Virus record (IMG/VR): IMGVR_UViG_3300045978_000375
Location: 1-64,000 of that record
Source: a virus
Strand: one strand, 5' to 3'
DNA length: 64,000 nt
Below the pieces are notes generated by a model. The model saw only the letters and a list, made by a program, of their open reading frames with translations. It was not told the origin of the DNA and did no database searches. Below are positions 1-64,000 of this stretch, piece after piece; positions within the stretch are counted from its first letter, which is position 1, and each line of letters opens with the position of its first letter. The translations under genes and the position numbers were made by a program.

Positions 1-2
1 TC

Positions 3-350
3 GCGGGCGGCTTCATCTACCGAAAAGACGCGCGCCGGGACGACGAGATTTACCTGATCTGCGACTTCTCGGTTTCGCGCGACCGACGCCTCTCGAAGCT
101 CGTCGCCATGCTGGCGACCGGAGAGGAGCCGGTCAACGCGTGGCAGCGGCAGAAGCTCGTGCGCATCCGAGGATTTTCCACGACCGCCTTCACCGACAAG
201 CCGGTGTCGATGAAGTACCGCGGCATCTACGAACTCGCAGGTCGAAAGCCCGGCTTTCTCAACTACCGGAGCGAGGTGCGACGTGTCTCAAGCCAAGCAA
301 TCTATACCGACTGGTGGCGACGATTCGGCGGAAGCGCCCGATCTCAGTGA
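3..350 (+). CDS. hypothetical protein, 5' end outside window
   Basis: Frame 3 is open from base 3 to the TGA at 348-350. No motif recognised. It could be the C-terminal part of a gene that starts upstream. Confidence 0.4.
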   Translation, partial: AGGFIYRKDARRDDEIYLICDFSVSRDRRLSKLVAMLATGEEPVNAWQRQKLVRIRGFSTTAFTDKPVSMKYRGIYELAGRKPGFLNYRSEVRRVSSQAIYTDWWRRFGGSARSQ

Positions 351-1131
351 GGCGACCGCCCTGCTCGAGCTCGCCGGTGAGCGACCCGGTCAGCTCGTCA
401 CTCGAATCGTCCGAGGCGACCTCCGGTCACTCAGGCTCCTCGAGAAGAACGCACGCTACATGAAGGCCCCGGTCTTCAACCAGCTTGCCGCGAACGTGCA
501 GCGCGACGGCGTGCTCACGAGCGTGCCGCTCGTCCATGACGGGGAGGTGCTCTCGGGAAACCATCGTGTGCAGGCTGCGCTCAAGGCTGGCGTGGTTGCG
601 GGCTTCTGGTTGGAGGTTGTAGGGGTCCTCTCCGAAGCGGGCCGAGAACGGCTCCTAGCCCGCGAGCGGCGTGTTTCCATCCAGCTCTCGCACAACGCGC
701 TCGTCGGGGAGGACGACCCGAACGTGCTCGCCGACCTCTACATGCCCCTTCCGCTCGACGAAAAGCAGTACTCGGGCCTCACGGACGACGCCCTGAAAGC
801 AGCCGACCCGCTCGACATCGCCTCGCTGTCGGCCGGCGCAGTCGCCTATCAAGAGCTTCAGCTGCTCTTTCTGCCGGAGGACGCAGCCGTCTTTCGCGCC
901 GCACTGGAACGCATCAAGAAGCGCGCCGGCAAGCTCGCCAAGGTCGATGTGCTGGTCGCGGCCCTTGCCGACTTCGAGCGGCTCTTTGACGCCTGCGTGC
1001 GCGTGAAGGAGCAGCGGAACGTGCACAACACGGCCCTCGCCGTCCGGGTGATGGCAGAACTCGCGCTCGAGCGCCTCGAGGAGCTCGCAGGGTCGGAGGA
1101 GCCGGCTCAAGGTCAGGTTGAGGGTTCGTGA
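283..1131 (+). CDS. ParB N-terminal-domain-like (nuclease-like) protein
   Basis: 282 aa with a GTG start. VPLVHDGEVLSGNHRVQAALKAG resembles the ParB-N box. It lies directly upstream of the terminase genes and its stop overlaps the next start (GTGA). The 68-nt overlap with the previous ORF makes the start uncertain. Confidence 0.5.
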   Translation: MSQAKQSIPTGGDDSAEAPDLSEATALLELAGERPGQLVTRIVRGDLRSLRLLEKNARYMKAPVFNQLAANVQRDGVLTSVPLVHDGEVLSGNHRVQAALKAGVVAGFWLEVVGVLSEAGRERLLARERRVSIQLSHNALVGEDDPNVLADLYMPLPLDEKQYSGLTDDALKAADPLDIASLSAGAVAYQELQLLFLPEDAAVFRAALERIKKRAGKLAKVDVLVAALADFERLFDACVRVKEQRNVHNTALAVRVMAELALERLEELAGSEEPAQGQVEGS

Positions 1132-1703
1132 GCGAGCCGGAGAAGAAAACCCCCGAGGAGCGCTTCAAAGAGCGCCTGGCGGCGCTCGGCGGTGGCGACG
1201 TCTCGAAGCAGGACGAGCTCGGTCGCACCATCTACGACCAGCGGATCGACTTCCTGATGGAGCTCATGGACACGGGCCGGTGGCTCCCGGGCGTCACCGA
1301 GCGCGTCATCGCGACCGGCTGGAACTGCTCGCGCCCGCATGTCCGGAGGATGGCGGCCGAGGCGAGCCGCGCCATCAAGCGGCGGCTGCACGAGGACCCG
1401 AAGGCGCTCGCGGACGCCCGGGCGGCCTGCATCTTCACGTTCATGCGGCTCGCCTACAAGGCCGAGCAGCTCGGCGATGCTCAAGGGCTTCGCGAAGCGA
1501 GGGAGAGCACGCTCGAGTACGCGCGTTTCATGGGCATCGCGCCGAAGCCCCAGCTCGAGCTCAGCGATGCCGATCCGTTTGCCGGCTGGAGCACCGAGGA
1601 CAAGGAGCGGTTCGCTTCGACTGGTGAGCGCCCGTCGAGGAAGGTCCGGCGCGTGCTTGCTGCGGCCATCGCTGAGGGCGTCGCCGGACCGAATGACGAA
1701 TGA
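1128..1703 (+). CDS. putative terminase small subunit
   Basis: 191 aa, translationally coupled on both sides (GTGA upstream, ATGA to terL). Has an HTH-like central segment. The call is mainly positional. Confidence 0.45.
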   Translation: MSEPEKKTPEERFKERLAALGGGDVSKQDELGRTIYDQRIDFLMELMDTGRWLPGVTERVIATGWNCSRPHVRRMAAEASRAIKRRLHEDPKALADARAACIFTFMRLAYKAEQLGDAQGLREARESTLEYARFMGIAPKPQLELSDADPFAGWSTEDKERFASTGERPSRKVRRVLAAAIAEGVAGPNDE

Positions 1704-3202
1704 GCGCGGAGCTCGAGCTTCGGGCGCGCGCCCGACTTGCCGCCGAGTGGGACCGGGCGGCTACCGACGTCGCCGGGTTCATCCCGCTCGCCACTCCTGA
1801 CTACTCGCGCCCGGTCGAGCTCGCGCCCGTCACCGAGCTTCTGAACCGGTCGCTCCATGAGCCGGTCTTCGCCTGCCTGTCGCTCCCGCCGCGGCACAAG
1901 AAAACCGACACCATCCTACACGCCGCCGTCCATCGGCTGAAGTTCCAGCCAAAGGCCCGGATCGGCTACTTCTCCTACTCGAGCGATTTCGCTCTGAAGA
2001 AGTCCAGGGCGGCACGGAGTATCGCCGTGCAGGTCGGTCTCAAGCCAGGCGGCTCGCGCTCGCAGGCCGCGAACGAGGACCTCGCCAACACGGTGCATTA
2101 CTGGCAGACGAGCTCGGGGAGCTCGTGGCTCGCATCGGGCCGTGGCGGTGAGGCGATTGGCCATGGCTTGGACCTCGCCATCGTAGACGACCCGTTCTCG
2201 GGGCCCGTCGAGGCGAGAAGCGCCGCCGTGCGCGAAGCCGTTTGGGATTGGTTTCTCGGCTCGATCTTCCAGCGTCGAGAGCCCGGAGCCTCCATCTTCG
2301 TCGTGCACACGCGCTGGCACGAAGACGACCTCATTGGGCGGCTCATCGCGAGCGAGGGGAACTGGACCTACATCAACCTCCCGGCCCTCGCGCTCGACAA
2401 CGACCCGATCGGCAGGAAGCCGGGCGAGGCCCTCTGCCCGGAGCGCTACACGGCCGACGAGCTGAACCTCATTCGCCTGCAGATCGGCGAATATCTGTTT
2501 TGGGCGCAGTACCAGGGGCAGCCGCGTCCCGAGGGGGCGAAGCTCTTCCGCCCGCCGGCGCGCATCGACGAGCTTCCCATCCTGCTCGGCTGGCGCGTCT
2601 TCATCGGCGTCGACCCCGCGGGCACGACGAAGACGAGCTCGGACAACACGGCCGTTGCGGTGATGGCTTTCCGGCGGGACCCGAAGGGGCTCCTCCACGC
2701 CATCGTGCTTCGCGTCTACTGCTTCCAGGCCGAGGTCCCGGACGTCACCGACTTCCTGCTCGCACTTCAGAAGCGCTGGGAAGGTGCGCCCCTCGTCATC
2801 GAAACCCAGGGCGGGCATGGCGCCGCGGTCGCACAGATGCTCCGCCGAATCGAACCGCGGCTCGTGCTCGCGACCGTGACGACGACCGAGGACAAGTTCA
2901 CTCGCGCGCAGCCCGTGGCGGCCGGCTGGAACCAGGGCCGAGTGCTCGTCCCGACGCAGTCCACGCTGCACTGGGACTCCGAGGAGGTTCAGGCGCTGCT
3001 GAAGAGGTGGGCGCGCTGGGACACGAGCTGGGTGAAGACCTATCTCGATGAGATGGGCAAGGTGACGGGCGTCGCCGATCCGGAGGACGACCAGATGGAC
3101 GCGACCGCCCATTGTTGGAACTACGCCGAAACCGCCGTGCTCGACGCCACCGCGGAGCAGCCGAAGGGGATGCGGCCGCGCCTCCTCGCACGCGGCTACT
3201 GA
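1700..3202 (+). CDS. terL: terminase large subunit
   Basis: 500 aa. Walker-B-like LDLAIVDDPFSG, the terminase signature FVVHTRWHEDDLIGRL, and a C-terminal nuclease-like region (VDPAG...DNTAVAV). Confidence 0.9.
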   Translation: MSAELELRARARLAAEWDRAATDVAGFIPLATPDYSRPVELAPVTELLNRSLHEPVFACLSLPPRHKKTDTILHAAVHRLKFQPKARIGYFSYSSDFALKKSRAARSIAVQVGLKPGGSRSQAANEDLANTVHYWQTSSGSSWLASGRGGEAIGHGLDLAIVDDPFSGPVEARSAAVREAVWDWFLGSIFQRREPGASIFVVHTRWHEDDLIGRLIASEGNWTYINLPALALDNDPIGRKPGEALCPERYTADELNLIRLQIGEYLFWAQYQGQPRPEGAKLFRPPARIDELPILLGWRVFIGVDPAGTTKTSSDNTAVAVMAFRRDPKGLLHAIVLRVYCFQAEVPDVTDFLLALQKRWEGAPLVIETQGGHGAAVAQMLRRIEPRLVLATVTTTEDKFTRAQPVAAGWNQGRVLVPTQSTLHWDSEEVQALLKRWARWDTSWVKTYLDEMGKVTGVADPEDDQMDATAHCWNYAETAVLDATAEQPKGMRPRLLARGY

Positions 3203-3274
3203 GGCGCGGGGTCAGGGGTCCGTGGTGGCGCCAGGTTCGCGAGGGCCCGGCCAACCAACGGAGAGACCTAGGTC

Positions 3275-3721
3275 ATGTACGAAACTTCAGGATCGCGCGC
3301 CATCGCCGCGACGCAGTCTGCCCTCACTCTGATGGGCGGCACGGGCGTCGTCGTCTGTCTCAGGGAGTTTGCGCTCAGCACGTCCGGCGTGCCGAGCTCG
3401 GACCAGAACGTCAACGCGCAGCTCAGGCGCTTCACCGCCGCTGGCACCGGGACGACCCTGACGGCCGGCATCAAGTCCCCTGGCTCTCACCCGACGCCCG
3501 AGGTCACGCTACTCGGCAACCTCACCGCGGAACCGACCTACTCGGCCGGTTTCGTGATGGATCTCTACTTCAATCCGCGGAACAACCGCCCGTGGGTCGC
3601 CTACGACCAGCGCGGCGAGATCCTCGTCCCGCTCACCGCGAACAACGGCATCGGCTTTCAGTGCACCGCGGTCGGCGGCGGCGTCGGCAACTTCAATGCC
3701 GAGGCCGCCTGGGTGGAGTGA
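3275..3721 (+). CDS. hypothetical protein (beta-rich, possibly structural)
   Basis: 148 aa with GGAGAG upstream. Its stop overlaps the next ATG by 1 nt. No motif recognised. Confidence 0.5.
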   Translation: MYETSGSRAIAATQSALTLMGGTGVVVCLREFALSTSGVPSSDQNVNAQLRRFTAAGTGTTLTAGIKSPGSHPTPEVTLLGNLTAEPTYSAGFVMDLYFNPRNNRPWVAYDQRGEILVPLTANNGIGFQCTAVGGGVGNFNAEAAWVE

Positions 3722-4137
3722 TGACCTGGTACGCGACGAGCGAGAAAAACCGGCTTGGCAGCGAACCTGTCAAGCTACCGGCGCCCGGGCAGCGCGTGCT
3801 CGCGTGCGTCATTCGAGCTCGGCCATTGCCGACGAAGGCCCTGCTCGAAGCGTTCGAAGCCTGCGGAATTCCGGCAGGAGACGCTGCGGCGTTCATCCGA
3901 TCGGGACGCACCCCGGGCGATGTGAAGGAAGAGCTCGAGAAGGCCGGTCTCATCCAGCAGTACGCGTACTCGGCACTCTTCGAGTGCTTCCTCGTGGACG
4001 TGAAGGACCGGGAGAGGCCGCGAAGCCAGCAGGCCTCGGCCGAGGGCTGGGCGTGCGACGCGATGCCGCTCACGCCGATGTTCGACACGGTCCCGACGCA
4101 CTGGACGGACGAACTCCCGGAACGGTTCGAGCCGTGA
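3721..4137 (+). CDS. hypothetical protein, DUF551-like ends
   Basis: ATG at 3721 shares its A with the upstream TGA. The N-terminal W...LP...RVL pattern and the C-terminal THW..LP pattern resemble DUF551 phage proteins. This is a weak call. Confidence 0.45.
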   Translation: MTWYATSEKNRLGSEPVKLPAPGQRVLACVIRARPLPTKALLEAFEACGIPAGDAAAFIRSGRTPGDVKEELEKAGLIQQYAYSALFECFLVDVKDRERPRSQQASAEGWACDAMPLTPMFDTVPTHWTDELPERFEP

Positions 4138-4409
4138 GGGGCCTGCCCGGACTCAAGGCCCGCGGGTTCACGACCGAGATTGGGCCGGGTTCGGGAGCTG
4201 GGGTCGAGCACGAGACGTTCACCTGCTGCCACTGCGGCGGCGTCACCATGATTCCGCACCGCGCGACGCCCGAGCAGCTAGGGCGTTTCTGTCTCTCGTG
4301 CAATCAGATGACGTGCGTCGCCTGCGCGCCGTTCCCGGAGTGCCGGAGCTTCATGCGGCAGATCGATCAGCAGCTTGCGAGGGCGCGGTTGCTCAGGGCG
4401 TGCCCATAA
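4134..4409 (+). CDS. small Cys-rich (zinc-ribbon-like) protein
   Basis: GTG at 4134 overlaps the upstream stop (GTGA). Motifs CCHCGG...CLSCNQMTCVAC...C. Confidence 0.45.
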   Translation: MRGLPGLKARGFTTEIGPGSGAGVEHETFTCCHCGGVTMIPHRATPEQLGRFCLSCNQMTCVACAPFPECRSFMRQIDQQLARARLLRACP

Positions 4410-4431
4410 CTCCGAGCGGAACTGTGGCAAC

Positions 4432-5211
4432 ATGCTGATCCTCTCCTCCACGTCGGACATCGTCCGAATCGTCACCGATGCGTCTGGCGACATCGAGGTG
4501 CATGCCTCGTGGGCCGACAACAACGCGGGGACGATCACGCCCGGGCGCACGAACACTGCTTCGATCACGACGGCCACGACGACGACCGTCGTTGGCTCGC
4601 CGGCGAGCTCGCAGCAGCGTAACGTCCGGCACCTGAACATCACCAACAACCACGCCTCGCAAACGGTTGTGGTGACGGTCGAGCACACGGACGGGACCAA
4701 CGCCGAGACCTTGATGAAAGTCACGCTGCTCGCGGGCGAAAACCTCGTCTTCGACCAGGGTGGTGGTTGGACCCACTACGACCCGAACGGCGGGACCTAC
4801 GGGGGGCTGCCGGCAGCGACGCAGGCAGACATGGAGTCGGGGACGAGCCTGAACACCTTCGTCACGCCGGGGCGGCTGCACTTCCACCCCGCCGCGGCGA
4901 AGTTTTGGATCAAGGCCACGCCGGGTGGGACCATCAATGCGTCCTACAACGTCAGTGCGGAAGCGGACTCAACCGCTGGTGTCTGCGACATCACAATCGG
5001 AAACGACTTCAGCTCTGCCAACTACGCCGTGGTTGCGATGAGCTTGCGGGCGAATACGAACACGACAGTAACTGACGCCAAGAATACGGCAATCCGCAGT
5101 GCAACGCAGGCGGCTGGGGCCGTCTCAATCGAGACGTACGATCAGACTGCTACGAACTTCGCGGTCGAGGACCCGACTAGCTGGTACGCAGTCGGGTTTG
5201 GAGATCTGTAA
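4432..5211 (+). CDS. tail-fibre-like protein
   Basis: Internal ATG chosen (MLILSSTSD...). The central ATQADMESGTSLNTFVTPGRLHFHP resembles the conserved fibre collar motif. The C-terminal ~100 aa are visibly lower in GC. Confidence 0.5.
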   Translation: MLILSSTSDIVRIVTDASGDIEVHASWADNNAGTITPGRTNTASITTATTTTVVGSPASSQQRNVRHLNITNNHASQTVVVTVEHTDGTNAETLMKVTLLAGENLVFDQGGGWTHYDPNGGTYGGLPAATQADMESGTSLNTFVTPGRLHFHPAAAKFWIKATPGGTINASYNVSAEADSTAGVCDITIGNDFSSANYAVVAMSLRANTNTTVTDAKNTAIRSATQAAGAVSIETYDQTATNFAVEDPTSWYAVGFGDL

Positions 5212-5373
5212 ATGCTACGCAACTATGAGCAGATATTCGCGTGCGAGGCGTTTGGAGCACCGACGGCTCTTCCGGAGGGTGCGGCGCTGACCTTTACCGT
5301 GAATCTGTTGGTGGCCGACGTTGACCCGCCAAGTCACGCGACTGTCAGCATGTCGATCGAGCGGTGCGGGTGA
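5212..5373 (+). CDS. small hypothetical protein (53 aa, below the ORF-track cutoff)
   Basis: ATG immediately follows the TAA of the fibre-like gene (TAAATG). It fills an otherwise empty 166-bp gap, and its stop lies 4 nt before the next ATG. Confidence 0.3.
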   Translation: MLRNYEQIFACEAFGAPTALPEGAALTFTVNLLVADVDPPSHATVSMSIERCG

Positions 5374-5377
5374 ACAC

Positions 5378-5908
5378 ATGTCGGTCCCCGTGCAGAAGTT
5401 CGCGGTGCGGTGCGACGACGGCTCCGTGACGATCCTGGCGTTTGTGCTGCGCTCGCGCGGCCCCACCCCCCGCGGCGGAAAGGTCGATCCCTCTACCGGA
5501 GAATGGGTGCGTGAGCCAACCGACGAGAACGTCTTTTACGAGATCGAGCGCATCTTCGCAGCACCAGGCAAACCCCGCCCGATGGGATACCGTCCGATCA
5601 AGGACGCTGATGTTCCTGCGGATCGCACCTACCGCGATGCATGGACCGACGACGGTAAGGCGATCGTTCATGACATGGGCAAGGCGCGGGCGCTGCACGT
5701 CGCGCGCCTGCGGCGCCGCCGAGCGCCGAAGCTCGTCGAGCTCGACGGCCAGTGGATGCGAGCGATGGGGCAAGGCAACTCGCAAGAGGCGGCACGCGTC
5801 GAGGCTGAGCGCCAAGCCCTGCGCGACCTGCCGGTGACGCTCGAATTCGACAAGATCGACAGCGTCGACGACTTGAAGAAGGCCTGGCCCGAAAACCTGC
5901 CACGGTAA
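5378..5908 (+). CDS. hypothetical protein, fibre-assembly-like C-terminal motif
   Basis: Internal ATG chosen (MSVPVQKF...). The segment ...ELDGQWMRAMGQGNSQEAARVEAERQALRDLP... resembles motifs seen in phage fibre chaperones. Weak call. Confidence 0.4.
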   Translation: MSVPVQKFAVRCDDGSVTILAFVLRSRGPTPRGGKVDPSTGEWVREPTDENVFYEIERIFAAPGKPRPMGYRPIKDADVPADRTYRDAWTDDGKAIVHDMGKARALHVARLRRRRAPKLVELDGQWMRAMGQGNSQEAARVEAERQALRDLPVTLEFDKIDSVDDLKKAWPENLPR

Positions 5909-5912
5909 AACC

Positions 5913-6290
5913 TTGGCTGATCTCGCCTACAAGAGCGTCACGCTCGTCGAGCAGGCGCAGCCTGCGCACATTCGAGGGCACCAGCTCTGGCTGGGCACAG
6001 AAGGACCGGTCGAGCTCGCCGTTGGCCTGAACACAGACTCCGGTGTCTATACGGCGTACGCGCGTGTGATCCGCGACAACCCCCGGGGTGAGGGAACTCT
6101 CGCGCTGCCGGCTGGTGTGGCAGAGGGCACTGACTGGGCGGCTGCGCTCGACGCGGCCTGCGAGGCGTTCACAGCGCGGGCCGACAAGCCGGTAGGACAA
6201 CGCAAGTTCCGCGAGCTCGACATCCGCTCGACTGACCGCGCGGCGCTTCGCGTTGTCGCCGATAGGACGAGGCTTTCTCAGGTGCGCTGA
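5913..6290 (+). CDS. hypothetical protein
   Basis: 125 aa with a TTG start. Its stop overlaps the next ATG (TGATG). Confidence 0.4.
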   Translation: MADLAYKSVTLVEQAQPAHIRGHQLWLGTEGPVELAVGLNTDSGVYTAYARVIRDNPRGEGTLALPAGVAEGTDWAAALDAACEAFTARADKPVGQRKFRELDIRSTDRAALRVVADRTRLSQVR

Positions 6291-8803
6291 TGGCAATCAG
6301 CGCCCGCACAGCCATCGAGTACGGAGTCAGTGGTCAGAACCCGGCGGCGCAGTCGATCACGACTCAGGCCGGTGACAAAGCGGTCATCCTCTGCCAGTCG
6401 AATTGGGAGGGCAGCACATTCAGCACCACGTCGCTGGACGGCGATACTACGCCAAACAACGCGGCATCCGACGACGATGGTGGTTCGGGAGAATGCACCC
6501 ACGTCGTAGTCTGGCTGAATCCGCCGATCGGCGTGCTCTCGATCGACTGGGCATTCGGGGCCGTTCCGAGCGACGGCGCTGAGGTTTGGGCGGTCATCGT
6601 TGCGTGCGACGGAGACATTTCCGTCGTGGATATTGGCGCCGATGCCAGCGGCACCACGACGACGACGACGGAGAACTGCGCGGTTGGCGATCTTGCGGTC
6701 GCGGTAGGATTCGAGTTTGGTGGAGCAGCGTCGGTCGGCAGTGGCTACACGAGCGGCGACGCCATCGCCGCCGACGACGTATTCAACGGACAGCACGGGC
6801 GGCCGTACGCCAAGATCGTCTCGAGCGGCTCGACCATTACCGCGACCTCCCAGCTCGGGGTCGTGCAGGTCATCCTCCGCGAGACGATCACCGCGCCGCA
6901 GTCGATCCTTACGCCAATTGGCCCGCTGCGTCGGGCTCGGGCTGACAGCTCTGGAACGGAAGGCGACGTAAAGCAGTGGTTCGACCAAGCGTTTCTCCTC
7001 GCCAACTGGTTCGATGAGGAGTTTGCTGTCGCGGCGGCGCCTTCTCTCGCGACGTTTCTCCCCGACGAAGAGCTGCCTTTCATCCCACGGTTTCGCCGGA
7101 GCGAGCGCACCGCTCGATCTCTGGTTCACGGTTACGTAAACTTCCCAGAGATTCCACGCCCGCTGATCGTTGCGACTCAGGCGCCGCTTCCAGACATTGC
7201 GGCCGTCAGTCGGATCTTCGCTCCGCACCGCCATCCGGTGTCGGAGATCGTCACGACGACGGCGCAGCAGCAGCCTGGAGCTCTGGCCGATTCGCTACCA
7301 GCACGACCGGCCCAATCTGCACGCGCCCGACAGCTCGTAGAAGCGCACGTGCCACAGGCGGCGATTTCCCTGCCGTGGGTTGGGACTGAGAGCGCGAGCC
7401 GCGGTCAGCCCGTGCGCCCTCCGAGGTTCCGAGAGGACCCGGCGCCGCTCGGGACGATCGATCTCCCGCCCATCGACGCGGACATCTTTGCCCGAGGTCC
7501 TCGGAGCCGGCCGATCCGGCTCGACGCCGAACCCACGGCGAGCCCAACAATCGCCCTCCCGCCCATCAACCCCGACGACTTCCGTCGAGGCCCACCACCG
7601 CGACCGGTGCGGCTCCAAGCGGAGCCAACGTCGCCGGCGGTCATCAGACTTCCGCCCATCAACCCGGAGCCGCCGGCACTCCGGGGTCCCATGCGCCCCC
7701 ACCCGCCGGACCCGGAGTTCGCGCCCGCAACATTCGTCGCGCCGGTCGTCTACCTCGCGGTGCCCGACCTTTTGCCGCAGCGTGCGAGGCTCAGACCGCC
7801 GTCACCGGCCTTTCTCGATCCTCCGCCCATCGCGTTCGCGCAGGCTGCCGTCTCGGCGCTCGTGGACCTGCTGCCGCAGCGAGGGATGCCGGTGCGGCGC
7901 AGGGACGCCTTTTTGGACCCGTCCCCACGGGCTCAGATTGCGCTGCCGTGGGTGCCCGAGCAAGCGGCTCTCCGCGGCGTGGCCATCCGCCTTCCGCGGC
8001 TCGGTCCGGAACCGACGCCAGGGGCGGTCATCGCACTGCCGCCAGTCTCGTCCGAACTTCTGCTCCGCCCCGTCCTCGGCCGCCTTGGCCGCCCGCCTGA
8101 CGTCGACGCGCCCGCTGGGCTCGTGCGCGCGCTCGTGCTCGAGGAGCTGCTGCCAGAGCGCCGGCACGCCCAGCGCCTCGTGCGCGCGTTCGAGCAAGAA
8201 GCGCTCGCAACCGGCGCCCGTCCGTGGCTCGGCCCGGACGAGCTCGTCCAGCGGGTTCGGAGCTCGAGGGGGCGGCTGGCGCCTGATTCGGCGCTCTCCT
8301 CGGCCTTCGTGCCGGTCCAGCTAATCGCGCTCATCGCCGAAGAGCGAAACCCGCCGCATTACGTCGCACCACGGGCCCTCTTTCGGACACTGTGGATCAC
8401 GACCTACGTCCCGACCGGGCCGTTCCTGGTCGTCTTCCTGCCGCCCGCGCCAGAGCACCGCCGCGCCCTCCTACACTACCACCCGAGAAAGGGCCGCCTC
8501 TTGTCGCTCGAAGGAAGCTTCGCCGTGTGGGACGTGCAGCGCGGGCTCGCGCCCATCGATTACGACGTCGACGCTCGCCCCTGGCTCACCGGCACGGCCC
8601 TCCTCGCGACCTTCGTGCTCACGCAGGAACCGGGCGATCCGGTCGTCTACGGACCCGTGCAGCTCGTGCCAGGAGGACGCGACGTGAAGCTCACTGCGTC
8701 GGCCCCGCTCGGCGCGACGCCGGGCTTTTACCGCGTGCGAGCCGACTTCACCGACACCGTCGGCCGGCCGGGCTTCCAGTTCTTTCACATGCGGGTCACC
8801 TGA
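6290..8803 (+). CDS. large repeat-containing structural-type protein
   Basis: 837 aa. Has an N-terminal beta-rich domain, a central Pro/Arg-rich region of ~31-aa repeats, and a C-terminal Ig-like-looking domain. Confidence 0.6.
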   Translation: MAISARTAIEYGVSGQNPAAQSITTQAGDKAVILCQSNWEGSTFSTTSLDGDTTPNNAASDDDGGSGECTHVVVWLNPPIGVLSIDWAFGAVPSDGAEVWAVIVACDGDISVVDIGADASGTTTTTTENCAVGDLAVAVGFEFGGAASVGSGYTSGDAIAADDVFNGQHGRPYAKIVSSGSTITATSQLGVVQVILRETITAPQSILTPIGPLRRARADSSGTEGDVKQWFDQAFLLANWFDEEFAVAAAPSLATFLPDEELPFIPRFRRSERTARSLVHGYVNFPEIPRPLIVATQAPLPDIAAVSRIFAPHRHPVSEIVTTTAQQQPGALADSLPARPAQSARARQLVEAHVPQAAISLPWVGTESASRGQPVRPPRFREDPAPLGTIDLPPIDADIFARGPRSRPIRLDAEPTASPTIALPPINPDDFRRGPPPRPVRLQAEPTSPAVIRLPPINPEPPALRGPMRPHPPDPEFAPATFVAPVVYLAVPDLLPQRARLRPPSPAFLDPPPIAFAQAAVSALVDLLPQRGMPVRRRDAFLDPSPRAQIALPWVPEQAALRGVAIRLPRLGPEPTPGAVIALPPVSSELLLRPVLGRLGRPPDVDAPAGLVRALVLEELLPERRHAQRLVRAFEQEALATGARPWLGPDELVQRVRSSRGRLAPDSALSSAFVPVQLIALIAEERNPPHYVAPRALFRTLWITTYVPTGPFLVVFLPPAPEHRRALLHYHPRKGRLLSLEGSFAVWDVQRGLAPIDYDVDARPWLTGTALLATFVLTQEPGDPVVYGPVQLVPGGRDVKLTASAPLGATPGFYRVRADFTDTVGRPGFQFFHMRVT
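7364..8122 (+). repeat. in-frame ~93-bp (31-aa) Pro/Arg-rich repeats inside the 837-aa ORF
   Basis: Units look like I(D/A/R)LPPI(D/N)xDxFxRGPxxRPxRLxAEPTxxxx. There are four consecutive units, two DLLPQR...AFLDP units, then two IALP(W/P)V units. Confidence 0.7.
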
Positions 8804-8830
8804 TGCCGGGCCCGCCACGCTCTCCGGGGC

Positions 8831-9994
8831 GTGCCGAACCTCGCGAAGTTCACGATCAACGCGTCGGCGAGCTCGCCCGGCGGCTTCTCCGCGACCGTGA
8901 GCCAGGTCTTGACGATGGCGCTCGAGGGCGGGCCCGCGAACGTCGTGAACCGTTGGACCCTGCAGGTCTTCGACGCCGCCGACGCCTCATCCCCCCTGGC
9001 GTCGAAGAACGCACCCAGCCTCACGCTGGTCGGCGGGACGAGCGGGCAGAAGGTGGATGCCGCGACACCGGGCACGAGCATCACGACCACCATGCCGTCG
9101 AGCGGCGTGCACTCGTGGCTCGTCCGGTCGCTCGTAAACGGCGGCCTGAACGCCAAGGGCAAGGCCGACCCGGAATACGTCTACGAGCGGCTCGTCTACA
9201 TCCCGACCGGCTCGGCGCTCCGGAAGGTGATCGCCACCGAGGGGACGGCGGCGAGCTCGAGGGGATGGGCGGACGCGCAGAACGACCTCATTGACGCTGG
9301 GGCAGGGCCGCTCACAGCGCCGGGCGGCGCGAGTGATGCGAACAAGGTTGCGCAGGCGAATGGCTCCGGAACGAACCTCGGATATGCAGCGACCCTTCGC
9401 ATCGACAACAACTACTTCACGCTCGATGTGGCAGCGAGCCAGGGCGGCTTCTACCAGCAGACATCCGCGGCGGCTACTGACACCGCCCGGCGCCTGATGG
9501 AGTTCGCCGCGCAGAACGTGTCGGGGAACACAAACACGATCGGTGGAACTGTATTTGTCAGGGGGGGCGACACATTTGGCTCAGGTGGCACCCACCAGGG
9601 CGGCGATGCGATACTGCGTGGCGGCTGGGCGAATGGCGCATCCGGTACCCGGAGAGGCGGGCATGTGGTGTTGGGCGGCGGCACTGGCGCCACCAGCTAT
9701 GGGAATATCTACTTCGGCACGGACTATGCCGCTGGATACGATTTCAAGAGCATGGCGCGCGGGATTGTCGTGCAAAACGCGCTGGCTGCACCCACAGCCG
9801 ACCTGTCAGACGCCCACGCGTACTACAGTGACACGGGCCGGCCCACGTGGCGGTTCAATGGCACGACCCTGCGCCTTGACGGAACTTCTGGCAGTGCAAG
9901 CGCCGGAGGTTTGGCAAAGCCGAGCCTCTACGATGGCTACATCACGGTCACTATCGGTGGTTCAACGAAGAAGATCCCGTTTTACGCGAACTGA
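8831..9994 (+). CDS. tail-fibre / tailspike-like protein
   Basis: 387 aa with a GTG start. Has Gly-rich beta-helix-like repeats (GGDAILRGGWANGASGTRRGGHVVLGGG) and a C-terminal ITVTIGGSTKKIPFYAN typical of fibre ends. Confidence 0.5.
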   Translation: MPNLAKFTINASASSPGGFSATVSQVLTMALEGGPANVVNRWTLQVFDAADASSPLASKNAPSLTLVGGTSGQKVDAATPGTSITTTMPSSGVHSWLVRSLVNGGLNAKGKADPEYVYERLVYIPTGSALRKVIATEGTAASSRGWADAQNDLIDAGAGPLTAPGGASDANKVAQANGSGTNLGYAATLRIDNNYFTLDVAASQGGFYQQTSAAATDTARRLMEFAAQNVSGNTNTIGGTVFVRGGDTFGSGGTHQGGDAILRGGWANGASGTRRGGHVVLGGGTGATSYGNIYFGTDYAAGYDFKSMARGIVVQNALAAPTADLSDAHAYYSDTGRPTWRFNGTTLRLDGTSGSASAGGLAKPSLYDGYITVTIGGSTKKIPFYAN

Positions 9995-10039
9995 GGCAGG
10001 CGGGTCTGCTCTCCACCTCCCGGCCCAAGCTCCCTTGGC

Positions 10040-10393
10040 ATGCCCACGGCCGCCGAATTCCGACTCCACCAAGCCCGCCTGACCGGTCAGCGGGAGCAAC
10101 TCGCCTCATTCAGCCAGACGCTCCGAAAGAACCTCGCCGCCTGGCGGGCGCAGGAGGCGGAGCGTCACCCCATTTCCCGCGCTCTCTGCTTCTCCCTGAA
10201 CGAGGCTTGGATCGCGCGCATCGACTCCTTTCTCGCCGACACCGACGCGCTCGTGCAGGCGCTTGTCCAGCAAGAGTCGCTCATCACCGACCAGGCGCGA
10301 GCCGCCGAGGATGCCGAGCGCGCGCCACCAGCACCACCGCCCGAACCACCGGCGCCCCCTCAAAAGACCCCGACTAAACGGCGCCGCCGGTGA
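10040..10393 (+). CDS. hypothetical coiled-coil protein
   Basis: 117 aa. Its stop overlaps the portal GTG (GTGA). Confidence 0.4.
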   Translation: MPTAAEFRLHQARLTGQREQLASFSQTLRKNLAAWRAQEAERHPISRALCFSLNEAWIARIDSFLADTDALVQALVQQESLITDQARAAEDAERAPPAPPPEPPAPPQKTPTKRRRR

Positions 10394-11925
10394 GCTCCTT
10401 CCTCCCCTTCGTGCGCCAGGGCCGCGATGGCGAGCTCTGGTTTCGGACCGGAGGCCCTCTCACCGAGCGCTGGGTTGAAACGCCCAACCCGGTCCTCGAG
10501 CAGGTCCGGGCCTATTACGGCACGAGCCTCACGCCCGAGCTCATCGAGCGCGTGATCTGCATGGCCGACTCGGGCTTCATGCGCGACCTCACCGACCTCA
10601 TCTACGAGGCCTGCCGCGTCGACCCGCATTTTTCCATGTGCGACGGGAAACGCCTGCGAGCCGCGGCCAGCATCGAGCCGACCGTCGTCCCGGCGAGCGG
10701 CGACTACATCGACCCGGCCCTCGCGGCCACTTACGCCGATGCCGTACGCCAGCAGCTTACGTGGCTGCCGAACCTCCGGCAAACGCTCCTACGTTTCAAC
10801 TGGGGGCATAAATTCGGGCGCGCCGCGAGCGAGCTCGTCTGGGGCGAGGTGAAGTCTCCACGAGCGCCGTTCAAGTGGCGCATCGAGCAGGTGAACTGGA
10901 TCCATCCCCGCCGTCTCGCGTTCGGCCCCGACCGGGAGCTCCGCGTGCGCGATGACATGTGGGGCGGCTATGGCTTCGAGGCGAAGGGGCTCGCGCTGCG
11001 CGACTACCCCTACAAGTTCATCGGGTTTTTGCCGCAGCTCTTCAACGAGTACCCCGAGCGGGAGGGGTACGGCGTCCGCGGGCTCTACCACTCGTTCTTC
11101 AGGCGTTTCGGCTGGCGCGAGCAGCTCGTGCTCTGCGAGGTTTTCGGCCGGCCATGGAAGATGCTCGGCCCAAAGGATGGCGTCTCCGTCTCAAAAGAAA
11201 CCCTCGATGATGCCGCGCAGAAGATCGACCAGGCCGGTGCGAACGCAACCCTCGTGCGCCCGCCCGGCACCGAGCTCGATGTCGTCCAGCCCGTGCAAGG
11301 CGCCGGACAAGTGCACAAGGACGTGAAGCAGGAGGCGAACGATGAGATCTCGAAGCTCGTGCTCGGCGAGGTCCGAACCTCCGACGCAAAGCCCGGCGCG
11401 ATCGGTAGCCAGGGCGAAGAAGTCGCGCTCGAGGTGCTCTCGGAGGTGAAGGCGCAGGACTGCTGGAACCTCTCCGACATGCTGACCGAGGGCATCGCCG
11501 TGAATCTCATCAAGCTGAACTTCGGCGACGAGAACCTCGACCACTGCCCGCGGATCTCCCTGCCCTACGAGCCGCCGCCGAACCGCACTGAGGAGGTCGA
11601 GCGGACCGAAAAGGCCTTCTCGATTGGCGTGCCGCTCCTCGAGGACGAGGTCTACGAGCGGATCGGCTTCACCAAGCCGGAGCCCGGAGACGCGGTCGTA
11701 AAAAAGCAGGAGCCGCCGCCCATGCCGGGCCTCGGCGGCCCGCCAGGTGCGCCACGTCCAGCCGGCGCCACCGAACCCACCGAGGAGCCGCAGCTTTCCG
11801 CGCCGCCGTCCTTCGAGCCCTACGCGCGCGCCGCTCATGTGCTCGAGCTCGCCAGGTACGCGAGCGCCGGTGAGCGGCTCGTGCGGTCGGTCGTCCCGAA
11901 TCCCGAGCCGCCGGCGAGCGAATGA
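10390..11925 (+). CDS. portal protein, Mu gp29 (DUF935)-like
   Basis: 511 aa, immediately upstream of and coupled (ATGA) to a MuF gene. The N-terminal DSGFMRDLTDL...DPHF region is like Mu gp29 family portals. Confidence 0.8.
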   Translation: MSSFLPFVRQGRDGELWFRTGGPLTERWVETPNPVLEQVRAYYGTSLTPELIERVICMADSGFMRDLTDLIYEACRVDPHFSMCDGKRLRAAASIEPTVVPASGDYIDPALAATYADAVRQQLTWLPNLRQTLLRFNWGHKFGRAASELVWGEVKSPRAPFKWRIEQVNWIHPRRLAFGPDRELRVRDDMWGGYGFEAKGLALRDYPYKFIGFLPQLFNEYPEREGYGVRGLYHSFFRRFGWREQLVLCEVFGRPWKMLGPKDGVSVSKETLDDAAQKIDQAGANATLVRPPGTELDVVQPVQGAGQVHKDVKQEANDEISKLVLGEVRTSDAKPGAIGSQGEEVALEVLSEVKAQDCWNLSDMLTEGIAVNLIKLNFGDENLDHCPRISLPYEPPPNRTEEVERTEKAFSIGVPLLEDEVYERIGFTKPEPGDAVVKKQEPPPMPGLGGPPGAPRPAGATEPTEEPQLSAPPSFEPYARAAHVLELARYASAGERLVRSVVPNPEPPASE

Positions 11926-13646
11926 GGACCTCGGCCGAGGCGGCCGACGAGCTCGAGGCGTTCGGCCTGTTCTATGGCGCGCTCGCAGCGCGGCGGTACT
12001 ACGGCGAGCACGTCTGCCTCGCCGTCCACCCGGACGAGGCTAACGGCTCCGTCGAGGACCTGGTCGAGCGCGGTGTCGACCAGGGCGCCGCTATCACGGC
12101 CGGCTGGGCTGAGCAGATCCTCGACGCCGTGGACGACCGCTCCTCGGTGCAGTCGATCCTGACCGCACTCGGCGAGCTCGAGAGGCGCCTCGACCTGGAG
12201 GAGTTCGCCCGCGTTGTCGAGCAGCAGATCCTCCACGGCGCCATGCTCGGCGTCCTCGATTCCGAGTGGGAGCGCGAGCACGACGAGGACATCGCGCCGG
12301 CGCGCTTCGCCGAGCCGCAGCCGTTCTCGGGCGTGCCCTACGAGGACGCCCGGAGGCTCTTCGACGCGCGGCAGGTCCTACCACGGCCCGCCTTCGACGC
12401 GCTCGAGCAGGGGGCGAGGCGGCAGGCCTTCACGGTCGCCAGGATGGCGTCGGCGGAGATGCTGAACGTCACGAAGGCCGAGCTCGCCCGGCAGCTCGCG
12501 CACGCCCGTGACCGTCCCGTCGTTGGCCCGGACGGCGTCGCGCGGCGCGAGGGCTTCAACCTCAGGACCTTCCGGAAGTTCGCGAAGGAGCGGCTCGAGA
12601 GCGCCGGCTGGACGCCAGCCAATAAGTCGCACGTCGAGACTGTCTTTCGCACCAACGTGATCGGCGCGCTCGCGTCGGGGAGGTTCGTCGAGATGCGCCG
12701 CCCGGAGGTGCTGTCGGCACTGCCGTACTGGCAGATCCGTGGCGTCAGCGACTCACGAACGCGCCCCACGCATAAGGCCGCCTTCGGCATCATCCTCCCA
12801 GCGGATCACCCGTTCTGGCGCACAGCGTATCCGCCATTTGGTTACAATTGCCGCTGTGGTGTAACCGCTCGCTCGGCACGATGGCTCGAACGGTCTGGAA
12901 AGTCAATCGGGCCGGTGCCGAAGGACCTGCCGGATCCAGGCTTCGACTCGGGGACGGACCGGCTCATCAGTGTGCCGAGCGCCGCGCTCGAGCCCGCGCG
13001 GCCCGAGCAGCCAGCGGCGCCCAAGCGGCCGCCTTGGATGCACTCGCCCCCACCGCCGGAGCCGGTCACGGCCACCGAATTCGAGCGTAGCGCGACGCTG
13101 TATGAGCAGCGCGTAGTGGGTGCGGGAGAGTTCCTGAAGACGAGCGACCGCTTCGAGGTGCTCGAGAAGTACACGGACTCCGACTATCTGTCTATCAACA
13201 GATCCCTGCTGTTTACGGACGCTCCAGTTACCAACCAGACTCGGCAACAGGTCGCGGATCTACAGCATCTCCTCGCACAAGCGAGGGTCGCCGGACACGC
13301 GTTCGAGGGTGCCGTGTACCGCGGGGTAGCGGTACCACCAGAACTCCTCGCGCGCTGGGCTTCGGAAGAGGTCATCGAGTTCGCTGCGTTCACCTCGACG
13401 ACGACGGTCGAGCGCATGGCGTTGTTGTTTACGAGTCCGAATCGCGATGAGGTGCGGGTCCTCTTTCAGATTCGACAGCGGTCAGGCGTGCCGGTCGGCA
13501 CGGTATCGTCTACGCCTGGTGAATCCGAGATTCTCCTGCCATCCGGCAAGAGGTTTCGCCGAATTGGTCCGGTGCGCGTTGAAACACGTGGAAGTGCGAC
13601 GAACCCGAAAATCGTGAACGTCATCGATCTCGAGGAGCTCGATTAG
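11922..13646 (+). CDS. MuF / SPP1 gp7-like head morphogenesis protein fused to a C-terminal ADP-ribosyltransferase toxin domain
   Basis: MuF signature YWQIRGVSDSRTRPTHKAAFG...PPFGYNCRCG, followed by a Pro-rich linker. The ART motifs appear in order: YLSINRSL, AVYRGV (R), AFTSTT (STS-like), GESEILLP (ExE). Confidence 0.85.
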   Translation: MRTSAEAADELEAFGLFYGALAARRYYGEHVCLAVHPDEANGSVEDLVERGVDQGAAITAGWAEQILDAVDDRSSVQSILTALGELERRLDLEEFARVVEQQILHGAMLGVLDSEWEREHDEDIAPARFAEPQPFSGVPYEDARRLFDARQVLPRPAFDALEQGARRQAFTVARMASAEMLNVTKAELARQLAHARDRPVVGPDGVARREGFNLRTFRKFAKERLESAGWTPANKSHVETVFRTNVIGALASGRFVEMRRPEVLSALPYWQIRGVSDSRTRPTHKAAFGIILPADHPFWRTAYPPFGYNCRCGVTARSARWLERSGKSIGPVPKDLPDPGFDSGTDRLISVPSAALEPARPEQPAAPKRPPWMHSPPPPEPVTATEFERSATLYEQRVVGAGEFLKTSDRFEVLEKYTDSDYLSINRSLLFTDAPVTNQTRQQVADLQHLLAQARVAGHAFEGAVYRGVAVPPELLARWASEEVIEFAAFTSTTTVERMALLFTSPNRDEVRVLFQIRQRSGVPVGTVSSTPGESEILLPSGKRFRRIGPVRVETRGSATNPKIVNVIDLEELD

Positions 13647-13834
13647 CGAAGTTTCCCCGTCTCGAGCGCGTTCGACTCGAGAATTCGCGCCTCTTGCTTC
13701 GTGAGCAATCCATCCTGCACGAGCTCCCTCAAGAGTTTGCGCGTGAATGGCGCCGCCGCGAGCCTTCGTTCGACAGCGAGCTCACGCTCGGTTTCGAGCG
13801 GGTCCGTGGTCGCGTCGCCCGACTCCGTGGCCAT
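13643..13834 (-). CDS. small acidic helical protein, candidate immunity/antidote to the ART domain
   Basis: 63 aa and the only minus-strand ORF in the late operon. It is convergent with the MuF-ART gene and the two stop codons overlap. By hand count, 49 of 63 codons end in G/C. A promoter-like element sits directly upstream. Confidence 0.4.
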   Translation of the reverse strand: MATESGDATTDPLETERELAVERRLAAAPFTRKLLRELVQDGLLTKQEARILESNALETGKLR

Positions 13835-13840
13835 GCATGG

Positions 13841-13869
13841 ATCCTAACCAGGGACCGCGGCCGTTGCAA
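13841..13869 (-). promoter_or_regulatory. sigma70-like promoter for the small minus-strand ORF (leaderless)
   Basis: Read on the minus strand: TTGCAA, 17 nt, TAGGAT, 6 nt, ATG. Confidence 0.35.
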
Positions 13870-13914
13870 GCCATGGGGGTCACGTCACTTGCGCGGCGTC
13901 CAGATTGCCCGGCA

Positions 13915-15603
13915 ATGGCCGACCAGCGGCTCCTCCGGCTCATCCCGACGGGAAGCTTTCTCGGCGCCGTCTTCGGCGCTGCCGTGCCCATTCCGAAAGC
14001 GACGGCAACCGACCTCGAGGACGGTAAGCGCGTCTGGCTCCAGGCGGCCTATGAGGGGGAGTTCAAGGGCTATCGGATCCCGATGAAGCTCACCGCGGCC
14101 TTCTTCGCCGCGATGATCGCGAACCTCCGAGCGGACCCGCAATTCCGGGCCGGCGATGACGGCTACGGCGCGCAGCCGGTCGTGCGCATGGACTACGAGC
14201 ACGCCTCGGCGATGCCGCCGTCGGAGGGGTCCATTCCCGCGCAAGGTGCACCGGCGCCGGGCTGGGTGTGCGACATGGAGGTCCGAGCGGGCAAGGAGGG
14301 GAGGCTCGAGCTCTGGGCGCTTTGCGAGCTCGGCACTCAGCTCACCGAGCAGATCAAGGCCGGGGAGCAGCGCTTTCTGAGCATCGAGGCGCCGCTGAAG
14401 TCGAAGGACCCGGTCACCGGTGAGGACCGCGGCCCGAAGCTGAATGCACTCGCCGTCACGAATAGCCCCTTTCTCCGCGACCTCGAGCCCATGCGGATCG
14501 CTGCGTCGATGAGCGTCTGGGGGAAGGCAGAGACGACGGCCGAGCTCGTCGAAGGGATGCGCGGGATTCTCGAGATGCCCGAGACCGCGACGCCCGCCGA
14601 CATGAAGGACTACCTCGAGGCGATCGGCGTCGCCTACCAGAACGGCGTGCGCCCGCCCGGCTACCCCGACGGCCTCGGCGGCGTGCTCGACAGCGTTCGT
14701 CGCTTGGTCGGTCTGACAATGCTCGCCACCGGCGAACAGATCGTGGCGGCGGCGGGTCAGCAACTCGACACCGCGTCAGCTTCGGTGGCGACGACGCCGC
14801 TCCCGGCGGCTCAACCCCAAGGACCCGCTGCGATGACTGCATCTGCTACCCCCGACAAGCTCCGAGTCGCTCTCGTTGCCCTCTTCGGTTGCGTGGACCA
14901 CGACGACGTGATCCTCGCCGAGGCAACCAAAGCCAAGGGCGGGCTCGCCGCGCTCGGCGACCTCATGAAGAAGTACGGCGCGGCCGACCACGCGGACCTC
15001 GCCACGAAAGCGATGGCGGCCCGGGACGAGGCTGCCAAGACGGCCGAGTTTGCGACTAAGCTCGGCGAGGCCCTCGCCGCGCTCGACAGTGGCGTGCAGG
15101 AGGAGGCAAAGAAGGACACCGAGGCCGTGGCTGCCTCGTGTGGCTTCGCCGCCGAAAACAAGGGCGCGCGCACCGTCATCCTCTCGCAGCTGCTCGAAGC
15201 GCGTCGCGCCGCTCTCGGCATCGTAGCCGAAGAGAACGAGGGCAAGCTCGAGCTCTCCTTCGGCAAGCCGAACGGCGCGAAGCTCGAGCTCTTCTGGCAG
15301 AACTACCCGAAGCCGGACGCGAAGAAGGTCGTGCTCTCGACCAGCATCGTCGCCGGGCAAAACGGCGCTCAGCTCGGCGGCCCGCACACGGGCCTGCAGC
15401 AGAAGCCCGTCGGACAGCAGCCGCCCGCCGGCGCCGATCAGGAGCCCGAGCACATCGCGGCGCTCGCGAACTACCCGGGCCCGAACCCCATCGCAAAAGC
15501 CATCGCGTATCTCAGCGAGAAGCTGCCGGGGTTCAAGTCGCTCGACTGGGGCACGCAGAACTTCCGCGCGAACCAGTACGTGCTCACCGGAAAGGCAGCC
15601 TGA
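13915..15603 (+). CDS. Mu gpI-like prohead protease / scaffold
   Basis: Internal ATG chosen (MADQRLLRLIPTGSF...). The N-terminal region is like Mu-like prophage protein I and the C-terminal half is Ala/Glu-rich and scaffold-like. Its position between MuF and capsid fits. Confidence 0.65.
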   Translation: MADQRLLRLIPTGSFLGAVFGAAVPIPKATATDLEDGKRVWLQAAYEGEFKGYRIPMKLTAAFFAAMIANLRADPQFRAGDDGYGAQPVVRMDYEHASAMPPSEGSIPAQGAPAPGWVCDMEVRAGKEGRLELWALCELGTQLTEQIKAGEQRFLSIEAPLKSKDPVTGEDRGPKLNALAVTNSPFLRDLEPMRIAASMSVWGKAETTAELVEGMRGILEMPETATPADMKDYLEAIGVAYQNGVRPPGYPDGLGGVLDSVRRLVGLTMLATGEQIVAAAGQQLDTASASVATTPLPAAQPQGPAAMTASATPDKLRVALVALFGCVDHDDVILAEATKAKGGLAALGDLMKKYGAADHADLATKAMAARDEAAKTAEFATKLGEALAALDSGVQEEAKKDTEAVAASCGFAAENKGARTVILSQLLEARRAALGIVAEENEGKLELSFGKPNGAKLELFWQNYPKPDAKKVVLSTSIVAGQNGAQLGGPHTGLQQKPVGQQPPAGADQEPEHIAALANYPGPNPIAKAIAYLSEKLPGFKSLDWGTQNFRANQYVLTGKAA

Positions 15604-15630
15604 GGCGCCACCGGCGCGAAGGACATCACT

Positions 15631-16011
15631 ATGGAAACCACGCAACCCACCTGGTTCCGCAGCGCGAAGAACAAGACCGTCGCTGCCATCGTCGCTCAAC
15701 GCTTCGTCGATCCCGATGCGACCAACTTCCAGGGCATCCAGCTGCCTTCGGCCGTCACCACGGTTGGCTACGGCGTGACGAGTGAGGACATCCCGATCGA
15801 CGGGACGGGCTCCATCCAGATCGAGGGCATCGCCCAGGTCGTCTGCTCTGCGGCCATCGCACTCGGCGCACTCGTGCAGTCGGGCACCGACGGCCGCGCC
15901 GCGACCGCCGCGACGAACAGCGCCGTCCGAGGTCGCTGCGTGAAGGCTACGGCGGGCTCGGGGGAAGTCGCCGAAGTGGAACTCTGGAAAGGCCGCTTCA
16001 TCGCGCCGTGA
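15631..16011 (+). CDS. head decoration-like protein (DUF2190-like)
   Basis: 126 aa and Gly/Ala/Val-rich, lying between the protease and the major capsid. GAAGGA RBS. Confidence 0.4.
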   Translation: METTQPTWFRSAKNKTVAAIVAQRFVDPDATNFQGIQLPSAVTTVGYGVTSEDIPIDGTGSIQIEGIAQVVCSAAIALGALVQSGTDGRAATAATNSAVRGRCVKATAGSGEVAEVELWKGRFIAP

Positions 16012-16042
16012 GCGGCGCCAACTAGGACCGAAGGAAACGACC

Positions 16043-17170
16043 ATGAGCGCAAACATCGCCCTGAACAGCCGAGTCGACCGGCAGACCCTGATCGACGCCG
16101 CTTTGGGCCAGCTCCGGCAGTTCGTTCTGTCCGAGAATCTCCACGGACAGGACGGCAACCTCATCGGTCGCGCCGGCGAGACCATCACCCTCGCTGTGAT
16201 GCCGTCGGACACGAGCGACCAGCTCGCGGTCATCGACAACTACATCAGCGGCTATCGGAACTTCGGCTTCATGGCCGACATCGTGTCGCCCGTCGTGGTG
16301 GTGGACAAGGAAGCCGGCAAGAGGATCGACCGCTCGCTTGCGTCGGCCTTCACGGTGCACGAGACCGCGGTCGGCCGGCAGGGCCATATCAACGAGATTC
16401 AGGACGCGGCGAGCCGGGTGGACTATAAGACCCAGGAGTACGCGCTTGCGGCGTTCATCCCGTGGGGCTCGGAAAACGACGCGCTGCCGCAGTACCAGAT
16501 CCGCGAGGCGACGAGCACCATGCTCGCCGATCTCCTGCTGCTCTCGCGTGAGGTGAGGGTCTTCGACTTCCTCTCGACGCTCACGAACTGGAACACGAAC
16601 AACCGCACGTCGCTCACCACGAACTTCAAGTGGGACAACGGCTCGACGAAGGACCCCAGGCTGGACCTCCACACTCGCATGAAGGCGAGCGCCCAGCGCG
16701 TGACCGGGATCGCGATGAACCCGGACGTCGCCTACCACTTCCTCTCGGACAACAACGTGCGCGCCTACCTGAAGGCGACCATGGGCGACGACGCCCCGGT
16801 GCCGGACCTCGCTCGCACGATCGATGCGACGAACCATCAGCCCGAGACCATCAACATCGTCGGCTACCCGCCGATTTACATCTGCCCGGCAATGAAGCTC
16901 GTTTCCGGCGCTCTCACGTACGTACTCGCCGACGACGTGATCCTTTTCACGCGTCCGCCGACCAACGTCCCGACGAACATGTTCTCGGTCGCGACCTCCC
17001 TCACCTTCCGTCACCGCGGCAAGAGCGGCACCGGCTGGGTGACGAACGAGTACATCCCGAACGGCCGTGGACTGAACTCCGGCCGCATGCTCGAGACGGG
17101 TTTCGGCGAAGTCACCTTCTTTGGGTCAAATATTGCCGGCGGTCTCATCAAAGACGTGCTCAGCACCTGA
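16043..17170 (+). CDS. major capsid protein
   Basis: 375 aa with a good RBS (GAAGGAAA). It sits after the protease/scaffold and decoration-like genes, and a hairpin follows it. Confidence 0.7.
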   Translation: MSANIALNSRVDRQTLIDAALGQLRQFVLSENLHGQDGNLIGRAGETITLAVMPSDTSDQLAVIDNYISGYRNFGFMADIVSPVVVVDKEAGKRIDRSLASAFTVHETAVGRQGHINEIQDAASRVDYKTQEYALAAFIPWGSENDALPQYQIREATSTMLADLLLLSREVRVFDFLSTLTNWNTNNRTSLTTNFKWDNGSTKDPRLDLHTRMKASAQRVTGIAMNPDVAYHFLSDNNVRAYLKATMGDDAPVPDLARTIDATNHQPETINIVGYPPIYICPAMKLVSGALTYVLADDVILFTRPPTNVPTNMFSVATSLTFRHRGKSGTGWVTNEYIPNGRGLNSGRMLETGFGEVTFFGSNIAGGLIKDVLST

Positions 17171-17175
17171 GCCGA

Positions 17176-17198
17176 CGCCGCGCTGAGCGGCGCTCTTT
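17176..17198 (+). terminator. weak intrinsic terminator/attenuator candidate after the capsid gene
   Basis: CGCCGC-gctga-GCGGCG gives a 6-bp GC stem, followed by CTCTTT. Confidence 0.3.
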
Positions 17199-17213
17199 GA
17201 TGAAAGGACCAGC

Positions 17214-17714
17214 ATGGCAAAAGCGACAACGGAGGCGGCCGCACCGGTCGCCCAGAGCGAAGAGCAGCGCATCGCCGAGCAGCGCGATCGCGACCTCCGA
17301 CAACAGGCTTCGGACGCGTCGGCGGCGTCGAACGCGGCGAAGGCCGATGCGGCGGCCCTGAAGGGCGAGCTCGAGCGGGCGCAGGCGCAGGTCGCGGGCC
17401 TCCGCGCTGCGAACGAGCAGCTCACCAAGCAGCTCGAGCAGCTCCAGCAGAGCGTGCAGCTCAGGGAAACGCTGCCGAGCTTGCCGGACCTCCCACGCGG
17501 GGCGGCTCAGCTCACCGAGAGCGTGACGATTGGCTCGTTGGACGACGACAACAAGCCGCTCCGAACCGCTGCCAGGCGAGGCGACGTCGTAGTGGTCGGT
17601 GGCGACGTTCAGGAGCTCGAGTCCCTCCGGGGCAAGGTGGGCACCGTCGCGACCGTGCATCGCATCGACAAGGCGACGCGCGAAGAACTCGAAAAGCTCC
17701 GGTTCCTGCGCTAA
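17214..17714 (+). CDS. hypothetical coiled-coil protein
   Basis: 166 aa with an AAAGGA RBS. Ala/Gln/Glu-rich coiled coil followed by a small C-terminal domain. Confidence 0.5.
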   Translation: MAKATTEAAAPVAQSEEQRIAEQRDRDLRQQASDASAASNAAKADAAALKGELERAQAQVAGLRAANEQLTKQLEQLQQSVQLRETLPSLPDLPRGAAQLTESVTIGSLDDDNKPLRTAARRGDVVVVGGDVQELESLRGKVGTVATVHRIDKATREELEKLRFLR

Positions 17715-17726
17715 TTGGGGTGAGCC

Positions 17727-18200
17727 GTGGCAGGCCCCCCTCGGATCTCGCAGGCAGACCTCGAAGCGAATTTCCCGCCCGACACCGTGCGGGCCGTTTT
17801 CGCTGACGCGGGTGGCATGCTGGCCGGGCCGCGGCTCGCAACCGCCTGCCTCGTCGCCTCTCGGATCGCCGAGTCGCTCCTCTTGAAAGCCTGGTCACTC
17901 GAGCAGATCGACGAGCTCTTCGCCGAGGACCAGGCCATTGTGGCGCTCACCTGCCAGATCGCAATGGGCTGGGGGACGAGCGGACGAGCTGAGTGGTCGG
18001 GGCAGGGGGCGCCGTTCGAGGGGCTGCAGAAGGCGGCCGAGGGGGCGCTCGACAAGATTGCGGCGGGCGCGATGCGGTCCCGGGGCGAGAGCCACGGAGC
18101 TGGTGTGAACGCGACGATTACGGGCCGGCAGGACGCGCCCCCGGACCCGCAGTTCATGTTCGCGCCAAATCGCCTGCGTCCTCGCCGCGGCGGCTACTGA
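17727..18200 (+). CDS. head-tail connector-like protein (Mu gp36 position)
   Basis: 157 aa with a GTG start. Its stop overlaps the next ATG. The call is positional. Confidence 0.35.
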   Translation: MAGPPRISQADLEANFPPDTVRAVFADAGGMLAGPRLATACLVASRIAESLLLKAWSLEQIDELFAEDQAIVALTCQIAMGWGTSGRAEWSGQGAPFEGLQKAAEGALDKIAAGAMRSRGESHGAGVNATITGRQDAPPDPQFMFAPNRLRPRRGGY

Positions 18201-18601
18201 TGGCCGACCTCGAGGTCAGGGCGGAGAGCGACCTCGACAAGGTCCTAGCTGGTCTCGCCGCGCAGGGCAGGAGCATCGATCGGCTCCTGCCGGTGATTGC
18301 CGAGATGCTGGTCGGCGCCGTGCATGACGTGTTCGAGGCCGAGGGGCCCGGATGGGCCGACCTCGCCGAGAGCACAAAGGCTCGCCGGCGCGGGACCTCC
18401 TACAAGATCCTCCAGGACACCGGGCTTTTGGCGAACAGCGTTGCGGCTCAGTACGGCAGCACGTATGCTGAGGCGGTGGACGGCACGACCTACGGCATCT
18501 ATCATGCACCGGACCCGCAGGGGCGCGACTGGACGGTGCTCGGTCCGTTCGAGGCCCCCCTCCTAGACGACGTGGCGGCGCTGATTACGGGGCAGTTTTG
18601 A
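18200..18601 (+). CDS. virion morphogenesis protein (Mu gpG / tail completion S-like)
   Basis: Internal ATG overlaps the upstream TGA. The pattern FEAEGPGWADL...ILQDTGLLANSV...GTTYGIYH matches this family. Confidence 0.55.
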   Translation: MADLEVRAESDLDKVLAGLAAQGRSIDRLLPVIAEMLVGAVHDVFEAEGPGWADLAESTKARRRGTSYKILQDTGLLANSVAAQYGSTYAEAVDGTTYGIYHAPDPQGRDWTVLGPFEAPLLDDVAALITGQF

Positions 18602-18783
18602 ACGCGCTTCAAGACCTCCAGCGAGCCATGAGCAAGCGCATGCCGCATTGGGATGGGCCGTTCACCGTAGAACTCGTAGATGAGGCAGATATGGATGGGC
18701 CCGTGCTCGTGCGCGATCGCCATGGGAACGAGGTCGCGCAAATGTCGCAAGAGGCTTGGTTCCACCTCGCCGAGCGCGAGTGA
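18598..18783 (+). CDS. hypothetical protein
   Basis: 61 aa. TTG start overlapping the upstream stop. Confidence 0.35.
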   Translation: MNALQDLQRAMSKRMPHWDGPFTVELVDEADMDGPVLVRDRHGNEVAQMSQEAWFHLAERE

Positions 18784-18971
18784 CCGTCCGCGTCACCTAC
18801 GTCGACACCGAAGGCCAACACTGGCGGGCTCGCACGCTCTCCGAGCCGCACTACGACTGCAGGCCGACGAGCATCCTTGTGAAGCGCGGTCCCCGGCTCG
18901 AGGTCGTCGAGGCCCGGTACTCGCGGGGGCGGGAACCTGGGACGTGGTCGCGCATCGCCGAGCCGGCCTGA
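18780..18971 (+). CDS. hypothetical protein
   Basis: GTG at 18780 overlaps the upstream stop (GTGA). 63 aa. Confidence 0.35.
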   Translation: MTVRVTYVDTEGQHWRARTLSEPHYDCRPTSILVKRGPRLEVVEARYSRGREPGTWSRIAEPA

Positions 18972-19004
18972 GTCAGCCGCTCGCACTCGCCGCACGCTCG
19001 AGGC

Positions 19005-19973
19005 GTGAGCTCGTCCGTCCAAAACGCCCGCGCGCTCGAGGCCGCGCTACAGCCGCTCCAGGGCACGGCTGCCGTTGGCAAGCTCGTCGTGAAGACGGCT
19101 GACGCCGGTCCCGACGAGGTGCTCCACCCGGGCCAGTGCGCGGTGCCGGTCGTGGGCGGGCAGTTCTCGCGCCAGGCGATGGTATTCGTCCGGAAGAACC
19201 CCGCCGTCACCGACGGAACCTGGACCATTACCGCGGCCGGCACGCTGGTCGACGTCGAGGCGCTCCAAGGCGGCGAGCGGCCGAACCTTCCCGGCGGCAC
19301 GCCGTACCGCTGGGATCCGCCGCTCGAGGGCATCGAGCTCGAGAGCGCCTCAGATGCGAGCGGGCTCGCGGGAGGCACGTGGACGGGCGCCTACGCGGGG
19401 CTCAGGCAGGTCGTCTACCTGAAGAGCCTCGACGCCAACGCGAGAAAGGCGCTCTTCCAGGCGCTCGTCAGCGACTGCCCGGCCGTCGTCATCGCCTGGG
19501 CGGCGACCGCGCCGCTCGATGGTCCGCTTGCGGGGAGCCCGGGGCCGCGGACGGCGCGTGTCGGCCAGGGCACGATGCTCTATCGGCATACCTGGTTTCT
19601 GTTCGTCGTGACCAAGCGGCTAGACGGCTCCTCGCATCGCTCGCTCGAGGGCGACACCGTGCGGGATGACGTCCTCGCGATCCTATTCGGCAAAAAGCTC
19701 GTCCGGAACGGCGTCTTTCAGGTGAGCTTTTCGCCCGGTGCCCACGTGCAGAGCGCGAACGTGCAGGACGTGACGCCGACCTCCTACATCGACCGCGTGA
19801 CGATGGAGACGACGGTGTCGTTCACCGCCGAAACCTCGACGGACGCGAATCCTTGGCTCCGCTCGCGGCTTCGTCAGCAGACCGATCCGCAGGCACCGGA
19901 CCCGCCGCTCGATCTTCCGAACATCATCATTCCCATGCCGCCTGACGGTCCAGGTCCGGGCCCGTACCCGTAG
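19005..19973 (+). CDS. putative tail completion / terminator-like protein
   Basis: 322 aa located between the connector genes and the sheath. The C-terminal half loosely resembles Mu gp37-type proteins. Confidence 0.35.
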   Translation: MSSSVQNARALEAALQPLQGTAAVGKLVVKTADAGPDEVLHPGQCAVPVVGGQFSRQAMVFVRKNPAVTDGTWTITAAGTLVDVEALQGGERPNLPGGTPYRWDPPLEGIELESASDASGLAGGTWTGAYAGLRQVVYLKSLDANARKALFQALVSDCPAVVIAWAATAPLDGPLAGSPGPRTARVGQGTMLYRHTWFLFVVTKRLDGSSHRSLEGDTVRDDVLAILFGKKLVRNGVFQVSFSPGAHVQSANVQDVTPTSYIDRVTMETTVSFTAETSTDANPWLRSRLRQQTDPQAPDPPLDLPNIIIPMPPDGPGPGPYP

Positions 19974-20018
19974 CGTCGAGGGGTCACGCTCGGGGGCGGC
20001 AGTCAGGCTCGCTCCTGC

Positions 20019-20384
20019 ATGGCCGCCGCACCGAAGTTTGCTCTTTTCGTGAGCTCGGTCTCGGGGCGGCTCGCATCGCGGCCCGGCTCTCCGCACACGT
20101 ACATCGGCGCGCGGCTGCCGAGTCCCGAGGAGCGGAAGGCGGGCTCGAGCGAACCCGTCTGGAACCCGGACGAGATCGTCCCGATCCTCGAGTCGGAATA
20201 CAAGGACCCGCGCTTTCTGCGCCACTGGGACGGGATGATCCGTGACGGCGACCTCCTGTCGCGCACCGAAGCCGAGTGGCAGGCCTACGTGCAGGGGCTC
20301 GAGAAGGTCGAAGTCGAGCGCACGAAGAAGCTCGAAGCGGAGTCGCGGAAGGCCAAGACCGAAGCAGCCGGAGGTAAAGAATGA
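20019..20384 (+). CDS. hypothetical protein
   Basis: 121 aa, coupled (ATGA) to the sheath gene. Confidence 0.45.
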   Translation: MAAAPKFALFVSSVSGRLASRPGSPHTYIGARLPSPEERKAGSSEPVWNPDEIVPILESEYKDPRFLRHWDGMIRDGDLLSRTEAEWQAYVQGLEKVEVERTKKLEAESRKAKTEAAGGKE

Positions 20385-21910
20385 GCGCACCGCTCGCAGT
20401 CGATCCGTCGATGATGCGGCCGGGGATCTACGTCGTCGTCAACTTCCTGCGCGGCGCCTCGAGCCCAGGCGCGCAGGGCCTGCGGTGCGCGATCATCTCG
20501 CCGCCCGCGTCGACGCCAGGAAACCAAACGGTCGGCACCGAGATCCGGCAGGTATTTTCGGCTGAGGAGGTCGAGACGGCGAGCGGTAAGAGCCTCGCCT
20601 TCTACGCCTACAAGTCGCTTTTCGCGAACGACCCGCGGGCGGTCACCGACCTCGTGCTGTGCGCGGCGTCCGCCGGCGCGACGGCGACCGGCACCATCAC
20701 GTTTACGGGCGCGCCGACCTCGAACATGACGTTCCGCTTCTGGGGCCAGGGCTGGTCGGTGGACCTCCCCTGGAACGTCGGCGAGGCCAACACGGTCGCG
20801 AGAGATCGCGCCGTCACGCTCATCAACCAGCTCGCGGCAGACATGAGCGCCATCGCGTCAGCTGGCTCGGGCGGCGTCGTGAACATCACTTTCCGCACGG
20901 TCGGCCCGGCCGGCAACGATTTTCGCATTCGGACGTCCATCATCACGGGGGCGGGCGCCACGCTGCCGACGAGCGGCGCGACGCTCACGGGCGGCACGAC
21001 CGAGGTGGACATGACGACCGCGCTCTCGACGCTCGGCGTGAAGGAGTACGACTACATCCTCATCTGCGCATCGAACGCGGACGCGCAGTCGTCTTCCGGC
21101 ACGGCGAATCCGGGGCGGCTCGCCGCCCACATCGACGCGAACCTCACGGGCTCGGCGGCGAAGCTCCAGCAGGGCGTCTACGGCTCGACCGGAACGATCG
21201 CGCTCGCGAAGACGAACGCGATTGCCCGCAACCACACGAACCTCGAGCACGTCCTCTCTCGCTCGGACGAGTCCCTCCCCTGCGAGGTGGCGGCGGCCGA
21301 GCTCGGCGACCGCATGAAGCGCCGGCGCCTGGAGTCGAACGCGAACCGCGTGCTCCAGCCGCTGAAGCGCATCAAGGGCGCGGCGGACCCGACGACCGCG
21401 CGCACGACCGACACGGAGGCGCAGGACGCGCTCACGAACGGCGTGACGCTCATCGGCTACGCCGCGAACACGAACGCCGTCATGCTCGAGCGGTCGATCA
21501 CGACCCACAGCCAGGACACGCTCGGAAACCCCGACCGCCGCTGCGTCGACACGAACGAGCCGGACTCGCTCTACGACTACGCGAAGGACCTCCGAGCCGC
21601 CATCCCGCAGACCTACCTGTCTCCGGACGGCCAGGTGAAGATCGCGAAGGACCGCGAGCCGGGCGACGCCGACAACCCGGCTGGAGTCGTCGAAGAGCGC
21701 GACGTGAAGAGCACGATCGCGAACCGCACCTTGGGCTTCTGGGTGCCGAAGGGTGTCATCGATGGCGCCGCGTTCGAGGCGTCCCTCGCAGACGGGACGC
21801 TCATCGTCGAGATCAACGCGTCCGACCCGACGCAGTGCGACATCTTCATCCCGGCGAAGGTCTTCAAGATCGCCGCGAAGTTCGGCCTCTACATCGCAAA
21901 GGCGGCCTAG
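20381..21910 (+). CDS. contractile tail sheath protein
   Basis: 509 aa, directly upstream of a 128-aa tube-like gene, the chaperone and the tape measure. Size and synteny fit a sheath. Confidence 0.7.
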   Translation: MSAPLAVDPSMMRPGIYVVVNFLRGASSPGAQGLRCAIISPPASTPGNQTVGTEIRQVFSAEEVETASGKSLAFYAYKSLFANDPRAVTDLVLCAASAGATATGTITFTGAPTSNMTFRFWGQGWSVDLPWNVGEANTVARDRAVTLINQLAADMSAIASAGSGGVVNITFRTVGPAGNDFRIRTSIITGAGATLPTSGATLTGGTTEVDMTTALSTLGVKEYDYILICASNADAQSSSGTANPGRLAAHIDANLTGSAAKLQQGVYGSTGTIALAKTNAIARNHTNLEHVLSRSDESLPCEVAAAELGDRMKRRRLESNANRVLQPLKRIKGAADPTTARTTDTEAQDALTNGVTLIGYAANTNAVMLERSITTHSQDTLGNPDRRCVDTNEPDSLYDYAKDLRAAIPQTYLSPDGQVKIAKDREPGDADNPAGVVEERDVKSTIANRTLGFWVPKGVIDGAAFEASLADGTLIVEINASDPTQCDIFIPAKVFKIAAKFGLYIAKAA

Positions 21911-21913
21911 CCC

Positions 21914-22300
21914 ATGGCAGACGTGAACGACTTCGCCGACTACCCAAAGGGCCGCATGGCGATGGGCTCGGGCGACCTCATCGACGTGACCGACATCACC
22001 GTCACGTGGGAAGACGGCGAGAAGTCGGTCTCGACGCTCCGGCAGAACCCGGCCGGCTCCACGGGCGGCGCCCGGTCGTGCAAGGTCACGTTCAACTCGG
22101 CCGTCAGTCATGCCGGGTTCGAGCGCGACTACTTCGGCAAGTACGACAAGCGCGAGGTCCTCGAATTCCGCTTCAAGGTACCGGGCAAGACGTTCGTCGT
22201 GACCGGCCGGCTCACCTCGCCCGAGCTCGGCACGAGCGTGGACGACTTCACGAAGTCGAAGTGGATGGTCGTCGGCAAGTACAAGCCCGTCGCGGCGTAG
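21914..22300 (+). CDS. tail tube protein
   Basis: 128 aa, immediately after the sheath gene. Confidence 0.65.
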   Translation: MADVNDFADYPKGRMAMGSGDLIDVTDITVTWEDGEKSVSTLRQNPAGSTGGARSCKVTFNSAVSHAGFERDYFGKYDKREVLEFRFKVPGKTFVVTGRLTSPELGTSVDDFTKSKWMVVGKYKPVAA

Positions 22301-22303
22301 CCA

Positions 22304-22927
22304 ATGGCCAAGCCTGTCGAAGCCTTCGGGGGCCGGACATGGGACGAGCTCGAAGTGCTCGAGCACGACGCCGGACAGCTGATGTTCCCAGCCGTGCTCA
22401 GGCGCAGGGACCCAAAGGGCGCAGTCGTCCAGACGAAGGTTCGCGTCCGAGTGCCGTCGCCCGAGGACACCTTCCGGGCGCGTGCGGCGGCCCGCAAGTG
22501 GGCCGGGGAGCTCGAGCTCGACCCGAAAGAAGACGTGGACCTTTTCAAGCAGCTCGAGCAGCTCTGCTTGCTTGCGCGGTCGGTGCGCACGTTCGATTCG
22601 CACGCGCAGTTCGCGGAGCCGGCCGAGCTCGGCAAGTACGACGAAAGCTGCCTGCACGACCTTCAGGAACAGATCGCTGCCTTCAAGGAGCAGCTCGACC
22701 CGCGCGACTCCGTCGAGACCGAGGAGCAGGTGTGGCGGAAGGCAGTCGAGATCCAAAAGGCGGCGAACATCGGCCCTTTAGTCGATACCGCTGGGCGCGA
22801 TCAGCAGCCCTTCGTGCTGCGTATGGTCGAGGAAGCGCTGCGCTCCCCGACCGGGTTGTCTTGGCTGCGCTCGTTCGGGATCTCGATTCCGGAACCTTCA
22901 CCGTCGCCGAGCTCAGCGCCATCCTGA
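22304..22927 (+). CDS. tail assembly chaperone (0-frame product)
   Basis: 207 aa between the tube and tape-measure genes. The -1 frame stays open and looks protein-like up to 22986. Confidence 0.55.
   Translation: MAKPVEAFGGRTWDELEVLEHDAGQLMFPAVLRRRDPKGAVVQTKVRVRVPSPEDTFRARAAARKWAGELELDPKEDVDLFKQLEQLCLLARSVRTFDSHAQFAEPAELGKYDESCLHDLQEQIAAFKEQLDPRDSVETEEQVWRKAVEIQKAANIGPLVDTAGRDQQPFVLRMVEEALRSPTGLSWLRSFGISIPEPSPSPSSAPS
22774..22780 (+). promoter_or_regulatory. candidate -1 ribosomal frameshift heptamer C CCT TTA
   Basis: An X XXY YYZ heptamer in the 0 frame of the chaperone gene. The -1 frame runs to the TGA at 22984-22986, which overlaps the tape-measure ATG (ATGACTGA). Confidence 0.35.
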
Positions 22928-22978
22928 ACGGCTCACGCGCGGATCCCGCGTGGCGCAAGCTCGTGAAGGAGATCAGCG

Positions 22979-25042
22979 ATGACTGACCGTCGCGTAGGCG
23001 TGCGGCTCGACCTCACGAACGCCGGTTTCAACAGTCGCCTCGCCGACTCGCGGCGCGAAGCGAAGAGCCTCGAGCAGGCGGTCGACCAGATCGGCGAAGG
23101 GGCTGCGCGCGCGAGCCGCAAGACGTCGAGCTTCTTCGGCGTCATGAAGGCCGGCGCGAGCGGCGCGAAGAATTCGCTCGGCGAGCTCGGGGGCGAGGTG
23201 CGGAAGGTGCTCGGGCAAGCGGCGACGCTCGGCGGGGCGCTCTCCATCGGCGCCGCGATCAAGAGCGCGCAGGACGTGACGAAGTCCTACAAGGACCTCG
23301 CGTTCGCCATCAGCGTCGGCAGCGGCCAGGCGATGAGCTGGCAACAGGTGCAGGCGAACGTCGAGGCCGTCTCGGGACGCTGGAAGCTCTCGAATGCCGA
23401 AGTCGCCGAGTCCTACGCCGATATCTTCCAGGAGACTGGCAACGCGAGCTTTGCCGTAGCCGCCATCGACAAGGTCGGTGCAGCGGCCATCGCCTCCGGC
23501 AAGAGCACGAAGGTGTTGAGCGGCATCGCCGGCACGCTGAACGAGAAGTTCGGTATCGGCGCCGAAGGGCTCGAACAGGCGCTTGCGGCCTCGCTCGAGC
23601 TCGGGAACAAGGGCGGCGTCTCGGTCGAGGAGCTCGGTGAAAAGCTCGGCTTCGTCGGGGCGAGCGCAAAGCTCCTCGGGATGAAGGGCCAGGCCGGCCT
23701 CCAGCAGGTGATCGGCATGCTGAACCTGGCGGACGACGCGATCGGTCCGCCGCGGCAGAAGTTCCAGGCGCTCTCGCAGCTGCTCGAAGGCATGGCGAAC
23801 CCCGAGCGCGCGAAGGCGGTCCAGAAGGCGCTCGGCGTGCAGCTCCTCGACGCGAAGGGGAACGTCCATGCCGACGCGCTCGAACGCGTCCTCGCGAAGA
23901 CCAGGGGCAAGCAGAGCGAGCTCGCCAAGGTGTTCTCGGGCGGCGAGCTGAAGCTCATGGCCTCGCTCGGAGAGCCGTTCGCCAAGGCCTTCGAGGAGAC
24001 CAAGGGCGACGTCCAAACCAAGATGACGGCCGGCATCGAGGCCTACCGGGCCGCGCTCGGTGACGCAGGCAAGGTGGCTTTCGACGGCGCCGCCCTCCAG
24101 AAGGAAGCGATGGAGCGGCTGAAGGACCCGCAGCGGCAGCTCCAGGACGCGATGACGCGGTTCGAGAAGGCGTTCCAGCGCCCGGAGATGATCGCTGCGA
24201 TCGACAAGCTCGCAGCCTCGGCGCCGCGGCTCGCGCAATCGTTCGCGAACCTCATCGGCTTTGCTGTGAACCACCCGGCACTGGCGGCCGGCGCGGTCGT
24301 GGGCGGCGTGGCGGCCAAGGGCGCAGCCGGCGCCGTCCTCAATAAGGTGAGCGAGGCCGCCATGAAGACGGCGGCGGACACGTTCTCGAGCTTCGCGGCG
24401 AAGAATCCCGGCTGGGCAACCGCCGGCAAGGCGCTCGGCGTGGCGGCCGCAGCGCTCGTCGCCTACGAGGTCGGGAAATCGCTCATCGACGCCAGTATGG
24501 ACGATGACGAGAAGCGGCTCGACGCCGCCCGCGGAGCGGGCGCCGCAGCCGAGGCGATGGCGAAACACGGCACCGGTACGCCGGCCGAGCGCGCAGAAGC
24601 GGCCGCGAAGCTCCGCCGCGAGATCGAGTCGCTCGAGAACGAGGGGCCCGGCACCGCGAATAAGCTCTTCGGCTCGATCGCAAACGCCATCGACCCGAAC
24701 GTCGAGCGCGCCGAAACCCGGCATGCGCGAGAGATCGCGGAGCGGAAGGCGCAGCTCAAGCTACTCGAGGGGAGCACGGGAACGGCGCCGCCAGCGCTCT
24801 TGCCTGCCGAGGCAGCGGTAGCCTCCGGCGCCGGGTCGCGGGCGAGTGCGGCCGACAAGGTTGCTCGAGAGGTCGCGACCGGCGAGCCGAAGAAGGTGAC
24901 CATCTCGAACGAGGAAGCCATGGCGCGCGCGATCGGCAGGCAAGTCGGGCAGGAGGTGCGGAGCGCAATCGCCGGCCTTGGTCCCGGCACGAACGGTCTG
25001 CCGCCGGTGCCGAGCAACACCCCGGGGAGCGCGGCCCGATGA
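22979..25042 (+). CDS. tail tape measure protein
   Basis: 687 aa, Ala/Gly/Lys-rich and helical, located after the chaperone gene. Confidence 0.8.
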   Translation: MTDRRVGVRLDLTNAGFNSRLADSRREAKSLEQAVDQIGEGAARASRKTSSFFGVMKAGASGAKNSLGELGGEVRKVLGQAATLGGALSIGAAIKSAQDVTKSYKDLAFAISVGSGQAMSWQQVQANVEAVSGRWKLSNAEVAESYADIFQETGNASFAVAAIDKVGAAAIASGKSTKVLSGIAGTLNEKFGIGAEGLEQALAASLELGNKGGVSVEELGEKLGFVGASAKLLGMKGQAGLQQVIGMLNLADDAIGPPRQKFQALSQLLEGMANPERAKAVQKALGVQLLDAKGNVHADALERVLAKTRGKQSELAKVFSGGELKLMASLGEPFAKAFEETKGDVQTKMTAGIEAYRAALGDAGKVAFDGAALQKEAMERLKDPQRQLQDAMTRFEKAFQRPEMIAAIDKLAASAPRLAQSFANLIGFAVNHPALAAGAVVGGVAAKGAAGAVLNKVSEAAMKTAADTFSSFAAKNPGWATAGKALGVAAAALVAYEVGKSLIDASMDDDEKRLDAARGAGAAAEAMAKHGTGTPAERAEAAAKLRREIESLENEGPGTANKLFGSIANAIDPNVERAETRHAREIAERKAQLKLLEGSTGTAPPALLPAEAAVASGAGSRASAADKVAREVATGEPKKVTISNEEAMARAIGRQVGQEVRSAIAGLGPGTNGLPPVPSNTPGSAAR

Positions 25043-25980
25043 CGGCGAGCTCGGCCGAAACGGACATCTGGCTCGGACTTGGGCCCGCGAGCTTCCAGCT
25101 CGATGGCGGCTTTCTGCACCAGTTCACCGCGCAGGTGCTGTCCGAAGGCGGGAGCAACCGCATCGCCAAACGAGACCGGCCCTTTCGGGACGGAGCGAAG
25201 CTCGACTTCGTCGGAAACAACTCCGACGAGTGGACGATCGACTGCATCTACAACAACGACGTGACCGAGCCGGGGGCGGAGTTCGACCGCTGGCCGAGCT
25301 CGCTCGAGGACCTGATCGCCGACCTGAAGACCGGCGACACCGGCACGCTGAACCTCCCCTGGAAACGCGGCCTGCGTGTGAAGGGACTCGACTGGCAGCG
25401 GGTGGCGAACGCGAACGAGAATCGAAGCGGCGAGACACTCCGGGTAAAATTCCAGGAGGACAACGAGGACAGCCTCGACCGGCAGGCCTTCGACCTTGTG
25501 ACGGTGAAGGCGACCCTGCCGAGCACGGTCGAGGCGGCGCAGTTCGACGCGGAGAGTGAGGGTATGGATCTCTTCGCCTTCGAGGACATCACCCAACTTG
25601 CGGCCGACATCGTCGGTCTCCTGAATCGACCGGGCGAAGTGTCGGCGGCGCTCCTTCACGCCGGCAACCGGATGATCCGCGCAGTCGACACAATCGCGAA
25701 TGCCTTCTCGACGGGAGAGCCAGGGCGCGACCAGCTGAACACGCCGGCGGGCGCAGGTCTCAACCGGCAGCTCCTCGAGATGCGCGAGCTCGGCGCACGC
25801 GCGGTCGGCGAAGGGCGCCCGCGGCCGACGCGGACGATGCGGTTCGACAAGCCGCGGGACATCTGGTCGATCGCCACCGAGGTGCGCCAGGGGCCGAGGG
25901 ACTTGATGACCATCAACGAGCAGATCGAGGACTTCGCCTACATCCCGCCCGGCACGCCCGTTCGTGTCTTCGCAGACTGA
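25039..25980 (+). CDS. Mu gpN-like (DNA circularisation / tail) protein
   Basis: 313 aa, coupled (ATGA) to the tape measure. Position matches Mu gp43. Confidence 0.5.
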   Translation: MTASSAETDIWLGLGPASFQLDGGFLHQFTAQVLSEGGSNRIAKRDRPFRDGAKLDFVGNNSDEWTIDCIYNNDVTEPGAEFDRWPSSLEDLIADLKTGDTGTLNLPWKRGLRVKGLDWQRVANANENRSGETLRVKFQEDNEDSLDRQAFDLVTVKATLPSTVEAAQFDAESEGMDLFAFEDITQLAADIVGLLNRPGEVSAALLHAGNRMIRAVDTIANAFSTGEPGRDQLNTPAGAGLNRQLLEMRELGARAVGEGRPRPTRTMRFDKPRDIWSIATEVRQGPRDLMTINEQIEDFAYIPPGTPVRVFAD

Positions 25981-25985
25981 CGTCC

Positions 25986-27146
25986 ATGGCGAAGCGCCCA
26001 GACCATGACGAGGTGAAGATCGAGTCGGCCGAAGGCGGCGACGCCTCCGTCGTGATCGACCGGGCAACCCAGTACGAGATCATCACCGACATCCTGTCGC
26101 CCTCTACGGCGCGCTTCGAGCTCGGGGATGAAACGACCTGGGAGCCTCTCCGCGAGGCAGCGAAGATCGGCGCGCGCATGACGGTGAGCGTCGGAGGCTG
26201 GCCGCGGCTCACCGGGCGCCTGCTCACCCGAAACCTCGCGCTCTCGGCGAGCTCGGGCGGCACGGTGCAGTTCGCCATCCGAACGCGGCTCGCGGACGCC
26301 ATGTTCAGCGCCGTCTACCCGAAGATCGGCGTGAAGAACGTCTCCTTGAAGGACCTCATCGTGAAGGCCTTCTCGCTCGACTACGAGGGCAACCAAACGG
26401 GCGTCACCGAGTCGGACTTCATCTTTCAGGCGAACGTCGCGCGCGAGATCCTGACGGGCCGCTCGAGTCCCGGTCGCGCGGCGCCCGAGGTCCGCAACAT
26501 GCGCGAGGACGAGGCGCGGCCACACCCGCCCGAGACGGTGTACCAGTTCGTCGACCGGCACCTCTCGCGGTTCGGGCTCATCATGTGGGACGCCGCCGAT
26601 GGGCGGATCATCGTGGGCACGCCCGACGACGCGCAGCGACCGCTCTACCAGATGACGGCCCGCCGGCGCCCGAACTCTCAGGCGAACAACCTCCTCTCGG
26701 CGACGAAAACCGAGGACTTCGAGGAGGTGCCGAGGGACCTCTGGGTGTTCGGTGTCGGAGGTGGGAAGGACCAGGAGCTCGCGGTCGTGAAGTTCGTCGC
26801 GCTCGACGACACGCTCTTTGGCTCGTCGCCGAGGCTCTTTCGGAGCGCCACCATCATCGACAACGACATTCGGACGCAGGCGCAAGCGGAAGCTCGAGCG
26901 CGGCGCGAGATGATGCGGCGCTCCCTGCAGAAGGACTCGTGGGTGCTCGAAACCGACGGCTTCCACCACTGGGACGGGAGCGAAACGCTACCCTACGTCG
27001 TGGACACGGTCGCGGACGTGCAGGTGGACATCGCAGGCGGGTCCTCGGGCGCCTACCTCGTCTATCAGGTGGCGATGGCCTGCAACGCGCAGGATGGGCA
27101 GAGGACGCGCCTCACGGCGTGCGGGAAAGGCGTCTGGGCGCTCTGA
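25986..27146 (+). CDS. baseplate hub protein (Mu gp44 / P2 gpD-like)
   Basis: 386 aa. Called from position and overall pattern. Confidence 0.6.
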   Translation: MAKRPDHDEVKIESAEGGDASVVIDRATQYEIITDILSPSTARFELGDETTWEPLREAAKIGARMTVSVGGWPRLTGRLLTRNLALSASSGGTVQFAIRTRLADAMFSAVYPKIGVKNVSLKDLIVKAFSLDYEGNQTGVTESDFIFQANVAREILTGRSSPGRAAPEVRNMREDEARPHPPETVYQFVDRHLSRFGLIMWDAADGRIIVGTPDDAQRPLYQMTARRRPNSQANNLLSATKTEDFEEVPRDLWVFGVGGGKDQELAVVKFVALDDTLFGSSPRLFRSATIIDNDIRTQAQAEARARREMMRRSLQKDSWVLETDGFHHWDGSETLPYVVDTVADVQVDIAGGSSGAYLVYQVAMACNAQDGQRTRLTACGKGVWAL

Positions 27147-27979
27147 TGGACATCCCGGCAGCCGCTTCGAGCATCGTCTTCACCATGCTGCGCGTCGTCG
27201 GTTCGACCGTGGTGGGTAAGCATTCGGCCGTGCTCGTGGGCGGCGAAGGCGGGGTCGGCGGCGAGGCCGTGACGGATGCCGAGGCCTTCGGCGCTCCTGG
27301 AGTCGTCTTTCGGCCGCGCCCGCCTTCAAAGGTGGACGGACGTGAGATCGGCGCTGAGGCGATGGCGGCGCGCGGGCCGCGTGGGATGGTGCCGGTCGCC
27401 TGGCGAGACCTCCGGCTGAATCGGCGCTTCCCTTCGCCAAAGCCTGGCTCGGTCGCGCTGGTCGGGTATGGCGGAGGCTTTCTGTCCTTTGACGATGCAA
27501 ACGAAGACACGTCCGTGGGGACGCTCTATGTGCCCTACAAGCGGAACGCCGACGGCACGGTGAAGGAAGCCCACATGGTCCAGCTCGGCGTGGACGGAAG
27601 CGGAAAACCGTTCATCGGCCTCATCAACGGCACCGGACTCCGCGTGACGTTGCTCGATGACGAGGTCGTGGTGGCGAGCAAGGATGGATCGAAGCGGCTC
27701 GAGGTGAACGACGACGGCGTGAACGCGGTCGGGCCGTTCAAGGCGGCGAGCGGTGCGGACCTGGGTGGGCCAACGTCGCGCGCGCTAGCGCTGCATGCTG
27801 AGCTCAACAATCTCTTGTTGCCGCTCAGCAACCTGCTCACGCAGATCACAACCCAGCTCAGTGTCGTCGGCCCCGTTGCTGGCACGCCGGGGGCGTACGT
27901 CACACCACTCGCCGCGTTCGCCACGGCGATGAGTGCAATCTCATCGACCGGAGCAACGCTTTTCACGAAGGGCGCCTAG
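27146..27979 (+). CDS. baseplate central spike (Mu gp45 / gpV-like)
   Basis: Internal ATG overlaps the upstream TGA. Has an OB-like N-terminus and a C-terminal beta-helix/helical tail. Confidence 0.55.
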   Translation: MDIPAAASSIVFTMLRVVGSTVVGKHSAVLVGGEGGVGGEAVTDAEAFGAPGVVFRPRPPSKVDGREIGAEAMAARGPRGMVPVAWRDLRLNRRFPSPKPGSVALVGYGGGFLSFDDANEDTSVGTLYVPYKRNADGTVKEAHMVQLGVDGSGKPFIGLINGTGLRVTLLDDEVVVASKDGSKRLEVNDDGVNAVGPFKAASGADLGGPTSRALALHAELNNLLLPLSNLLTQITTQLSVVGPVAGTPGAYVTPLAAFATAMSAISSTGATLFTKGA

Positions 27980-28306
27980 GTGTCGTGCGCCCTGCCGTCG
28001 CTCTCGTTCCCGGCAATCCCGGGGCCAGCGCTACCAGGCGTCGGCGTGCCCCCGCTGCCGATACCGCCAATCCCCATCGGCGGCTTCGGTGGGCTCCCGT
28101 CGCTTGCTTTCCCCGCTGTGCCTGGCCCTTCGCTGCCGAGCGTCGGCGTGCCGTCTCTGCCAACCGTTCCGCTGCCAGTGGGTCCCGGCCTGGCGCTCGG
28201 TGGCCTGCCATCTCTCGGGTTTCCAGCGATCCCGGGGCCAAGCCTGCCGGCCGTGGGAGTGCCTTCTCTGCCTGGCATCCCTCAGCCGTACTGCCCGCTC
28301 GACTGA
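27980..28306 (+). CDS. proline-rich three-repeat protein, candidate spike-tip protein
   Basis: GTG start 1 nt after the spike stop. Contains three 23-aa units LPSLxFPA(I/V)PGPxLPxVGVPxLP at 27992, 28094 and 28205. The units differ mostly by synonymous changes. All six frames are open in this region. Confidence 0.45.
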   Translation: MSCALPSLSFPAIPGPALPGVGVPPLPIPPIPIGGFGGLPSLAFPAVPGPSLPSVGVPSLPTVPLPVGPGLALGGLPSLGFPAIPGPSLPAVGVPSLPGIPQPYCPLD

Positions 28307-28354
28307 ACATCCGGTTCCTTGACCGATGAGGGGAGGAGACGCACCCTGCCTAGG

Positions 28355-29110
28355 ATGCGTTTACAGACGTCTTTGGTGCTCCTCTTGGTTGGGTGCGGGG
28401 GTAACTCGGTGGACGCACCAGCGGGCGCGGAGCAGGCGGGAATGGGGGGGTTCGTGGTGGTGGGTGGTTCCGACTCAAGTGGCGGGTCGGGCGAGACAGC
28501 TGGAGCAGGCGTCGGCGGTGCAGCGAGTGGTCGTGGCGGCGCGGGCGCAGCGGGCATGTCGGGCAAGGGTGGCGCGGCAGGTGCGAGCACTGCTGGGCGT
28601 GGTGGTAGCAGCGGCACGGGCGGCGCAGCGGGAGCCGGCTCTGGTGCGGGTGGAGCTGGCACAGGCGGCAGTGCTGGTACTGCTGGTAGCGGTGGAGGCG
28701 CTGCGACCGCCTCTAGCGGTAGCGGCGGCGCTGGCGGAGCCATGGTGGGGGCCGGTTCCGGTGGCTCCGACACGGGGGGTGGCGGCGCGAGCGCTGGCAC
28801 CGGCGGCGAGGCTACGAGGTCCCTTCTCGGGTGCGGCGAATCGGCAAGCGGTTACCCGTGCGGCCCCGATCAGTACCTTTGGAAATGCCCCGACGAGGCG
28901 CAGCCGGTCGGACCGTACACCGGCCTCGGGCCTACCAACTATCCGGATGTTGGCTGCGAAAGCGCCGGTGACGAGAGTGAGTGGTGTTGCGACGCTGCCG
29001 TGATTCTAGACACGCGGCTAGTGCCGGCCGACGTCTGTCCACCGAACCAGCAGCCCTTTCAGTTCAACGATAGGCCCGACGGTGAGTACGTTTGCGTAGG
29101 AGTGATCTGA
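28355..29110 (+). CDS. lipoprotein with Gly/Ala/Ser-rich linker and Cys-rich C-terminal domain
   Basis: MRLQTSLVLLLVGC signal peptide with a lipobox, a ~130-aa low-complexity G/A/S region, and a C-terminal ~90 aa containing 9 Cys. Confidence 0.6.
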   Translation: MRLQTSLVLLLVGCGGNSVDAPAGAEQAGMGGFVVVGGSDSSGGSGETAGAGVGGAASGRGGAGAAGMSGKGGAAGASTAGRGGSSGTGGAAGAGSGAGGAGTGGSAGTAGSGGGAATASSGSGGAGGAMVGAGSGGSDTGGGGASAGTGGEATRSLLGCGESASGYPCGPDQYLWKCPDEAQPVGPYTGLGPTNYPDVGCESAGDESEWCCDAAVILDTRLVPADVCPPNQQPFQFNDRPDGEYVCVGVI

Positions 29111-29529
29111 TGAGCAAAGCCCCGAACGTCTCGCCGGGTGTGGCTGTGCTGACGACCGTCGTGGTCATCGGTGGATTCTGCCTTTACGCGTTGTTCGATC
29201 CGCTTTCGAGTCGGAAGGCCTCGACAGAACCGCCACCACCACCAGAACGCGAGTTTACGCCGAGCGAGCTCGCCTGGAGTGGCTCTCAGGCCGTAGTCGA
29301 GAAGCAGCTGAAGGTGCCGACGTCCGCAAAGTACGGGTGCGACAAGCAAGGGTACCCACCGGCGGTGTGCGTGCGCGAGCTCAGCGGCGCTCAGTTTCTG
29401 GTTTCCGGGTGGGTAGATTCACAGAACGCACTCGGGACGATGATGAGGTCCGACTTCCGGGTGCTGTGGAAACGGGAAGCGAACGGGGACTGGACGCTCG
29501 TGTCCGGCCCGGAGATCGAGCAGCGCTGA
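29110..29529 (+). CDS. membrane-anchored protein
   Basis: ATG overlaps the upstream TGA. One N-terminal TM helix (GVAVLTTVVVIGGFCLYALF), a Pro-rich linker and a small globular domain. Confidence 0.55.
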   Translation: MSKAPNVSPGVAVLTTVVVIGGFCLYALFDPLSSRKASTEPPPPPEREFTPSELAWSGSQAVVEKQLKVPTSAKYGCDKQGYPPAVCVRELSGAQFLVSGWVDSQNALGTMMRSDFRVLWKREANGDWTLVSGPEIEQR

Positions 29530-29568
29530 GCGGGTCAAGCCCAGCCATGGGCGCCAGGGTTTCCCGGC

Positions 29569-30018
29569 GTGCCCGGGTCCGTCGTCCCCCAGCCGATTCG
29601 AAGCTTCCTGCTCGGCGCTGAAGGCGTGCCGACGGGCAAGCCCATCGCGATCCTTGCGGACCCGATCGATCCAGCGACCGGCGAGTACCTGTCGATCGCG
29701 CGTGGCTTCGACCCCGCCGACGCGGCCGTCTTCGTTGCACTGACGACGGTCCGTCGCTCGGGCAGCGCCGTAGAGAACGTCGGGCAAAGGTTCGCGGACC
29801 ACAAACTCATCGACGGTGAGATCGCGCCCTTCCTGCGGGAAGAGGTGCGACTCGCGCTGAAGTCCCTCATCGACCGGGGCGCCGTCACGCTCGACCGCGT
29901 CATCGTCGAGCCGAGCGGGGACACCGCAAACATCTTCGTCGAGTACACGAACGTCGCGCGGCAGAAGCGGCAGCTCGTCCAACTCCCGCCGAAGACTCTC
30001 CTCGGGATGGCGGCCTGA
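29569..30018 (+). CDS. baseplate wedge protein (Mu gp46 / gp25-like)
   Basis: 149 aa with a GTG start, coupled to the J-like gene. Confidence 0.45.
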   Translation: MPGSVVPQPIRSFLLGAEGVPTGKPIAILADPIDPATGEYLSIARGFDPADAAVFVALTTVRRSGSAVENVGQRFADHKLIDGEIAPFLREEVRLALKSLIDRGAVTLDRVIVEPSGDTANIFVEYTNVARQKRQLVQLPPKTLLGMAA

Positions 30019-31613
30019 TGGCTCTCGCAACACCGGTCGACCGGGAGTTCAAGACGCAGCGCGCTGGCTTCATCCGCGACAGCGTGGTGCTCGCGCACTT
30101 CCGCGAAGGGCTCAGAGCACTGGTGAATCCCGAGACCGGGCAGGCCTTCACCGAGGACGAGATCGCTGCGGCGACGGCACCGGGCTCGACCTGGTACGTG
30201 CGAGCTCAGGCGATCGACGACCTCGGGCAGCAGGAGCAGCGGAACGCGCTCTACCTCGCCGACCAGATCCGCATCGAGCGCGCGACGGGCGGGTGGCTCA
30301 TCAGCTACCACGGCGAGATCTGGCAGGAGAACCTACTGCCCGCGAGCGGCGCGTCGGGGCCAGTGACGGTGACGGGCGTGGCCGGCACGGTGGTGGTCGG
30401 CTCGACGACGCTCGGCGACCCGAACGCTTACACAGCTCGGGACCCCGCGGGAAACCTCTACCAAGTTTTCGTTTCGGCGACGATTGGTGCCCAGAGCTTC
30501 GTCACCTGCTCGATGATCGCTGTCAGCACCGGCACGGCGACGAACCTGCCGGCCGGTACGGTGCTCACGTGGGAGACGCGGGACCCGAACATGGGCCCGA
30601 CCGCAACGGTGGCCGAGGACTTCCGGGGCGGCACCGACCAGGAGACGGAAGCGGAGTTCGCGTCACGGCTCGCGCAGATCATCCGCGACAAGCCGGGCGC
30701 CGGCAACGATGCCGAGCAGCGGTACTGGGCTCGAAAGAGCACGAACGCGGTCGAGGACGCCTTCGTCTATCCCTGCGTGCTGAACGACGGCTCGTTCGCC
30801 ATCGCGATCACGCAGAAGCGGGGGAGCTCGGTCGGCCCCATCGCGCGCATCCCGAGCACGAGCACGATCGCTGCCGCGCGCGCCTACCTCACGCCGCCGA
30901 GCTCGCCCGTGCAGCCGTCAAGGCCGTTTGGGCTCGTCGTGCCGGCTGCGTCCGAGGGCACGAATCTCGTCATTCAGCTCCGGATGCAGCGCGCGAGCAA
31001 CGCCGGGTGGCGGGACTCGCAGCCATTCCCGAGAGTGGGCAGCCCGGTCTCGGGCGTGATCAGCGTCTCGAGCCAGACCGACTTCGTCATCACGAGCCCC
31101 AACGACCCGAACCTTCCCGGTTTGCCGGCGCTGTCCACCGCGACCGCGCCGAACGTACCCCATTTCGCCCTCTGGAACTTCCTCCGGTCCGAGTGGGTGG
31201 AGCTCGACATCGCGAGCGTGCAGCACACGAGTGGCACGAGCTATCGGGTGATCCTGAACTCGCCTCCGAACTTCACCGTCTTTCCAGGCACGTACGCGAG
31301 CCCGGCGACAGAACGATTCAGCATCATCCGGCAGGCTGTTGAGGACTACTTCGACGAGCTCGGGCCGCACGACTTCTTCGACGTGACGACGGACCCGCGA
31401 GGCGCGCGCTGCCTCCGCTTCCCCGACTTTGCCGAGCAGTGGCCGTCGCGCGCCGGCACGGACGTCGTAACGCGCATTCTCGCGGCGCTCGGCAACACGA
31501 ACGCCGACGGGGTCCTCACGTCCATCAGCAAGTCGGTGCCGAGCTACCAGCCGTCGCCGCAGCTCGGTCCGAAGATGCTCACGCTCGGCGCACTCGCCAT
31601 TTACGAGCTCTAA
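30018..31613 (+). CDS. baseplate J-like protein (Mu gp47)
   Basis: 531 aa. GGTDQETEAEFASRLAQIIRDKPGAGN is the typical Baseplate_J motif. Confidence 0.75.
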   Translation: MALATPVDREFKTQRAGFIRDSVVLAHFREGLRALVNPETGQAFTEDEIAAATAPGSTWYVRAQAIDDLGQQEQRNALYLADQIRIERATGGWLISYHGEIWQENLLPASGASGPVTVTGVAGTVVVGSTTLGDPNAYTARDPAGNLYQVFVSATIGAQSFVTCSMIAVSTGTATNLPAGTVLTWETRDPNMGPTATVAEDFRGGTDQETEAEFASRLAQIIRDKPGAGNDAEQRYWARKSTNAVEDAFVYPCVLNDGSFAIAITQKRGSSVGPIARIPSTSTIAAARAYLTPPSSPVQPSRPFGLVVPAASEGTNLVIQLRMQRASNAGWRDSQPFPRVGSPVSGVISVSSQTDFVITSPNDPNLPGLPALSTATAPNVPHFALWNFLRSEWVELDIASVQHTSGTSYRVILNSPPNFTVFPGTYASPATERFSIIRQAVEDYFDELGPHDFFDVTTDPRGARCLRFPDFAEQWPSRAGTDVVTRILAALGNTNADGVLTSISKSVPSYQPSPQLGPKMLTLGALAIYEL

Positions 31614-31616
31614 GCC

Positions 31617-32114
31617 ATGGGAATCGGTTTTCCTCGTCGCCTCATTCGGTCGCACCTCGGGCCGAAGCTTCGGAACAACTATCCGGTGGAAAACCCGGCA
31701 AGCGACGTCGGCGATGCGACGCTGAACGGCCTCTTCTGGAACACCGCCGGCCTCGGGCTCGTCGGCGCGCGCTGGGTCGTCATCGCTGCGTGGAACGGCT
31801 CGCAGCTCGTCATCCAGCACCAGGCAGAGGCGTGGAACCCGGAGAACGACCAGGCCCACCCCGTGCTCGCGCGCACCGGCACCGGCACCTACACCTACAC
31901 GTTCGCGTCGACCTACCTCGACGAAGATGGAGTCGCGGTCCCGACGGTCATCTACGCGCCCAATGGGTGCGTGAACCGTACCCTCTCGGCAGCGTCCGAG
32001 CGGACCGACCTCTACGCGTGGATCCCGGTCGGCACGCCGCTCGTCGTGCAGGCGCGGCAGTGGGATGACGGCGGCACCGCACGGGACGAGCCGTTCGCGC
32101 TCGCGGGCTGGTGA
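31617..32114 (+). CDS. hypothetical baseplate-associated protein
   Basis: 165 aa, between the J-like and gp48-like genes. Confidence 0.45.
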   Translation: MGIGFPRRLIRSHLGPKLRNNYPVENPASDVGDATLNGLFWNTAGLGLVGARWVVIAAWNGSQLVIQHQAEAWNPENDQAHPVLARTGTGTYTYTFASTYLDEDGVAVPTVIYAPNGCVNRTLSAASERTDLYAWIPVGTPLVVQARQWDDGGTARDEPFALAGW

Positions 32115-32821
32115 TGCTCGGCAGCCTGAACCCACTGCCTTTCCAGGTTGGCGGCGGCCCCACCCGGAGTTCAAAGGCCTACCAGACGCTCCGGCAGGCG
32201 GTCGGCCAGGGCGGGAGCGCCAAGAGCGACCTCGGCATCGACGGCCTCTGGCGGCGCGCAGAGGCGAAGGGCATGGCGGCGGCGACGAGCTCGACCCGGC
32301 GGGCGCTCTTTCAGGCGTTCCCTCAGTGCGCGACCGACCTCATCCCCTACTACGAGCGGCGGCTCGGGCTTACGCCGGGCGCGACGGACAACGAGGAGCA
32401 GCGGCGGCGTGCTGTCGTCGTGCGCTGGGTGCAAAAGCCCATCAGGAGCTGGCCCGAGCTCGAGCAGGCGCTCAAGGCCATCGATCCGCGCTTCGCGCTC
32501 GTCCTACCGTCCGACTCGATCGAGATTGTCGGGTGGATGGGGCGAGCGTTCGATGCGTACATCCCAAGCGACGCGACGAATGGGCCGCCGATGGGCCTGC
32601 CGGGCGGCTGTTCGCTCTTGCCAGGTTACTCGACGCGGGACCTTCTCCGCGTGTCGTTCCCGCCTGGCTATGTGGGAGTGCCGACGCCAGCGGACCTCGA
32701 GCGCATCGAGCGGGCCAAGCGCCTGCTCCGGAGCACGCTCGCTCCCTGGGTGAATTTCCAGATTTCGATCGGCCCTTGGAAGCTCAGTGAAACGCCGATC
32801 GGCTACGGAGAACTCGCATGA
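32111..32821 (+). CDS. Mu gp48-like (DUF2313-like) baseplate/tail protein
   Basis: 236 aa. YYERRLGLTPGATDNEEQRRRAVVVRW resembles the gp48 family motif. Confidence 0.55.
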   Translation: MMLGSLNPLPFQVGGGPTRSSKAYQTLRQAVGQGGSAKSDLGIDGLWRRAEAKGMAAATSSTRRALFQAFPQCATDLIPYYERRLGLTPGATDNEEQRRRAVVVRWVQKPIRSWPELEQALKAIDPRFALVLPSDSIEIVGWMGRAFDAYIPSDATNGPPMGLPGGCSLLPGYSTRDLLRVSFPPGYVGVPTPADLERIERAKRLLRSTLAPWVNFQISIGPWKLSETPIGYGELA

Positions 32822-33870
32822 CTCAACCCGCCTGGCCGTTCGTTCTGCCGCACGGCGGCTCGTACACGTCGGGGCAGGTGCCGAGCCACACCGAACTGAA
32901 CCTCCTGCAGGAGCAGAGTGCGGCCGCGGCGGACGGCCGCATTTGGACCGATCTCGCGGCGCTCAAAAACTCCCGCTTGCTCACCTCCGGAACGCTGCCG
33001 GCGACGATGGGGCCGAACGCTGTAGCGCACGACCCGGTCTCGCGGCGCTGGTTCATGTTCGGCGCGACGTCGGGAGCGGCCGCTTGGGCTTGGACGATGG
33101 GGTCCCGCATCGTCGGCAATGGTGCGACCGGTGACCTCACCGATGTTGTGTGCGCAGCGTCGAGCCCCGCGGGCGTAGTGCTAGCCGGCGGCGCGAACAG
33201 CGGCTCCACGCTGAAGATCACCGAAACGAGCAACGCCGGGATGAATTGGACGCCGCGGAGCATCGGCTCTGCCGACAGCACCATCGTCCGGTCTCTCGCC
33301 TACGTGCAGTCGCTCGGACTTTGGCTTGCAGCCAAGTCGGCGACGGGGGATGCCGGGATCTGGTCCTCCAGCGACCGCATCACGTGGACGAAGCGCTCGG
33401 GCCTCTACGGGATGTTCGTCGTGAGGGAGAGCCCCACGCGCATCCTCGCGGTGAACCAGATCACGACGCCGGGGACTCAGTACGTCTACAGTGACGACGG
33501 CATCACGTGGACGACGCAGACCTTCCCCGTGAATCTCGGCACCTCGGCCCACCGAGGCTGTTGGTCGGACCATTACGGCAAGTTCTACGTGGTGGCTCCC
33601 GCCGACGGCGTGTACTCGTCCTCTGACGGCCTCACGGGCAGCTGGACGCAGATCTCCACGCAGAACGATGCGTCCGTCGCCTGCCTCGGCCGCGCCCTCC
33701 TCATCGGGAACGGCACGACGAGCGTGGACGGCGGAGCGACGTGGATCCCGGTGGTGGACGTTCCGAACGCAACGACAACCCTCGAGTGGCATGCAGCACC
33801 GGGGATCGGCGCGCTCGGACTTCGAACGTCCATTCCGGAATTGTACCTGTCCCTCCTCGGCGGCTTCTGA
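32818..33870 (+). CDS. fibre / receptor-binding protein with BNR (Asp-box) beta-propeller
   Basis: 350 aa with five Asp-box-like motifs. Two fit SxDxGxTW exactly (YSDDGITW, SVDGGATW). The others are SSDRITW, SNAGMNW and SSDGLTGSW. Confidence 0.55.
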   Translation: MTQPAWPFVLPHGGSYTSGQVPSHTELNLLQEQSAAAADGRIWTDLAALKNSRLLTSGTLPATMGPNAVAHDPVSRRWFMFGATSGAAAWAWTMGSRIVGNGATGDLTDVVCAASSPAGVVLAGGANSGSTLKITETSNAGMNWTPRSIGSADSTIVRSLAYVQSLGLWLAAKSATGDAGIWSSSDRITWTKRSGLYGMFVVRESPTRILAVNQITTPGTQYVYSDDGITWTTQTFPVNLGTSAHRGCWSDHYGKFYVVAPADGVYSSSDGLTGSWTQISTQNDASVACLGRALLIGNGTTSVDGGATWIPVVDVPNATTTLEWHAAPGIGALGLRTSIPELYLSLLGGF

Positions 33871-34244
33871 TGGCGGACTTCGACCTCAAGGTCGCGCTCG
33901 GCACCACACTGCAAAAGTGGGTCGATCCACCCGGCCCGAACGGCGAGCCCTCGAGGCTCCAGCCCCACCCGGGGAGGGAGCAGCTCTACTACCTCGGGCA
34001 CGTCGCGTCGCTCATCATCATCCATGCGGTCGTGAACCTTGTCGAGGCGCCGGACGACAGCGCACTCGGCGGCCGGCTCTTTTATGCCTTTCAGGCCGAG
34101 GGAGTCGTGCCGCAGATCCTGACGAGCCCGCTCGGGATGAGTGCGCGCGTGAGCTGGCTGCCGTCCTATCCGGGGCACTACGTGATTGGCGTCCGCAGGC
34201 CAGACGGCGGCGCCGTACTCGTGCCTTTCGACATCGCGGCGTGA
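33870..34244 (+). CDS. hypothetical fibre-associated protein
   Basis: Internal ATG overlaps the upstream TGA. 124 aa. Confidence 0.45.
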   Translation: MADFDLKVALGTTLQKWVDPPGPNGEPSRLQPHPGREQLYYLGHVASLIIIHAVVNLVEAPDDSALGGRLFYAFQAEGVVPQILTSPLGMSARVSWLPSYPGHYVIGVRRPDGGAVLVPFDIAA

Positions 34245-34250
34245 GGAGCC

Positions 34251-35312
34251 ATGCCGACGATTGACGAACTCTCTCCCCGGACGGTCCGCGAGAAGAAGCT
34301 CGACGTCCAGCTCGCGCCGAACGACACGGCGCCCCGAGCGCGAAGCCCCGTCACGCTCCTCGTGTCGTATGACCGCACGCTTCCAGCCGGAGTGATGCTA
34401 CCGATCCTCTTCGAGGTGCAGGGGCCGAGTGCCTCGAGCTACCAGCGGCGCGAGTTTTTGAAGCACAAGCCGACGACCGTCATCTTCACGCCTCGCGAGG
34501 GAGGCCGTCATCATGTGACGGTGCGTGAGGTCGGACATAACCTTTGGTGGGGGTCGCTCGCGTTCGAAGTGGCTGGCGACGAGCTTCGGGCTGAGCCATT
34601 GCGCGCGAAGCTGCCGCCAGCGGTCCTGCCGGCGGCGCTACCGAACGAACCACCGCCGCCACCGCCGCCAGCCGGCCCGACCACGACACCGTCGTGGATT
34701 GCAGTCGGCGTGGCGGACACGACAGGAACGAGCAGTGCAGCTCCGGCCTATGGGAGCAACAACGCCGGCGACCTGTTCGTGATGGTGGTGGGTGGCCGCA
34801 TCAGTGCGTTCACGACGCCGTCGGGCTGGACCTTGCAGGCTGGTCCAAACGAGTTGGGTGGGCGGCGCTGCTACATTCTCACCCGGGACGCGAGGAGCAG
34901 CGGTGCCGAGTCGGGCACGGTTGCGGTGACGCTGACCGCAAACTCGCAGATCTCGACCATTCATACGTTCCGGGACGTTGCGACCAGCTCTTTCGTCGAG
35001 GATCCGTCGACAGATGGGCTGTCGAGTGGCAACTCCGGTGTGCTGCCTCCCGATATTACCGCGGGAGGTGTGCACCGCCTGGCGGTCTTTGCGGCCGGTG
35101 GTGGCACGGCTGTCGTACTGGCTGACGACATCACGGGCGAGACCGGTGGCACATGGGTGCTTCGGGACGAGGACACGAGCGGGACGGGTTCCGATTCCGC
35201 CTATGGCCTCTACACGGCTGCCCTGAGCGCGGGCGGCACGATCGCCGGTGGCGCCGGTGTGGTCGACGTCGAGGAGCACAGTTCGGTGGGCTTCGCCCTA
35301 GTCGGCACCTGA
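34251..35312 (+). CDS. fibre-cluster protein (Ig-like N-terminus, Pro linker, beta-rich C-terminus)
   Basis: 353 aa with a GAGGAG RBS and a PPPPPPPAGP linker. Confidence 0.5.
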   Translation: MPTIDELSPRTVREKKLDVQLAPNDTAPRARSPVTLLVSYDRTLPAGVMLPILFEVQGPSASSYQRREFLKHKPTTVIFTPREGGRHHVTVREVGHNLWWGSLAFEVAGDELRAEPLRAKLPPAVLPAALPNEPPPPPPPAGPTTTPSWIAVGVADTTGTSSAAPAYGSNNAGDLFVMVVGGRISAFTTPSGWTLQAGPNELGGRRCYILTRDARSSGAESGTVAVTLTANSQISTIHTFRDVATSSFVEDPSTDGLSSGNSGVLPPDITAGGVHRLAVFAAGGGTAVVLADDITGETGGTWVLRDEDTSGTGSDSAYGLYTAALSAGGTIAGGAGVVDVEEHSSVGFALVGT

Positions 35313-35343
35313 CAGGGTCAAGCGGCGGGGGTGGCGGCAGGTT

Positions 35344-35946
35344 GTGGGCACCATGAACCCAACCACGGTCAAAGTCGCCTCTATTATCGCGGGCGTCGTC
35401 GTGCTCGCAATTGCCGTGTTCGGCCCCGGCCTCACGCCAGAGATCCGAGGTGGCTTGATCCTGATGGGCGGCTTCCTGCTCGGCTACCCGGTGGCCGCTC
35501 CCGGTGCCGGAAAGGCCGGCATGCTGCTGCTTGCGCTCGCTCTGCCGCCCGCGCTCACGGGCTGCGCCTCGACGGCGGCGCCGAAGGACGGCGCGTCAGT
35601 CCGGCGGGCGGCGCAGGGCGCCTACACGGGTGCCGCCCTGCTCATCCGGGCGGTCGACGACCTCGCCGCGCGCGCCATGGATGCCGCCCAGAACCCGACG
35701 CCGGAACAGATCAAGGCCGCCGAGTCCGTCGTCGCGGTTTTGAAGTCTGCTAGGGACGCCCTGGAGAAGGCGCGCCCCTGCATCGCTGATGGTGGCTCTT
35801 GCGGCGAGCAGTTCGGTGATGTTGCGAACTGGCTCCTGACGGCCTCCGTGCTCGCATCCGACCTCACGGGCAAGCCACTCCCACCCGAGATCAGCGGTGT
35901 CCTCGACTTCGTTCTCGCGTACGCGGGAAAGGACGGTGCTAAATGA
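35344..35946 (+). CDS. membrane protein with embedded in-frame lipoprotein start
   Basis: Two N-terminal TM helices. An internal ATG at 35521 opens MLLLALALPPALTGC, which is a lipobox. Confidence 0.5.
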   Translation: MGTMNPTTVKVASIIAGVVVLAIAVFGPGLTPEIRGGLILMGGFLLGYPVAAPGAGKAGMLLLALALPPALTGCASTAAPKDGASVRRAAQGAYTGAALLIRAVDDLAARAMDAAQNPTPEQIKAAESVVAVLKSARDALEKARPCIADGGSCGEQFGDVANWLLTASVLASDLTGKPLPPEISGVLDFVLAYAGKDGAK

Positions 35947-36122
35947 ACGCTGCTGCCATCCTCCGAGCTGCCGCGGCCATCGCCCCCGAAGCACTCCGGG
36001 CGCTCATCGACTGGCTTGACGGAGCCGACGGTGACGACCCGGACGCGTTGGCCGAGCTCCCAGAGGTCCTGAAGAGCGAGCTCGCGCTGGAGCGGATGAA
36101 GGCGCGAGCGGCCAATCCGTGA
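35943..36122 (+). CDS. small hypothetical protein (59 aa, below the ORF-track cutoff)
   Basis: ATGA overlap upstream and GTGA overlap downstream. Translated by hand with no internal stop. Confidence 0.4.
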   Translation: MNAAAILRAAAAIAPEALRALIDWLDGADGDDPDALAELPEVLKSELALERMKARAANP

Positions 36123-36304
36123 CTCCCGAGTCCATCGCCATCAGCGTGCTCGCCGTCCTCTCGCTCGTAGCGATCGGGGGCTGGGCCTCCCAGCTAGCGC
36201 GAGCTCGGCGGGCCGAGGCGAAGCTCGATGCCCTGACCGTTCGGATTGCGCGGACCGAACCGCCGCCGGCGCCGCTGACGTTTCCACCAGGTGGCGCAGC
36301 GTGA
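36119..36304 (+). CDS. small single-TM protein (holin/antiholin-like)
   Basis: 61 aa with one TM helix (IAISVLAVLSLVAIGGW). Located in the lysis cassette. Confidence 0.35.
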   Translation: MTPESIAISVLAVLSLVAIGGWASQLARARRAEAKLDALTVRIARTEPPPAPLTFPPGGAA

Positions 36305-36483
36305 GCGACTCCTGGCACGTCCTCGGAGACTATATCGGGGCCTGCATCGTCGTCGTGTCGGTGCTCGCGGCCCTGCACTACCGCGGGCAGGCGAAGGAGC
36401 GCACCGAGGAGCTCGAGCGGCTCGAACAGACGCTCGACGAGGTACTAGCCGACGACGAGCCGAAGACGCCGAGGTCGAAGTGA
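36301..36483 (+). CDS. small single-TM protein (holin/antiholin-like)
   Basis: 60 aa with a TM helix (YIGACIVVVSVLAAL) and a charged tail. Confidence 0.35.
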   Translation: MSDSWHVLGDYIGACIVVVSVLAALHYRGQAKERTEELERLEQTLDEVLADDEPKTPRSK

Positions 36484-36956
36484 TAAAAGCCGTTCTGTTC
36501 GCCCTTTCGCTCGTTGCATCTGCACCATCCGAGCGTGGGACGCCCGAAAAAATCGCTCAGCAAAACGCGCTCGCGGCGGCCATTGCCGAGTTTGCCCGCA
36601 CGGCAGATGAGGTGGCATTCCTCGTGGCCTGGGGTGCGCACGAGACGCACTTCGCACTGCGAATACACGTCGGTCAGTGCCGCCGTTGGGAATGCGACCG
36701 GGGCCGAGCTCGAGGCCCGTGGCAGGCGCACCGCAACGGGATGAGCGCCGAAGAGTGGGCCCGGATGCATGGGGTCGAGAACACGCGCACACAGGCCGCA
36801 CGCGCCGCTCGTCACGCCCGCTGGGCTCTCAGGCAATGCCCGGATGACCGCCTACGAGGCGCGTTCCGGGTGCTAGCCGGGCTGCCCTGCTACCGGCCGC
36901 TCCGGGGCGAAGACGCTCGGGTTGCGACCTTCCAGCGGGTCCGGAGGGCGCTCTGA
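36480..36956 (+). CDS. secreted lytic-transglycosylase-like endolysin candidate
   Basis: GTG overlaps the upstream stop. Signal-like N-terminus VIKAVLFALSLVASAP. AHETHF and GPWQ resemble the SLT E-S and GLMQ motifs. Confidence 0.4.
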   Translation: MIKAVLFALSLVASAPSERGTPEKIAQQNALAAAIAEFARTADEVAFLVAWGAHETHFALRIHVGQCRRWECDRGRARGPWQAHRNGMSAEEWARMHGVENTRTQAARAARHARWALRQCPDDRLRGAFRVLAGLPCYRPLRGEDARVATFQRVRRAL

Positions 36957-37684
36957 TGGTCGTCGCCTGTGCCGCGCTCTGGCCTGATGGCACCGCTCAC
37001 ACGGTGAACCACTGGGGCCATATCGCTGGCGAGCTCGGCAGCAACGCTCCGCTCGCGCGTCCGTGGCTGCTCTGCCTGCGTGGTGTGCGGCCGTTTGCGA
37101 CGGAGACTCACGAGCTCATGCACAGCCCCGAATACGACGACACGGGCGTTTTGCTCTACCCGGGCGACGCGCCGATCGTTTTTCCGATGGCCTCGCACGC
37201 GTACCAAGCGCGCAGTCGCCTTTCGCCCGACGTGAATCGAGACGGACAGGGTGACGTGGGAAGCATCCGACCGGGGCGCTACGTGCTGCACGACCTCGGG
37301 ACCGAGGAGTGCATCTTTCATGTGCGGAACCCCGACGGCTCCGACCGCCTGCCCTGCTGGCGCGACTTCAATGGCGATCGGTTCCTTTCGGCGGAGGAGA
37401 TGAGGCGGTCCGAAGCGCTCCGTACCGGGGCACAGGTGGGCGCCGACGGGACGTGGGCCGACTCGATTCTGCTGCACGGTGGCCTCGACTCGCCGCCAGA
37501 CGCGAAGCACCGCTACTCGATTGGCTGCCTGACGGCGCCGCTCGCTCGTCGTGACATGCTCCGTCGGCGCGCGAAGCTACACGGCGGCGAGATCGACCTC
37601 GTACTCGCCAACGCGAGTGATGTTTTGCCGTTGGCCGCAGAGGCGCGACGCTTGTACGGCCAGAAGCCCGAGGATATTGCTTGA
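36956..37684 (+). CDS. YkuD / Tlde1-like L,D-transpeptidase-fold enzyme
   Basis: SILLHGGLDSPPDAKHRYSIGCL places His 17 residues before SxGC, as in YkuD catalytic sites. Coupled on both sides. Confidence 0.45.
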   Translation: MVVACAALWPDGTAHTVNHWGHIAGELGSNAPLARPWLLCLRGVRPFATETHELMHSPEYDDTGVLLYPGDAPIVFPMASHAYQARSRLSPDVNRDGQGDVGSIRPGRYVLHDLGTEECIFHVRNPDGSDRLPCWRDFNGDRFLSAEEMRRSEALRTGAQVGADGTWADSILLHGGLDSPPDAKHRYSIGCLTAPLARRDMLRRRAKLHGGEIDLVLANASDVLPLAAEARRLYGQKPEDIA

Positions 37685-38496
37685 GCCACGACGACGAGGA
37701 CTTTCCATCCCATACCGTGCACGCGCCGCCGGCCCCTCGGCTCCCGCGGATCGACCGCGACACCGAGCCACCGCCGACGCACCCGGATGCGAGCCCGCGC
37801 CCGTTCACGCCACTACCAGATGTGCCGAGTGAGCTCGCCGCGACCGAGCGCGCAAAGCCGTCGATCCCGCCGGGCGCCGAATATTTCGACTGGGCTCTCG
37901 AGAAGCTCGTAGAGGCGAAGCGGGCGATCGACGGCTACCAGCATGAACTCCTCGACCCGCAGGGTGTGCATGCCCGGCGGTTCAGCGACCTTCACGCGCT
38001 CGTTGTCGAAACATTCCGCACCGTCACCGACCGGCTGAACTACGGCGCGAGCGTGATGATGAGCCACGCGCTGATGATCGGCGAGATCCAAGGCCGTCAG
38101 CCCAACGGGCTCGGAGGCAAACGGATCCTCATCGTCGAGGATGAGCCTGTGCTCCTGCATGTGCTCTCGACCGCGCTCTCCAAGCGGGGCGCACGGGTGT
38201 TCACTGCGCATTCGCGTGAGGAAGCGTCCCGAGTGATCGGAGCGGTGCAGGTCCATGCGGCGCTGCTCGACCTTAGGATCCCTACGCCGCTCGATGGGCT
38301 CGAGCTCGCCCGAGAGCTGAGGATCCGACAGCCGCTGACTCCCGTCGTCATCATCACCGGCGCCCCGCACGAGGCGATCTTCGAGATGGAAACCTTCGCC
38401 GTGCTCGAGAAGCCGTGCTCGCTCGAGCTGCTCGAGAAGACGCTCCACGAGGCGATCGATGCCGCCGCAGCCGCCGCGACGCCCCCCGCGACCTGA
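37681..38496 (+). CDS. response-regulator receiver (REC) domain protein without recognisable output domain
   Basis: C-terminal KRILIVEDEP...ALLDLRIP...VVIITG...LEKP keeps all the key REC positions. The N-terminal 140 aa are Pro-rich then helical. TTG start overlaps the upstream stop. Confidence 0.65.
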   Translation: MSHDDEDFPSHTVHAPPAPRLPRIDRDTEPPPTHPDASPRPFTPLPDVPSELAATERAKPSIPPGAEYFDWALEKLVEAKRAIDGYQHELLDPQGVHARRFSDLHALVVETFRTVTDRLNYGASVMMSHALMIGEIQGRQPNGLGGKRILIVEDEPVLLHVLSTALSKRGARVFTAHSREEASRVIGAVQVHAALLDLRIPTPLDGLELARELRIRQPLTPVVIITGAPHEAIFEMETFAVLEKPCSLELLEKTLHEAIDAAAAAATPPAT

Positions 38497-39199
38497 TCCG
38501 CGCGAGGACGGCAACCCGGCGCCAGTCCCCCGTCGAGCCAGCCTCACGGGGGTGGTGGCCGGTGAGGTAGGGAGACCGCCCCTGCACGCCCCAGGGACGC
38601 GTCCGACGCGAGTCGGGCTACCGGCGCCGCCAGCGCCGCAAAGCGCGCCACAGCCGCCCGTGCTGCGCACCGAAAAAGGGATCGGTCCGCACCAGCTGCC
38701 CCGGCTCCCTGAGCTCGAGCCGCCGAGCACCCCGCCGCCCCGGAGCTATTCCCCGCCGCCAATGGCGAGCCCAGAGGAGGAGCGCGCCATTGAACTTGAG
38801 GCACGCCGCCACGGTGACCGGGTCCAGCGCCCGCCGACGAGCGTCTACCATGCCGAGGCCGCCAAGTATCGCGAGCCGCCATGGTGGCACACGACGGATG
38901 GCACGGTCAAAGTAATCGGCGCCATCGCGCTGGCCGGTTCGACGTTGGGCGTAGGCGGGTGGGTTGCGAGCCGGGCAGAAAAGCCCGAGCCGCCGCCTGC
39001 CGCGCTTGTTGCCTGCCCGCCGCCGAAGAACGAGGCGGAGCGGATGAAGCAGCCCGACGTCTGCGTGCGGCTAGAGCAGCTTGAGGCGCTGGCGAATCGC
39101 GCCGCCCTCGACGCCGCTGAGGCGCTCGCCCGGTCGCGCAAGGACAGTGATCCGCAGCCGGCCGCAACGATCCAAGGGATAGCCCCCACACGCCCCTGA
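38459..39199 (+). CDS. Pro-rich membrane protein (possible spanin-like)
   Basis: One TM helix (VIGAIALAGSTLGVGGWVA) followed by a coiled coil. An alternative start at 38762 would leave a 265-bp gap. Confidence 0.35.
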   Translation: MPPQPPRRPPRPDPREDGNPAPVPRRASLTGVVAGEVGRPPLHAPGTRPTRVGLPAPPAPQSAPQPPVLRTEKGIGPHQLPRLPELEPPSTPPPRSYSPPPMASPEEERAIELEARRHGDRVQRPPTSVYHAEAAKYREPPWWHTTDGTVKVIGAIALAGSTLGVGGWVASRAEKPEPPPAALVACPPPKNEAERMKQPDVCVRLEQLEALANRAALDAAEALARSRKDSDPQPAATIQGIAPTRP

Positions 39200-39222
39200 C
39201 GGCACACAGCCCGGCCACGCGA

Positions 39223-39657
39223 CTACCCGACGCTGGGCTCCGCAACGAGAGCGATCTCCTCTTCGACGATTGCGGACGCGAGTTTCGCAATCAGCGCCCT
39301 GGCCTCGGCGTCCCGCTCGTCGAGGATGGTGACGAGCGCATCGAGCTCACTGGCAGGACCCCACTCCGCGGCGCGCTGGCGGCGTTTTCCGAGCTCTTCG
39401 CGGAGCGTCGTGGGTTCGGTAGGCTCCTGGCTCTTCCGCCTCGCTACGAGTTCCTGGACGGCCGGAACGAGCAGGGCCGCGTCCTTGCCACCGAGGTCCT
39501 CGACGAGCGTCACGACCTCGCGTGCTAGTTCGCTAGCGGCAAGCCCAGGCGGAGCGTCCGGGTCGATGGCGGCCGCGAGTTGCTGGACCAGCGCTTCCTT
39601 GGAAATGGGGTTCATGCTCGGACTATCGCTCTCATCGGCCATCCACGACCCACCCAC
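39223..39657 (-). CDS. hypothetical acidic protein
   Basis: 144 aa and the last gene of the leftward operon. Alternative ATG starts at 39642 and 39615. Confidence 0.45.
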   Translation of the reverse strand: MGGSWMADESDSPSMNPISKEALVQQLAAAIDPDAPPGLAASELAREVVTLVEDLGGKDAALLVPAVQELVARRKSQEPTEPTTLREELGKRRQRAAEWGPASELDALVTILDERDAEARALIAKLASAIVEEEIALVAEPSVG

Positions 39658-39673
39658 AAGTTGGGATGTCGGA

Positions 39674-39859
39674 TCACGCCGACTCCAAGCACGGTGCTGC
39701 TTCTCGCTCGGCGTCTTCGCATGCGAGGCACCTCGTCGCGTACGCCCAGCTGTGGGTCGAGCACCAGTGCGGGTGCGTCTCGGAGACCTCGCTCGCGAAC
39801 TGCACCCGCTCGTAGCCTGTGCCGTCGAGCTTCTCGGCGCGGTGCTGCCACTGCGTCAC
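39674..39859 (-). CDS. small Cys/His-rich protein
   Basis: GTG overlaps the upstream stop (GTGA). 61 aa. Confidence 0.35.
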   Translation of the reverse strand: MTQWQHRAEKLDGTGYERVQFASEVSETHPHWCSTHSWAYATRCLACEDAEREAAPCLESA

Positions 39860-40086
39860 GGCTTCCCTTTCCGGTGCGACGCTGCATTCGGGCAGGAGCT
39901 GAAGTGAGACGTGTAGGCATTGACGACGCGTGCGGTCGGTGCGCCCGATGTCAGCCCTGCCTCGAGCGGGTCGATCACGATCCGCTTTTCGGCTCTCGCA
40001 TCGAGCGGCATCCGCTTGCCGCTCGGGTGCATCACGACCCAGATGAGATCTGCGCCGCACGAGCGGCAGGTCGATGTCTCGCTCAT
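39856..40086 (-). CDS. small zinc-ribbon protein
   Basis: Internal ATG overlaps the upstream stop (ATGA). Motifs CRSCG...H...SCP. Confidence 0.45.
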   Translation of the reverse strand: MSETSTCRSCGADLIWVVMHPSGKRMPLDARAEKRIVIDPLEAGLTSGAPTARVVNAYTSHFSSCPNAASHRKGKP

Positions 40087-40406
40087 TCCGCAGCCGCTCC
40101 CTTCCGCTCGAAGTCGCCGCGCCACTCCCTCACCCTCTGAACACCCCGCGGCGTACAGCGGTAGAGCACCGAGCCAGCGCACCGCCCGAGCCTCTCGAGC
40201 AGGCCAAGCCGGCAGAGCCGGACAGTGTACGCATTCGTCGTTGCAGGATGGTAGCCGTACGTCTGCTCGACGAGCGCGCCGATGAAGCCGACGGTGGTCG
40301 GCTGTCCCGTCCGCTCCTTCGCGTAGCAGAATGCGATGAGCGTCTCGAGCTCACCGCGGCCGATGCCAAAGGCGCGGCGAAAGCGATCGTTTTCGTGCTG
40401 GTTCAT
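40083..40406 (-). CDS. winged-helix DNA-binding-like protein
   Basis: 107 aa with a helix-turn-wing pattern (TVGFIGALVEQTYGYHPATTNAYTVRLCRLGLLER). Confidence 0.45.
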   Translation of the reverse strand: MNQHENDRFRRAFGIGRGELETLIAFCYAKERTGQPTTVGFIGALVEQTYGYHPATTNAYTVRLCRLGLLERLGRCAGSVLYRCTPRGVQRVREWRGDFERKGAAAE

Positions 40407-41332
40407 TCGCTGGCCTTCCCGAAAGCCTCGAGTTCTGCCGCGATTGCGCGGATGTCATTCCAGGCAATGTCGAGGATCTCGCGCGCCTCGTGCGCTTGAA
40501 CGTCGGGAATGGCGAGCGTGAGGAGTTCGCGACCGAAGTCACGCACCCGCTCGATGTCCGGCTTCATCGCCTCAATCCGTCTTGCGTGCTCGGCCTGGCG
40601 CTCTTCCTCGCGGCGCCGAGCCTCTTCGGCCTCCACGCGCTCGCGCTCCATCCTGACCTTTGCCTCCTCCTCGGCTCGGATCTTCGCCTGACGTTCGAAC
40701 TCCGCGCGTTCCTGACGCTCCCGCTCGAGCCGCAGCTCTTCGCGCTGGCGCTCCAGTCGCGCCTCCTCCTCGCGTGCACGAGCGGCCGCCTCCTCGCGCT
40801 GAGCCTTCAGCGCGGAAGCTTCCCGGTCGAGGCGCTCCCGCTCAGCTTCGAGCTTCTGCCGCTCTTCGGCGAGGCGTGCCTCCTCCGCTGCCCGCTCGGC
40901 CCGGCGCGCGGCCTCGGCGGCTTCCTGCTCGGCACGGATCTGCGCCTCAAGCGCGGCCTTCTCGGCTGCTTCTTTCTCGGCCCGGACGCGCTCGCGCTCG
41001 TTGTCGACCACGAGCTTCTTCTCTTTGAGCGGCTCCTCGATCTCCCTGATGAGCCCGGTGAGGTGCTTCGCTACCGAGTCCACCTTCCGGCCGTACTCGA
41101 GCGCGGCGCGCTTCAGGTCCTGGCGCCGCGACTCGATCTTCACCCGCGTCTCGCGACAGAAGCCGATCGCAAGCCGGACCTCCTCGTAGCCGTCCTTGGT
41201 ATCGCACGAGAGGGCCGCGTACTTGGCGCGCGTAGCCGCGATGTCCGCCTCGGTGACCTCGTACCGCACGAGGCTGTAGACCTTCGCGACCTCGGCTTCT
41301 TCGCCGACCTCGAGGAATTGCTCGTCAGCCAT
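40403..41332 (-). CDS. coiled-coil protein (DUF1351-like position next to the recombinase)
   Basis: Internal ATG chosen. A long Glu/Arg/Ala coiled coil. Sits immediately downstream of the RecT-like gene. Confidence 0.5.
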   Translation of the reverse strand: MADEQFLEVGEEAEVAKVYSLVRYEVTEADIAATRAKYAALSCDTKDGYEEVRLAIGFCRETRVKIESRRQDLKRAALEYGRKVDSVAKHLTGLIREIEEPLKEKKLVVDNERERVRAEKEAAEKAALEAQIRAEQEAAEAARRAERAAEEARLAEERQKLEAERERLDREASALKAQREEAAARAREEEARLERQREELRLERERQERAEFERQAKIRAEEEAKVRMERERVEAEEARRREEERQAEHARRIEAMKPDIERVRDFGRELLTLAIPDVQAHEAREILDIAWNDIRAIAAELEAFGKASE

Positions 41333-42170
41333 TCGCCCCTGGTTCCTCTTGGGCACGCGGGTCCTCACTTGCGGGCGGTCCCGCCGGCTCTTGCTTCTTG
41401 GATGCGCGGAGTGAGATCCGCTTGCCGTCCTGCGCTGGCTCGGCAACGGCGGGCAGCTCCTTCGGAGGCGCCTCGTCGCCGTCCACGTCGATCACATCGA
41501 TGCCGGTGATCTTCTCGAACACGCGCGCGTACATCTTGCGTTCGGCTTTGCCGAGGATGGCATCCGCGCCCATGCCGGAGTTCACCTTCACGGGGATGCG
41601 GGTGTCCATCGATCGTGCGTTACCCGTCTCGGCCGGTACTCCGAGCAGCTCCATGTCCTTGCCGTCGAGTCGCCACTTCGCCCAGAATGCAACGCAGGCG
41701 CCCTTGTCGCCAGAGAGCACCGGCACGGCGAGCTCGAACTCGAAGCCAGAGATGCCCGGCCATTCTCGCACGATTCGCTTGAAACCGTTCTTCGCACCGT
41801 AGAAGCCGCTCGCGATGATGTTGAACTCGTTGTTGATGGGCCGGAACCCGCGGAGGAGCGCCTCTACGAGCACGTCGCGAACCGTCTGCCAGTCGTAGCC
41901 ACCTTCCTTGTCCTTGTCGGTGAGGAAGCCGAGCTTCGTGCCCTGGAGCGGGAGAAAGTGTGTCTTGATGGCGCCCTCGGTGAAGAGGTTCCGAAGCGCG
42001 TTCATGCCGCGCGCCATCGTCATCGCCTGGATCAGGGGGTTCTTATCCTTCAGAGCGGCGAGTCCGCAATCGTGGACGATGCGTTCGACGTCAGCCGTGA
42101 CCTTCGCGATCTTGCGCTCGGCATCGTCCTTGCTCTCGGGGTCGGTAGTGACTTGCTGCTGAATCGTCAT
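41325..42170 (-). CDS. recT: single-strand annealing protein (RecT/Red-beta-like)
   Basis: 281 aa, coupled (ATGA) to the upstream exonuclease gene. Motifs are weak and the call is largely positional. Confidence 0.5.
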   Translation of the reverse strand: MTIQQQVTTDPESKDDAERKIAKVTADVERIVHDCGLAALKDKNPLIQAMTMARGMNALRNLFTEGAIKTHFLPLQGTKLGFLTDKDKEGGYDWQTVRDVLVEALLRGFRPINNEFNIIASGFYGAKNGFKRIVREWPGISGFEFELAVPVLSGDKGACVAFWAKWRLDGKDMELLGVPAETGNARSMDTRIPVKVNSGMGADAILGKAERKMYARVFEKITGIDVIDVDGDEAPPKELPAVAEPAQDGKRISLRASKKQEPAGPPASEDPRAQEEPGANG

Positions 42171-43288
42171 GCTCGTTTCTCCTGCAACTTGGTGGTGGTG
42201 CTCGTGCTGATGGCGCCGGCTGCACGGAGCTTTGCGTCGAGCTCCCGCACGGCGCCTGCCCCCTGGCCTTTGCCAGCCTTCTCGCGCATGACCTTCTCGA
42301 CCTTCGAGATGCCGATCGTCATCGCGCGCGCAAAATCCTCGTCCGTGAAGCCTGCCGCCTCGAGCAACGGCCAGGCCTTCAGCGGGTCGAGCTCCCGGCG
42401 CGTCTCCTCCGTCACGGTGAGCCGCACGCCATCCGCGACGATGTCGCCGTGCGCCTCCACGTGGGCCTTCACGGCCGCCCGCACGCGCTGAGCGAAGTCG
42501 ACGACGAGGTCAGCCTTCCGGAAGATCGCGACCTGCTCGGCTGGCGTCATCGTGTCGAGGCCGAACTCCACGCTCTCGATGAGCGAACGGTCCGCGATGA
42601 CGGCAAGGTCCCTGCGGAGCAGGGCATTTGCCGCCTCGCACTCGTGATTGCGCGGGCAGTGCGCGCAGTGCGACCCCGGATGAAAGACTCCGTCCCAGTT
42701 CACCACGCGCGCGACGAGCTCAGAGAGCCAGCGCTCGGCGCCGGCTCGGTTCATCGTGTAGTTCTCGATCTCCTGCGTGCGGACCCAGAGGCCCGTCCAA
42801 GTGACCTCGTCGAAGTCTTCTGACGAAAGGAGCATCAACGCCGCGTAGCCCTTGAGCTGGTGAGCGTGGTCGCGGTCCTTCCTGCCAGTTTTCCAGTCGG
42901 CACCGCGGAGCGCACGCTCGGAAACGGCCGCAATGTCCGCGTGCCCGGTGAGCACGATGCCCGGCGCTACCTCCTTCTCGACGCGGGTCTCAGTGAATGC
43001 ACCTTGGAAGCTCGCCTTTACCTGACCCCAGAGCTTCACGCCCATGGCGCAGAGCATCCGGGTTTCGTCGGGGTTCGCGCCGTGCTCCTTAGCTACCGTG
43101 GGAATCGAGTCCCAGTCGATCTGGCCGGCACGTGGGAGTGTCTTCAGGATGGCGTGCGCGGCGGTGCCGTCGTCTGCCGCCTCGTGCGAAGCATTGATCG
43201 CCACCTTGCTCGGACGGATCGAGCCAGGGCAGCGCACCGCGAGCGGCAGCGCGCTACAGCGCAGGTTGAGCTTTTGCTGGTCTGCCAT
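42167..43288 (-). CDS. PD-(D/E)XK exonuclease, Cas4/RecB-like with Fe-S cysteines
   Basis: Internal ATG chosen. Has GHADI...DWKTGR...QLKGYA motifs plus an N-terminal Cys and C-terminal CAHCPRNHEC (CX2CX5C). Confidence 0.7.
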   Translation of the reverse strand: MADQQKLNLRCSALPLAVRCPGSIRPSKVAINASHEAADDGTAAHAILKTLPRAGQIDWDSIPTVAKEHGANPDETRMLCAMGVKLWGQVKASFQGAFTETRVEKEVAPGIVLTGHADIAAVSERALRGADWKTGRKDRDHAHQLKGYAALMLLSSEDFDEVTWTGLWVRTQEIENYTMNRAGAERWLSELVARVVNWDGVFHPGSHCAHCPRNHECEAANALLRRDLAVIADRSLIESVEFGLDTMTPAEQVAIFRKADLVVDFAQRVRAAVKAHVEAHGDIVADGVRLTVTEETRRELDPLKAWPLLEAAGFTDEDFARAMTIGISKVEKVMREKAGKGQGAGAVRELDAKLRAAGAISTSTTTKLQEKRA

Positions 43289-43295
43289 CGTGTCC

Positions 43296-43625
43296 TTACC
43301 GCTTGTCGTCCACCTCGAGCGCACCGCGTGCGGCTGCCCGGAGAATGCCGAGAGCCTCGCGCAGCGGGTGTGGCACGGTTCCGAGCGCAAACACGTTGTC
43401 GATGCGCGCTTCAATGCTCGCGAGCGCTGCCCGCAAGTTCTCGCTCCTTGCTCGGAGCGCCGAGACCTCACCCACGAGCGCGAGCTGCTCGGCGTAGGCG
43501 ATGACTGCGTCCACCGCCTTGGTGGCGAGCTCCTCGGCCTCCTCCGTCTGCACGCCGCAAGCCTCATAGCCCTCGAGCAGGGCATCGATGGCGCAACGTC
43601 GAGCATATGCTCGTGCAGTGCTCAC
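43296..43625 (-). CDS. hypothetical protein
   Basis: 109 aa. GTG overlaps the upstream stop. Confidence 0.45.
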   Translation of the reverse strand: MSTARAYARRCAIDALLEGYEACGVQTEEAEELATKAVDAVIAYAEQLALVGEVSALRARSENLRAALASIEARIDNVFALGTVPHPLREALGILRAAARGALEVDDKR

Positions 43626-43825
43626 GACAGCGACTCCGAGCGCGGCGGTCTCACCGTGAGGACACGTCCGTCCTTCCGACCGCTCTGGTAGTCGTCTTCG
43701 TCCACCTGGTCGATGAGCGACCGGGCGTAGCGCGCGAGGTTCAGCGCCATGTCGGGCCTGCCCTCCTCGAGGCGCCGTTCAGCCTTGTCGAGGCACTTCT
43801 GCGCGAGGTCGAGACGCCAGTTCAT
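43622..43825 (-). CDS. hypothetical protein
   Basis: 67 aa, coupled on both sides. Confidence 0.4.
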   Translation of the reverse strand: MNWRLDLAQKCLDKAERRLEEGRPDMALNLARYARSLIDQVDEDDYQSGRKDGRVLTVRPPRSESLS

Positions 43826-44103
43826 GCCCGCCCCTTGTCCGCGTTGTGCAGCGCGTTCACCAATGCCATCGCAACCTTCGGAGCGGCGCTCGCAGGCCGA
43901 GCATCAATCGCGATGCAGAGGTCATCGAATGCAGCCGGGCCGCCTCCGTCAATGCAGCGGCGGGCGAGCGTGGCGAGCTGCCGGTATTCGTACGTGCTCG
44001 GCCTGGCCATTGGCTGTGAAGCGAGCGTTATGATCGTCAACCTGAAGTCGGCTACCGTCTCGCTCGGAAACCAGTAGGCTCGGAGTCGGTCGAGAAAGCT
44101 CAT
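43822..44103 (-). CDS. hypothetical protein
   Basis: 93 aa, coupled on both sides. Confidence 0.4.
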   Translation of the reverse strand: MSFLDRLRAYWFPSETVADFRLTIITLASQPMARPSTYEYRQLATLARRCIDGGGPAAFDDLCIAIDARPASAAPKVAMALVNALHNADKGRA

Positions 44104-44369
44104 CGTCGATTCTCCTCGCAGCTCTCCACCCGCCCATCAGCTCGCAGCGTCCTATGGCCGCCGCAGCACCGACAGTTCCACACGTGCATCCCATCGACAC
44201 GCTCGTAGACGACGGCAGGAATCCCGGCTTCGGCGTCGCACCAAGCTCGCCGGCACGCGAAGCAGCGCCGAGCCCGGCCCTTGAACGGCACGTTGAACTC
44301 GCGCCGGATCACGCGTTCCAGCTCCGTCGCCGCCTGGATCTGACCGTACGAGAGGGGAAGGCCTTCCAT
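44100..44369 (-). CDS. small Cys-rich protein
   Basis: 89 aa. Motifs CFACRRAWC...WNCRCCGGH. Confidence 0.45.
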   Translation of the reverse strand: MEGLPLSYGQIQAATELERVIRREFNVPFKGRARRCFACRRAWCDAEAGIPAVVYERVDGMHVWNCRCCGGHRTLRADGRVESCEENRR

Positions 44370-44905
44370 CAGTGTCCCTCCTGGCGGAAAGAAAACTCTC
44401 GGGAGATCGTTTCGAGCTGCTTACCGTCGAGCAGCCCCTGGCCGATGCAGTCGAGCGCGTAGATGCAGGCCTCGACCTCGATCGAGGTCAGGTCCCGCTT
44501 TCGCGCTGCCTCGCCGAGGCCGACGCTGAACACGGTATAGCCGTGCGCCGGTCCGCGGCCGTACTCGTGATCCTCCCGCTGGTCGCTCCATCTGTCGTAG
44601 TTCTTCGTGCCGAAGTAATTGTGCCGGAGCTTGCCTCCGCCCGAGAGAATGGCGTCCTTCGCGTCCAGTATCACCCCACGGCGGCACTCGTTGATCGTCC
44701 CGCGGCAGACGAGTATGCCAGCGGCGAGGACCAACGCGTCGCGGTCAAGCTCGACGCGGACAGCAAGCGCCTCTGCTATCTGCTTGCGCCTGGATCTGTT
44801 CGCTTCAAGCCTATTCGCGAGGTCCGACATCTCCTTCCGGAGGCGCAGGTCCTCGGCCGCTAGCTCGACGCGGAGTGCAGCCATGCTGGGCATGCTCATC
44901 GCCAT
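44369..44905 (-). CDS. hypothetical protein
   Basis: 178 aa with an N-terminal coiled coil. Confidence 0.45.
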   Translation of the reverse strand: MAMSMPSMAALRVELAAEDLRLRKEMSDLANRLEANRSRRKQIAEALAVRVELDRDALVLAAGILVCRGTINECRRGVILDAKDAILSGGGKLRHNYFGTKNYDRWSDQREDHEYGRGPAHGYTVFSVGLGEAARKRDLTSIEVEACIYALDCIGQGLLDGKQLETISREFSFRQEGH

Positions 44906-45264
44906 TCCTCCGCCGTCAAAAGAGCCGCTGGCGGCAACCCCGAATCCCTCGCCGCCGCATCGATCGCCGCGGCCCGGTCGCTCTCGAGCTCACCCGACTC
45001 GAGCCCATACGACCCAACCAGCCGCATCGACGCACGCTCGAACACGAGCACGCTGTAGAGCGACGGCGGAATGGCCGCGGCGTCCACTTGGTTCGGCGAT
45101 CCGAACTCCCTCGTGATCGCTCGGTCGAAGCTGTCCTGAGTCGGCTCGGAGTCGTCTGCGAGCTGCAGGAACTGCGGGAGGCGTGGCGCGCTCAGGCTCA
45201 CGACTTCGACCAGGTCGAGCTCACCGGGAGCGCACGGGCGCGTCGGGGTGGCGAGGGCGGTCAC
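44896..45264 (-). CDS. hypothetical protein
   Basis: 122 aa. Confidence 0.4.
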   Translation of the reverse strand: MTALATPTRPCAPGELDLVEVVSLSAPRLPQFLQLADDSEPTQDSFDRAITREFGSPNQVDAAAIPPSLYSVLVFERASMRLVGSYGLESGELESDRAAAIDAAARDSGLPPAALLTAEEWR

Positions 45265-45578
45265 GGGCGCACCTGCGACAGGCCCGGCGGGAAGATTTTC
45301 CCGAACGCCTCTGCCTCATCCGAGTAATTGAAGTGGCCCCAGTGCCGGCGAGCTTCGAAGGCAACGCGAGCACGATCGGCGCCGCGGAACTCGCTCACCG
45401 TTCGAGCACCGTCGCTAGACAGCATGCGTGCTACCCACTCGTCGCCCTCGCGCCCGAGGGTGTAGTGAGTGCTGATGTAGGCGGCGCGGTGGGATGCGGC
45501 TGGCCCGCGCGCTCCGCTCGAGAACGTAGCCCCGAACGCCGCGGCGGACATGCCGCCCTCACGACGACGGCGGGCCAT
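45261..45578 (-). CDS. hypothetical protein
   Basis: 105 aa. Confidence 0.4.
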   Translation of the reverse strand: MARRRREGGMSAAAFGATFSSGARGPAASHRAAYISTHYTLGREGDEWVARMLSSDGARTVSEFRGADRARVAFEARRHWGHFNYSDEAEAFGKIFPPGLSQVRP

Positions 45579-45764
45579 CTAAGCCGCCCTCCCCGCGCTG
45601 TGGACGAGCCGGATGCCGGTGCGGGTGGGGAGAGCGGGCACGGCCGGCGGTGGCTCGGGAGCCTCGACGCCGGGCGGGACGGGCGGCGCCGACGGCGCGA
45701 CCCGGGGGAGCGGAAGCCACACGGCCAGCGCGAACCAGCCGGGGATCTTGATTGCTACGAGCAT
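45579..45764 (-). CDS. small membrane protein, first gene of the leftward operon
   Basis: ATG at 45764 lies 7 nt after the -10-like element of the PL-like module. One TM helix followed by a Pro-rich tail. Confidence 0.4.
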   Translation of the reverse strand: MLVAIKIPGWFALAVWLPLPRVAPSAPPVPPGVEAPEPPPAVPALPTRTGIRLVHSAGRAA

Positions 45765-45800
45765 GGCAACGAGTATTGCCGCGGCAACGATTGTTGTCAA
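45765..45800 (-). promoter_or_regulatory. PL-like promoter-operator module
   Basis: On the minus strand: TTGACA ACAATCGTTGCCGCGGC AATACT CGTTGCC then ATG. Contains two 16-bp sites, GACAA-N6-TTGCC and GGCAA-N6-TTGCC. Confidence 0.5.
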
Positions 45801-45861
45801 CAGTGGCGAGCGCGTAGCCGGTCGATTTTTCGTACTTCGGCCTCTTTTGGCTATGAAAAAG

Positions 45862-46347
45862 TCATCCAGCTCGGGTGCCGGACGAGCTTGGCCTAACCCC
45901 CGTGCTCGGAGGGTCCGGGGTTGCCTCAGCTGCTTCCACTGCCATTAGAAAGCTTCGCCACTGCTCAGCGGTGCGCGCCCCACGGGCTGCCTTGGCTGCG
46001 GCTCGAGCGGCTGGGCTCCACTCGCGCTCCGCGAGTACCACCTCGAGCGCAGTCAGCCGAGTTCGGCGCGGCGCCCCTCGGCCGCTCACGAGCCAGTGCA
46101 GGTCAACGTTGTTGCCCTCGGCGATTTTCCGGTGAACGTCGCCTGTGCCGGGGACTTTATCCGGACGCTTGTCGCTTTCCCGCACGAGTCGCGAGACCGT
46201 CTGCCGCTTGAGCTTGGCGTTCTTCGCTACGTCGGCAACGCTCAGCTTTCCGGAGCCGCCGTTCTCTTGGATCCAACGGATGCGGTCAGCGAAGCTGCGC
46301 ACCCGAGGGAGACTGCTAGGCAATTGTCGTTGCCGCAAGGCGAACAC
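45862..46347 (-). CDS. CI-type repressor candidate (HTH)
   Basis: HTH segment GKLSVADVAKNAKLKRQTVSRLVRE and ...HWLVSGRG. The gene lies between the two operator clusters. The start is uncertain: GTG at 46347 or GTG at 46302. Confidence 0.55.
   Translation of the reverse strand: MFALRQRQLPSSLPRVRSFADRIRWIQENGGSGKLSVADVAKNAKLKRQTVSRLVRESDKRPDKVPGTGDVHRKIAEGNNVDLHWLVSGRGAPRRTRLTALEVVLAEREWSPAARAAAKAARGARTAEQWRSFLMAVEAAEATPDPPSTGVRPSSSGTRAG
46319..46334. promoter_or_regulatory. isolated operator-like site
   Basis: GGCAATTGTCGTTGCC, i.e. GGCAA-N6-TTGCC. Lies 33 bp from the PR-module sites, inside the 5' end of the repressor ORF. Confidence 0.45.
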
Positions 46348-46349
46348 GC

Positions 46350-46385
46350 TTGACAATATCTGTTGCCATGGCAATATGCGTTGCC
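46350..46385 (+). promoter_or_regulatory. PR-like promoter-operator module
   Basis: TTGACA ATATCTGTTGCCATGGC AATATG CGTTGCC then GTG. Contains two 16-bp sites (46352-46367 and 46370-46385). 28 of 36 positions match the PL-like module by hand count. Confidence 0.5.
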
Positions 46386-46700
46386 GTGAGCGTAGGTGAG
46401 CGAATCGCCCTGGTTCGGGGCTTGTCTGGTCTGTCGGCAGCTGAACTTGGGCGCAGAGCCGGGCTCTCGAGGGGCACGCTGCCTCTCCTCGAAGCCGGCA
46501 CGAACAAGCAGCCGGGAGCGAAAACGCTGCTCGCACTGAGCCAGGCGACGGGGGTCCCGATGGAGTGGTTCTTGGCTGGCACGGGTGACGCACCGACGCC
46601 TGAAAGCGTGAAGGCGGCACTCGGAATCTCGAACGCCGAAGACCCATCCCCCGACTCCAACGCCCAGCCGAACGGCAAGGCGAAGGAGCCGGCAGCGTGA
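46386..46700 (+). CDS. Cro/CI-type HTH regulator
   Basis: GERIALVRGLSGLSAAELGRRAGLSRGTLPLLEAG...EWFLAGTG. A GTG start at 46386 would be leaderless. An alternative ATG is at 46368. Confidence 0.6.
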   Translation: MSVGERIALVRGLSGLSAAELGRRAGLSRGTLPLLEAGTNKQPGAKTLLALSQATGVPMEWFLAGTGDAPTPESVKAALGISNAEDPSPDSNAQPNGKAKEPAA

Positions 46701-47377
46701 GCGCGATTGCCGTCGCCGACGCGAAGCTCCCGACCTCGTACGTGAAGGCGAGGGACGCGCTCGAGAAGTGCGTCGAGCTCGACGAATGCAAGGAGTGGAA
46801 GGACAAGGCCGCCGCGCTCGCCTCGTACGCGAAGCAGGCGGACGATGAGGAGCTCTACAAGTCCGCGATGAAGATCAAGGGCCGGGCGGTTCGGCGCATG
46901 GGGGAGCTGCTGAAGGAGCTCAACCGACCGGAGCAGGGCGGAAGGCCACCGAAGCCGAAGGAAAACGTGGGAGCCACCGCCCCCGTTTCGCAGCTTGCGC
47001 TCGCCAAAGCAGCCGGCCTCTCCGCTGACCAAGCAAAGCAGGCGATCCGTGTGGCCAACATCCCCAAGCGGGAGTTCGAGCGGCTCATCGAAGCCGAGGC
47101 ACCGCCGACCGTAACTGAGCTTGCCAAGATGGGCACCAAGCCCGTCCATCGCACCGCGTCTCACCTCGGTGGTCGGGACGCCACGGAGTTTTCCGACGCG
47201 ATCAAGGTGCGCGGTCGCCTGCGCGACCTTGCCGACATCTGCGGAAGCGTGACTCCGACCGCCGCCGTTCGCGGCTCCCAAGACTACGACCACCCGAAGA
47301 TGCGCGGCTGGTCCAAGACGATCGCGGCGTGGCTCGAACGGCTCGACGCTGCCCTCGAGAAAGCGAAAGAGACATGA
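46697..47377 (+). CDS. hypothetical early protein
   Basis: 226 aa, GTGA-coupled. Helical N-terminus (KEWKDKAAALASYAKQADDEELY...) common in phage/plasmid early proteins. Confidence 0.5.
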   Translation: MSAIAVADAKLPTSYVKARDALEKCVELDECKEWKDKAAALASYAKQADDEELYKSAMKIKGRAVRRMGELLKELNRPEQGGRPPKPKENVGATAPVSQLALAKAAGLSADQAKQAIRVANIPKREFERLIEAEAPPTVTELAKMGTKPVHRTASHLGGRDATEFSDAIKVRGRLRDLADICGSVTPTAAVRGSQDYDHPKMRGWSKTIAAWLERLDAALEKAKET

Positions 47378-47808
47378 ACGACGCGCAACTAACTGCCCTC
47401 GTGCAGAGCGAGGTGGATGCCGCGCTCGATGCTGGAATTCCGGTTCACAAGAACACGGTTCGTAGTCAAATCGTTGGAAGGCACTGCGAGCACAGCGATT
47501 CAGATTTCGCGCTCGCCTGCGCCCACCACGCGATCGGAGACATCGTTGGGCGCCTGATTCGCAATGCGAAGAAAGCCGAGGCGGAGGGCCCGGATCCGCA
47601 GCTCGTGCTTCCGGGCTACAAGCATTTGCAGCAGCGGTACGCGATCGACCGCGATGGTGAGTCGTACCTGGTTCGCCTTGAGGACATGACGGTCGAGGAG
47701 GGCCGCTCGAAAGCGGCGGCCCTGCGGGTGTTCGCCCAAGGAGCACTGGCGCATGCTGACGAACTCGACGCGTACTTCGACAACATCGAAGCCACGGCTG
47801 CTCAATAG
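47374..47808 (+). CDS. hypothetical protein
   Basis: Internal ATG overlaps the upstream stop (ATGA). 144 aa. Confidence 0.45.
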   Translation: MNDAQLTALVQSEVDAALDAGIPVHKNTVRSQIVGRHCEHSDSDFALACAHHAIGDIVGRLIRNAKKAEAEGPDPQLVLPGYKHLQQRYAIDRDGESYLVRLEDMTVEEGRSKAAALRVFAQGALAHADELDAYFDNIEATAAQ

Positions 47809-47920
47809 ACCCATGCGCCGCCTCCTCGCCCCTGCGTCCCGCACCCGCAAGAGCTGCTCCTACGTGCTCCGAGCGAAGCCGAAGAAGAAGCGCGCCAGAC
47901 GCGCCGAGGAGAACTGAGTC

Positions 47921-48772
47921 ATGGCCATCGAGATCAAGCACCGATTCACAGGCACAGTCCTCTTCAAGAGCGAAACTGCCAAGAGCACGCGCGAAGCCGT
48001 GATCGAGGCGGTTTCCGCGGGCGCCAACCTCGCGCGCGCCGACCTCGCGGGCGCCAACCTCGCGGGCGCCAACCTCGCGGGCGCCGACCTCGCGGACGCC
48101 AACCTCGCGGGCGCCGACCTCGCGGACGCCAACCTCGCGGGCGCCAACCTCGCGGGCGCCAACCTCGCGCGCGCCGACCTCGCGGGCGCCGACCTCGCGG
48201 GCGCCGACCTCGCGGGCGCCAACCTCGCGCGCGCCGACCTCGCGGGCGCCGACCTCGCGGGCGCCGACCTCGCGGACGCCAACCTCGCGGGCGCCAACCT
48301 CGCGGGCGCCGACCTCGCGGGCGCCGACCTCGCGGGCGCCGACCTCGCGGGCGCCCGATCTCTGCCTGCGGGCACCGAAGCGAAGGACCCTCCAGAGCCC
48401 TACGATCGCAACCGAGCGATCGATTACGCCGCACGTGCAGTCAGGTATCGCGAGCGCCACCCGGACGTTCCAGTCGTCGAGCGGCTCGACAGCAGGATAC
48501 TCGAAGCCATCACGACCGGCGGCTGCACGCTGGAGATGGGTTCGTGGCACCAGTGCGAAACCACACATTGTCGTGCGGGCTGGGCGATCCACCTCGCAGG
48601 TGAGCCCGGATATGCGCTGGAGCGGCGGTACAGCGCGGAGCACGCAGGGCGGCTGATCTACCTCGTGAGCACGGGTCGTTGCCCGCATTTTTTCGCGACT
48701 AATGAGAGAGCGCTTGAGGATATCCGGCTCTGCGCCGCACGCGAGCAGCAACCCGAGGGAGCAAGCGCGTAG
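47921..48772 (+). CDS. pentapeptide-repeat protein with Cys/His C-terminal domain
   Basis: 283 aa with a GGAGAA RBS. Has 22 consecutive A(D/N)LA(G/R/D) pentapeptides, then a ~140-aa domain containing GSWHQCETTHCRAGW. Confidence 0.85.
   Translation: MAIEIKHRFTGTVLFKSETAKSTREAVIEAVSAGANLARADLAGANLAGANLAGADLADANLAGADLADANLAGANLAGANLARADLAGADLAGADLAGANLARADLAGADLAGADLADANLAGANLAGADLAGADLAGADLAGARSLPAGTEAKDPPEPYDRNRAIDYAARAVRYRERHPDVPVVERLDSRILEAITTGGCTLEMGSWHQCETTHCRAGWAIHLAGEPGYALERRYSAEHAGRLIYLVSTGRCPHFFATNERALEDIRLCAAREQQPEGASA
48023..48352 (+). repeat. 22 x 15-bp near-perfect tandem array (GCC RAC CTC GCG SRC)
   Basis: Units differ only at base 4 (A/G) and bases 13-14. The array is in frame within the pentapeptide-repeat gene. 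Confidence 0.9.
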
Positions 48773-49027
48773 GTGAAACACTCTCGCAAGCTCGCCATCG
48801 TGCCCGCGCTGTCACCGGAGGAACGCCGGGAATGCGAGCGGGACTCCAGGTTCGACGTTGTGAACGGCCGGCGCGAGCTCGGTCTGACGCAGCTCGGCCT
48901 CGCGCAGAAGCTCACGATCTCGGTCTCGAGCGTCGAGGACTACGAGACCGGCAAGACCAAGGTCCCCGGGTGGGTGCTGAAGGCGATCGAGCGGCTGGTG
49001 AAGGCGGCGCGGAGGGAGGCCGCCTGA
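48773..49027 (+). CDS. XRE-family HTH protein
   Basis: 84 aa. The GTG start is the next base after the pentapeptide gene stop. RRELGLTQLGLAQKLTISVSSVEDYETG. Confidence 0.6.
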   Translation: MKHSRKLAIVPALSPEERRECERDSRFDVVNGRRELGLTQLGLAQKLTISVSSVEDYETGKTKVPGWVLKAIERLVKAARREAA

Positions 49028-49395
49028 TGGCCAAACAAACCAGCCCCCGCATCTCGAGCGCCGCGGCCAGGCTGCTCGCGAAGCTCAGAGAGTACAGGTA
49101 CGCGTGGCGCGAAGCAGTTGTCACGCTCGAGTGGCCACGCGGCACGGCGTGGCTCTGCAAGCCCAGTGAGCTCGTAGAGCTTCTGACGCACGAGCATGAG
49201 GCGGAACTTATTCTGCACGCCCTCTGTAGCTCAGCGTCATTCGACGGCTCGGCGCAAAGCGCCGCCCTGACTTGGATTCGACGCGACGAGAAGCTGCGCA
49301 CCGCCGCGGTGCGGGCTGTCGTGCACGACAAGCGCGTCGCGAAAGTCCGCTCCCCGCGGGTGGTCGGGAAGCGGAAGGGGAGGGCTTTGCGATGA
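49027..49395 (+). CDS. hypothetical protein, paralogue A
   Basis: Internal ATG overlaps the upstream stop. Shares its N- and C-terminal ends with the 49981-50250 product. Confidence 0.5.
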   Translation: MAKQTSPRISSAAARLLAKLREYRYAWREAVVTLEWPRGTAWLCKPSELVELLTHEHEAELILHALCSSASFDGSAQSAALTWIRRDEKLRTAAVRAVVHDKRVAKVRSPRVVGKRKGRALR

Positions 49396-49688
49396 AGATT
49401 CACATCGTCGGCTTTCCCGTGCGAGTCGGCAATCACCAGCGCCAACTCTGCGCGTGGTGCGGCTACGTGCTGGTCGACGACAATCTCGAGCAGGTGATGG
49501 TCGCACCCAACGAGGACGGTTCTCCTGGCGCAGCTCCCGGTGTCTTTACAATGGGCCAGCTGGTTTCGGTCTCCGAGGAGTCGGGCTTGCGGTGCATGTC
49601 ACTACTCGCGCACGTGGACGGAATGCCGCTCCCAGCTGGCTTCTGCGGTGACGATGGGCGCAGGCGAATATGGGCGGTGCAAATATGA
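49392..49688 (+). CDS. hypothetical protein
   Basis: ATGA-coupled. 98 aa. Confidence 0.45.
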   Translation: MKIHIVGFPVRVGNHQRQLCAWCGYVLVDDNLEQVMVAPNEDGSPGAAPGVFTMGQLVSVSEESGLRCMSLLAHVDGMPLPAGFCGDDGRRRIWAVQI

Positions 49689-49984
49689 AATCCGACCTCG
49701 TGCTGCTCACCGAATGCCTCGAGTCAGAGCTCGAGGACGAAACCCGCGAGGCGTTCGCCGGCATGCTGGGCGACATCGAGAGCGGCAAGTGGCGGAAGCT
49801 CACGAAGCGTCAGCGTGAGTGGGTCGAGGGCGTCCACGGCCGGCTCGGGCTCGACCCCGGCACCGAGAACCTCGTCTCGAGCGGTGCGGTGAAGCCGACA
49901 GCTGCCGAGCGCGCGGCGCTTGCCAGTACGCTCGCTAGCCTCGGGCCGAAGCCGCTGAAGCCGCCAACGCGGAGGAGCGCATGA
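49685..49984 (+). CDS. hypothetical protein
   Basis: ATGA-coupled. 99 aa. Confidence 0.45.
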   Translation: MKSDLVLLTECLESELEDETREAFAGMLGDIESGKWRKLTKRQREWVEGVHGRLGLDPGTENLVSSGAVKPTAAERAALASTLASLGPKPLKPPTRRSA

Positions 49985-50250
49985 ACGCCAGAAAGCAAAC
50001 CTCGTCCCGCATCTCGGGGGCCGCGGCCAGCCTGCTCGCGAAGCTTCGGAACGTTTCGCCGTGGGAGATGATCGTCCGGTCTGACAACACGCGCCGCACA
50101 GTCTCCCGCGCCTACCTGCCGCTCTGCACGGTCGGGAAGCTCCGGTCGATACTCGGTAGCGCGCTCGGCCAAGACGAAACGCCCGGCCAGCGCGTCGCCA
50201 AGGTCCGCTCGCCCCGGGTGAAGCGGAAGGGTGGGAGGGCGATGCGCTAA
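49981..50250 (+). CDS. hypothetical protein, paralogue B
   Basis: 89 aa. The N-terminus (KQTSxRISxAAAxLLAKLR) and C-terminus (RVAKVRSPRV..KRKG.RA.R) match paralogue A. Confidence 0.5.
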   Translation: MNARKQTSSRISGAAASLLAKLRNVSPWEMIVRSDNTRRTVSRAYLPLCTVGKLRSILGSALGQDETPGQRVAKVRSPRVKRKGGRAMR

Positions 50251-50522
50251 TGCTTGGGTTCAAGCCAAACCACGAAATGTGGGCGCGCGTGAACGCTGTC
50301 ATCATGGGCGAGAACATGGCGGAGGTGACCGTAACCTTCATCAGCGCGCTCTGCTCCATGCTCATCCAGGCTGGAGCCGCTACTGACGAGGCACACGCAC
50401 GGGCGCACCTGGCAGCGCTTCTGCTCTCACCCGACTCCTCGGCAAAGGCCGGTTCTCTGCTGCCGCTGCTCGCGCCGGAGCTCGCGAAGCTACGGCGAGA
50501 GGAAGGGGTTTGGATCACATGA
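50250..50522 (+). CDS. hypothetical protein
   Basis: TAATG overlap. 90 aa. Confidence 0.45.
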   Translation: MLGFKPNHEMWARVNAVIMGENMAEVTVTFISALCSMLIQAGAATDEAHARAHLAALLLSPDSSAKAGSLLPLLAPELAKLRREEGVWIT

Positions 50523-51133
50523 CGCAAGCTCCGCGGGAACTACGTTGTACGAAGTGCGAGTCGAGCTGGCACACGGCCGAGCAGCATGATGCGTGCTTGG
50601 CGTCGTTCGACGCTGCGCTACAAGCTGGAGCTTTGGCGAAGCAGAGGGTAACGCCAATCTCATCGTCGGGACTCGTTAGCGACCGTTCGCAACTCGATGA
50701 GACGCTGCTTCCGAACGGGCAGCAGAAGTCATACCTCGTGCTCTCGGAGGAGGAGCGAGCGAAAGGGTTCGTTCGGCCGGTGCGGACGGCGTACCTGCAC
50801 GTTGGCGTTGCCGGACCTAAGCACCCGACGCGCGATGTTACAGACGAAGAACGCACGCGCTACGGCTGGGGAACTGGGCCGGACGAGTTCACGAAGTTCG
50901 AGGTCTATCCGGAGGGTGCGAACGGGGAAGGTCGCTACTGGACGCAGAACGATCTCGACAAGGTCGGCAGGGGGTGCGGGACGCGAACGACGATGGCCCT
51001 CCCGCTCGCTGAGACGTACGCGCGTAAACCTGGCTTCTACGGTGGCACGTTCTGCTGCGGGTGCCGGACGCACCTACCCGTTGGTGCGGATGGCGAGTTC
51101 GTCTGGGAAGACGGCTCGCGCGTAGGGACCTGA
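50519..51133 (+). CDS. hypothetical Cys-containing protein
   Basis: ATGA-coupled internal ATG. Motifs CTKCE... and GCGTRTTM...FCCGCRTHLP. Confidence 0.5.
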   Translation: MTQAPRELRCTKCESSWHTAEQHDACLASFDAALQAGALAKQRVTPISSSGLVSDRSQLDETLLPNGQQKSYLVLSEEERAKGFVRPVRTAYLHVGVAGPKHPTRDVTDEERTRYGWGTGPDEFTKFEVYPEGANGEGRYWTQNDLDKVGRGCGTRTTMALPLAETYARKPGFYGGTFCCGCRTHLPVGADGEFVWEDGSRVGT

Positions 51134-51136
51134 GCC

Positions 51137-51409
51137 ATGCCACCCACCGCATACCCCCTACACCTGCGCCGCTCGATGCGACGAGATGGCGCCGCTCGAA
51201 TGCGCAGCGTGGCAAGAGCGCGCCGGAAAGCGCTGGATGAGGTGCTCGCTTGGCTGGCTGCCCTACTGGCGATCGTGGCGCTCGGCCTCGCCGTGTGGAC
51301 GGTCGTAGAGGAGTTCGGTCCGGGTGAGCAGGAGCGGATCCGCTGCGCGCCGACGGAGGTGTGCGGGGAGGAGCGGCTCGACCGGGGAGCGAGGGGGAGC
51401 GATGGCTGA
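51137..51409 (+). CDS. small membrane protein
   Basis: 90 aa with one TM helix (LAWLAALLAIVALGLAVW). Confidence 0.4.
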   Translation: MPPTAYPLHLRRSMRRDGAARMRSVARARRKALDEVLAWLAALLAIVALGLAVWTVVEEFGPGEQERIRCAPTEVCGEERLDRGARGSDG

Positions 51410-51599
51410 GCGCCCCAGCGTGGTCGTCCTCGACGTGACGCAGCTCACCCAGGCAGTCGCGGACTACGTGACGAAGCACTGCCTCATGGCGCCCGGTCCG
51501 GTTCGCATCGACTTTCAGATCTATCAAAGCCTGAAAGAGCCAACTCGAATCGAGGCGACGGTAAGGGCGACGACGGGGCCGGAGGTGTTGGTTGTCTGA
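51402..51599 (+). CDS. hypothetical protein
   Basis: Internal ATG. 65 aa. Confidence 0.35.
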   Translation: MAERPSVVVLDVTQLTQAVADYVTKHCLMAPGPVRIDFQIYQSLKEPTRIEATVRATTGPEVLVV

Positions 51600-52074
51600 G
51601 TTACCGACTCGAGCTCTTTCTCTGTACGCGCCTTGGGCGTGGGCGATCATCTGCGCCGGAAAGGACGTCGAGAACCGCAACTGGTTTGCGGCGGGACGAG
51701 GCTTCTTCGGCGACGCGAAGTTTCGCGGCTCGTTCTGGATTCACGCGAGCCTGTTCGGAGGCGATCGTGGCCGGAAGCTCGAGGATCTCGAGGACGAGAT
51801 CAGTTCGATGCTGGATATGGCCAGAGATGCTGGTTGTGATTCGGGCACGCCGGCCGAAGTGCTTCAGTGGTGCCTCGGGGCGCGCGGCAAGATCGTCGGC
51901 TCGGCTCGCGTGACCGGCGCCGTGTCCGCAAGCTCGTCGCCGTGGTTCGTTGGGCCGATGGCGCTTACGCTGGCGGAGCCGGTGGCATCTCGCCTGCAAG
52001 TGCCAGTGCGCGGTGCGCTTGGATTCTGGACGGTATCGCCAGACGTGCTGGCGCAGCTCCGGGAGGTCGCTTGA
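51592..52074 (+). CDS. ASCH-domain-like protein
   Basis: 160 aa. The pattern ALSLYAPWAWAIICAGKDVENRNW...FWIHAS...GKIVGSARV...VRGALGFW is typical of ASCH/PUA-like domains. Confidence 0.5.
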   Translation: MSELPTRALSLYAPWAWAIICAGKDVENRNWFAAGRGFFGDAKFRGSFWIHASLFGGDRGRKLEDLEDEISSMLDMARDAGCDSGTPAEVLQWCLGARGKIVGSARVTGAVSASSSPWFVGPMALTLAEPVASRLQVPVRGALGFWTVSPDVLAQLREVA

Positions 52075-52691
52075 CCGTCGCCGTCCTCTATTGCGACGAG
52101 GGCCGGAACGCTCCCTACGTCAAGCTCAAGGCGGCCGGCGAGGACCTGGACTTGTGGGGAGTCTCGAGGGACGCGCGCAAGTACGACGGGCCGCATACGG
52201 TCGTGGCGCATCCGCCGTGCCGCAACTGGAGCAAGCTTAGCTACCTCGCGAAGGACGATGATAGCGACTGCGCTCTCCGTGCCATCGATCAGGTTCGCAA
52301 GTTCGGTGGGGTACTCGAGCATCCAGCGTCGTCCAGACTCTGGTTGCAGATCAATCTACCGAGCGGCCACCGTGACGATTTCGGAGGACGGCGGATTACA
52401 CTGAACCAAGTCGAGTGGGGGCACGTCGCCAGAAAGCCGACATGGCTCTACCTCGTTGGCGTGTGCTCGCCGGGCCCGATGCCGCCCCCGCGTGAGCCGA
52501 CGCACTGGTGCAGCGGGTTTCGGACCGCTGGTAAGTCCTACTCGCCCGCATACTACAAGCAGCGCGGCTCCGCCGTCCCGCTCGGCATCAAAGTCTGCTC
52601 GGCACAGCAGCGCCGCCGCACCCCACCCCTGTTCGCCGAATACCTCGTAAGGCTCGCTCGTGCAGCAGCGGAAGCTCGGAGGGCAGCGTGA
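52071..52691 (+). CDS. small C5-cytosine-methyltransferase-like protein (degenerate motif I)
   Basis: TTG start overlaps the upstream stop. VVAHPPCRNWS resembles motif IV (PCQ), GGVLEHP resembles motif VI (ENV), and LNQVEWGHVARKPTWLYLVG resembles motif VIII. No clear FxGxG motif and no target-recognition domain. Confidence 0.35.
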   Translation: MTVAVLYCDEGRNAPYVKLKAAGEDLDLWGVSRDARKYDGPHTVVAHPPCRNWSKLSYLAKDDDSDCALRAIDQVRKFGGVLEHPASSRLWLQINLPSGHRDDFGGRRITLNQVEWGHVARKPTWLYLVGVCSPGPMPPPREPTHWCSGFRTAGKSYSPAYYKQRGSAVPLGIKVCSAQQRRRTPPLFAEYLVRLARAAAEARRAA

Positions 52692-52921
52692 GCACGATGA
52701 CCAAGCGCTACGCCGTGTACCTCCGCGAGAAGCCTGCTTTCCAGGTAGTCAGGGAAGCTCAGTACGCGTTCGAAGCCTACGAGCTTGCCCGCGCTGAGCT
52801 CGCGACGAAGTGGGAGGACTACAGCATCGGGTTTGCCGACTGCGAAGTGGTCGACGTCGAGGAGCAGAGCCGGGCGCGGGCGGCGCGGCGTGTCGGGGCG
52901 GAGAGGGGAGCGCGGGCGTGA
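52688..52921 (+). CDS. hypothetical protein
   Basis: 77 aa with a GTG start. Confidence 0.4.
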   Translation: MSTMTKRYAVYLREKPAFQVVREAQYAFEAYELARAELATKWEDYSIGFADCEVVDVEEQSRARAARRVGAERGARA

Positions 52922-53271
52922 ATGACACCCGCCTCCTTTGCCCCGCCGACGTCTGCGAGCGCTTCGGATGCTCGCTGCGAAAGGCACTCAAGATCATGCG
53001 CGAGGCCGGCGCGCGGAAGTCTGGCTCGATGGTCCGGCTCGAACCTGAGAAACTGGAGGCATGGTGGCTAGCGCAAAAGGCGACCGCTTCGGCTTCTGGC
53101 TCAGGGGACGGACCTGGTACACGTGCGATCCCGTCACCCGCCGCGACGTCTCGACCCGCTGCCGGGACCTTGAAGCTGCTCGAAGGTGGCGTGCGGCCCG
53201 TGAGCGTATTGCAGCCGATCCGGCAATCGCAGTCCAGGCGCTCGCGACGTTCGGGGACGAGTGCAGGATGA
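52918..53271 (+). CDS. xis: excisionase-like HTH protein
   Basis: GTG overlaps the upstream stop. LLCPADVCERFGCSLRKALKIMREAG...LEPEKLEAWW looks like an excisionase. The frame has no stop until 53271, so the last ~210 nt overlap int and do not look protein-like. Confidence 0.45.
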   Translation: MNDTRLLCPADVCERFGCSLRKALKIMREAGARKSGSMVRLEPEKLEAWWLAQKATASASGSGDGPGTRAIPSPAATSRPAAGTLKLLEGGVRPVSVLQPIRQSQSRRSRRSGTSAG

Positions 53272-54383
53272 TGCTCGACGCGCTCGAAGCCCTGGGCCGC
53301 CCGACGGCCGACTACGAGCACCGGCTCGGGCACTGGACCCGCGTGCTCGGCAACGACTGCCCGCTCTCCGATGTCGGCCCAGCCGCCGTCGACGCGTTTA
53401 TCGCGCAGCGCAGCGCCGAGGGGGTTACGAACCACACCATCTCGAAGGAGCTGAAGGCGCTCGTCAGGACGCTCCGGCAGGCGAAGCGTGCTGGCCGGTA
53501 CGCGGGGGCACTTGAGGTCCTGCGCCCGCTCGGCTTCACCGCCGGGTATGTGCCTCGGACACGCACCCTGACGCTCGTGGAGCTCCAGGTCCTGCTCGGC
53601 GAGCTCGAGCCGGAGGAGCGAGCGTTCGTCGTGCTGCTCGTCGCCTTTGGCCTGCGCCGGGGCGAGGCTGCCCGTGTGCTTCCCTGCGACCTCGATACTG
53701 CCAACTGGGTGGCCCGGGTGCGTGGGACGAAGACGGCCGGGGCTCTCCGGGACCTGCCCATCCTCGAGCCCTTCCGGCCGCTCGTCGAGGCGGTCCTGCC
53801 CTACCTGCCGCTCGGCGCCTGGGTGCGCTCGACCCAGTACACGCGGGTCCTCCTCCGGGCGGCGGCGCGCGCCAAGCTCGAGCCGGTGACGGCGAACGAC
53901 CTCCGCCGGACCCATGCAACGCTGCTCCGGAACTGGAAGGTGGACCGGGACACGGCCCGGACGCTGCTCGGGCACTCGCCGAAGTCGCAGCTGCTCGAGA
54001 CCGTCTACGACAAGCCGAGACCCCACGAGCTCGCTGCTCGCGCCGGCGACCTCTCCGCCCTCACGGTCGCCCTGGCCCCGATTGCAGAATCACTGCAGTC
54101 GGCACCAAAAACATCCACTTCTCTCGGAGAAACCCGCGGCAGTGAACCGCCATGGGGGCCGACCTATAGCCCCGCCGGGTCTGCCTCGCCAGTGTGTTCG
54201 CGGGGTTACGGGCCAGGAACTGGCCGGGAAGAGCCGGACACCAGCGCAGAATCACTGCAGTCGGCTGGCCCCGCGGCGTGGGCGCTTGAGTTCGCCCGTG
54301 AGGCGCTGAACGTCGAGCCGAAGGCGACCATCTTCCTTGGCACCGGCGTGATCCTCCGCCGCAAGAGGAGGGACGTTGGCTAA
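53061..54383 (+). CDS. int: tyrosine integrase with long C-terminal extension
   Basis: Catalytic motifs RRGEA, GTKT...R, DLRRTHAT and LLGHS...ETVYDK are present. About 110 aa follow the catalytic Tyr. Confidence 0.8.
   Translation: MVASAKGDRFGFWLRGRTWYTCDPVTRRDVSTRCRDLEAARRWRAARERIAADPAIAVQALATFGDECRMMLDALEALGRPTADYEHRLGHWTRVLGNDCPLSDVGPAAVDAFIAQRSAEGVTNHTISKELKALVRTLRQAKRAGRYAGALEVLRPLGFTAGYVPRTRTLTLVELQVLLGELEPEERAFVVLLVAFGLRRGEAARVLPCDLDTANWVARVRGTKTAGALRDLPILEPFRPLVEAVLPYLPLGAWVRSTQYTRVLLRAAARAKLEPVTANDLRRTHATLLRNWKVDRDTARTLLGHSPKSQLLETVYDKPRPHELAARAGDLSALTVALAPIAESLQSAPKTSTSLGETRGSEPPWGPTYSPAGSASPVCSRGYGPGTGREEPDTSAESLQSAGPAAWALEFAREALNVEPKATIFLGTGVILRRKRRDVG
54084..54103 (+). repeat. 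20-bp direct repeat, copy 1 (GCAGAATCACTGCAGTCGGC)
   Basis: Exact copy of 54246-54265. Lies in the 3' extension of int. Confidence 0.9.
54246..54265 (+). repeat. 20-bp direct repeat, copy 2
   Basis: Exact copy of 54084-54103, 162 bp downstream. Confidence 0.9.
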
Positions 54384-54612
54384 CGTCGCGAGCCTGCTCG
54401 AGGCGCGTCGGAAGCGCCAGGCGAAGGCCGAGGCGACGCTGCCGCGTCCTCCCGTCGGGCATTCCATCCAGTCTGGCGTGGGGACGGTGACGGGCATCTT
54501 TGCGACGGCCGACGACAGCGTCGTGTTTGTCGTGTCGGCGGACGAGGCCTTTGCAATTGCCGATGCCTGGTACCGGGCGGCGCGGGCGGCGAAGGAGGCG
54601 GAACGTGGCTGA
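54376..54612 (+). CDS. hypothetical protein
   Basis: 78 aa. TTG start with GGAGGG 4-5 nt upstream. Confidence 0.4.
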   Translation: MANVASLLEARRKRQAKAEATLPRPPVGHSIQSGVGTVTGIFATADDSVVFVVSADEAFAIADAWYRAARAAKEAERG

Positions 54613-54781
54613 GATGCTCGAGGTCGGGGCCGACGCGATTGCTCGCCAGATCTTCGACCTCGCCGTCCGCGCAATTCTTGACGGCCATGCGTCGCCCGAT
54701 CAGGACTTCCGTGCGCACTGGCAGCGGCTGATTCACGAGACGGCAAAGCACTACCGCGAGGGGAGGCACGGCGTCGGATGA
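54605..54781 (+). CDS. hypothetical protein
   Basis: GTG with AAGGAGG 6 nt upstream. 58 aa. Confidence 0.35.
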   Translation: MAEMLEVGADAIARQIFDLAVRAILDGHASPDQDFRAHWQRLIHETAKHYREGRHGVG

Positions 54782-54987
54782 TGACGTACCGCTGCTCAGG
54801 CTGCCAGAACATGATTCAGAGCGGCTTCCTCTGCCGTAGGTGCATCGGGCGATCGGTGGCAGACTTGCCCACCTTCCACGCGAGCGCCATCACCGCGGCC
54901 ATCAAGCGCGATGGCTGCAACGGCCCCTGCACGGTACCCGGCTGTACTGTCTGCACCGGCGAGATCGCGGCGCGGGAGGCGCGCTGA
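54778..54987 (+). CDS. small Cys-rich protein
   Basis: 69 aa. Motifs CSGCQ...CRRC...CNGPC...C..C. Confidence 0.45.
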   Translation: MMTYRCSGCQNMIQSGFLCRRCIGRSVADLPTFHASAITAAIKRDGCNGPCTVPGCTVCTGEIAAREAR

Positions 54988-55259
54988 TGCTTTCCGACCG
55001 CGAGACCATCCGCCGTCTCCGCGCCGCCTCCCGCCGGAAGCCCACCGTCCGTGAGCTCTGCTGCCCGGACTGCGGCGGTGAGATCGAGCTCCGAGGCGGC
55101 TGGCTGGTTTGCCAGACGTTCGAGTGCTTCTCGACGTTCAAGACGCTCGCCGAGCTCGCCGTGAGGGCATCCCCCGAGCCCCCGAGCCCCCGAGCCCCCG
55201 AGCCCCCGAGCCCCCGGCCAGTGATCCGGCTCGCCTTTGAAGAACTTCACCTCGACTGA
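54987..55259 (+). CDS. zinc-ribbon protein with Pro-rich repeat tail
   Basis: Internal ATG overlaps the upstream stop. CCPDCGG...C..FEC. Contains the 8-bp tandem repeat. Confidence 0.45.
   Translation: MLSDRETIRRLRAASRRKPTVRELCCPDCGGEIELRGGWLVCQTFECFSTFKTLAELAVRASPEPPSPRAPEPPSPRPVIRLAFEELHLD
55170..55215 (+). repeat. octanucleotide tandem repeat (CCCCCGAG) x5 plus partial
   Basis: Five exact 8-bp units (55170-55209) plus CCCCCG. The unit length is not divisible by 3. Confidence 0.9.
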
Positions 55260-55276
55260 CCGAAGGAGACCAACGA

Positions 55277-56188
55277 ATGCTCGCTACCAAAAAAGGGATT
55301 GAAATCAACCGCGAGGAGCTCTGGGCGCTCCTCGCCTTCACGGGGGACGGCGAGCAGCACTCGTGCGTCCATTTCCGCGTCAACGGCTCGGCCAAGCTCG
55401 AAGCGGCCGCGACGGACGGCAAGCGCTCGGTCGAGTGCGTGGCGCCGTCCGAAAACGCCGTACCGGGCGAGTGGGCGATCGATGCTGAGTTCCTGGAGCT
55501 TTGCCGGAACGCCTGCGACGCTCCCGAGAAGTCCATCCTGATCCGCCTCTCTTCGGCTGGCGTGCGTGACGCCCACGTGGTCTCGAAGGACGGGGAGGTG
55601 ATTGCCCCGATCGGTTGGCACCGCGCCGCCTCTACCTCCCAGGTGACCATGACCGACGTCATCACGGGCCTTAGGGTGCCGGCAGACGGGAAGCACACCG
55701 GCTCGTGGTGCGCCATAGACCCCGCTGCCGCGCTCCGTGGCCTCTCCCGCGTGAGGGTGGCGGCCGACGACTGCCCCATCACCATCTATCCACCGAGCGA
55801 GCCTACTGCCCCGCTCCATTTCGAGTGCCGTTCTGACAGAGGGCACTGGAAGGGAGCGATCGTCCCCGAGCGCGTTCTTGGGCCGGGCAGCGAAGCAGAC
55901 GAGCCCCCGGCGCCTGACGAAGGCGCCCCCGGACGGAGGAACCGCACGGCTCAGCTCGACCTCGAGGACGCCGCGAAAGCGAAGCGCGCGAAGGAACAGG
56001 CCGGAAGCGACGACTCGGTCATCAGCGACGAGGAGGCCGAGGCTCTGAAGGCCGAGCAGCGCGATGGTGCCGGCCTCACCGAGGAGGAGCGCGAGAACTT
56101 CGTCGAGCACGGTGACAAGGACAAGCCGCTCGCAACACAGAAGAAACGACGCGGGCGGAAACCGAAGGCAGCAGCGGCAGACGCCTGA
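55277..56188 (+). CDS. sliding-clamp (DnaN)-like protein with charged tail
   Basis: 303 aa with an AAGGAG RBS. ...LEAAATDGKRSVEC... and ...WKGAIVPERV loosely resemble beta-clamp motifs. Confidence 0.35.
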   Translation: MLATKKGIEINREELWALLAFTGDGEQHSCVHFRVNGSAKLEAAATDGKRSVECVAPSENAVPGEWAIDAEFLELCRNACDAPEKSILIRLSSAGVRDAHVVSKDGEVIAPIGWHRAASTSQVTMTDVITGLRVPADGKHTGSWCAIDPAAALRGLSRVRVAADDCPITIYPPSEPTAPLHFECRSDRGHWKGAIVPERVLGPGSEADEPPAPDEGAPGRRNRTAQLDLEDAAKAKRAKEQAGSDDSVISDEEAEALKAEQRDGAGLTEEERENFVEHGDKDKPLATQKKRRGRKPKAAAADA

Positions 56189-56739
56189 TGCTCTTCGTTG
56201 GTATTGACCATAGCCTGACGGCCTTCGGCCTTGCGGCGGTCTCCCCCGATTGGGGGCTCGACTTCCGCAAGGTCCGGCGCGTCACGCTCACGACGAGCCC
56301 GGAGCATGGGCCAGAGGTTGCCCGCCGCGCGTTGCTCGCCCGGGACGTGGCGACCTGGGTGTCGAACGTCGCCACGGCGTCTGGCTGCCCGCTCTCGGCC
56401 GTGCGGGTCTTCATCGAGGGCGGCGTGTTCATGCGCGGCAAATCCAACACGATCCGCTCGCAAGAGCGCCTCGCCGCGGCGGTCGAGCACGAGCTCTATA
56501 CCCAACACCAGATCCAGGTGGCGGTGGCGCAGCAGCGGGCCGTACGGACGCTTTTCATGGGCTCGAGCCTCAGCGGTGGCCGTGGCGCTGGCGACGCGGC
56601 TCAGGGCCTCCTGCGCGCTGTGGCGCCTGATGTCGCCGGGTGGGACGAGGCTGAGCTCGACGCGTTCCTCGTCGCGAACTGGGCGCTGTCAGAAGCCGCG
56701 GAGACGTTCGTATCCGTTGCACCGGAAAGGGCAGCCTGA
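56188..56739 (+). CDS. RuvC-like Holliday junction resolvase
   Basis: MLFVGIDHSLTAFGLA..., VFIEGGVF... and ELDAFLVANWAL fit the RuvC D-E-D-D layout. Confidence 0.55.
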   Translation: MLFVGIDHSLTAFGLAAVSPDWGLDFRKVRRVTLTTSPEHGPEVARRALLARDVATWVSNVATASGCPLSAVRVFIEGGVFMRGKSNTIRSQERLAAAVEHELYTQHQIQVAVAQQRAVRTLFMGSSLSGGRGAGDAAQGLLRAVAPDVAGWDEAELDAFLVANWALSEAAETFVSVAPERAA

Positions 56740-56796
56740 TGGCGGACGGCTCCATCGAGCAGAATCGCAAGGCCTCTTGCGGCCGGAGGTAGCACC

Positions 56797-57831
56797 TTGA
56801 TCACCGTCAAGGAAGAATTTCTCAGCGACGACAAGACCCAGCGTGCCATCAAGCTCGGCGGCTACGAGGTCATCGCCATGTGGCTCGCGATGAAGTGCTA
56901 TGCGGCCTCCCACGCGACGGATGGATTCATTCCTGCCGAGGACGTGGAAAGCCTTCCTGGCGCTCCCAGGAAGGCTCGGGCTGCGCTGAAGGCCCTCGTC
57001 GAGTGCGGGCGACTGCAAGCGGATGGTAAGCGCGGAGCGGGCCTTGTGGACCCCGTTGAGCACGGCTGGCAGCTCCACGATTATCTCGACCACGCGGCGA
57101 GCAGCGACGAGATCGAGGTCCGGCGGAAGAAGGCGCGCGAGCAGAAGGCAAACCGCCGCGCCGAGCTCCGTCGCCAAGCAGATGCCGGACAGAGTCCGCA
57201 GACAGCGCCGCCGGACAGACACGGACAAAGTCCGCGGACATCAAGCGGACAGTCTACCGGACCTCGCGCGCCAGCGGGCACCCGCCCGCCCGCGTACGGG
57301 CGCACGCGTGATCCCAGCCCAGCCCAGCCCAGCCCAGCCCAGCCCATAGCAGGCAGCGGCATCACGGTTCGGGCAGGTCGGCAGAAAAAGGCCCGTCCAA
57401 TCGTGGATTCTGGCCTGCTCGTGGTGTCTTTGCTGGCTAGGGATTGGGTAATTCCTGAGGCGTTTTGGGAGTACGCAAGCGAGCTTGGCCTCAACGCGAA
57501 CGAGTACGAGAGCGTCCTCGCCGACTACCGCGAAAAGGTCACTCGCTCTGGTTCTGCGACTTGGCTTGCGGACAAGCTTTGCCGGTACATCGAAGCCGCG
57601 CACCGACCTGAGCCTGAGCCAGCCGCCCACCGCCCACCGGTCATCCTGCAGCGTGAGATCAAACCGATCGAGATGGGCGAGGTCCCGGCCGAGGTGCTCG
57701 CCCGAATCAGCCCCCAGCGCGCGCTACGAGGTGTCCAGAAGAGCCGCGAGCAGCAGATTGAGGAATTGAGGGCCTACGAGGAAAACGCGTCTAATGGGCG
57801 CCTAGAGCCCGAGGAGGCGACGGGTGGCTGA
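56797..57831 (+). CDS. putative replication initiator / helicase loader
   Basis: 344 aa. TTG start with a GGAGG RBS. Overlaps the dnaB start. Has a winged-helix-like N-terminus and contains the 5-bp repeat in its linker. Confidence 0.45.
   Translation: MITVKEEFLSDDKTQRAIKLGGYEVIAMWLAMKCYAASHATDGFIPAEDVESLPGAPRKARAALKALVECGRLQADGKRGAGLVDPVEHGWQLHDYLDHAASSDEIEVRRKKAREQKANRRAELRRQADAGQSPQTAPPDRHGQSPRTSSGQSTGPRAPAGTRPPAYGRTRDPSPAQPSPAQPIAGSGITVRAGRQKKARPIVDSGLLVVSLLARDWVIPEAFWEYASELGLNANEYESVLADYREKVTRSGSATWLADKLCRYIEAAHRPEPEPAAHRPPVILQREIKPIEMGEVPAEVLARISPQRALRGVQKSREQQIEELRAYEENASNGRLEPEEATGG
57313..57346 (+). repeat. pentanucleotide tandem repeat (CCCAG) x6 plus partial
   Basis: Six exact units plus CCCA. 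Encodes PSPAQPSPAQP, and a TAG follows in another frame. Confidence 0.9.
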
Positions 57832-59236
57832 CGGGCAGCGCTCGGGCATCACGCCGCGCTTCGACCTCGACGCCGAGGGGCAGCTGCTCGGCGCTGCGAT
57901 GGTGGATCAGGGCGCCGCGCTCGAGCTCGTCGAGCTGCTCGATGAGACGGACTATTACGCCGACTCGAACCGGATGGTGCATCGAGCCGTGCGGGAGCTT
58001 TGTGCCCGCGGTGAGACGGCGGACCTTGTGTCGGTGCGGGTGTGGCTCGATTCGATGGGGCTGCTCGCCCGGGTGGGCGGAGCGCCCTACCTCGTCCAGC
58101 TCCTGAACGTCCCGTCGCTCGTACACGTCGAGCAGCACGCGAGGCTCGTGCGCGGGCTCGCGCGCGTGCGGGCTGCCGAGAACACGTTCAAAACGCTCGC
58201 CGCTGAGGCGCGGACGGCGGAGATGCCGGACGTCGACGCGTGGCTCGAAGGGGCCGAGATGCGGGCCTACCAGGCCACCGCGAACCTCGTCTCCAAGCGG
58301 CAAACTGTCTCGTCCTACGCGGAATTCGGCGCCATCCTCGACGCCGGCTGGGCGGAGGCGCAGGCGCGAAAAGAACGCACGCTCGGGACGGCCACCGGAT
58401 ACGCCCGGCTCGACGAGCACACGCTCGGCATGCAGCCAGGGCAGCTCTGGTTTCTCGGAGCCCGCCCCGGGCAGGGGAAGAGCGCCTGGGGCCAGCAGCT
58501 CGCCGAGTACGTCGCTGAGCGCGGCGGCGGTCATGACGGCGTCGTCTTTCTCAGCATGGAGATGAAACGCCCCGAGCTCGTGCTCAGGACCTACGCCCGC
58601 CATTCGAACCAGAGCACGCGCGGGATCCAGCGTCGAAAGCTCGATCAGACCGGTTGGACTGCCTACCTCGACGCCCGCGAGCGCGCCTCCAAGTGGCCGA
58701 TCGTCGTGGACGACGAGCCGCGTCTCACGCCGCTCCGCATCCGCTCGAAGGTCCTTCGGCACCAAGCTTCCCTCCGAAAGCGCTACCCGAACGCCCGGCT
58801 CTCGCTCGTGCTCGTCGATTACGTGCAGCTCCTCCATGCCGACACGGAGCGAAAAAACACGACGCGCGCGACCGAGCTCGGCGAGATCACGCGGGCCCTG
58901 AAGGTGATGGCCGGGGAGTTTGGATGCACGTTCCTCGTGCTCTCGCAGCTCACGCGGCCGAGCGACAAGAGCAAGATGCCGCCGGCGCCGACCCTCTTCG
59001 ACTTCCGGGACTCGGGCTCGATCGAGGCCGATGGCGACGTCGTGCTCGGCCTCCATCGCCCCGATCAGTACCGAAAGCCCGGGACGGATCCGACCGGGAT
59101 CTGCGAGGTGCACGTCCTGAAGACGCGCGGCGCCGGGGAGTGCGCGTTCGAGCTGCAGTGGACAGGGCGCTCGACGCGGTTCGACAACTTGGACGAGCGG
59201 AGCGACCAGCTCTGGAAACCGCAGGAGGACGCATGA
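57824..59236 (+). CDS. dnaB: replicative DNA helicase DnaB
   Basis: 470 aa. Walker A GARPGQGKS, Walker B LVLVDYVQLL, SQLTRP and IEADGDVVLGLHRPDQY. Confidence 0.9.
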   Translation: MADGQRSGITPRFDLDAEGQLLGAAMVDQGAALELVELLDETDYYADSNRMVHRAVRELCARGETADLVSVRVWLDSMGLLARVGGAPYLVQLLNVPSLVHVEQHARLVRGLARVRAAENTFKTLAAEARTAEMPDVDAWLEGAEMRAYQATANLVSKRQTVSSYAEFGAILDAGWAEAQARKERTLGTATGYARLDEHTLGMQPGQLWFLGARPGQGKSAWGQQLAEYVAERGGGHDGVVFLSMEMKRPELVLRTYARHSNQSTRGIQRRKLDQTGWTAYLDARERASKWPIVVDDEPRLTPLRIRSKVLRHQASLRKRYPNARLSLVLVDYVQLLHADTERKNTTRATELGEITRALKVMAGEFGCTFLVLSQLTRPSDKSKMPPAPTLFDFRDSGSIEADGDVVLGLHRPDQYRKPGTDPTGICEVHVLKTRGAGECAFELQWTGRSTRFDNLDERSDQLWKPQEDA

Positions 59237-59406
59237 AGGACGGGCGAATCAAGGTGCCGGACAACCTCCAGCCGCGAATCGATCGGCTCGTGAAGGACTA
59301 CGCGAAACGGCTCGGTGAGACCGAGGACCGGGCCCGGCGCGCGGTCGAGCTCGGGCTCCTGCAGCGCGGGATCGAGGCCTTCGAGCAGGAGGCGAGAGGC
59401 CAATGA
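59233..59406 (+). CDS. small hypothetical protein
   Basis: ATGA-coupled. 57 aa. Confidence 0.4.
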   Translation: MKDGRIKVPDNLQPRIDRLVKDYAKRLGETEDRARRAVELGLLQRGIEAFEQEARGQ

Positions 59407-59705
59407 ACGAGTCCGAAATCTGCGCGTCGTGCGGGCATTGGGAGGCAACTCACCACCCCGATCTTCCCGCTGCGGGCAGTTGTTGGGGTTCGACGTGCGG
59501 GTGCGAGCGCTTCGTACCGCCCACCGAAACCTGCGGGATCCGGCTCTACCTCTGCCGTTGTGGTCACTACCGGGGCAGGCACGACGAGCGAGGCCGATGC
59601 CTGGAGCACGTGCACGTCCGTGGCTCGTTTTTCGGCGGCGTATTCAGCCGGTGCTCGTGCGCCGGGTTCGTGCTGCGAGATTGCGCGACGCTCGGGGCGG
59701 CATGA
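59403..59705 (+). CDS. Cys/His-rich protein with duplicated motif
   Basis: The motif CxxCGHxxxxHx...CxC occurs twice (CASCGHWEATHH and CRCGHYRGRHD). Confidence 0.5.
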   Translation: MNESEICASCGHWEATHHPDLPAAGSCWGSTCGCERFVPPTETCGIRLYLCRCGHYRGRHDERGRCLEHVHVRGSFFGGVFSRCSCAGFVLRDCATLGAA

Positions 59706-59974
59706 GCAAGGACGGCGACATCACCACCCTCGAGGGCATGACGCCCGAGGAGGCACTCATCCGGGGTCTCGTCTCAGTGCCGCCGGCAGACGTCGACCGC
59801 GTGATGGCGATGACGCCCGAAGAGCGCCTCGAGTGGGCTCGAGGGCAGCTCGTCAGCACACCGCTCCCGAACGGCTCCGAGCTCGTGCAGCCCGTCGGGC
59901 CGCTCATGGAGCGCGGGCTCGAACGGCGGCGGGAGAAGAACCGAGCTCGAAGGCGTCGGCAGGGTCGGCACTGA
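59702..59974 (+). CDS. hypothetical protein
   Basis: ATGA-coupled. 90 aa. Confidence 0.4.
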   Translation: MSKDGDITTLEGMTPEEALIRGLVSVPPADVDRVMAMTPEERLEWARGQLVSTPLPNGSELVQPVGPLMERGLERRREKNRARRRRQGRH

Positions 59975-60849
59975 TGGCCATGCCAGCGCTCCCGGCCAGT
60001 ATCCATGAGCCTCCCCCGCTCGACGAGGTGATCCTGCGCCTTGCCCAAACGATGGCGGAGAGCATCGGCGAGCAGGTGGGGGACGTGCTCGCGCGTACGA
60101 AGAGCAAGTCGTGGATGCTCGGCCGCCTCCGCCGAGCCTACCAGGGCACGAAGACCGACGACGAGATCCGGGCCGCCATGGACCGGCTCGCCCGGCAGCA
60201 CCACCGGTCTGCCCCTCGCACCGAGGTGACGGTGACCGAGCTCCCAAGAGAGCAACGCTGGCTGGAATACTCCCAAAACCCCATCTGGCAGTCCCGCGTG
60301 CTCGAGCTCGGCGGGATCCTCGCCTACCCGATGACCGCCCGAGAGATCATCGACCGAGCGGCAGTCGTGCTCCGGTGGAACGAAAACCCGGTCAAGCAGT
60401 CGCTCGCGGCCTGCGAGATCTACGGCGAAGCCTGGTACGATCCGGCATTCAACTTCTGGCAGCGAACCCCTGAAAGGATCCTGATGGCGAACAGCAAGGG
60501 CAAAACGGTGCGGGTGCAGCGGCACCTGCCGGTCAAGGTAACGGACGAGGGCGAGCTCAAGCGGCGCCTGAGCAGGATCGACACCGAGGCCGAAGCGCTC
60601 GAAGCGAGCCTTGCTGAGGAGAGGCGCCGCGTCGCGGCCGAGCTCAAACGGCTCGTCGACAAGCGCGAGCGCACGCTCGAGAGCTGGAAGACTGGGGTCG
60701 AAACCCAGCTCGTCGAGTGCGAGGAACGCTGGTCCTACCAGGATCGCGAGGTCACGACCGTGCGCAAGGACACGGGCGAGGTGGTCGAGCGGCGTGAGAT
60801 GACGGCCGAGGAGCTTCAGCTCCGGATGCCCGAGCAGGCGACTACCTGA
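59974..60849 (+). CDS. hypothetical protein with C-terminal coiled coil
   Basis: Internal ATG overlaps the upstream stop. 291 aa. Confidence 0.5.
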   Translation: MAMPALPASIHEPPPLDEVILRLAQTMAESIGEQVGDVLARTKSKSWMLGRLRRAYQGTKTDDEIRAAMDRLARQHHRSAPRTEVTVTELPREQRWLEYSQNPIWQSRVLELGGILAYPMTAREIIDRAAVVLRWNENPVKQSLAACEIYGEAWYDPAFNFWQRTPERILMANSKGKTVRVQRHLPVKVTDEGELKRRLSRIDTEAEALEASLAEERRRVAAELKRLVDKRERTLESWKTGVETQLVECEERWSYQDREVTTVRKDTGEVVERREMTAEELQLRMPEQATT

Positions 60850-60855
60850 GAGTCG

Positions 60856-61230
60856 TTATGGAGACACCCGCGCTTCGAACTCAAACTCCGGTACGCTCAC
60901 CCCGAGCTTCTCTTCCAGCCAAGTTGCAACCATTCGACGGTGGCACCAGTTCTTCACGTCGTCGAGGGGCGGCTTCTCCCAGCACATGAGGTGGGGTTCG
61001 GCGCCTCCGGCGAGCTTGTGCAGGCGCTCCCAGATGTCGGTGGGGTCGAGCAGCCTGAGCACCTCTTCGTTGTAGAGCTCGATGTAGCGCTCCCGCGAGA
61101 CGCTGTTGAACCAGGGCCCGGGGGCGAGCGCCTTGAAGATCTTGTACCCAGGTGGGCACCCGCGGGGCGTGAACCTCGCGATCGAGATGCGGCCGGGGCC
61201 GCCGTAGGTTTTGAACGAGGCTGTTTTCAT
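60856..61230 (-). CDS. DUF488-like protein
   Basis: Internal ATG with an AGGAGA RBS. ...LMCWEKPP...WCHRRMVATWLEEKLG resembles the DUF488 C-terminal motif. Confidence 0.5.
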   Translation of the reverse strand: MKTASFKTYGGPGRISIARFTPRGCPPGYKIFKALAPGPWFNSVSRERYIELYNEEVLRLLDPTDIWERLHKLAGGAEPHLMCWEKPPLDDVKNWCHRRMVATWLEEKLGVSVPEFEFEARVSP

Positions 61231-61318
61231 GAGTTCTCCTTTCACCGGCTGGTTTGAGCCGGCGGTCCCGCGGGCGACGTGCCGAGTCGCCTGAATCGGG
61301 CGAACGCGGGTGTTTGGT

Positions 61319-62221
61319 CTAAGCCGCCGCCGAGCGGCCAACGGAGGCCGCCCTCAGCGACAGGCGCAGCTTCGACAGCTGCTTCTCGATGAGCTCGAGC
61401 TGGTCGGCAACCGTTTCGGCGCGCGACGGTGAGACGCGCGCGACGATCACGGCCTCGTTGTCCTGGAAGCCGTCGCACAGGACGGCGACCAGGCGCTCGA
61501 TCTTCTTGTCGAGCGCGGTCAACACGGCCCGCTCCTCGTCGGTCGGACCCATGCTGGCGAACATCGACGCCTGCTCGACGGGCGCCTGAAGCGCCGCTGG
61601 CCTGCCCTGCTGCTCCTGGGACTGAAGCCACATCGTCGTCGCCCGCAGCTGCTGGTAGGTCGGGCACTTGCCGTCCCGGATGGCCTGCCAGAGTACCCGC
61701 TGGTACGCGTGCCCGAGGCGCGCCATCTCGAACGCCTGCGATGGCGCGAGTACCTGCTTGGCGAGCGCGTCCTGGTACTCGGGCGCGAGCCTGAGGAGCG
61801 CGACACGCTCCGTGATGCGGTGCGCCTGCTTGATGCCGAGCCGGCGCGCGAGCTCTTCGACCGAAACCCCTTGATCGAGCCTGCGCTGGAACGCGAGCGC
61901 CTCCTCGAGCGGCGTGATGTCCTTCCGCTGTAGGTTCTCGATGATGGCGCGGTCCGCGAGGTCCTGGTCGTCCGTCTCCTCGACGATGCAGGCGATGGTC
62001 GCCCACCCGAGTCGGAGGTGGGCGCGGTAGCGGCGCTCGCCGCAGACGATCTCGAACTCACCGCCATCGACTGGGCGGACCCGTATGGGCGTGAGCAGGC
62101 CGTGCTCCTTGATGGTCGCGGCGAGCTCGTCGAGCGCCGTCTCGTCGAAGTGTTTCCGCGGCTGGTTCGGGTTCGGCCGAACGTTCGCGATGGGGAGGAC
62201 GCGGTACCCAGTGCGAGCCAT
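61319..62221 (-). CDS. parB: ParB/Spo0J-family protein
   Basis: NPNQPRKHFDETALDELAATIKEHGLLTPIRV...IVCGERRYRA plus an HTH. No parA seen. Confidence 0.85.
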   Translation of the reverse strand: MARTGYRVLPIANVRPNPNQPRKHFDETALDELAATIKEHGLLTPIRVRPVDGGEFEIVCGERRYRAHLRLGWATIACIVEETDDQDLADRAIIENLQRKDITPLEEALAFQRRLDQGVSVEELARRLGIKQAHRITERVALLRLAPEYQDALAKQVLAPSQAFEMARLGHAYQRVLWQAIRDGKCPTYQQLRATTMWLQSQEQQGRPAALQAPVEQASMFASMGPTDEERAVLTALDKKIERLVAVLCDGFQDNEAVIVARVSPSRAETVADQLELIEKQLSKLRLSLRAASVGRSAAA

Positions 62222-62670
62222 CAGAGCACCTCCGTCACGCTGGTCTCGCCGTCTCGCGCTAGGATCACGTGGTCGAGCAGCGCCACCCCAAGCTCTTCGC
62301 TGAGGGCCTTCAGCCGCTTCGTCATCACGACGTCCTCGTGGCTCGCCCTCGGGTCTCCCGACGGGTGGTTGTGCGCCATCACGAACGCCCGCGCGTTCGC
62401 TAGGATGGCTCCCCGGAACACGTCAGCGGCCAGAAGAGCAGCCCCGCAGCGACCGCCTCGGGCGAGCACCTCGTAGCCGACCACGTGCCCCCGCCCGTCG
62501 AGGTAAGCGGCGTGCACTTCCTCGTGCGGCAGGAGCCGGATGCCCTCGAACAAGCTCACGGTCTGCCGGAACGTCTGCACCGACGGCTCCCGCACCATCA
62601 GCGGGCTCCCCTCCCGTACGAGCCGGCAGGTGTAGCGCGGCACCTCGTGGAGCAAGGCCTGCTGGTTCAT
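62221..62670 (-). CDS. radC: RadC-like JAB-domain protein
   Basis: Internal ATG chosen. HNHPSGDPRASHEDVVMTKRL is the JAMM/RadC signature. ATGA overlap with parB. Confidence 0.8.
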   Translation of the reverse strand: MNQQALLHEVPRYTCRLVREGSPLMVREPSVQTFRQTVSLFEGIRLLPHEEVHAAYLDGRGHVVGYEVLARGGRCGAALLAADVFRGAILANARAFVMAHNHPSGDPRASHEDVVMTKRLKALSEELGVALLDHVILARDGETSVTEVL

Positions 62671-63059
62671 TTCCCCGCCTCCGGGTTCCGGTCCAGCCAC
62701 TCGCGCGTGATGACGAGGTCGAATGGGATGCCACGGCTCTGCAACCACACCTCGCCCGCAGGGTGGCCCGCAAACGCGAGCTCCTGGTGGTGACGGATGC
62801 GGTTCACGCGCTCCTGCTCCTCGTTCGAGCGGAAGTAGAGGGTGCGCCACTCGAGCCATGACGCCTGGGACGCGGCCGAGCGCAGCTTGTCCTCGAGCAC
62901 CGCCAACCCGCCCTCCCAATTCGGGCCCGCCAGCTCCTGCACCTGCCGGAACTCGGCGAGCAGCCGGTCGAGCTTCTCCGAAAACTGCCGGCAGCGCTTC
63001 GCCACCTTCGGATTTCCGAGCGCTTTCAGCTCGGGCATGCGGTCTGCTACGTTTCTCAT
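62667..63059 (-). CDS. hypothetical protein, first gene of the reversed operon
   Basis: 130 aa, ATGA-coupled to radC. Confidence 0.5.
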   Translation of the reverse strand: MRNVADRMPELKALGNPKVAKRCRQFSEKLDRLLAEFRQVQELAGPNWEGGLAVLEDKLRSAASQASWLEWRTLYFRSNEEQERVNRIRHHQELAFAGHPAGEVWLQSRGIPFDLVITREWLDRNPEAGK

Positions 63060-63125
63060 GTCGGTGTCCCTTTCACCGGCCGGCCCCGGGCAGCGCCAAC
63101 TGCGCCGGGGCGACCTTCAAAACCT

Positions 63126-63143
63126 CCGAGCGGCTTCGCTCGG
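63126..63143 (-). promoter_or_regulatory. leader hairpin followed by a short U-tract
   Basis: CCGAGCG-gctt-CGCTCGG gives a 7-bp stem. On the minus-strand RNA it is followed by AGGUUUUG. Confidence 0.3.
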
Positions 63144-63163
63144 GCAACGGGTGATTCCGTTGT

Positions 63164-63200
63164 GGTGAGTTGAATCTAACTCACCTACCCACCCGTGCAA
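63164..63200 (-). promoter_or_regulatory. promoter with overlapping palindromic operator for the reversed operon
   Basis: On the minus strand: TTGCAC, 16 nt, TAGATT. The perfect inverted repeat GGTGAGTT-gaatct-AACTCACC (63164-63185) covers the -10 element. Confidence 0.4.
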
Positions 63201-63486
63201 GGGAAAAGCGAGCAACTCCGCCGATTTATCCTCCGCTCGGCAACCGTCACCCCGCTGGGTTACCAACGCGACCGGACAACGCGCGAGAACGCGCTCTTGC
63301 GGCGAAGGTGTCAAGCCATTTTTCTGTCAGCATGCTTTGGGCCATCAGGGTCACGCGCGAGCCCGGGCTTTAGGAGGATCTCGCACGCGCGCGCCTGTGC
63401 GCGTTCTGCGCTCCAAGCATCGGATCGATGCGCCGCCTGACCAGGGCGGAGAGCCTGCCTCGTAAGCAGGGGAGCGCTCCCTGGTC

Positions 63487-64000
63487 ATGCTGTTCATTGG
63501 CGCGATACCGCGACCGGTGGTCGAGCAAGCCCTGAAGGTCGTGGACCTCAGCGGGGTGGAGGACGTGTTCGTTTGCTGCTCGGGTTCCTTCCGGCTCGAG
63601 CAGGCGCTCGCGGCGCGCTTCAAGGACGTGCGGGTCCATTCGAACGACGTCTCGCTGCTCTCGACGGCGCTCGGGCGGTACGCAACCGGCAACCCGCTCG
63701 CTTGGCAGTTCCATGGCAGGCTCGAGTTTCTCGAGCGCTTCGGTCGGCACGACCCGCTCGAGCGCCTCGCGGCCCTCGCGGTCGCGGTCCGGTGCGGGCA
63801 CTTCGCTGGTAAAAACGCCTTCGCGCGCTCGCACTTTGCCCACTACGAGGCGAACGCCGACGACTACGTGGCCGGCCAGAAGGCGAAGCTCTCGAGCTAC
63901 CTCGCCAGGCTCAGGCTCGCGAGTTTTACGGCCCGGGACTTCCGTGAGCACGCGCGGGCCGCCGTCGCTGCTGGGGCCTGGGTGTTCGCCTGGCCGCCGA
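63487..64000 (+). CDS. DNA methyltransferase-like protein, 3' end outside window
   Basis: Hand translation is open from the ATG at 63487 to the window end. VFVCCSGSFRLE resembles motif I and the final ...WVFAWPP resembles an (S/N/D)PP(Y/F/W) motif. Not in the ORF track because it has no stop. Confidence 0.4.
   Translation, partial: MLFIGAIPRPVVEQALKVVDLSGVEDVFVCCSGSFRLEQALAARFKDVRVHSNDVSLLSTALGRYATGNPLAWQFHGRLEFLERFGRHDPLERLAALAVAVRCGHFAGKNAFARSHFAHYEANADDYVAGQKAKLSSYLARLRLASFTARDFREHARAAVAAGAWVFAWPP

Follow-up and report, generated by a model that had tools for sequence, protein, structure and literature searches.

The fusion of a MuF minor head domain with an ADP-ribosyltransferase (ART) domain is an already described design, ranging from the MuF toxins of Jamet 2017 and EFV over Bxa and the MuF-VIP2 fusions of Microbacterium phages to the survey of Iyer 2022. 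For this class of proteins, each capsid was reported to hold 1-2 copies of gp7 bound to the portal, 14% of 191 MuF toxins were categorized as putative ARTs by Jamet et al., and the MuF-ART EFV was found to be toxic in yeast (PMC5576092). Another MuF-ART, Bxa, ADP-ribosylates arginines and kills bacteria (PMC11699363), and fusion to MuF is frequent among ARTs of the Alt/VIP2 family, for which packaging in the head is predicted (PMC9503650). The combination of MuF and ART is a documented phage way to load an enzyme into the capsid; the MuF-ART protein reported here is therefore a divergent new example of a known design. A comparable logic is known from phage T4, whose Alt protein is an ART packaged in the head, which upon injection modifies RNA polymerase. 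Alt is not known to be fused to MuF and reaches the T4 head by its own route.

The investigated DNA, in the following called the window, is a stretch of 64,000 nucleotides from a phage recovered from an environmental metagenome, with the contig closing on itself as a ~64.4-kb genome without host flanks. Its head module shows the order portal, MuF, protease, cement protein, and major capsid protein (Table 1). Within this head/packaging module, the MuF-ART gene lies directly 3' of the Portal_Mu gene, its ATG overlapping the portal stop codon by 4 nt (ATGA). The reading frame is uninterrupted across its full length, and a protein identical to it (P0001) is present on several metagenome contigs from several independent samples. 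The original prediction had placed the open reading frame at exactly these coordinates, and every motif quoted for it, including the Pro-rich linker, was retrieved. Based on these sequence data, we infer that MuF-ART is a predicted two-domain virion protein of a ~64-kb, integrase-bearing phage with a Mu-type head. The integrase may indicate a temperate lifestyle; the window furthermore encodes ParB, while neither a repressor nor a tRNA was identified in it and PADLOC returned no defence-system match. In respect to the host, a search of a genome collection with MuF yielded three distant matches only, in Parcubacteria and Myxococcota MAGs.

Table 1. Positions of the features discussed, given in window coordinates.
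Feature	Position	Strand	Remarks
Mu-type portal protein	10390..11925	+	Pfam Portal_Mu, E 1.2e-44; immediately upstream of MuF-ART
MuF-ART gene	11922..13646	+	574 aa; Phage_Mu_F and ART Pfam domains
MuF/SPP1-gp7-type minor head domain	11922..12992	+	aa 1-357; Pfam core aa 224-314
Variable cassette	12980..13906		blastn of window 10,000-16,100 vs L003, L005, L010, L011
Pro-rich linker	12993..13073	+	aa 358-384; 81.5% GC
R-S-ExE mono-ADP-ribosyltransferase domain	13074..13643	+	aa 385-574; model begins at aa 381 (nt 13062)
Catalytic Arg R467 (AVYRGV, aa 464-469)	13320..13322	+	invariant in the 45-homologue alignment A1
S492 of the S-T-T (STS-type) motif (AFTSTT, aa 489-494)	13395..13397	+	invariant in A1
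ExE motif E534-S-E536 (PGESEILLP, aa 532-540)	13521..13529	+	both Glu invariant in A1
63-aa acidic ORF	13643..13834	-	gene call in JGI and Logan records; convergent with the ART gene
Mu-like prohead protease/scaffold	13915..15603	+	PF10123 Mu-like_Pro_N on called gene; downstream; start is the JGI call (13915), longest ORF begins at 13747
Tyrosine integrase	53061..54383	+	Pfam Phage_integrase, 36.1 bits (cut-off 27.1)

The MuF/SPP1 gp7 signature originally read from the N-terminal half was confirmed above threshold by Pfam (Phage_Mu_F PF04233, 51.2 bits, gathering cut-off 29.6), TIGRFAM (TIGR01641 phageSPP1_gp7, 40.5 bits, cut-off 39.65), and PHROG (phrog_220 "minor head protein and DNA pilot", E 3.6e-41). 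The stretches YWQIRGVSDSRTRPTHKAAFG (aa 269-289) and PPFGYNCRCG (aa 304-313) fall into this domain, in which H284 and the C310-R311-C312 motif are invariant alignment columns. A full-length AF2 model is confident for the MuF part over approximately aa 40-335 and shows low pLDDT in the linker, whose Pro-rich stretch proper covers aa 358-381. A similar Pro-rich linker is found in every relative bearing a C-terminal extension; short MuF proteins devoid of an extension are common in the same clade.

The C-terminal domain matched the Pfam families ART (PF01129, 28.6 bits, cut-off 22.3) and ADPrib_exo_Tox (PF03496, 27.6 bits, cut-off 23.4). Searched as a single sequence it retrieved Vis at E 3.8e-6, and a profile of 45 homologues matched the Vis toxin at E 1e-30 and Tre1 at E 5e-29. 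A word-indexed protein search with the domain alone returned nothing, and an exhaustive HMMER search was required. None of 1.84 billion representative proteins exceeds 45% identity to the domain. A tblastn search against 50,697 GenBank phage records gave no match at E <= 0.01; consequently, the ART domains of the Microbacterium MuF-VIP2 fusions are not close relatives. In a scan of the 79 nearest ART relatives, the most frequent partner domain was Phage_Mu_F (12/79). An HMM built from the ART alignment recovered only the gene itself from the six-frame translation of the window, and no orphan toxin cassettes.

In the full-length AF2 run the ART half was modelled poorly because the alignment is shallow there, and the structural statements on this half rest on a domain-only AF2 model (pLDDT 97.3, pTM 0.91). 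Foldseek comparison of this model with the PDB resulted in 129 matches at E <= 0.001, the best 50 of which are all ADP-ribosyltransferase toxins or effectors. Vis ranked first (E 8.8e-12, TM 0.69-0.72), the best structural neighbors being Vis, CDTa, C2-I, Tre1, and VIP2. In BFVD the top matches were likewise ARTs, including "phage head morphogenesis domain" proteins, portal fusions, and T4-type Alt RNA polymerase ADP-ribosylases, which counts in favor of a packaged ART. The original prediction had proposed an HHpred or Foldseek check of this region and named a missing ART-fold match as speaking against it; as an ART fold was found, it withstands the objection on that point.

The Arg, STS-like, and ExE motifs, read correctly from the sequence beforehand, occur in the canonical order and line up with Vis, HopU1, and Tre1; their residues R467, S492, E534, and E536 are invariant in the 45 homologues. 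R467 aligns with the YRG Arg of all three enzymes and E534-S-E536 with the EAE of Vis and Tre1; a further stretch, YTDSDYLSINRSL, is located at aa 417-429. A mono-ADP-ribosyltransferase fold with a complete R / S-T-x / E-x-E catalytic set is thus well supported by family scores, profile, model, and invariant residues. Specificity for arginine is predicted from the ExE motif and from the closest known enzymes, Vis, Tre1, and HopU1, at only 20-24% identity. Of the initial assignment to a C3/VIP2-type R-S-E ART, the triad stood, while the 45-homologue profile places the domain nearer to Vis, Tre1, ExoT, and HopU1 than to C3 or VIP2.

Comparison with sister phages revealed how this domain is embedded. 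Portal and MuF N-domain are common to them at ~70% DNA identity, homology stops at ~12,967-12,998, and it restarts at ~13,907-14,094. On protein level, the related P0002-P0004 are 77-79% identical to MuF-ART over aa 1-357 and unrelated beyond. Since homology is lost and then regained around the ART domain and the short downstream gene, both form a swapped cassette of lower GC content on a conserved MuF scaffold. The lower GC content noticed at the outset amounts to 59.6% (GC3 0.695) in the ART part, aa 385-574, versus 69.5% (GC3 0.877) in the MuF part, aa 1-357. Compared with 190-codon windows taken from the other genes of the 64,000 nucleotides, the ART part ranks within the lowest 3% for GC3, with a slight bias by preselection of these genes at GC3 >= 0.72. 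Alternative tails on MuF in relatives include the HExxH type, GNAT plus HExxH, and an unnamed module plus ART; a Pfam scan of these tails assigned no family to the HExxH-type or the unnamed-module tail and only sub-threshold GNAT matches to the third. The MuF C-terminus is swapped unusually freely in this lineage, and the MuF polymorphic toxin background initially invoked was accurate, the sister phages showing the defining polymorphic tails.

The downstream genes co-vary with the tail in the sister cassettes. A DarG-like macrodomain gene (PDB 5m31, E 0.004) directly follows a different ART, ~35-40% identical to the present one, and the HExxH-type tails are accompanied by conserved 64-66 aa downstream ORFs. 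The presence of the macrodomain suggests that these sister ARTs are predicted to be active enough to need a reversing enzyme.

In the window, the sole other gene in the cassette besides the ART domain is the 63-aa ORF, its stop codon overlapping that of the ART gene by 4 nt. Its GC content at codon positions 1/2/3 (0.67/0.45/0.77) is coding-like. A search among 5.8e9 proteins matched only the ORF itself, it shares no similarity with the genes after related ARTs in L003-L006, and a scan of 13300-14300 for sigma-70-type promoters, whose consensus may not be that of the host, gave no site from which the minus-strand ORF could be read. As inhibitor or immunity protein it is an unproven candidate, and the only one at the locus: Pfam detected no Macro or ADP_ribosyl_GH/ARH family in the 73 window ORFs, and tblastn as well as HMM searches of the six-frame translation found no counterpart of the sister macrodomain in the window. 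Such a missing recognizable immunity gene would be surprising for a strongly toxic domain during the synthesis of late proteins in a temperate phage. As a long shot, the 63-aa ORF may be a real prophage-expressed gene opposing a silent late operon, whose product would bind and block the ART; the lysogen would therefore be immune to ART ejected by superinfecting kin phages. If true, the cassette would represent a kin-recognition or superinfection-exclusion device between phages, based on a new inhibitor family.

The likeness to MuF polymorphic toxins (PMC5576092), including EFV of the Enterococcus faecalis V583 prophage, comprises the PF04233 N-domain next to the portal, a C-terminal toxin domain that varies among related phages with ART recurring, and the integrase-bearing phage. 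Differences are the typically same-strand immunity gene of these systems, in place of which a small downstream ORF without homologues lies on the opposite strand here, and their description mostly from Firmicutes, whereas the host lineage here is GC-rich. Bxa of the Bacteroides stercoris phage PhiBxa, likened by description, shares the location of a MuF-ART in the head morphogenesis region and an N-domain common to proteins with other toxin domains (PMC11699363). Arginine ADP-ribosylation was shown for Bxa (PMC11699363), whereas that of the ART here is predicted. Next to the Bxa gene lie two immunity genes, encoding the ARH-family hydrolase BAH and the binding inhibitor Bsi; neither kind is recognizable here. 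The MuF-like/VIP2 ART fusions of the Microbacterium phages Percival, Goodman, and Johann are built from the same two domains, belong to phages of GC-rich hosts, and are predicted to be part of the virion (PMC7302621). Because of these fusions, the architecture is known in GC-rich lineages (PMC7302621), which corrects the original prediction in respect to its GC-rich lineage. In contrast to the integrase-bearing phage described here, their carriers include strictly lytic ones (PMC7302621).

T4 Alt follows the same proposed logic of an ART that is stored in the head and accompanies the DNA into the cell, and Alt-type proteins match the ART model by Foldseek at E ~1e-9. As to sequence family, solely a sub-threshold match to phrog_802 (E 1.6e-4, no stretch passing alone) was obtained; the likeness is one of fold and function, not of family membership. 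For the catalytic domain only, Vis of Vibrio splendidus and the Serratia T6SS effector Tre1 match best by sequence, profile, and structure (TM ~0.65-0.72), with the same R / STS / ExE arrangement at ~20-24% identity. Their delivery modules are unrelated to MuF, Tre1 using PAAR and the T6SS. Tre1 is paired with the ARH-containing immunity protein Tri1. Unlike in such ART and hydrolase pairs (Tre1-Tri1, Bxa-BAH, Lmo0066-type), an adjacent ARH or macrodomain gene is absent in this window.

Taken together, we propose with a probability of roughly 0.6 that MuF-ART is an arginine-specific ART that is loaded into the capsid and leaves it along with the DNA in analogy to T4 Alt, with delivery, target, and toxicity being putative; packaging and delivery had been put forward as inference by the original prediction, too. 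The protein would exit the capsid together with the DNA at infection and, in the cytoplasm of the new host, use NAD+ to mono-ADP-ribosylate arginines of host proteins. The cell would thereby be shut down or reprogrammed, as by packaged T4 Alt; a toxic outcome would be expected if the target is essential.

Instead of being ejected into the next cell, the protein could be freed at lysogen lysis as an exotoxin or fitness factor acting on neighboring bacteria or a eukaryotic host. Bxa, the best-studied MuF-ART, does act on epithelial cells once it is released, and its expression within bacteria is lethal to them as well (PMC11699363); with an integrase in the window a lysogen population could gain. 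We nevertheless regard this as unlikely: no signal peptide or cell-entry domain accompanies the MuF and ART domains, the only ones found by Pfam, ARTs require cytoplasmic NAD+ and cytoplasmic targets, and the source is environmental. Moreover, the strictly lytic Microbacterium phages carry MuF-VIP2 fusions (PMC7302621), to which a lysogen-benefit model is inapplicable. A position within the late structural operon, translationally coupled to the portal gene, would also suit an ART working late in the producing cell on host or phage proteins during assembly, the fusion providing co-expression and portal localization with nothing being delivered; the absent immunity gene would be harmless in a cell about to lyse. 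This explanation appears quite improbable, as unrelated tails (HExxH, GNAT, unnamed module plus ART) swapped on one scaffold fit an interchangeable effector better, and the commonness of extension-free MuF proteins in the clade implies that assembly does not need the ART domain.

DarG strips ADP-ribose from DNA, arginine-linked ADP-ribose normally being removed by ARH/DraG-type hydrolases. The DarG-like gene after the sister-phage ART could thus hint at an ART-fold enzyme of other chemistry, ADP-ribosylating DNA or RNA or chiefly depleting NAD+ by glycohydrolase activity, and ART-superfamily enzymes can be NADases (PMC9503650). However, the macrodomain gene adjoins a different ART and is absent from this window, both Glu of the ExE motif are invariant, and the enzymes ranking first by sequence and by structure, Vis (solved with agmatine) and Tre1, are arginine-specific protein ARTs, which leaves little probability for another chemistry. 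A decaying, inactive remnant carried as passenger sequence is hardly credible: lower GC content and the lack of a partner immunity gene would agree with it, but all four catalytic residues are intact, the frame is open throughout, the model is of high confidence (pLDDT 97.3), and the identical protein recurs in several independent samples.

The finding leaves the knowledge of the MuF-toxin class unchanged and adds to it a divergent MuF-ART from an uncultured, GC-rich phage lineage with a Mu-type head. The sister loci, with an ART next to a macrodomain gene, an ART next to a homologue-less 63-aa ORF, and an HExxH-type tail next to a conserved 64-66 aa ORF, constitute a natural comparison series on how MuF toxins are neutralized and whether they are ejected.

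The original prediction of a MuF head protein fused to an ADP-ribosyltransferase (ART) toxin domain was recovered at the expected position and length, and all seven motifs quoted for it were found in the protein (aa 269-289, 304-313, 358-381, 417-429, 464-469, 489-494, and 532-540). The domain assignment was likewise borne out by scores above the curated thresholds in Pfam for Phage_Mu_F (PF04233; 51.2 bits, cut-off 29.6), ART (PF01129; 28.6 bits, cut-off 22.3), and ADPrib_exo_Tox (PF03496; 27.6 bits, cut-off 23.4), as well as for TIGR01641 phageSPP1_gp7 (40.5, cut-off 39.65). In addition, phrog_220 ("minor head protein and DNA pilot") matched with an E value of 3.6e-41. The lower GC content noticed in the toxin part was reproduced, with 59.6% (GC3 0.695) in the ART part versus 69.5% (GC3 0.877) in the MuF part; the GC3 of the ART part ranks in the bottom 3% of stretches of the same size taken from other genes, the comparison genes being pre-filtered on GC3. 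The observation is confirmed and its interpretation supported.

The genes surrounding MuF-ART form a Mu-type head module, and a terminase, Baseplate_J, Mu gp48, a tape-measure-like protein, DnaB, ParB, RadC, a PD-(D/E)XK nuclease, and a tyrosine integrase are encoded elsewhere in the window, which was drawn from a 64.7-kb metagenome contig. A second contig (L012) leads from the DnaB-ParB-RadC region via a DAM-like methylase gene into the genes preceding the terminase. Because it joins these ends, the genome closes on itself at ~64.4 kb without host flanks, and the window thus represents an almost complete phage genome. As integrase and ParB are both encoded, the phage could conceivably either integrate or persist like a plasmid. 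No tRNA genes were found in the window, and the genome collection held only three MuF relatives, all distant, in Parcubacteria and Myxococcota MAGs. Approximately eight genes occupy an unusual place between terminase and portal; none had a Pfam match, and 837-aa and 387-aa Gly/Ala/Thr-rich proteins are among their products. A faint pectate-lyase-like match in the equivalent block of the related locus L003 suggests fibre or depolymerase genes.

Features of the window and of related metagenome loci (L numbers)
Feature	Location	Strand	Remarks
GNAT-like ORF	108-350		near window start; matches C-terminal part of phage GNAT-like domain, E 1.7e-13
Block between terminase and portal	3275-10393		~eight genes
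Portal_Mu	10390-11925		directly before MuF-ART; E 1.2e-44
MuF-ART	11922-13646	+	574 aa; ATG overlaps stop of upstream gene
Acidic ORF	13643-13834	-	63 aa; only further gene in cassette; convergent with ART gene, stop codons overlap
Mu-like protease/scaffold	13915-15603		downstream of MuF-ART
Cement/decoration protein	15631-16011
Major capsid protein	16043-17170
Pentapeptide-repeat protein	47921-48772		early/regulatory region; E 5e-31
Macrodomain-like gene	L003:7773-8330; L005:5465-6019	as ART	directly after ART; 184-185 aa
Acidic ORFs, homologous	L010:5721-5921; L011:8055-8249		64-66 aa; overlap MuF stop, after HExxH-type tail
Shared gene	L004:8871-9236; L006:1600-1791	-	just downstream of MuF; 46% identity over 35 aa, E 1e-5

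The ART fold, for which a HHpred or Foldseek check had been proposed, was recognized by profile and structure comparison alike. A sequence search of solved structures with the ART domain alone found the Vis toxin (E 3.8e-6) and HopU1 (E 6e-4), and when 1.84 billion representative proteins were searched exhaustively with HMMER, 274 relatives were retrieved at E <= 0.001, the nearest being 45% identical. Aligning 45 of these left R467, S492, E534, and E536 as sole invariant columns, i.e., the R / S-T-x / E-x-E catalytic set. The resulting profile matched Vis (1e-30), Tre1 (5e-29), and ExoT (2e-23), and also HopU1, XopAI, Lmo0066, ExoS, SpvB, C2-I, VIP2, CDTa, iota, Certhrax, and C3. For the AlphaFold2 model built on this alignment (pLDDT 97.3, pTM 0.91), all top Foldseek ranks in the PDB were ADP-ribosylating toxins or effectors, led by Vis (E 8.8e-12, TM 0.69-0.72). 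Among predicted viral structures, a "phage head morphogenesis domain containing protein" matched best, followed by portal fusions and T4-type Alt RNA polymerase ADP-ribosylases. The R-S-E triad originally proposed stands; the domain itself is nearer to the Vis/Tre1/ExoT/HopU1 group than to C3 or VIP2. Based on the ExE motif and these relatives, established ART biochemistry predicts arginine as acceptor.

A word-indexed search with the full protein returned 137 relatives, the closest of which (P0002-P0004) share 77-79% identity over aa 1-357 and none beyond. Their tails have the Pro-rich linker in common and differ in what follows it: an HExxH-containing domain outside any Pfam family, the HExxH domain combined with a GNAT, an ART combined with an unnamed module of ~250 aa, or no extension at all. 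Pfam ART was detected in 13 of 120 listed relatives; MuF is the commonest recognized partner domain of ART (12 of the 79 nearest ART relatives). Four sister loci are homologous to the window at the DNA level from the portal gene up to position 12,967-12,998; the homology resumes at 13,907-14,094 in the protease gene. Consequently, the swapped unit consists of the linker, the C-terminal domain, and a short stretch thereafter, and it behaves as polymorphic toxin cassettes do.

Several MuF homologues (P0006, P0010, P0018, P0037, P0045) contain an intein (PF14890), inserted in P0006 (~270 aa) at the invariant Cys of the MuF N-C-R-C motif (Cys310; window equivalent ~nt 12849). The ~250 aa module between MuF linker and ART is conserved in P0007, P0016, P0017, P0121, P0124, P0132, and P0133 (motif …GSNPGG[IV]Y.G.DG..RYVKFY…DNLVV…RIDNGGA…) and has no Pfam match. 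Single-chain portal-MuF fusions (PF06074 + PF04233, 800-990 aa) occur in the same MuF clade (P0052, P0054-P0056, P0062, and others); similar ones have been reported for Microbacterium phages.

The macrodomain-like genes of L003 and L005 are 74% identical to each other; their product weakly resembles the Thermus aquaticus DarG macrodomain (PDB 5m31, E 0.004) and probably acts as an antidote by removing ADP-ribose. Finding a macrodomain instead of an ARH-type hydrolase next to an ExE-type ART is unexpected. The 64-66 aa ORFs of L010 and L011 probably confer immunity to the accompanying MuF toxin, which is metallopeptidase-like and uncharacterised. The downstream genes co-vary with the MuF tail (macrodomain with ART, 64-66 aa ORFs with HExxH), which speaks for a toxin-antidote principle in this lineage. 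L004 and L006 both carry the unnamed module plus ART, and in L004 five minus-strand genes are inserted between MuF and protease. Neither sister-type partner is present in the window, where Macro or ARH families were found in none of 73 ORFs and no second ART or macrodomain in any frame. The 63-aa ORF is called as a gene by the source annotations and has a coding-like codon-position GC pattern; among 5.8 billion proteins it matched only itself, and it is unrelated to genes adjoining related ARTs. The only unusual point about the locus is this homologue-free reverse-strand ORF in place of a recognizable immunity gene. That it encodes a lysogen-expressed inhibitor serving discrimination between phages seems quite improbable.

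As MuF proteins are minor head components, the fusion would be taken up by the procapsid and exit along with the DNA, whereupon the ART would modify host proteins using NAD+; the packaged T4 Alt enzyme is the precedent (PMC9503650, PMC5576092). We assign the whole chain a probability of about 0.6. Release at lysis as a factor resembling Bxa, a bactericidal MuF-ART that modifies arginines by ADP-ribosylation and is encoded next to two immunity proteins (PMC11699363), appears unlikely, and action solely in the producing cell decidedly so. The DarG-like partner in sister phages hints at nucleic-acid or NADase chemistry, to which we give no more credence than to action in the producing cell, and a dead remnant is highly improbable. 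Packaging followed by modification of host proteins remains our preferred reading.

The MuF-ART architecture is already established. The class of MuF polymorphic toxins was defined by Jamet et al., who counted ARTs in 14% of them and cited yeast toxicity for the EFV MuF-ART (PMC5576092). Iyer et al. describe frequent MuF fusions among ARTs of the Alt/VIP2 family and consider them probably head-packaged (PMC9503650), and MuF-VIP2 fusions are known in phages of GC-rich Microbacterium, lytic ones included (PMC7302621). The window gene shows the testable hallmarks of MuF toxins, with a possible downstream immunity ORF and a possible temperate lifestyle as the two less certain ones. It falls outside the Alt family and does not form an ART-hydrolase pair. 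It adds a divergent member to the known MuF-ART design rather than a new type of system.

Follow-up and report, generated by a model that had tools for sequence, protein, structure and literature searches.

A conserved His/Cys domain borne on interchangeable tandem-repeat arrays: a phage early-region family exemplified by a 22-unit pentapeptide-repeat protein

The window, i.e. the whole 64,000-nucleotide stretch analysed here (positions 1 to 64,000 of the IMG/VR virus record IMGVR_UViG_3300045978_000375), encodes terminase, portal, tape measure, baseplate, DnaB and an integrase, the last of which indicates that the phage is temperate. Its divergent regulator pair (Table 1) consists of a leftward repressor-like gene, with weak matches to phrog_2328 and phrog_4, and a rightward Cro-like gene, which matches Pfam HTH_3 and Phage_CI_repr as well as phrog_2328 (E 5e-12). 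The Cro-like gene heads a rightward co-directional block within which lies the gene under study, encoding a protein of 283 aa. A preliminary description of this DNA, made from the sequence alone, had assigned the gene to an early operon, and both the regulator pair and the early-region position of relatives in Ralstonia phages (see below) agree with that placement.

The gene call is identical to that made by the JGI gene caller on the source contig, and the same protein, without a single difference, is found on six contigs. The preceding ORF stops at 47808, so that the 112-bp gap and the 283-aa ORF described earlier are exact by coordinates. The Shine-Dalgarno sequence in the gap stands 9 nt ahead of the ATG. 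Scanning the gap revealed no + strand terminator and no sigma-70-like promoter (the scan covers sigma-70-type sites only, which may not be the host's type), nor does 47780-47925 contain any inverted repeat of at least 8 nt. The TAG stop (48770-48772) is followed on the very next base by the GTG of an HTH gene, which passes the Pfam cut-offs of HTH_31 (28.9 vs 27 bits) and HTH_3 (26.5 vs 23 bits), in keeping with the XRE type first proposed for it. An ORF of 821 aa runs antisense to the locus at 46316-48781; it was rejected as a gene, being an artefact of GC content and repeats.

Table 1. Features of the locus, in window positions
Feature	Position	Strand	Content and basis
Divergent regulator pair	45862..46700	.	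Repressor-like gene 45862-46293 (-); Cro-like HTH gene 46350-46700 (+)
Intergenic gap, 112 bp	47809..47920	+	GAGGAG ribosome-binding site at 47906-47911
Whole gene, 283 aa	47921..48772	+	Two-module protein: beta-helix (modelled) and conserved C-terminal domain; ORF listing, JGI call, phrog_31265
N-terminal cap, aa 1-34 (MAIEIKHRFTGTVLF...)	47921..48022	+	Beta-hairpin and helix in the AF2 model
22 tandem pentapeptides, aa 35-144	48023..48352	+	Unit listing, Tandem Repeats Finder, PF00805, AF2, Foldseek
Linker and first helix, aa 145-180	48353..48460	+	Conserved DPPEPY, then YAARAVRYRER; closer subfamily only
C-terminal domain core, aa 181-275	48461..48745	+	Mainly helical; AF2 pLDDT 90.5, pTM 0.82
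Signature W209-H210-x-C212-x-T-T-H216-C217-R-A-G-W221	48545..48583	+	Candidate metal site or Cys-His active centre
XRE-type HTH gene, 84 aa	48773..49027	+	GTG start on the base after the upstream stop; Pfam

The short N-terminal cap noticed at the outset measures 34 residues. In the AF2 model it comprises strands at residues 3-7 and 13-17 and a helix at 23-32 (block pLDDT 86-92), and its EIKxRxTGxVLF motif is kept in the alignments with relatives. It is followed by a run of A(D/N)LA(G/R/D) pentapeptides, previously put at 22 without interruption, and a unit-by-unit listing gives exactly this number, drawn from only four kinds of unit (ANLAG, ADLAG, ADLAD and ANLAR). At the DNA level, Tandem Repeats Finder reports a 15-bp unit in 22.7 copies (48016-48355, 92% matches); the 22 units agree at 12 of their 15 positions, variation being confined to nucleotides 4, 13 and 14, and every difference among them is non-synonymous and falls at a surface position. 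The score against Pfam PF00805 (E 5.3e-31, 106.2 bits against a cut-off of 20.2) indicates that the array is not a product of chance. A role of the repeats as DNA, in the form of iterons or Chi-like sites, was considered and is unlikely, because frame and residue pattern survive different codon usage and unit lengths. Because the assembly is metagenomic and the array a 330-bp stretch of near-perfect 15-bp repeats, mis-assembly may have affected the number of units.

The AF2 model of the full protein (pLDDT 86.7) places one-residue strands at every fifth residue over aa 40-146, and a Foldseek search with it matched solved pentapeptide-repeat structures (best E 1.8e-10, probability 1.00), the top matches being cyanobacterial and synthetic consensus solenoids. 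Structure prediction, as called for earlier, supports the repeat region as a genuine right-handed quadrilateral pentapeptide-repeat beta-helix. From standard helix geometry, the array would make ~5.5 turns over a length of roughly 26 A. Its 110 residues, strongly acidic as a whole, include 15 surface Asp vs 3 Arg, with a pI of 4.05 and a calculated charge of about -12 at pH 7. The window's own protein might conceivably mimic DNA.

Past the array the confidence of the model drops in the linker (pLDDT 62-78), and the segment of aa 145-180 is missing from distant members of the family. The Cys/His tail, estimated at ~140 aa in the preliminary description, spans 139 aa (residues 145-283); it holds WHQCETTHCRAGW (aa 209-221) and ...GRCPHFF, and AF2 predicts for it a six-helix domain. 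Among 121 HMMER-selected sequences W209, H210, H216, C217, G220, G227 and G230, together with others, are invariant, and C212 is conserved in >90%. Across a set of 350 sequences H210, C212, H216, C217, R218, E234, Y247, S250 and D267 are each at least 96% conserved, H216, C217 and R218 being fixed in this set by the selection pattern itself. The domain model sets the signature motif between two short strands and ahead of a helix (local pLDDT 72), with C217 directly before the helix and beside H216, an adjacency that is unusual for metal co-ligands. Placed on a hairpin loop and at a helix N-terminus, H210, C212, H216 and C217 are candidates for a metal site, perhaps a treble-clef-like zinc site, or for an active centre of the Cys-His kind.

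No function had been recognised in this domain from its sequence, and the searches bear this out: it matched nothing in Pfam (E<=10), NCBIfam or PADLOC, nothing among PDB sequences in a profile search, and, with its model, nothing significant in the PDB by Foldseek (best E 6). Against BFVD, the sole non-noise match (E 0.022, probability 1.00) is a 74-aa viral protein, which appears to be a stand-alone homologue in Flavobacterium phage FL-1. Since Foldseek is weak on small helical domains, an orphan fold is to be read here as one with no confident match, rather than as a proven new fold.

When the domain was used as a query it retrieved 222 proteins at 51-70% identity, most of them of 170-240 aa and with PF00805 at the N-terminus, and an exhaustive profile search extended this to 1,918 clusters (50% identity clustering, E<=1e-3). 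Relatives number 171 in IMG/VR, with 95 hits among 185,579 species genomes and 3 among the 72,556 records of a plasmid collection, one of which looks phage-like on account of the integrase, excisionase and YqaJ genes on the same record; matches to so few plasmid records make it less likely that the family works in the leading region of conjugative plasmids. Isolate phages, searched again with a divergent member as query, yielded the same 20 records. The family belongs very largely to phages and prophages, spread over many bacterial phyla, and stand-alone domain proteins occur within it. It is well supported that what defines the family is the helical C-terminal domain of ~95-135 aa and not the pentapeptides. 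The repeats had been taken at first for the functional part of the protein, a view that is not borne out across the family, where the C-terminal domain is conserved whereas the repeats differ in number, charge and type. A literature search found no paper on the domain family; mentions of phage pentapeptide proteins concern Qnr-like annotations or the Hailong defence system.

The variety of N-terminal modules is apparent across 157 related loci: pentapeptides are found at 110, C-x-x triplets at 28, a 12-mer repeat at 4 and a hexapeptide at 1, while several loci have no array at all. Array length ranges in the family from about 1 to 53 units. Third-codon-position identity has a median of 98.5% within arrays, reaching 100% in that of the window, vs 60% between arrays. 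Two loci, L069 and L070, are 100% and 98.9% identical in their flanks, yet carry 19 vs 9 units, and another pair, L012 and L015, carries 17 vs 23. It is well supported that the tandem-repeat module at the N-terminus is interchangeable and evolves quickly by local expansion and contraction. Acidity, moreover, is generic to A(D/N)LXX repeats, ~12% of the family's pentapeptide arrays are neutral or basic, and some C-x-x arrays are Arg-rich; DNA mimicry is therefore excluded as a family-wide mechanism. Such arrays also break short-read assemblies and leave copy numbers unreliable, and 20 of the 78 related loci stop partway through their array.

As to the genomic surroundings, the homologue in T7-like Ralstonia phages is the fourth annotated gene, before primase and helicase. 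The families that recur within 3.5 kb of related genes are ERF (13), YqaJ (12), RecT (11), N6/N4 methylases (9), C5 methylases (7), SSB (6) and helicases (6). All-against-all clustering of the neighbours within the same distance, at 158 loci, placed the commonest cluster in just 14 of them. The genes that flank it in the window were not met again at the corresponding position in any related locus; elsewhere they gave two weak matches (about 26% identity), on the opposite side of the homologue, and PDB searches with three neighbouring window proteins gave no match. It is well supported that this is a mobile, accessory gene found in the early, recombination and replication regions of phages.

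The explanation that I favour, tentatively and at somewhat less than an even chance, is that this member of a large phage-borne family is an early host-takeover protein, made of a His/Cys head and an acidic rod, with a putative DNA enzyme as its target. The protein would be made early in infection; its head, either binding a metal or relying on Cys217 at the helix N-terminus, would attach to, or act upon, some widely conserved partner among the proteins of DNA metabolism, while the rigid acidic rod might serve as a nucleic-acid-like decoy or a steric blocker. Because recombinases of the ERF, RecT and YqaJ families, SSB and methylases recur in the neighbourhood, the favoured target would be a host enzyme that processes DNA ends or cleaves DNA, either a RecBCD/AddAB-type nuclease or a restriction enzyme, and in its role the protein might be comparable to lambda Gam, T7 gp5.9 or Ocr. 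A spread in array length from a single unit to more than fifty is hard to square with a precise DNA-shaped fit and speaks against the decoy. Most anti-defence proteins evolve fast, unlike the head, whose strong conservation across hosts of many phyla speaks against a counter-defence role; and no single neighbour is conserved, which speaks against the explanation as a whole.

A bolder version, which is unlikely as things stand, would have a new metal- or thiol-dependent head mounted on swappable and highly expandable solenoid rods (pentapeptide, C-x-x triplet, 12-mer or hexapeptide), whose length and surface would be retuned by slippage, over ecological timescales, so as to track a host DNA-end nuclease or a defence sensor. 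If true, the head-on-rod protein would be a tunable analogue of Gam or Ocr with an undescribed fold, and the mechanism one resembling a contingency locus in an early phage gene.

The same conserved residues lend themselves to a different account, in which the C-terminal domain would work as an enzyme, dependent on a thiol or a metal, that covalently modifies or cleaves a host or defence protein, with Cys217 as the nucleophile and His210 or His216 assisting, and the array is a substrate-recognition or scaffold module, no DNA mimicry being involved. The polar residues at least 96% conserved in 350 sequences (H216, C217 and R218 fixed by the selection pattern), the position of Cys217 directly ahead of a helix and the existence of stand-alone domains would all fit, and cross-phylum conservation suits an enzyme with a universal substrate; variable surface positions and swappable solenoid types suit a recognition module, and the Foldseek match to NleL via the beta-helix offers a precedent for the architecture. 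However, Foldseek revealed no similarity to a known enzyme fold, a core of ~95 aa would make for a small enzyme, a structural zinc site accounts equally well for the H-x-C...H-C pattern, and near-identical units afford little recognition specificity, so that I regard the enzyme as rather unlikely. It is very unlikely that the protein is a modulator of the Qnr/MfpA type, with a beta-helix that imitates a DNA segment and, during infection, inhibits or shields the host gyrase or topoisomerase IV to which it binds. Small phage-encoded gyrase inhibitors such as Gip and Igy are known (PMC10886550), and of the earlier proposal, a DNA mimic aimed at gyrase or at a defence system, the pentapeptide-repeat beta-helix does stand, and the surface of the helix is acidic. 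The link to gyrase does not fare as well: the protein scores 39.8 bits against a cut-off of 240 with the Qnr model NF033086, 22-43 bits against cut-offs of 425-500 with the Qnr subfamily models, and 35.2 bits against a cut-off of 360 with the MfpA model NF000349. In Qnr-type proteins one or two loops interrupt the helix and a C-terminal helix mediates dimerisation (PMC10886550), whereas here the array runs without loops and a 139-aa domain takes the place of the dimerisation helix, on which grounds, together with the scores, a Qnr/MfpA relative was rejected. A helix whose length varies about 50-fold within the family, and for which other repeat types substitute, also argues against a topoisomerase ligand, as do the top structural matches, which are not Qnr or MfpA.

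The arrangement of the two abutting genes had suggested an analogy with Acr-Aca operons, in which the pentapeptide protein would block a DNA-targeting defence (CRISPR or restriction) and the HTH protein would be its dedicated autorepressor. The exact abutment (stop 48772, GTG 48773), the XRE type of the downstream protein and the accessory character of a gene that moves among unrelated early regions are all as such an operon would have them. Yet among 121 candidate downstream ORFs at 75 related loci none belongs to HTH_3 or HTH_31 and one belongs to the YdaS family, no family recurs and the downstream genes are heterogeneous; judged by these sequence comparisons, the HTH adjacency is specific to the window phage and not a conserved partnership, and as regards conservation the analogy does not hold. 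The gap, moreover, has no sigma-70-type promoter-like site or inverted repeat for a regulator, neither protein matches PADLOC (a library of defence systems, not of anti-defence proteins), and in its length of 283 aa and its deeply conserved domain the pentapeptide protein departs from typical Acr proteins. All told, such an operon is highly improbable, an HTH neighbour in one genome being weak evidence for a module of this type. Nor is it at all likely that the gene serves the lysogen, as a prophage host-benefit or superinfection-exclusion gene acting against other phages. To its credit are the integrase of the window, hence a temperate phage, the many relatives on bacterial genome contigs and the contingency-like variability of the arrays; against it, the gene lies inside the rightward operon behind the Cro-like gene, lacks a separate promoter-like site (sigma-70-type scan), has no PADLOC match and has homologues in the early region of T7-like Autographiviridae. 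The latter are generally regarded as strictly lytic. It is hardly credible, finally, that the 22-unit array is an assembly artefact or a functionless product of neutral slippage. True, 330 bp of near-identical 15-bp units exceeds typical short reads, and about a quarter of the related loci examined for this end within their own array; but the identical protein recurs on six contigs, frame and A-x-L pattern are kept in 110 loci despite different codons, isolate phage genomes have the same architecture, and all differences between units are non-synonymous and at surface positions.

What is new here is a domain family of ~1,900 clusters that has no Pfam or NCBIfam model and no significant structural neighbour. 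The label currently given to its proteins in the databases, merely 'pentapeptide repeat-containing protein', conceals their informative conserved part, which is the C-terminal domain. As the family sits beside recombination and replication genes, and on arrays that change between near-identical phages, it makes a well-defined candidate for a host-takeover or counter-defence module, and culturable members exist in the Ralstonia podophages and in Flavobacterium phage FL-1.

Among known systems, the pentapeptide-repeat proteins Qnr, MfpA, AlbG and McbG, which protect topoisomerases, share with the window protein the right-handed quadrilateral beta-helix of A(D/N)LXX repeats (here as modelled) and an acidic surface; the structural similarity to Qnr and MfpA is found at only 20-26% identity and ranks under that to the cyanobacterial and synthetic solenoids. 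Acr-Aca operons likewise have an accessory gene directly followed by a small HTH gene, but the pairing of the window is not conserved among relatives, and no operator-like inverted repeat or sigma-70-like promoter lies upstream of it. NleL and SopA, which join a pentapeptide beta-helix to a HECT-like ligase, are type III effectors of bacteria, as is IpaH, which joins LRR to NEL. NleL and SopA resemble the window protein in having an N-terminal pentapeptide beta-helix and then a separate domain with an essential-looking Cys, and NleL is matched by the window model via the helix (Foldseek E about 5e-6); the C-terminal domain, however, resembles neither HECT-like nor NEL domains in fold or sequence, and NleL and SopA are secreted, in contrast to the cytoplasmic, phage-encoded window protein. 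Phage inhibitors that act on DNA enzymes by mimicking DNA (T7 Ocr and gp5.9, lambda Gam, ArdA) have in common with it that they are early phage genes, and the window protein has a highly acidic rod-like surface; lambda gam adjoins bet and exo, as the family here adjoins ERF, RecT and YqaJ recombination genes. There is no sequence or structural similarity to any of the four, and within the family the rod varies in both charge and length. Phage proteins that do resemble it are found by the domain itself, at a tblastn identity of about 39%, in the Ralstonia podophages and FL-1. No adjoining HTH gene is annotated in RsoP1IDN, RSK1, RpY1 or FL-1, and FL-1 differs in that its gene encodes the C-terminal domain alone, whereas RsoP1IDN gp4 and its counterparts in RSK1 and RpY1 (annotated in GenBank as 'putative pentapeptide repeat protein') have the same two-module architecture and lie in the early region. 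Both halves are likewise matched by phrog_31265: the full protein at E 2.5e-44, with residues 1-146 aligned to profile positions 1-150, and the C-terminal domain alone at E 2e-15, over positions 148-247 of the 264 in the profile.

The pentapeptide-repeat gene of the window is the same ORF as in the gene calls of the source contig (JGI sample 3300045884, 64,662-bp contig), and its product, which has two modules and belongs to an uncharacterised phage family, is present in identical form on six contigs. A GAGGAG site precedes the ATG by 9 nt. In agreement with the preliminary description, a gap of 112 bp separates the gene from the end of the preceding ORF (47808); residues 35-144 are exactly 22 uninterrupted A(D/N)LA(G/R/D) pentapeptides (ANLAG, ADLAG, ADLAD and ANLAR), a count which could be wrong because the sequence is a metagenome assembly and the array a 330-bp run of almost perfect repeats; a Cys/His tail of about 140 aa follows, and the HTH gene begins at the base after the stop. 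Tandem Repeats Finder resolves the array into 22.7 copies of a 15-bp unit with 92% matches. Across the 22 DNA units, 12 of the 15 positions are identical and the three variable ones are all non-synonymous, synonymous variation being nil. The long antisense ORF spanning this gene and upstream genes, in which the repeat is read as (REVGA)n, is most plausibly spurious, a product of the repeat and of high GC content.

Features of the window and of the encoded protein
Feature	Position	Strand	Remark
Repressor-like gene	45862-46293	-	
Antisense ORF, 821 aa	46316-48781	-	
Cro-like HTH gene	46350-46700	+	
Pentapeptide-repeat gene, 283-aa ORF	47921-48772	+	ORF listing, sequence
Cys/His tail	aa 145-283		C-terminal part of the 283-aa protein
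Terminator-like site	48672-48685	+	
TAG stop of the pentapeptide-repeat gene	48770-48772	+	
HTH gene, 84 aa	48773-49027	+	GTG start directly after the stop; above Pfam cut-offs HTH_31 and HTH_3
First overlapping ORF	51592-52074	+	phrog_3193, E 1.5e-27
Second overlapping ORF	51867-52691	+	phrog_12600, E 8e-46
Integrase gene	53061-54383		
DnaB-like helicase gene	57824-59236		

The repeat module is a true, acidic pentapeptide-repeat beta-helix. It matches Pfam PF00805 (E 5e-31), and in the full-length AF2 model (pLDDT 86.7, pTM 0.60), built from an alignment of 57 sequences, an N-cap (hairpin 3-17, helix 23-32) precedes a regular solenoid at about aa 38-147, a linker of lower confidence and the C-terminal domain. 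Foldseek aligned this model to pentapeptide-repeat structures of the PDB (best E 1.8e-10), the top matches being cyanobacterial and synthetic consensus solenoids. With 15 Asp and 3 Arg, the array has a pI of 4.05 and a net charge of about -12; for the standard solenoid geometry of four pentapeptides per 4.8-A turn, its 22 units would by calculation make about 5.5 turns and roughly 26 A, a length over which B-DNA would bear about 15 phosphates.

The C-terminal domain is a deeply conserved, helical His/Cys domain without known relative. As sole query it retrieved 222 proteins (51-70% identity), almost all of which have 170-240 aa and N-terminal pentapeptides, and an exhaustive search with a profile made from stand-alone examples returned 1,918 clusters (50% identity) at E<=1e-3 and 1,375 at E<=1e-10. 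Among 121 HMMER-selected sequences, P184, D190, M206, W209, H210, H216, C217, G220, G227, G230, A242, G252 and F257 are invariant and C212 is kept in >90%; the Cys and His of "...CPHFF", which had been counted as part of the Cys/His domain, are not conserved in the alignments of relatives. Modelled alone (AF2, pLDDT 90.5, pTM 0.82), the domain folds into six helices plus a short hairpin bearing the WH-x-C loop, with H216 and C217 where the third helix begins (local pLDDT block 72). No match to it was returned by Pfam at E<=10, by NCBIfam and PADLOC, or by a PDB profile search; nor did Foldseek match its model in the PDB (best E 6), and, Foldseek being weak on small helical domains, it is safe to speak of no confident structural neighbour. 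The only non-noise match in BFVD, a 74-aa protein (E 0.022, probability 1.00), appears to be a stand-alone homologue of Flavobacterium phage FL-1. The sole family recognising the domain, phrog_31265, is uncharacterised and spans both protein halves.

The N-terminal module is interchangeable. Among 157 loci with homologues, it is a pentapeptide array in 110, a (C-x-x)n triplet array of 6-56 units in 28, an array of the 12-mer STVARVLGIASD in 4, and other or none in 15, namely one locus with hexapeptide, left-handed-helix-like repeats (L054:4392-5309), several array-less ones and eight truncated by the contig end. LRV/HEAT-like repeats occupy this place in the database protein P0184, and some proteins (110-125 aa) consist of the domain alone. 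At L082, L084, L098 and L104 the domain is joined to 6-21 copies of (S/D)(T/D)VARVLGIAS(A/D), a 12-residue repeat, with no pentapeptides. The long triplet arrays, such as CSDCSGCSRCSYCS, are fused to the same domain in ORFs at about 5200-6350 of each locus (L110, L112, L116, L117, L122, L124, L131, L134, L138, L143-L146, L152, L154, L155, L162) and have their own N-caps, e.g. TWxTDxNGNRCSVEYFGSxEAA; some are Arg-rich. The genome contigs that carry them belong to Alphaproteobacteria, Bacteroidota, Nitrospira and others, including isolates (Kaistia, Rhizorhapis, Phyllobacterium, Dyadobacter); no earlier account of such a repeat is known to me.

Arrays expand and contract quickly. Pentapeptide counts range from about 1 to 53 (59 loci with complete 5' end), metagenome copy numbers being unreliable because arrays break short-read assemblies. 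Median third-codon identity between units is 98.5% within an array versus 60% between arrays (97 arrays), which is a signature of recent local expansion; loci L069 and L070, with flanks 100% and 98.9% identical, have 19 versus 9 units, and the near-identical phages L012 and L015 have 17 versus 23. Net charge per pentapeptide has a family median of -0.38 versus -0.5 in the window, and about 12% of arrays are neutral or basic. In 20 of 78 related loci the contig ends within the array (L013, L016, L017, L020, L023, L025, L028, L031, L033, L037, L039, L041 and others), and several contigs have the gene at both ends or in two places (pairs L010/L042, L066/L073, L062/L068). Some phages possess two or three adjacent pentapeptide-repeat genes, tandem paralogues with or without the C-terminal domain (L062:1097-2415, L064:758-2112, L066:4701-6636, L011:2528-3355). 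P0022 (233 aa, 944-bp contig) joins a glutathione-S-transferase N-terminal domain to the C-terminal domain through a short run of pentapeptides; its junction ...AICAYLADAYLAYANLA... looks like an assembly chimera via microhomology.

The window comes from a temperate, tailed phage or prophage and encodes large terminase, portal, tape measure, baseplate, exonuclease, integrase and DnaB-like helicase. The divergent repressor-like and Cro-like genes, 56 bp apart, are probably its lysis-lysogeny switch. From 46350 on, the + strand genes are closely spaced or overlapping, the pentapeptide-repeat gene being the fourth; no + strand terminator-like site lies between the Cro-like gene and its start, the sole one being inside its coding sequence, and neither a sigma-70-like promoter (promoter scan) nor an inverted repeat was found in the 112-bp gap. 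Given this spacing and the lack of terminator or gap promoter, the gene may reasonably be placed within a rightward early operon. The integrase gene is located among the rightward early genes, upstream of the helicase; this placement is uncommon and may indicate where the prophage map has its attachment-site end. Two ORFs share 208 nt, read in different frames; the start of the second probably lies farther downstream, and the motif PPCRNWS in its product resembles C5-methylase motif IV.

The family is essentially phage-borne, with 171 relatives on IMG/VR viral contigs, 95 matches in 185,579 species genomes, 3 in 72,556 plasmids (one record with integrase, excisionase and YqaJ genes) and 20 in 50,697 isolate phage records (19 Ralstonia phages and Flavobacterium FL-1). 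The genome matches belong to Myxococcota, Acidobacteriota, Actinomycetota, Patescibacteria, Planctomycetota, Verrucomicrobiota, Cyanobacteria, Bacteroidota, Nitrospira and Alpha-, Beta- and Gammaproteobacteria. In Ralstonia phage RsoP1IDN the homologue is the fourth annotated gene, before primase and helicase. There is no conserved partner gene, the commonest neighbour cluster occurring in 14 of 158 loci, and the window's own neighbours do not recur at the same position in related loci (two weak matches only). The families recurring within 3.5 kb are those of a phage recombination and replication module (ERF 13, YqaJ 12, RecT 11, N6/N4 methylase 9, C5 methylase 7, AAA_24 7, SSB 6, DEAD/ResIII helicase 6, PD-(D/E)XK nucleases 6 and 5, integrase 5), and the gene is accessory and mobile, belonging to early regions associated with recombination.

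The preliminary description, sound in its observations, went further and proposed a DNA mimic acting on gyrase or a defence system, likening the pairing with the HTH gene to the Acr-Aca arrangement; these specific proposals are supported only in part. The exact abutment is real, but it is confined to this phage: among 121 ORFs downstream of homologues at 75 loci (at most two candidates per locus, starting -30 to +200 nt from the stop), none belongs to HTH_3/HTH_31 and one to the YdaS family, the downstream genes being heterogeneous (methylases, nucleases, helicases, RusA, NinG, ThyX, CsrA). An Acr-Aca-like module thus lacks support from conservation, and that reading is quite improbable. The Qnr/MfpA-type reading shares the beta-helix, yet tests of membership in that group failed; in Foldseek, QnrB1, AhQnr, MfpA and AlbG rank lower, with 14-26% identity. 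The reading is improbable, as is a role benefiting the lysogen, and an artefact would be highly improbable.

The pentapeptide part is of an already known kind; the apparent novelty lies in the joining of this part to a domain without annotation, which defines about 1,900 clusters, and in the swapping between unrelated tandem arrays, and a literature search found no paper on this protein family. Being well delimited, and with culturable model phages at hand, the family is a testable candidate. The account favoured here, if only tentatively, is a composite of conserved head and adaptable decoy rod in a recombination-associated phage gene, its identity part being much firmer than its mechanism part. 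The C-terminal domain would perform the conserved job, as a metal site or Cys-His centre, and the rod would be an adaptable appendage, whose charge and dimensions in this phage may be compatible with a nucleic-acid decoy. The main rival, unlikely by comparison, is an enzyme for which the solenoid would serve recognition, on the pattern of NleL/SopA and IpaH. For the conserved head with its decoy rod, a DNA-end nuclease or restriction enzyme might be the target, since the recombinase neighbourhood recalls that of lambda, where gam adjoins bet and exo.
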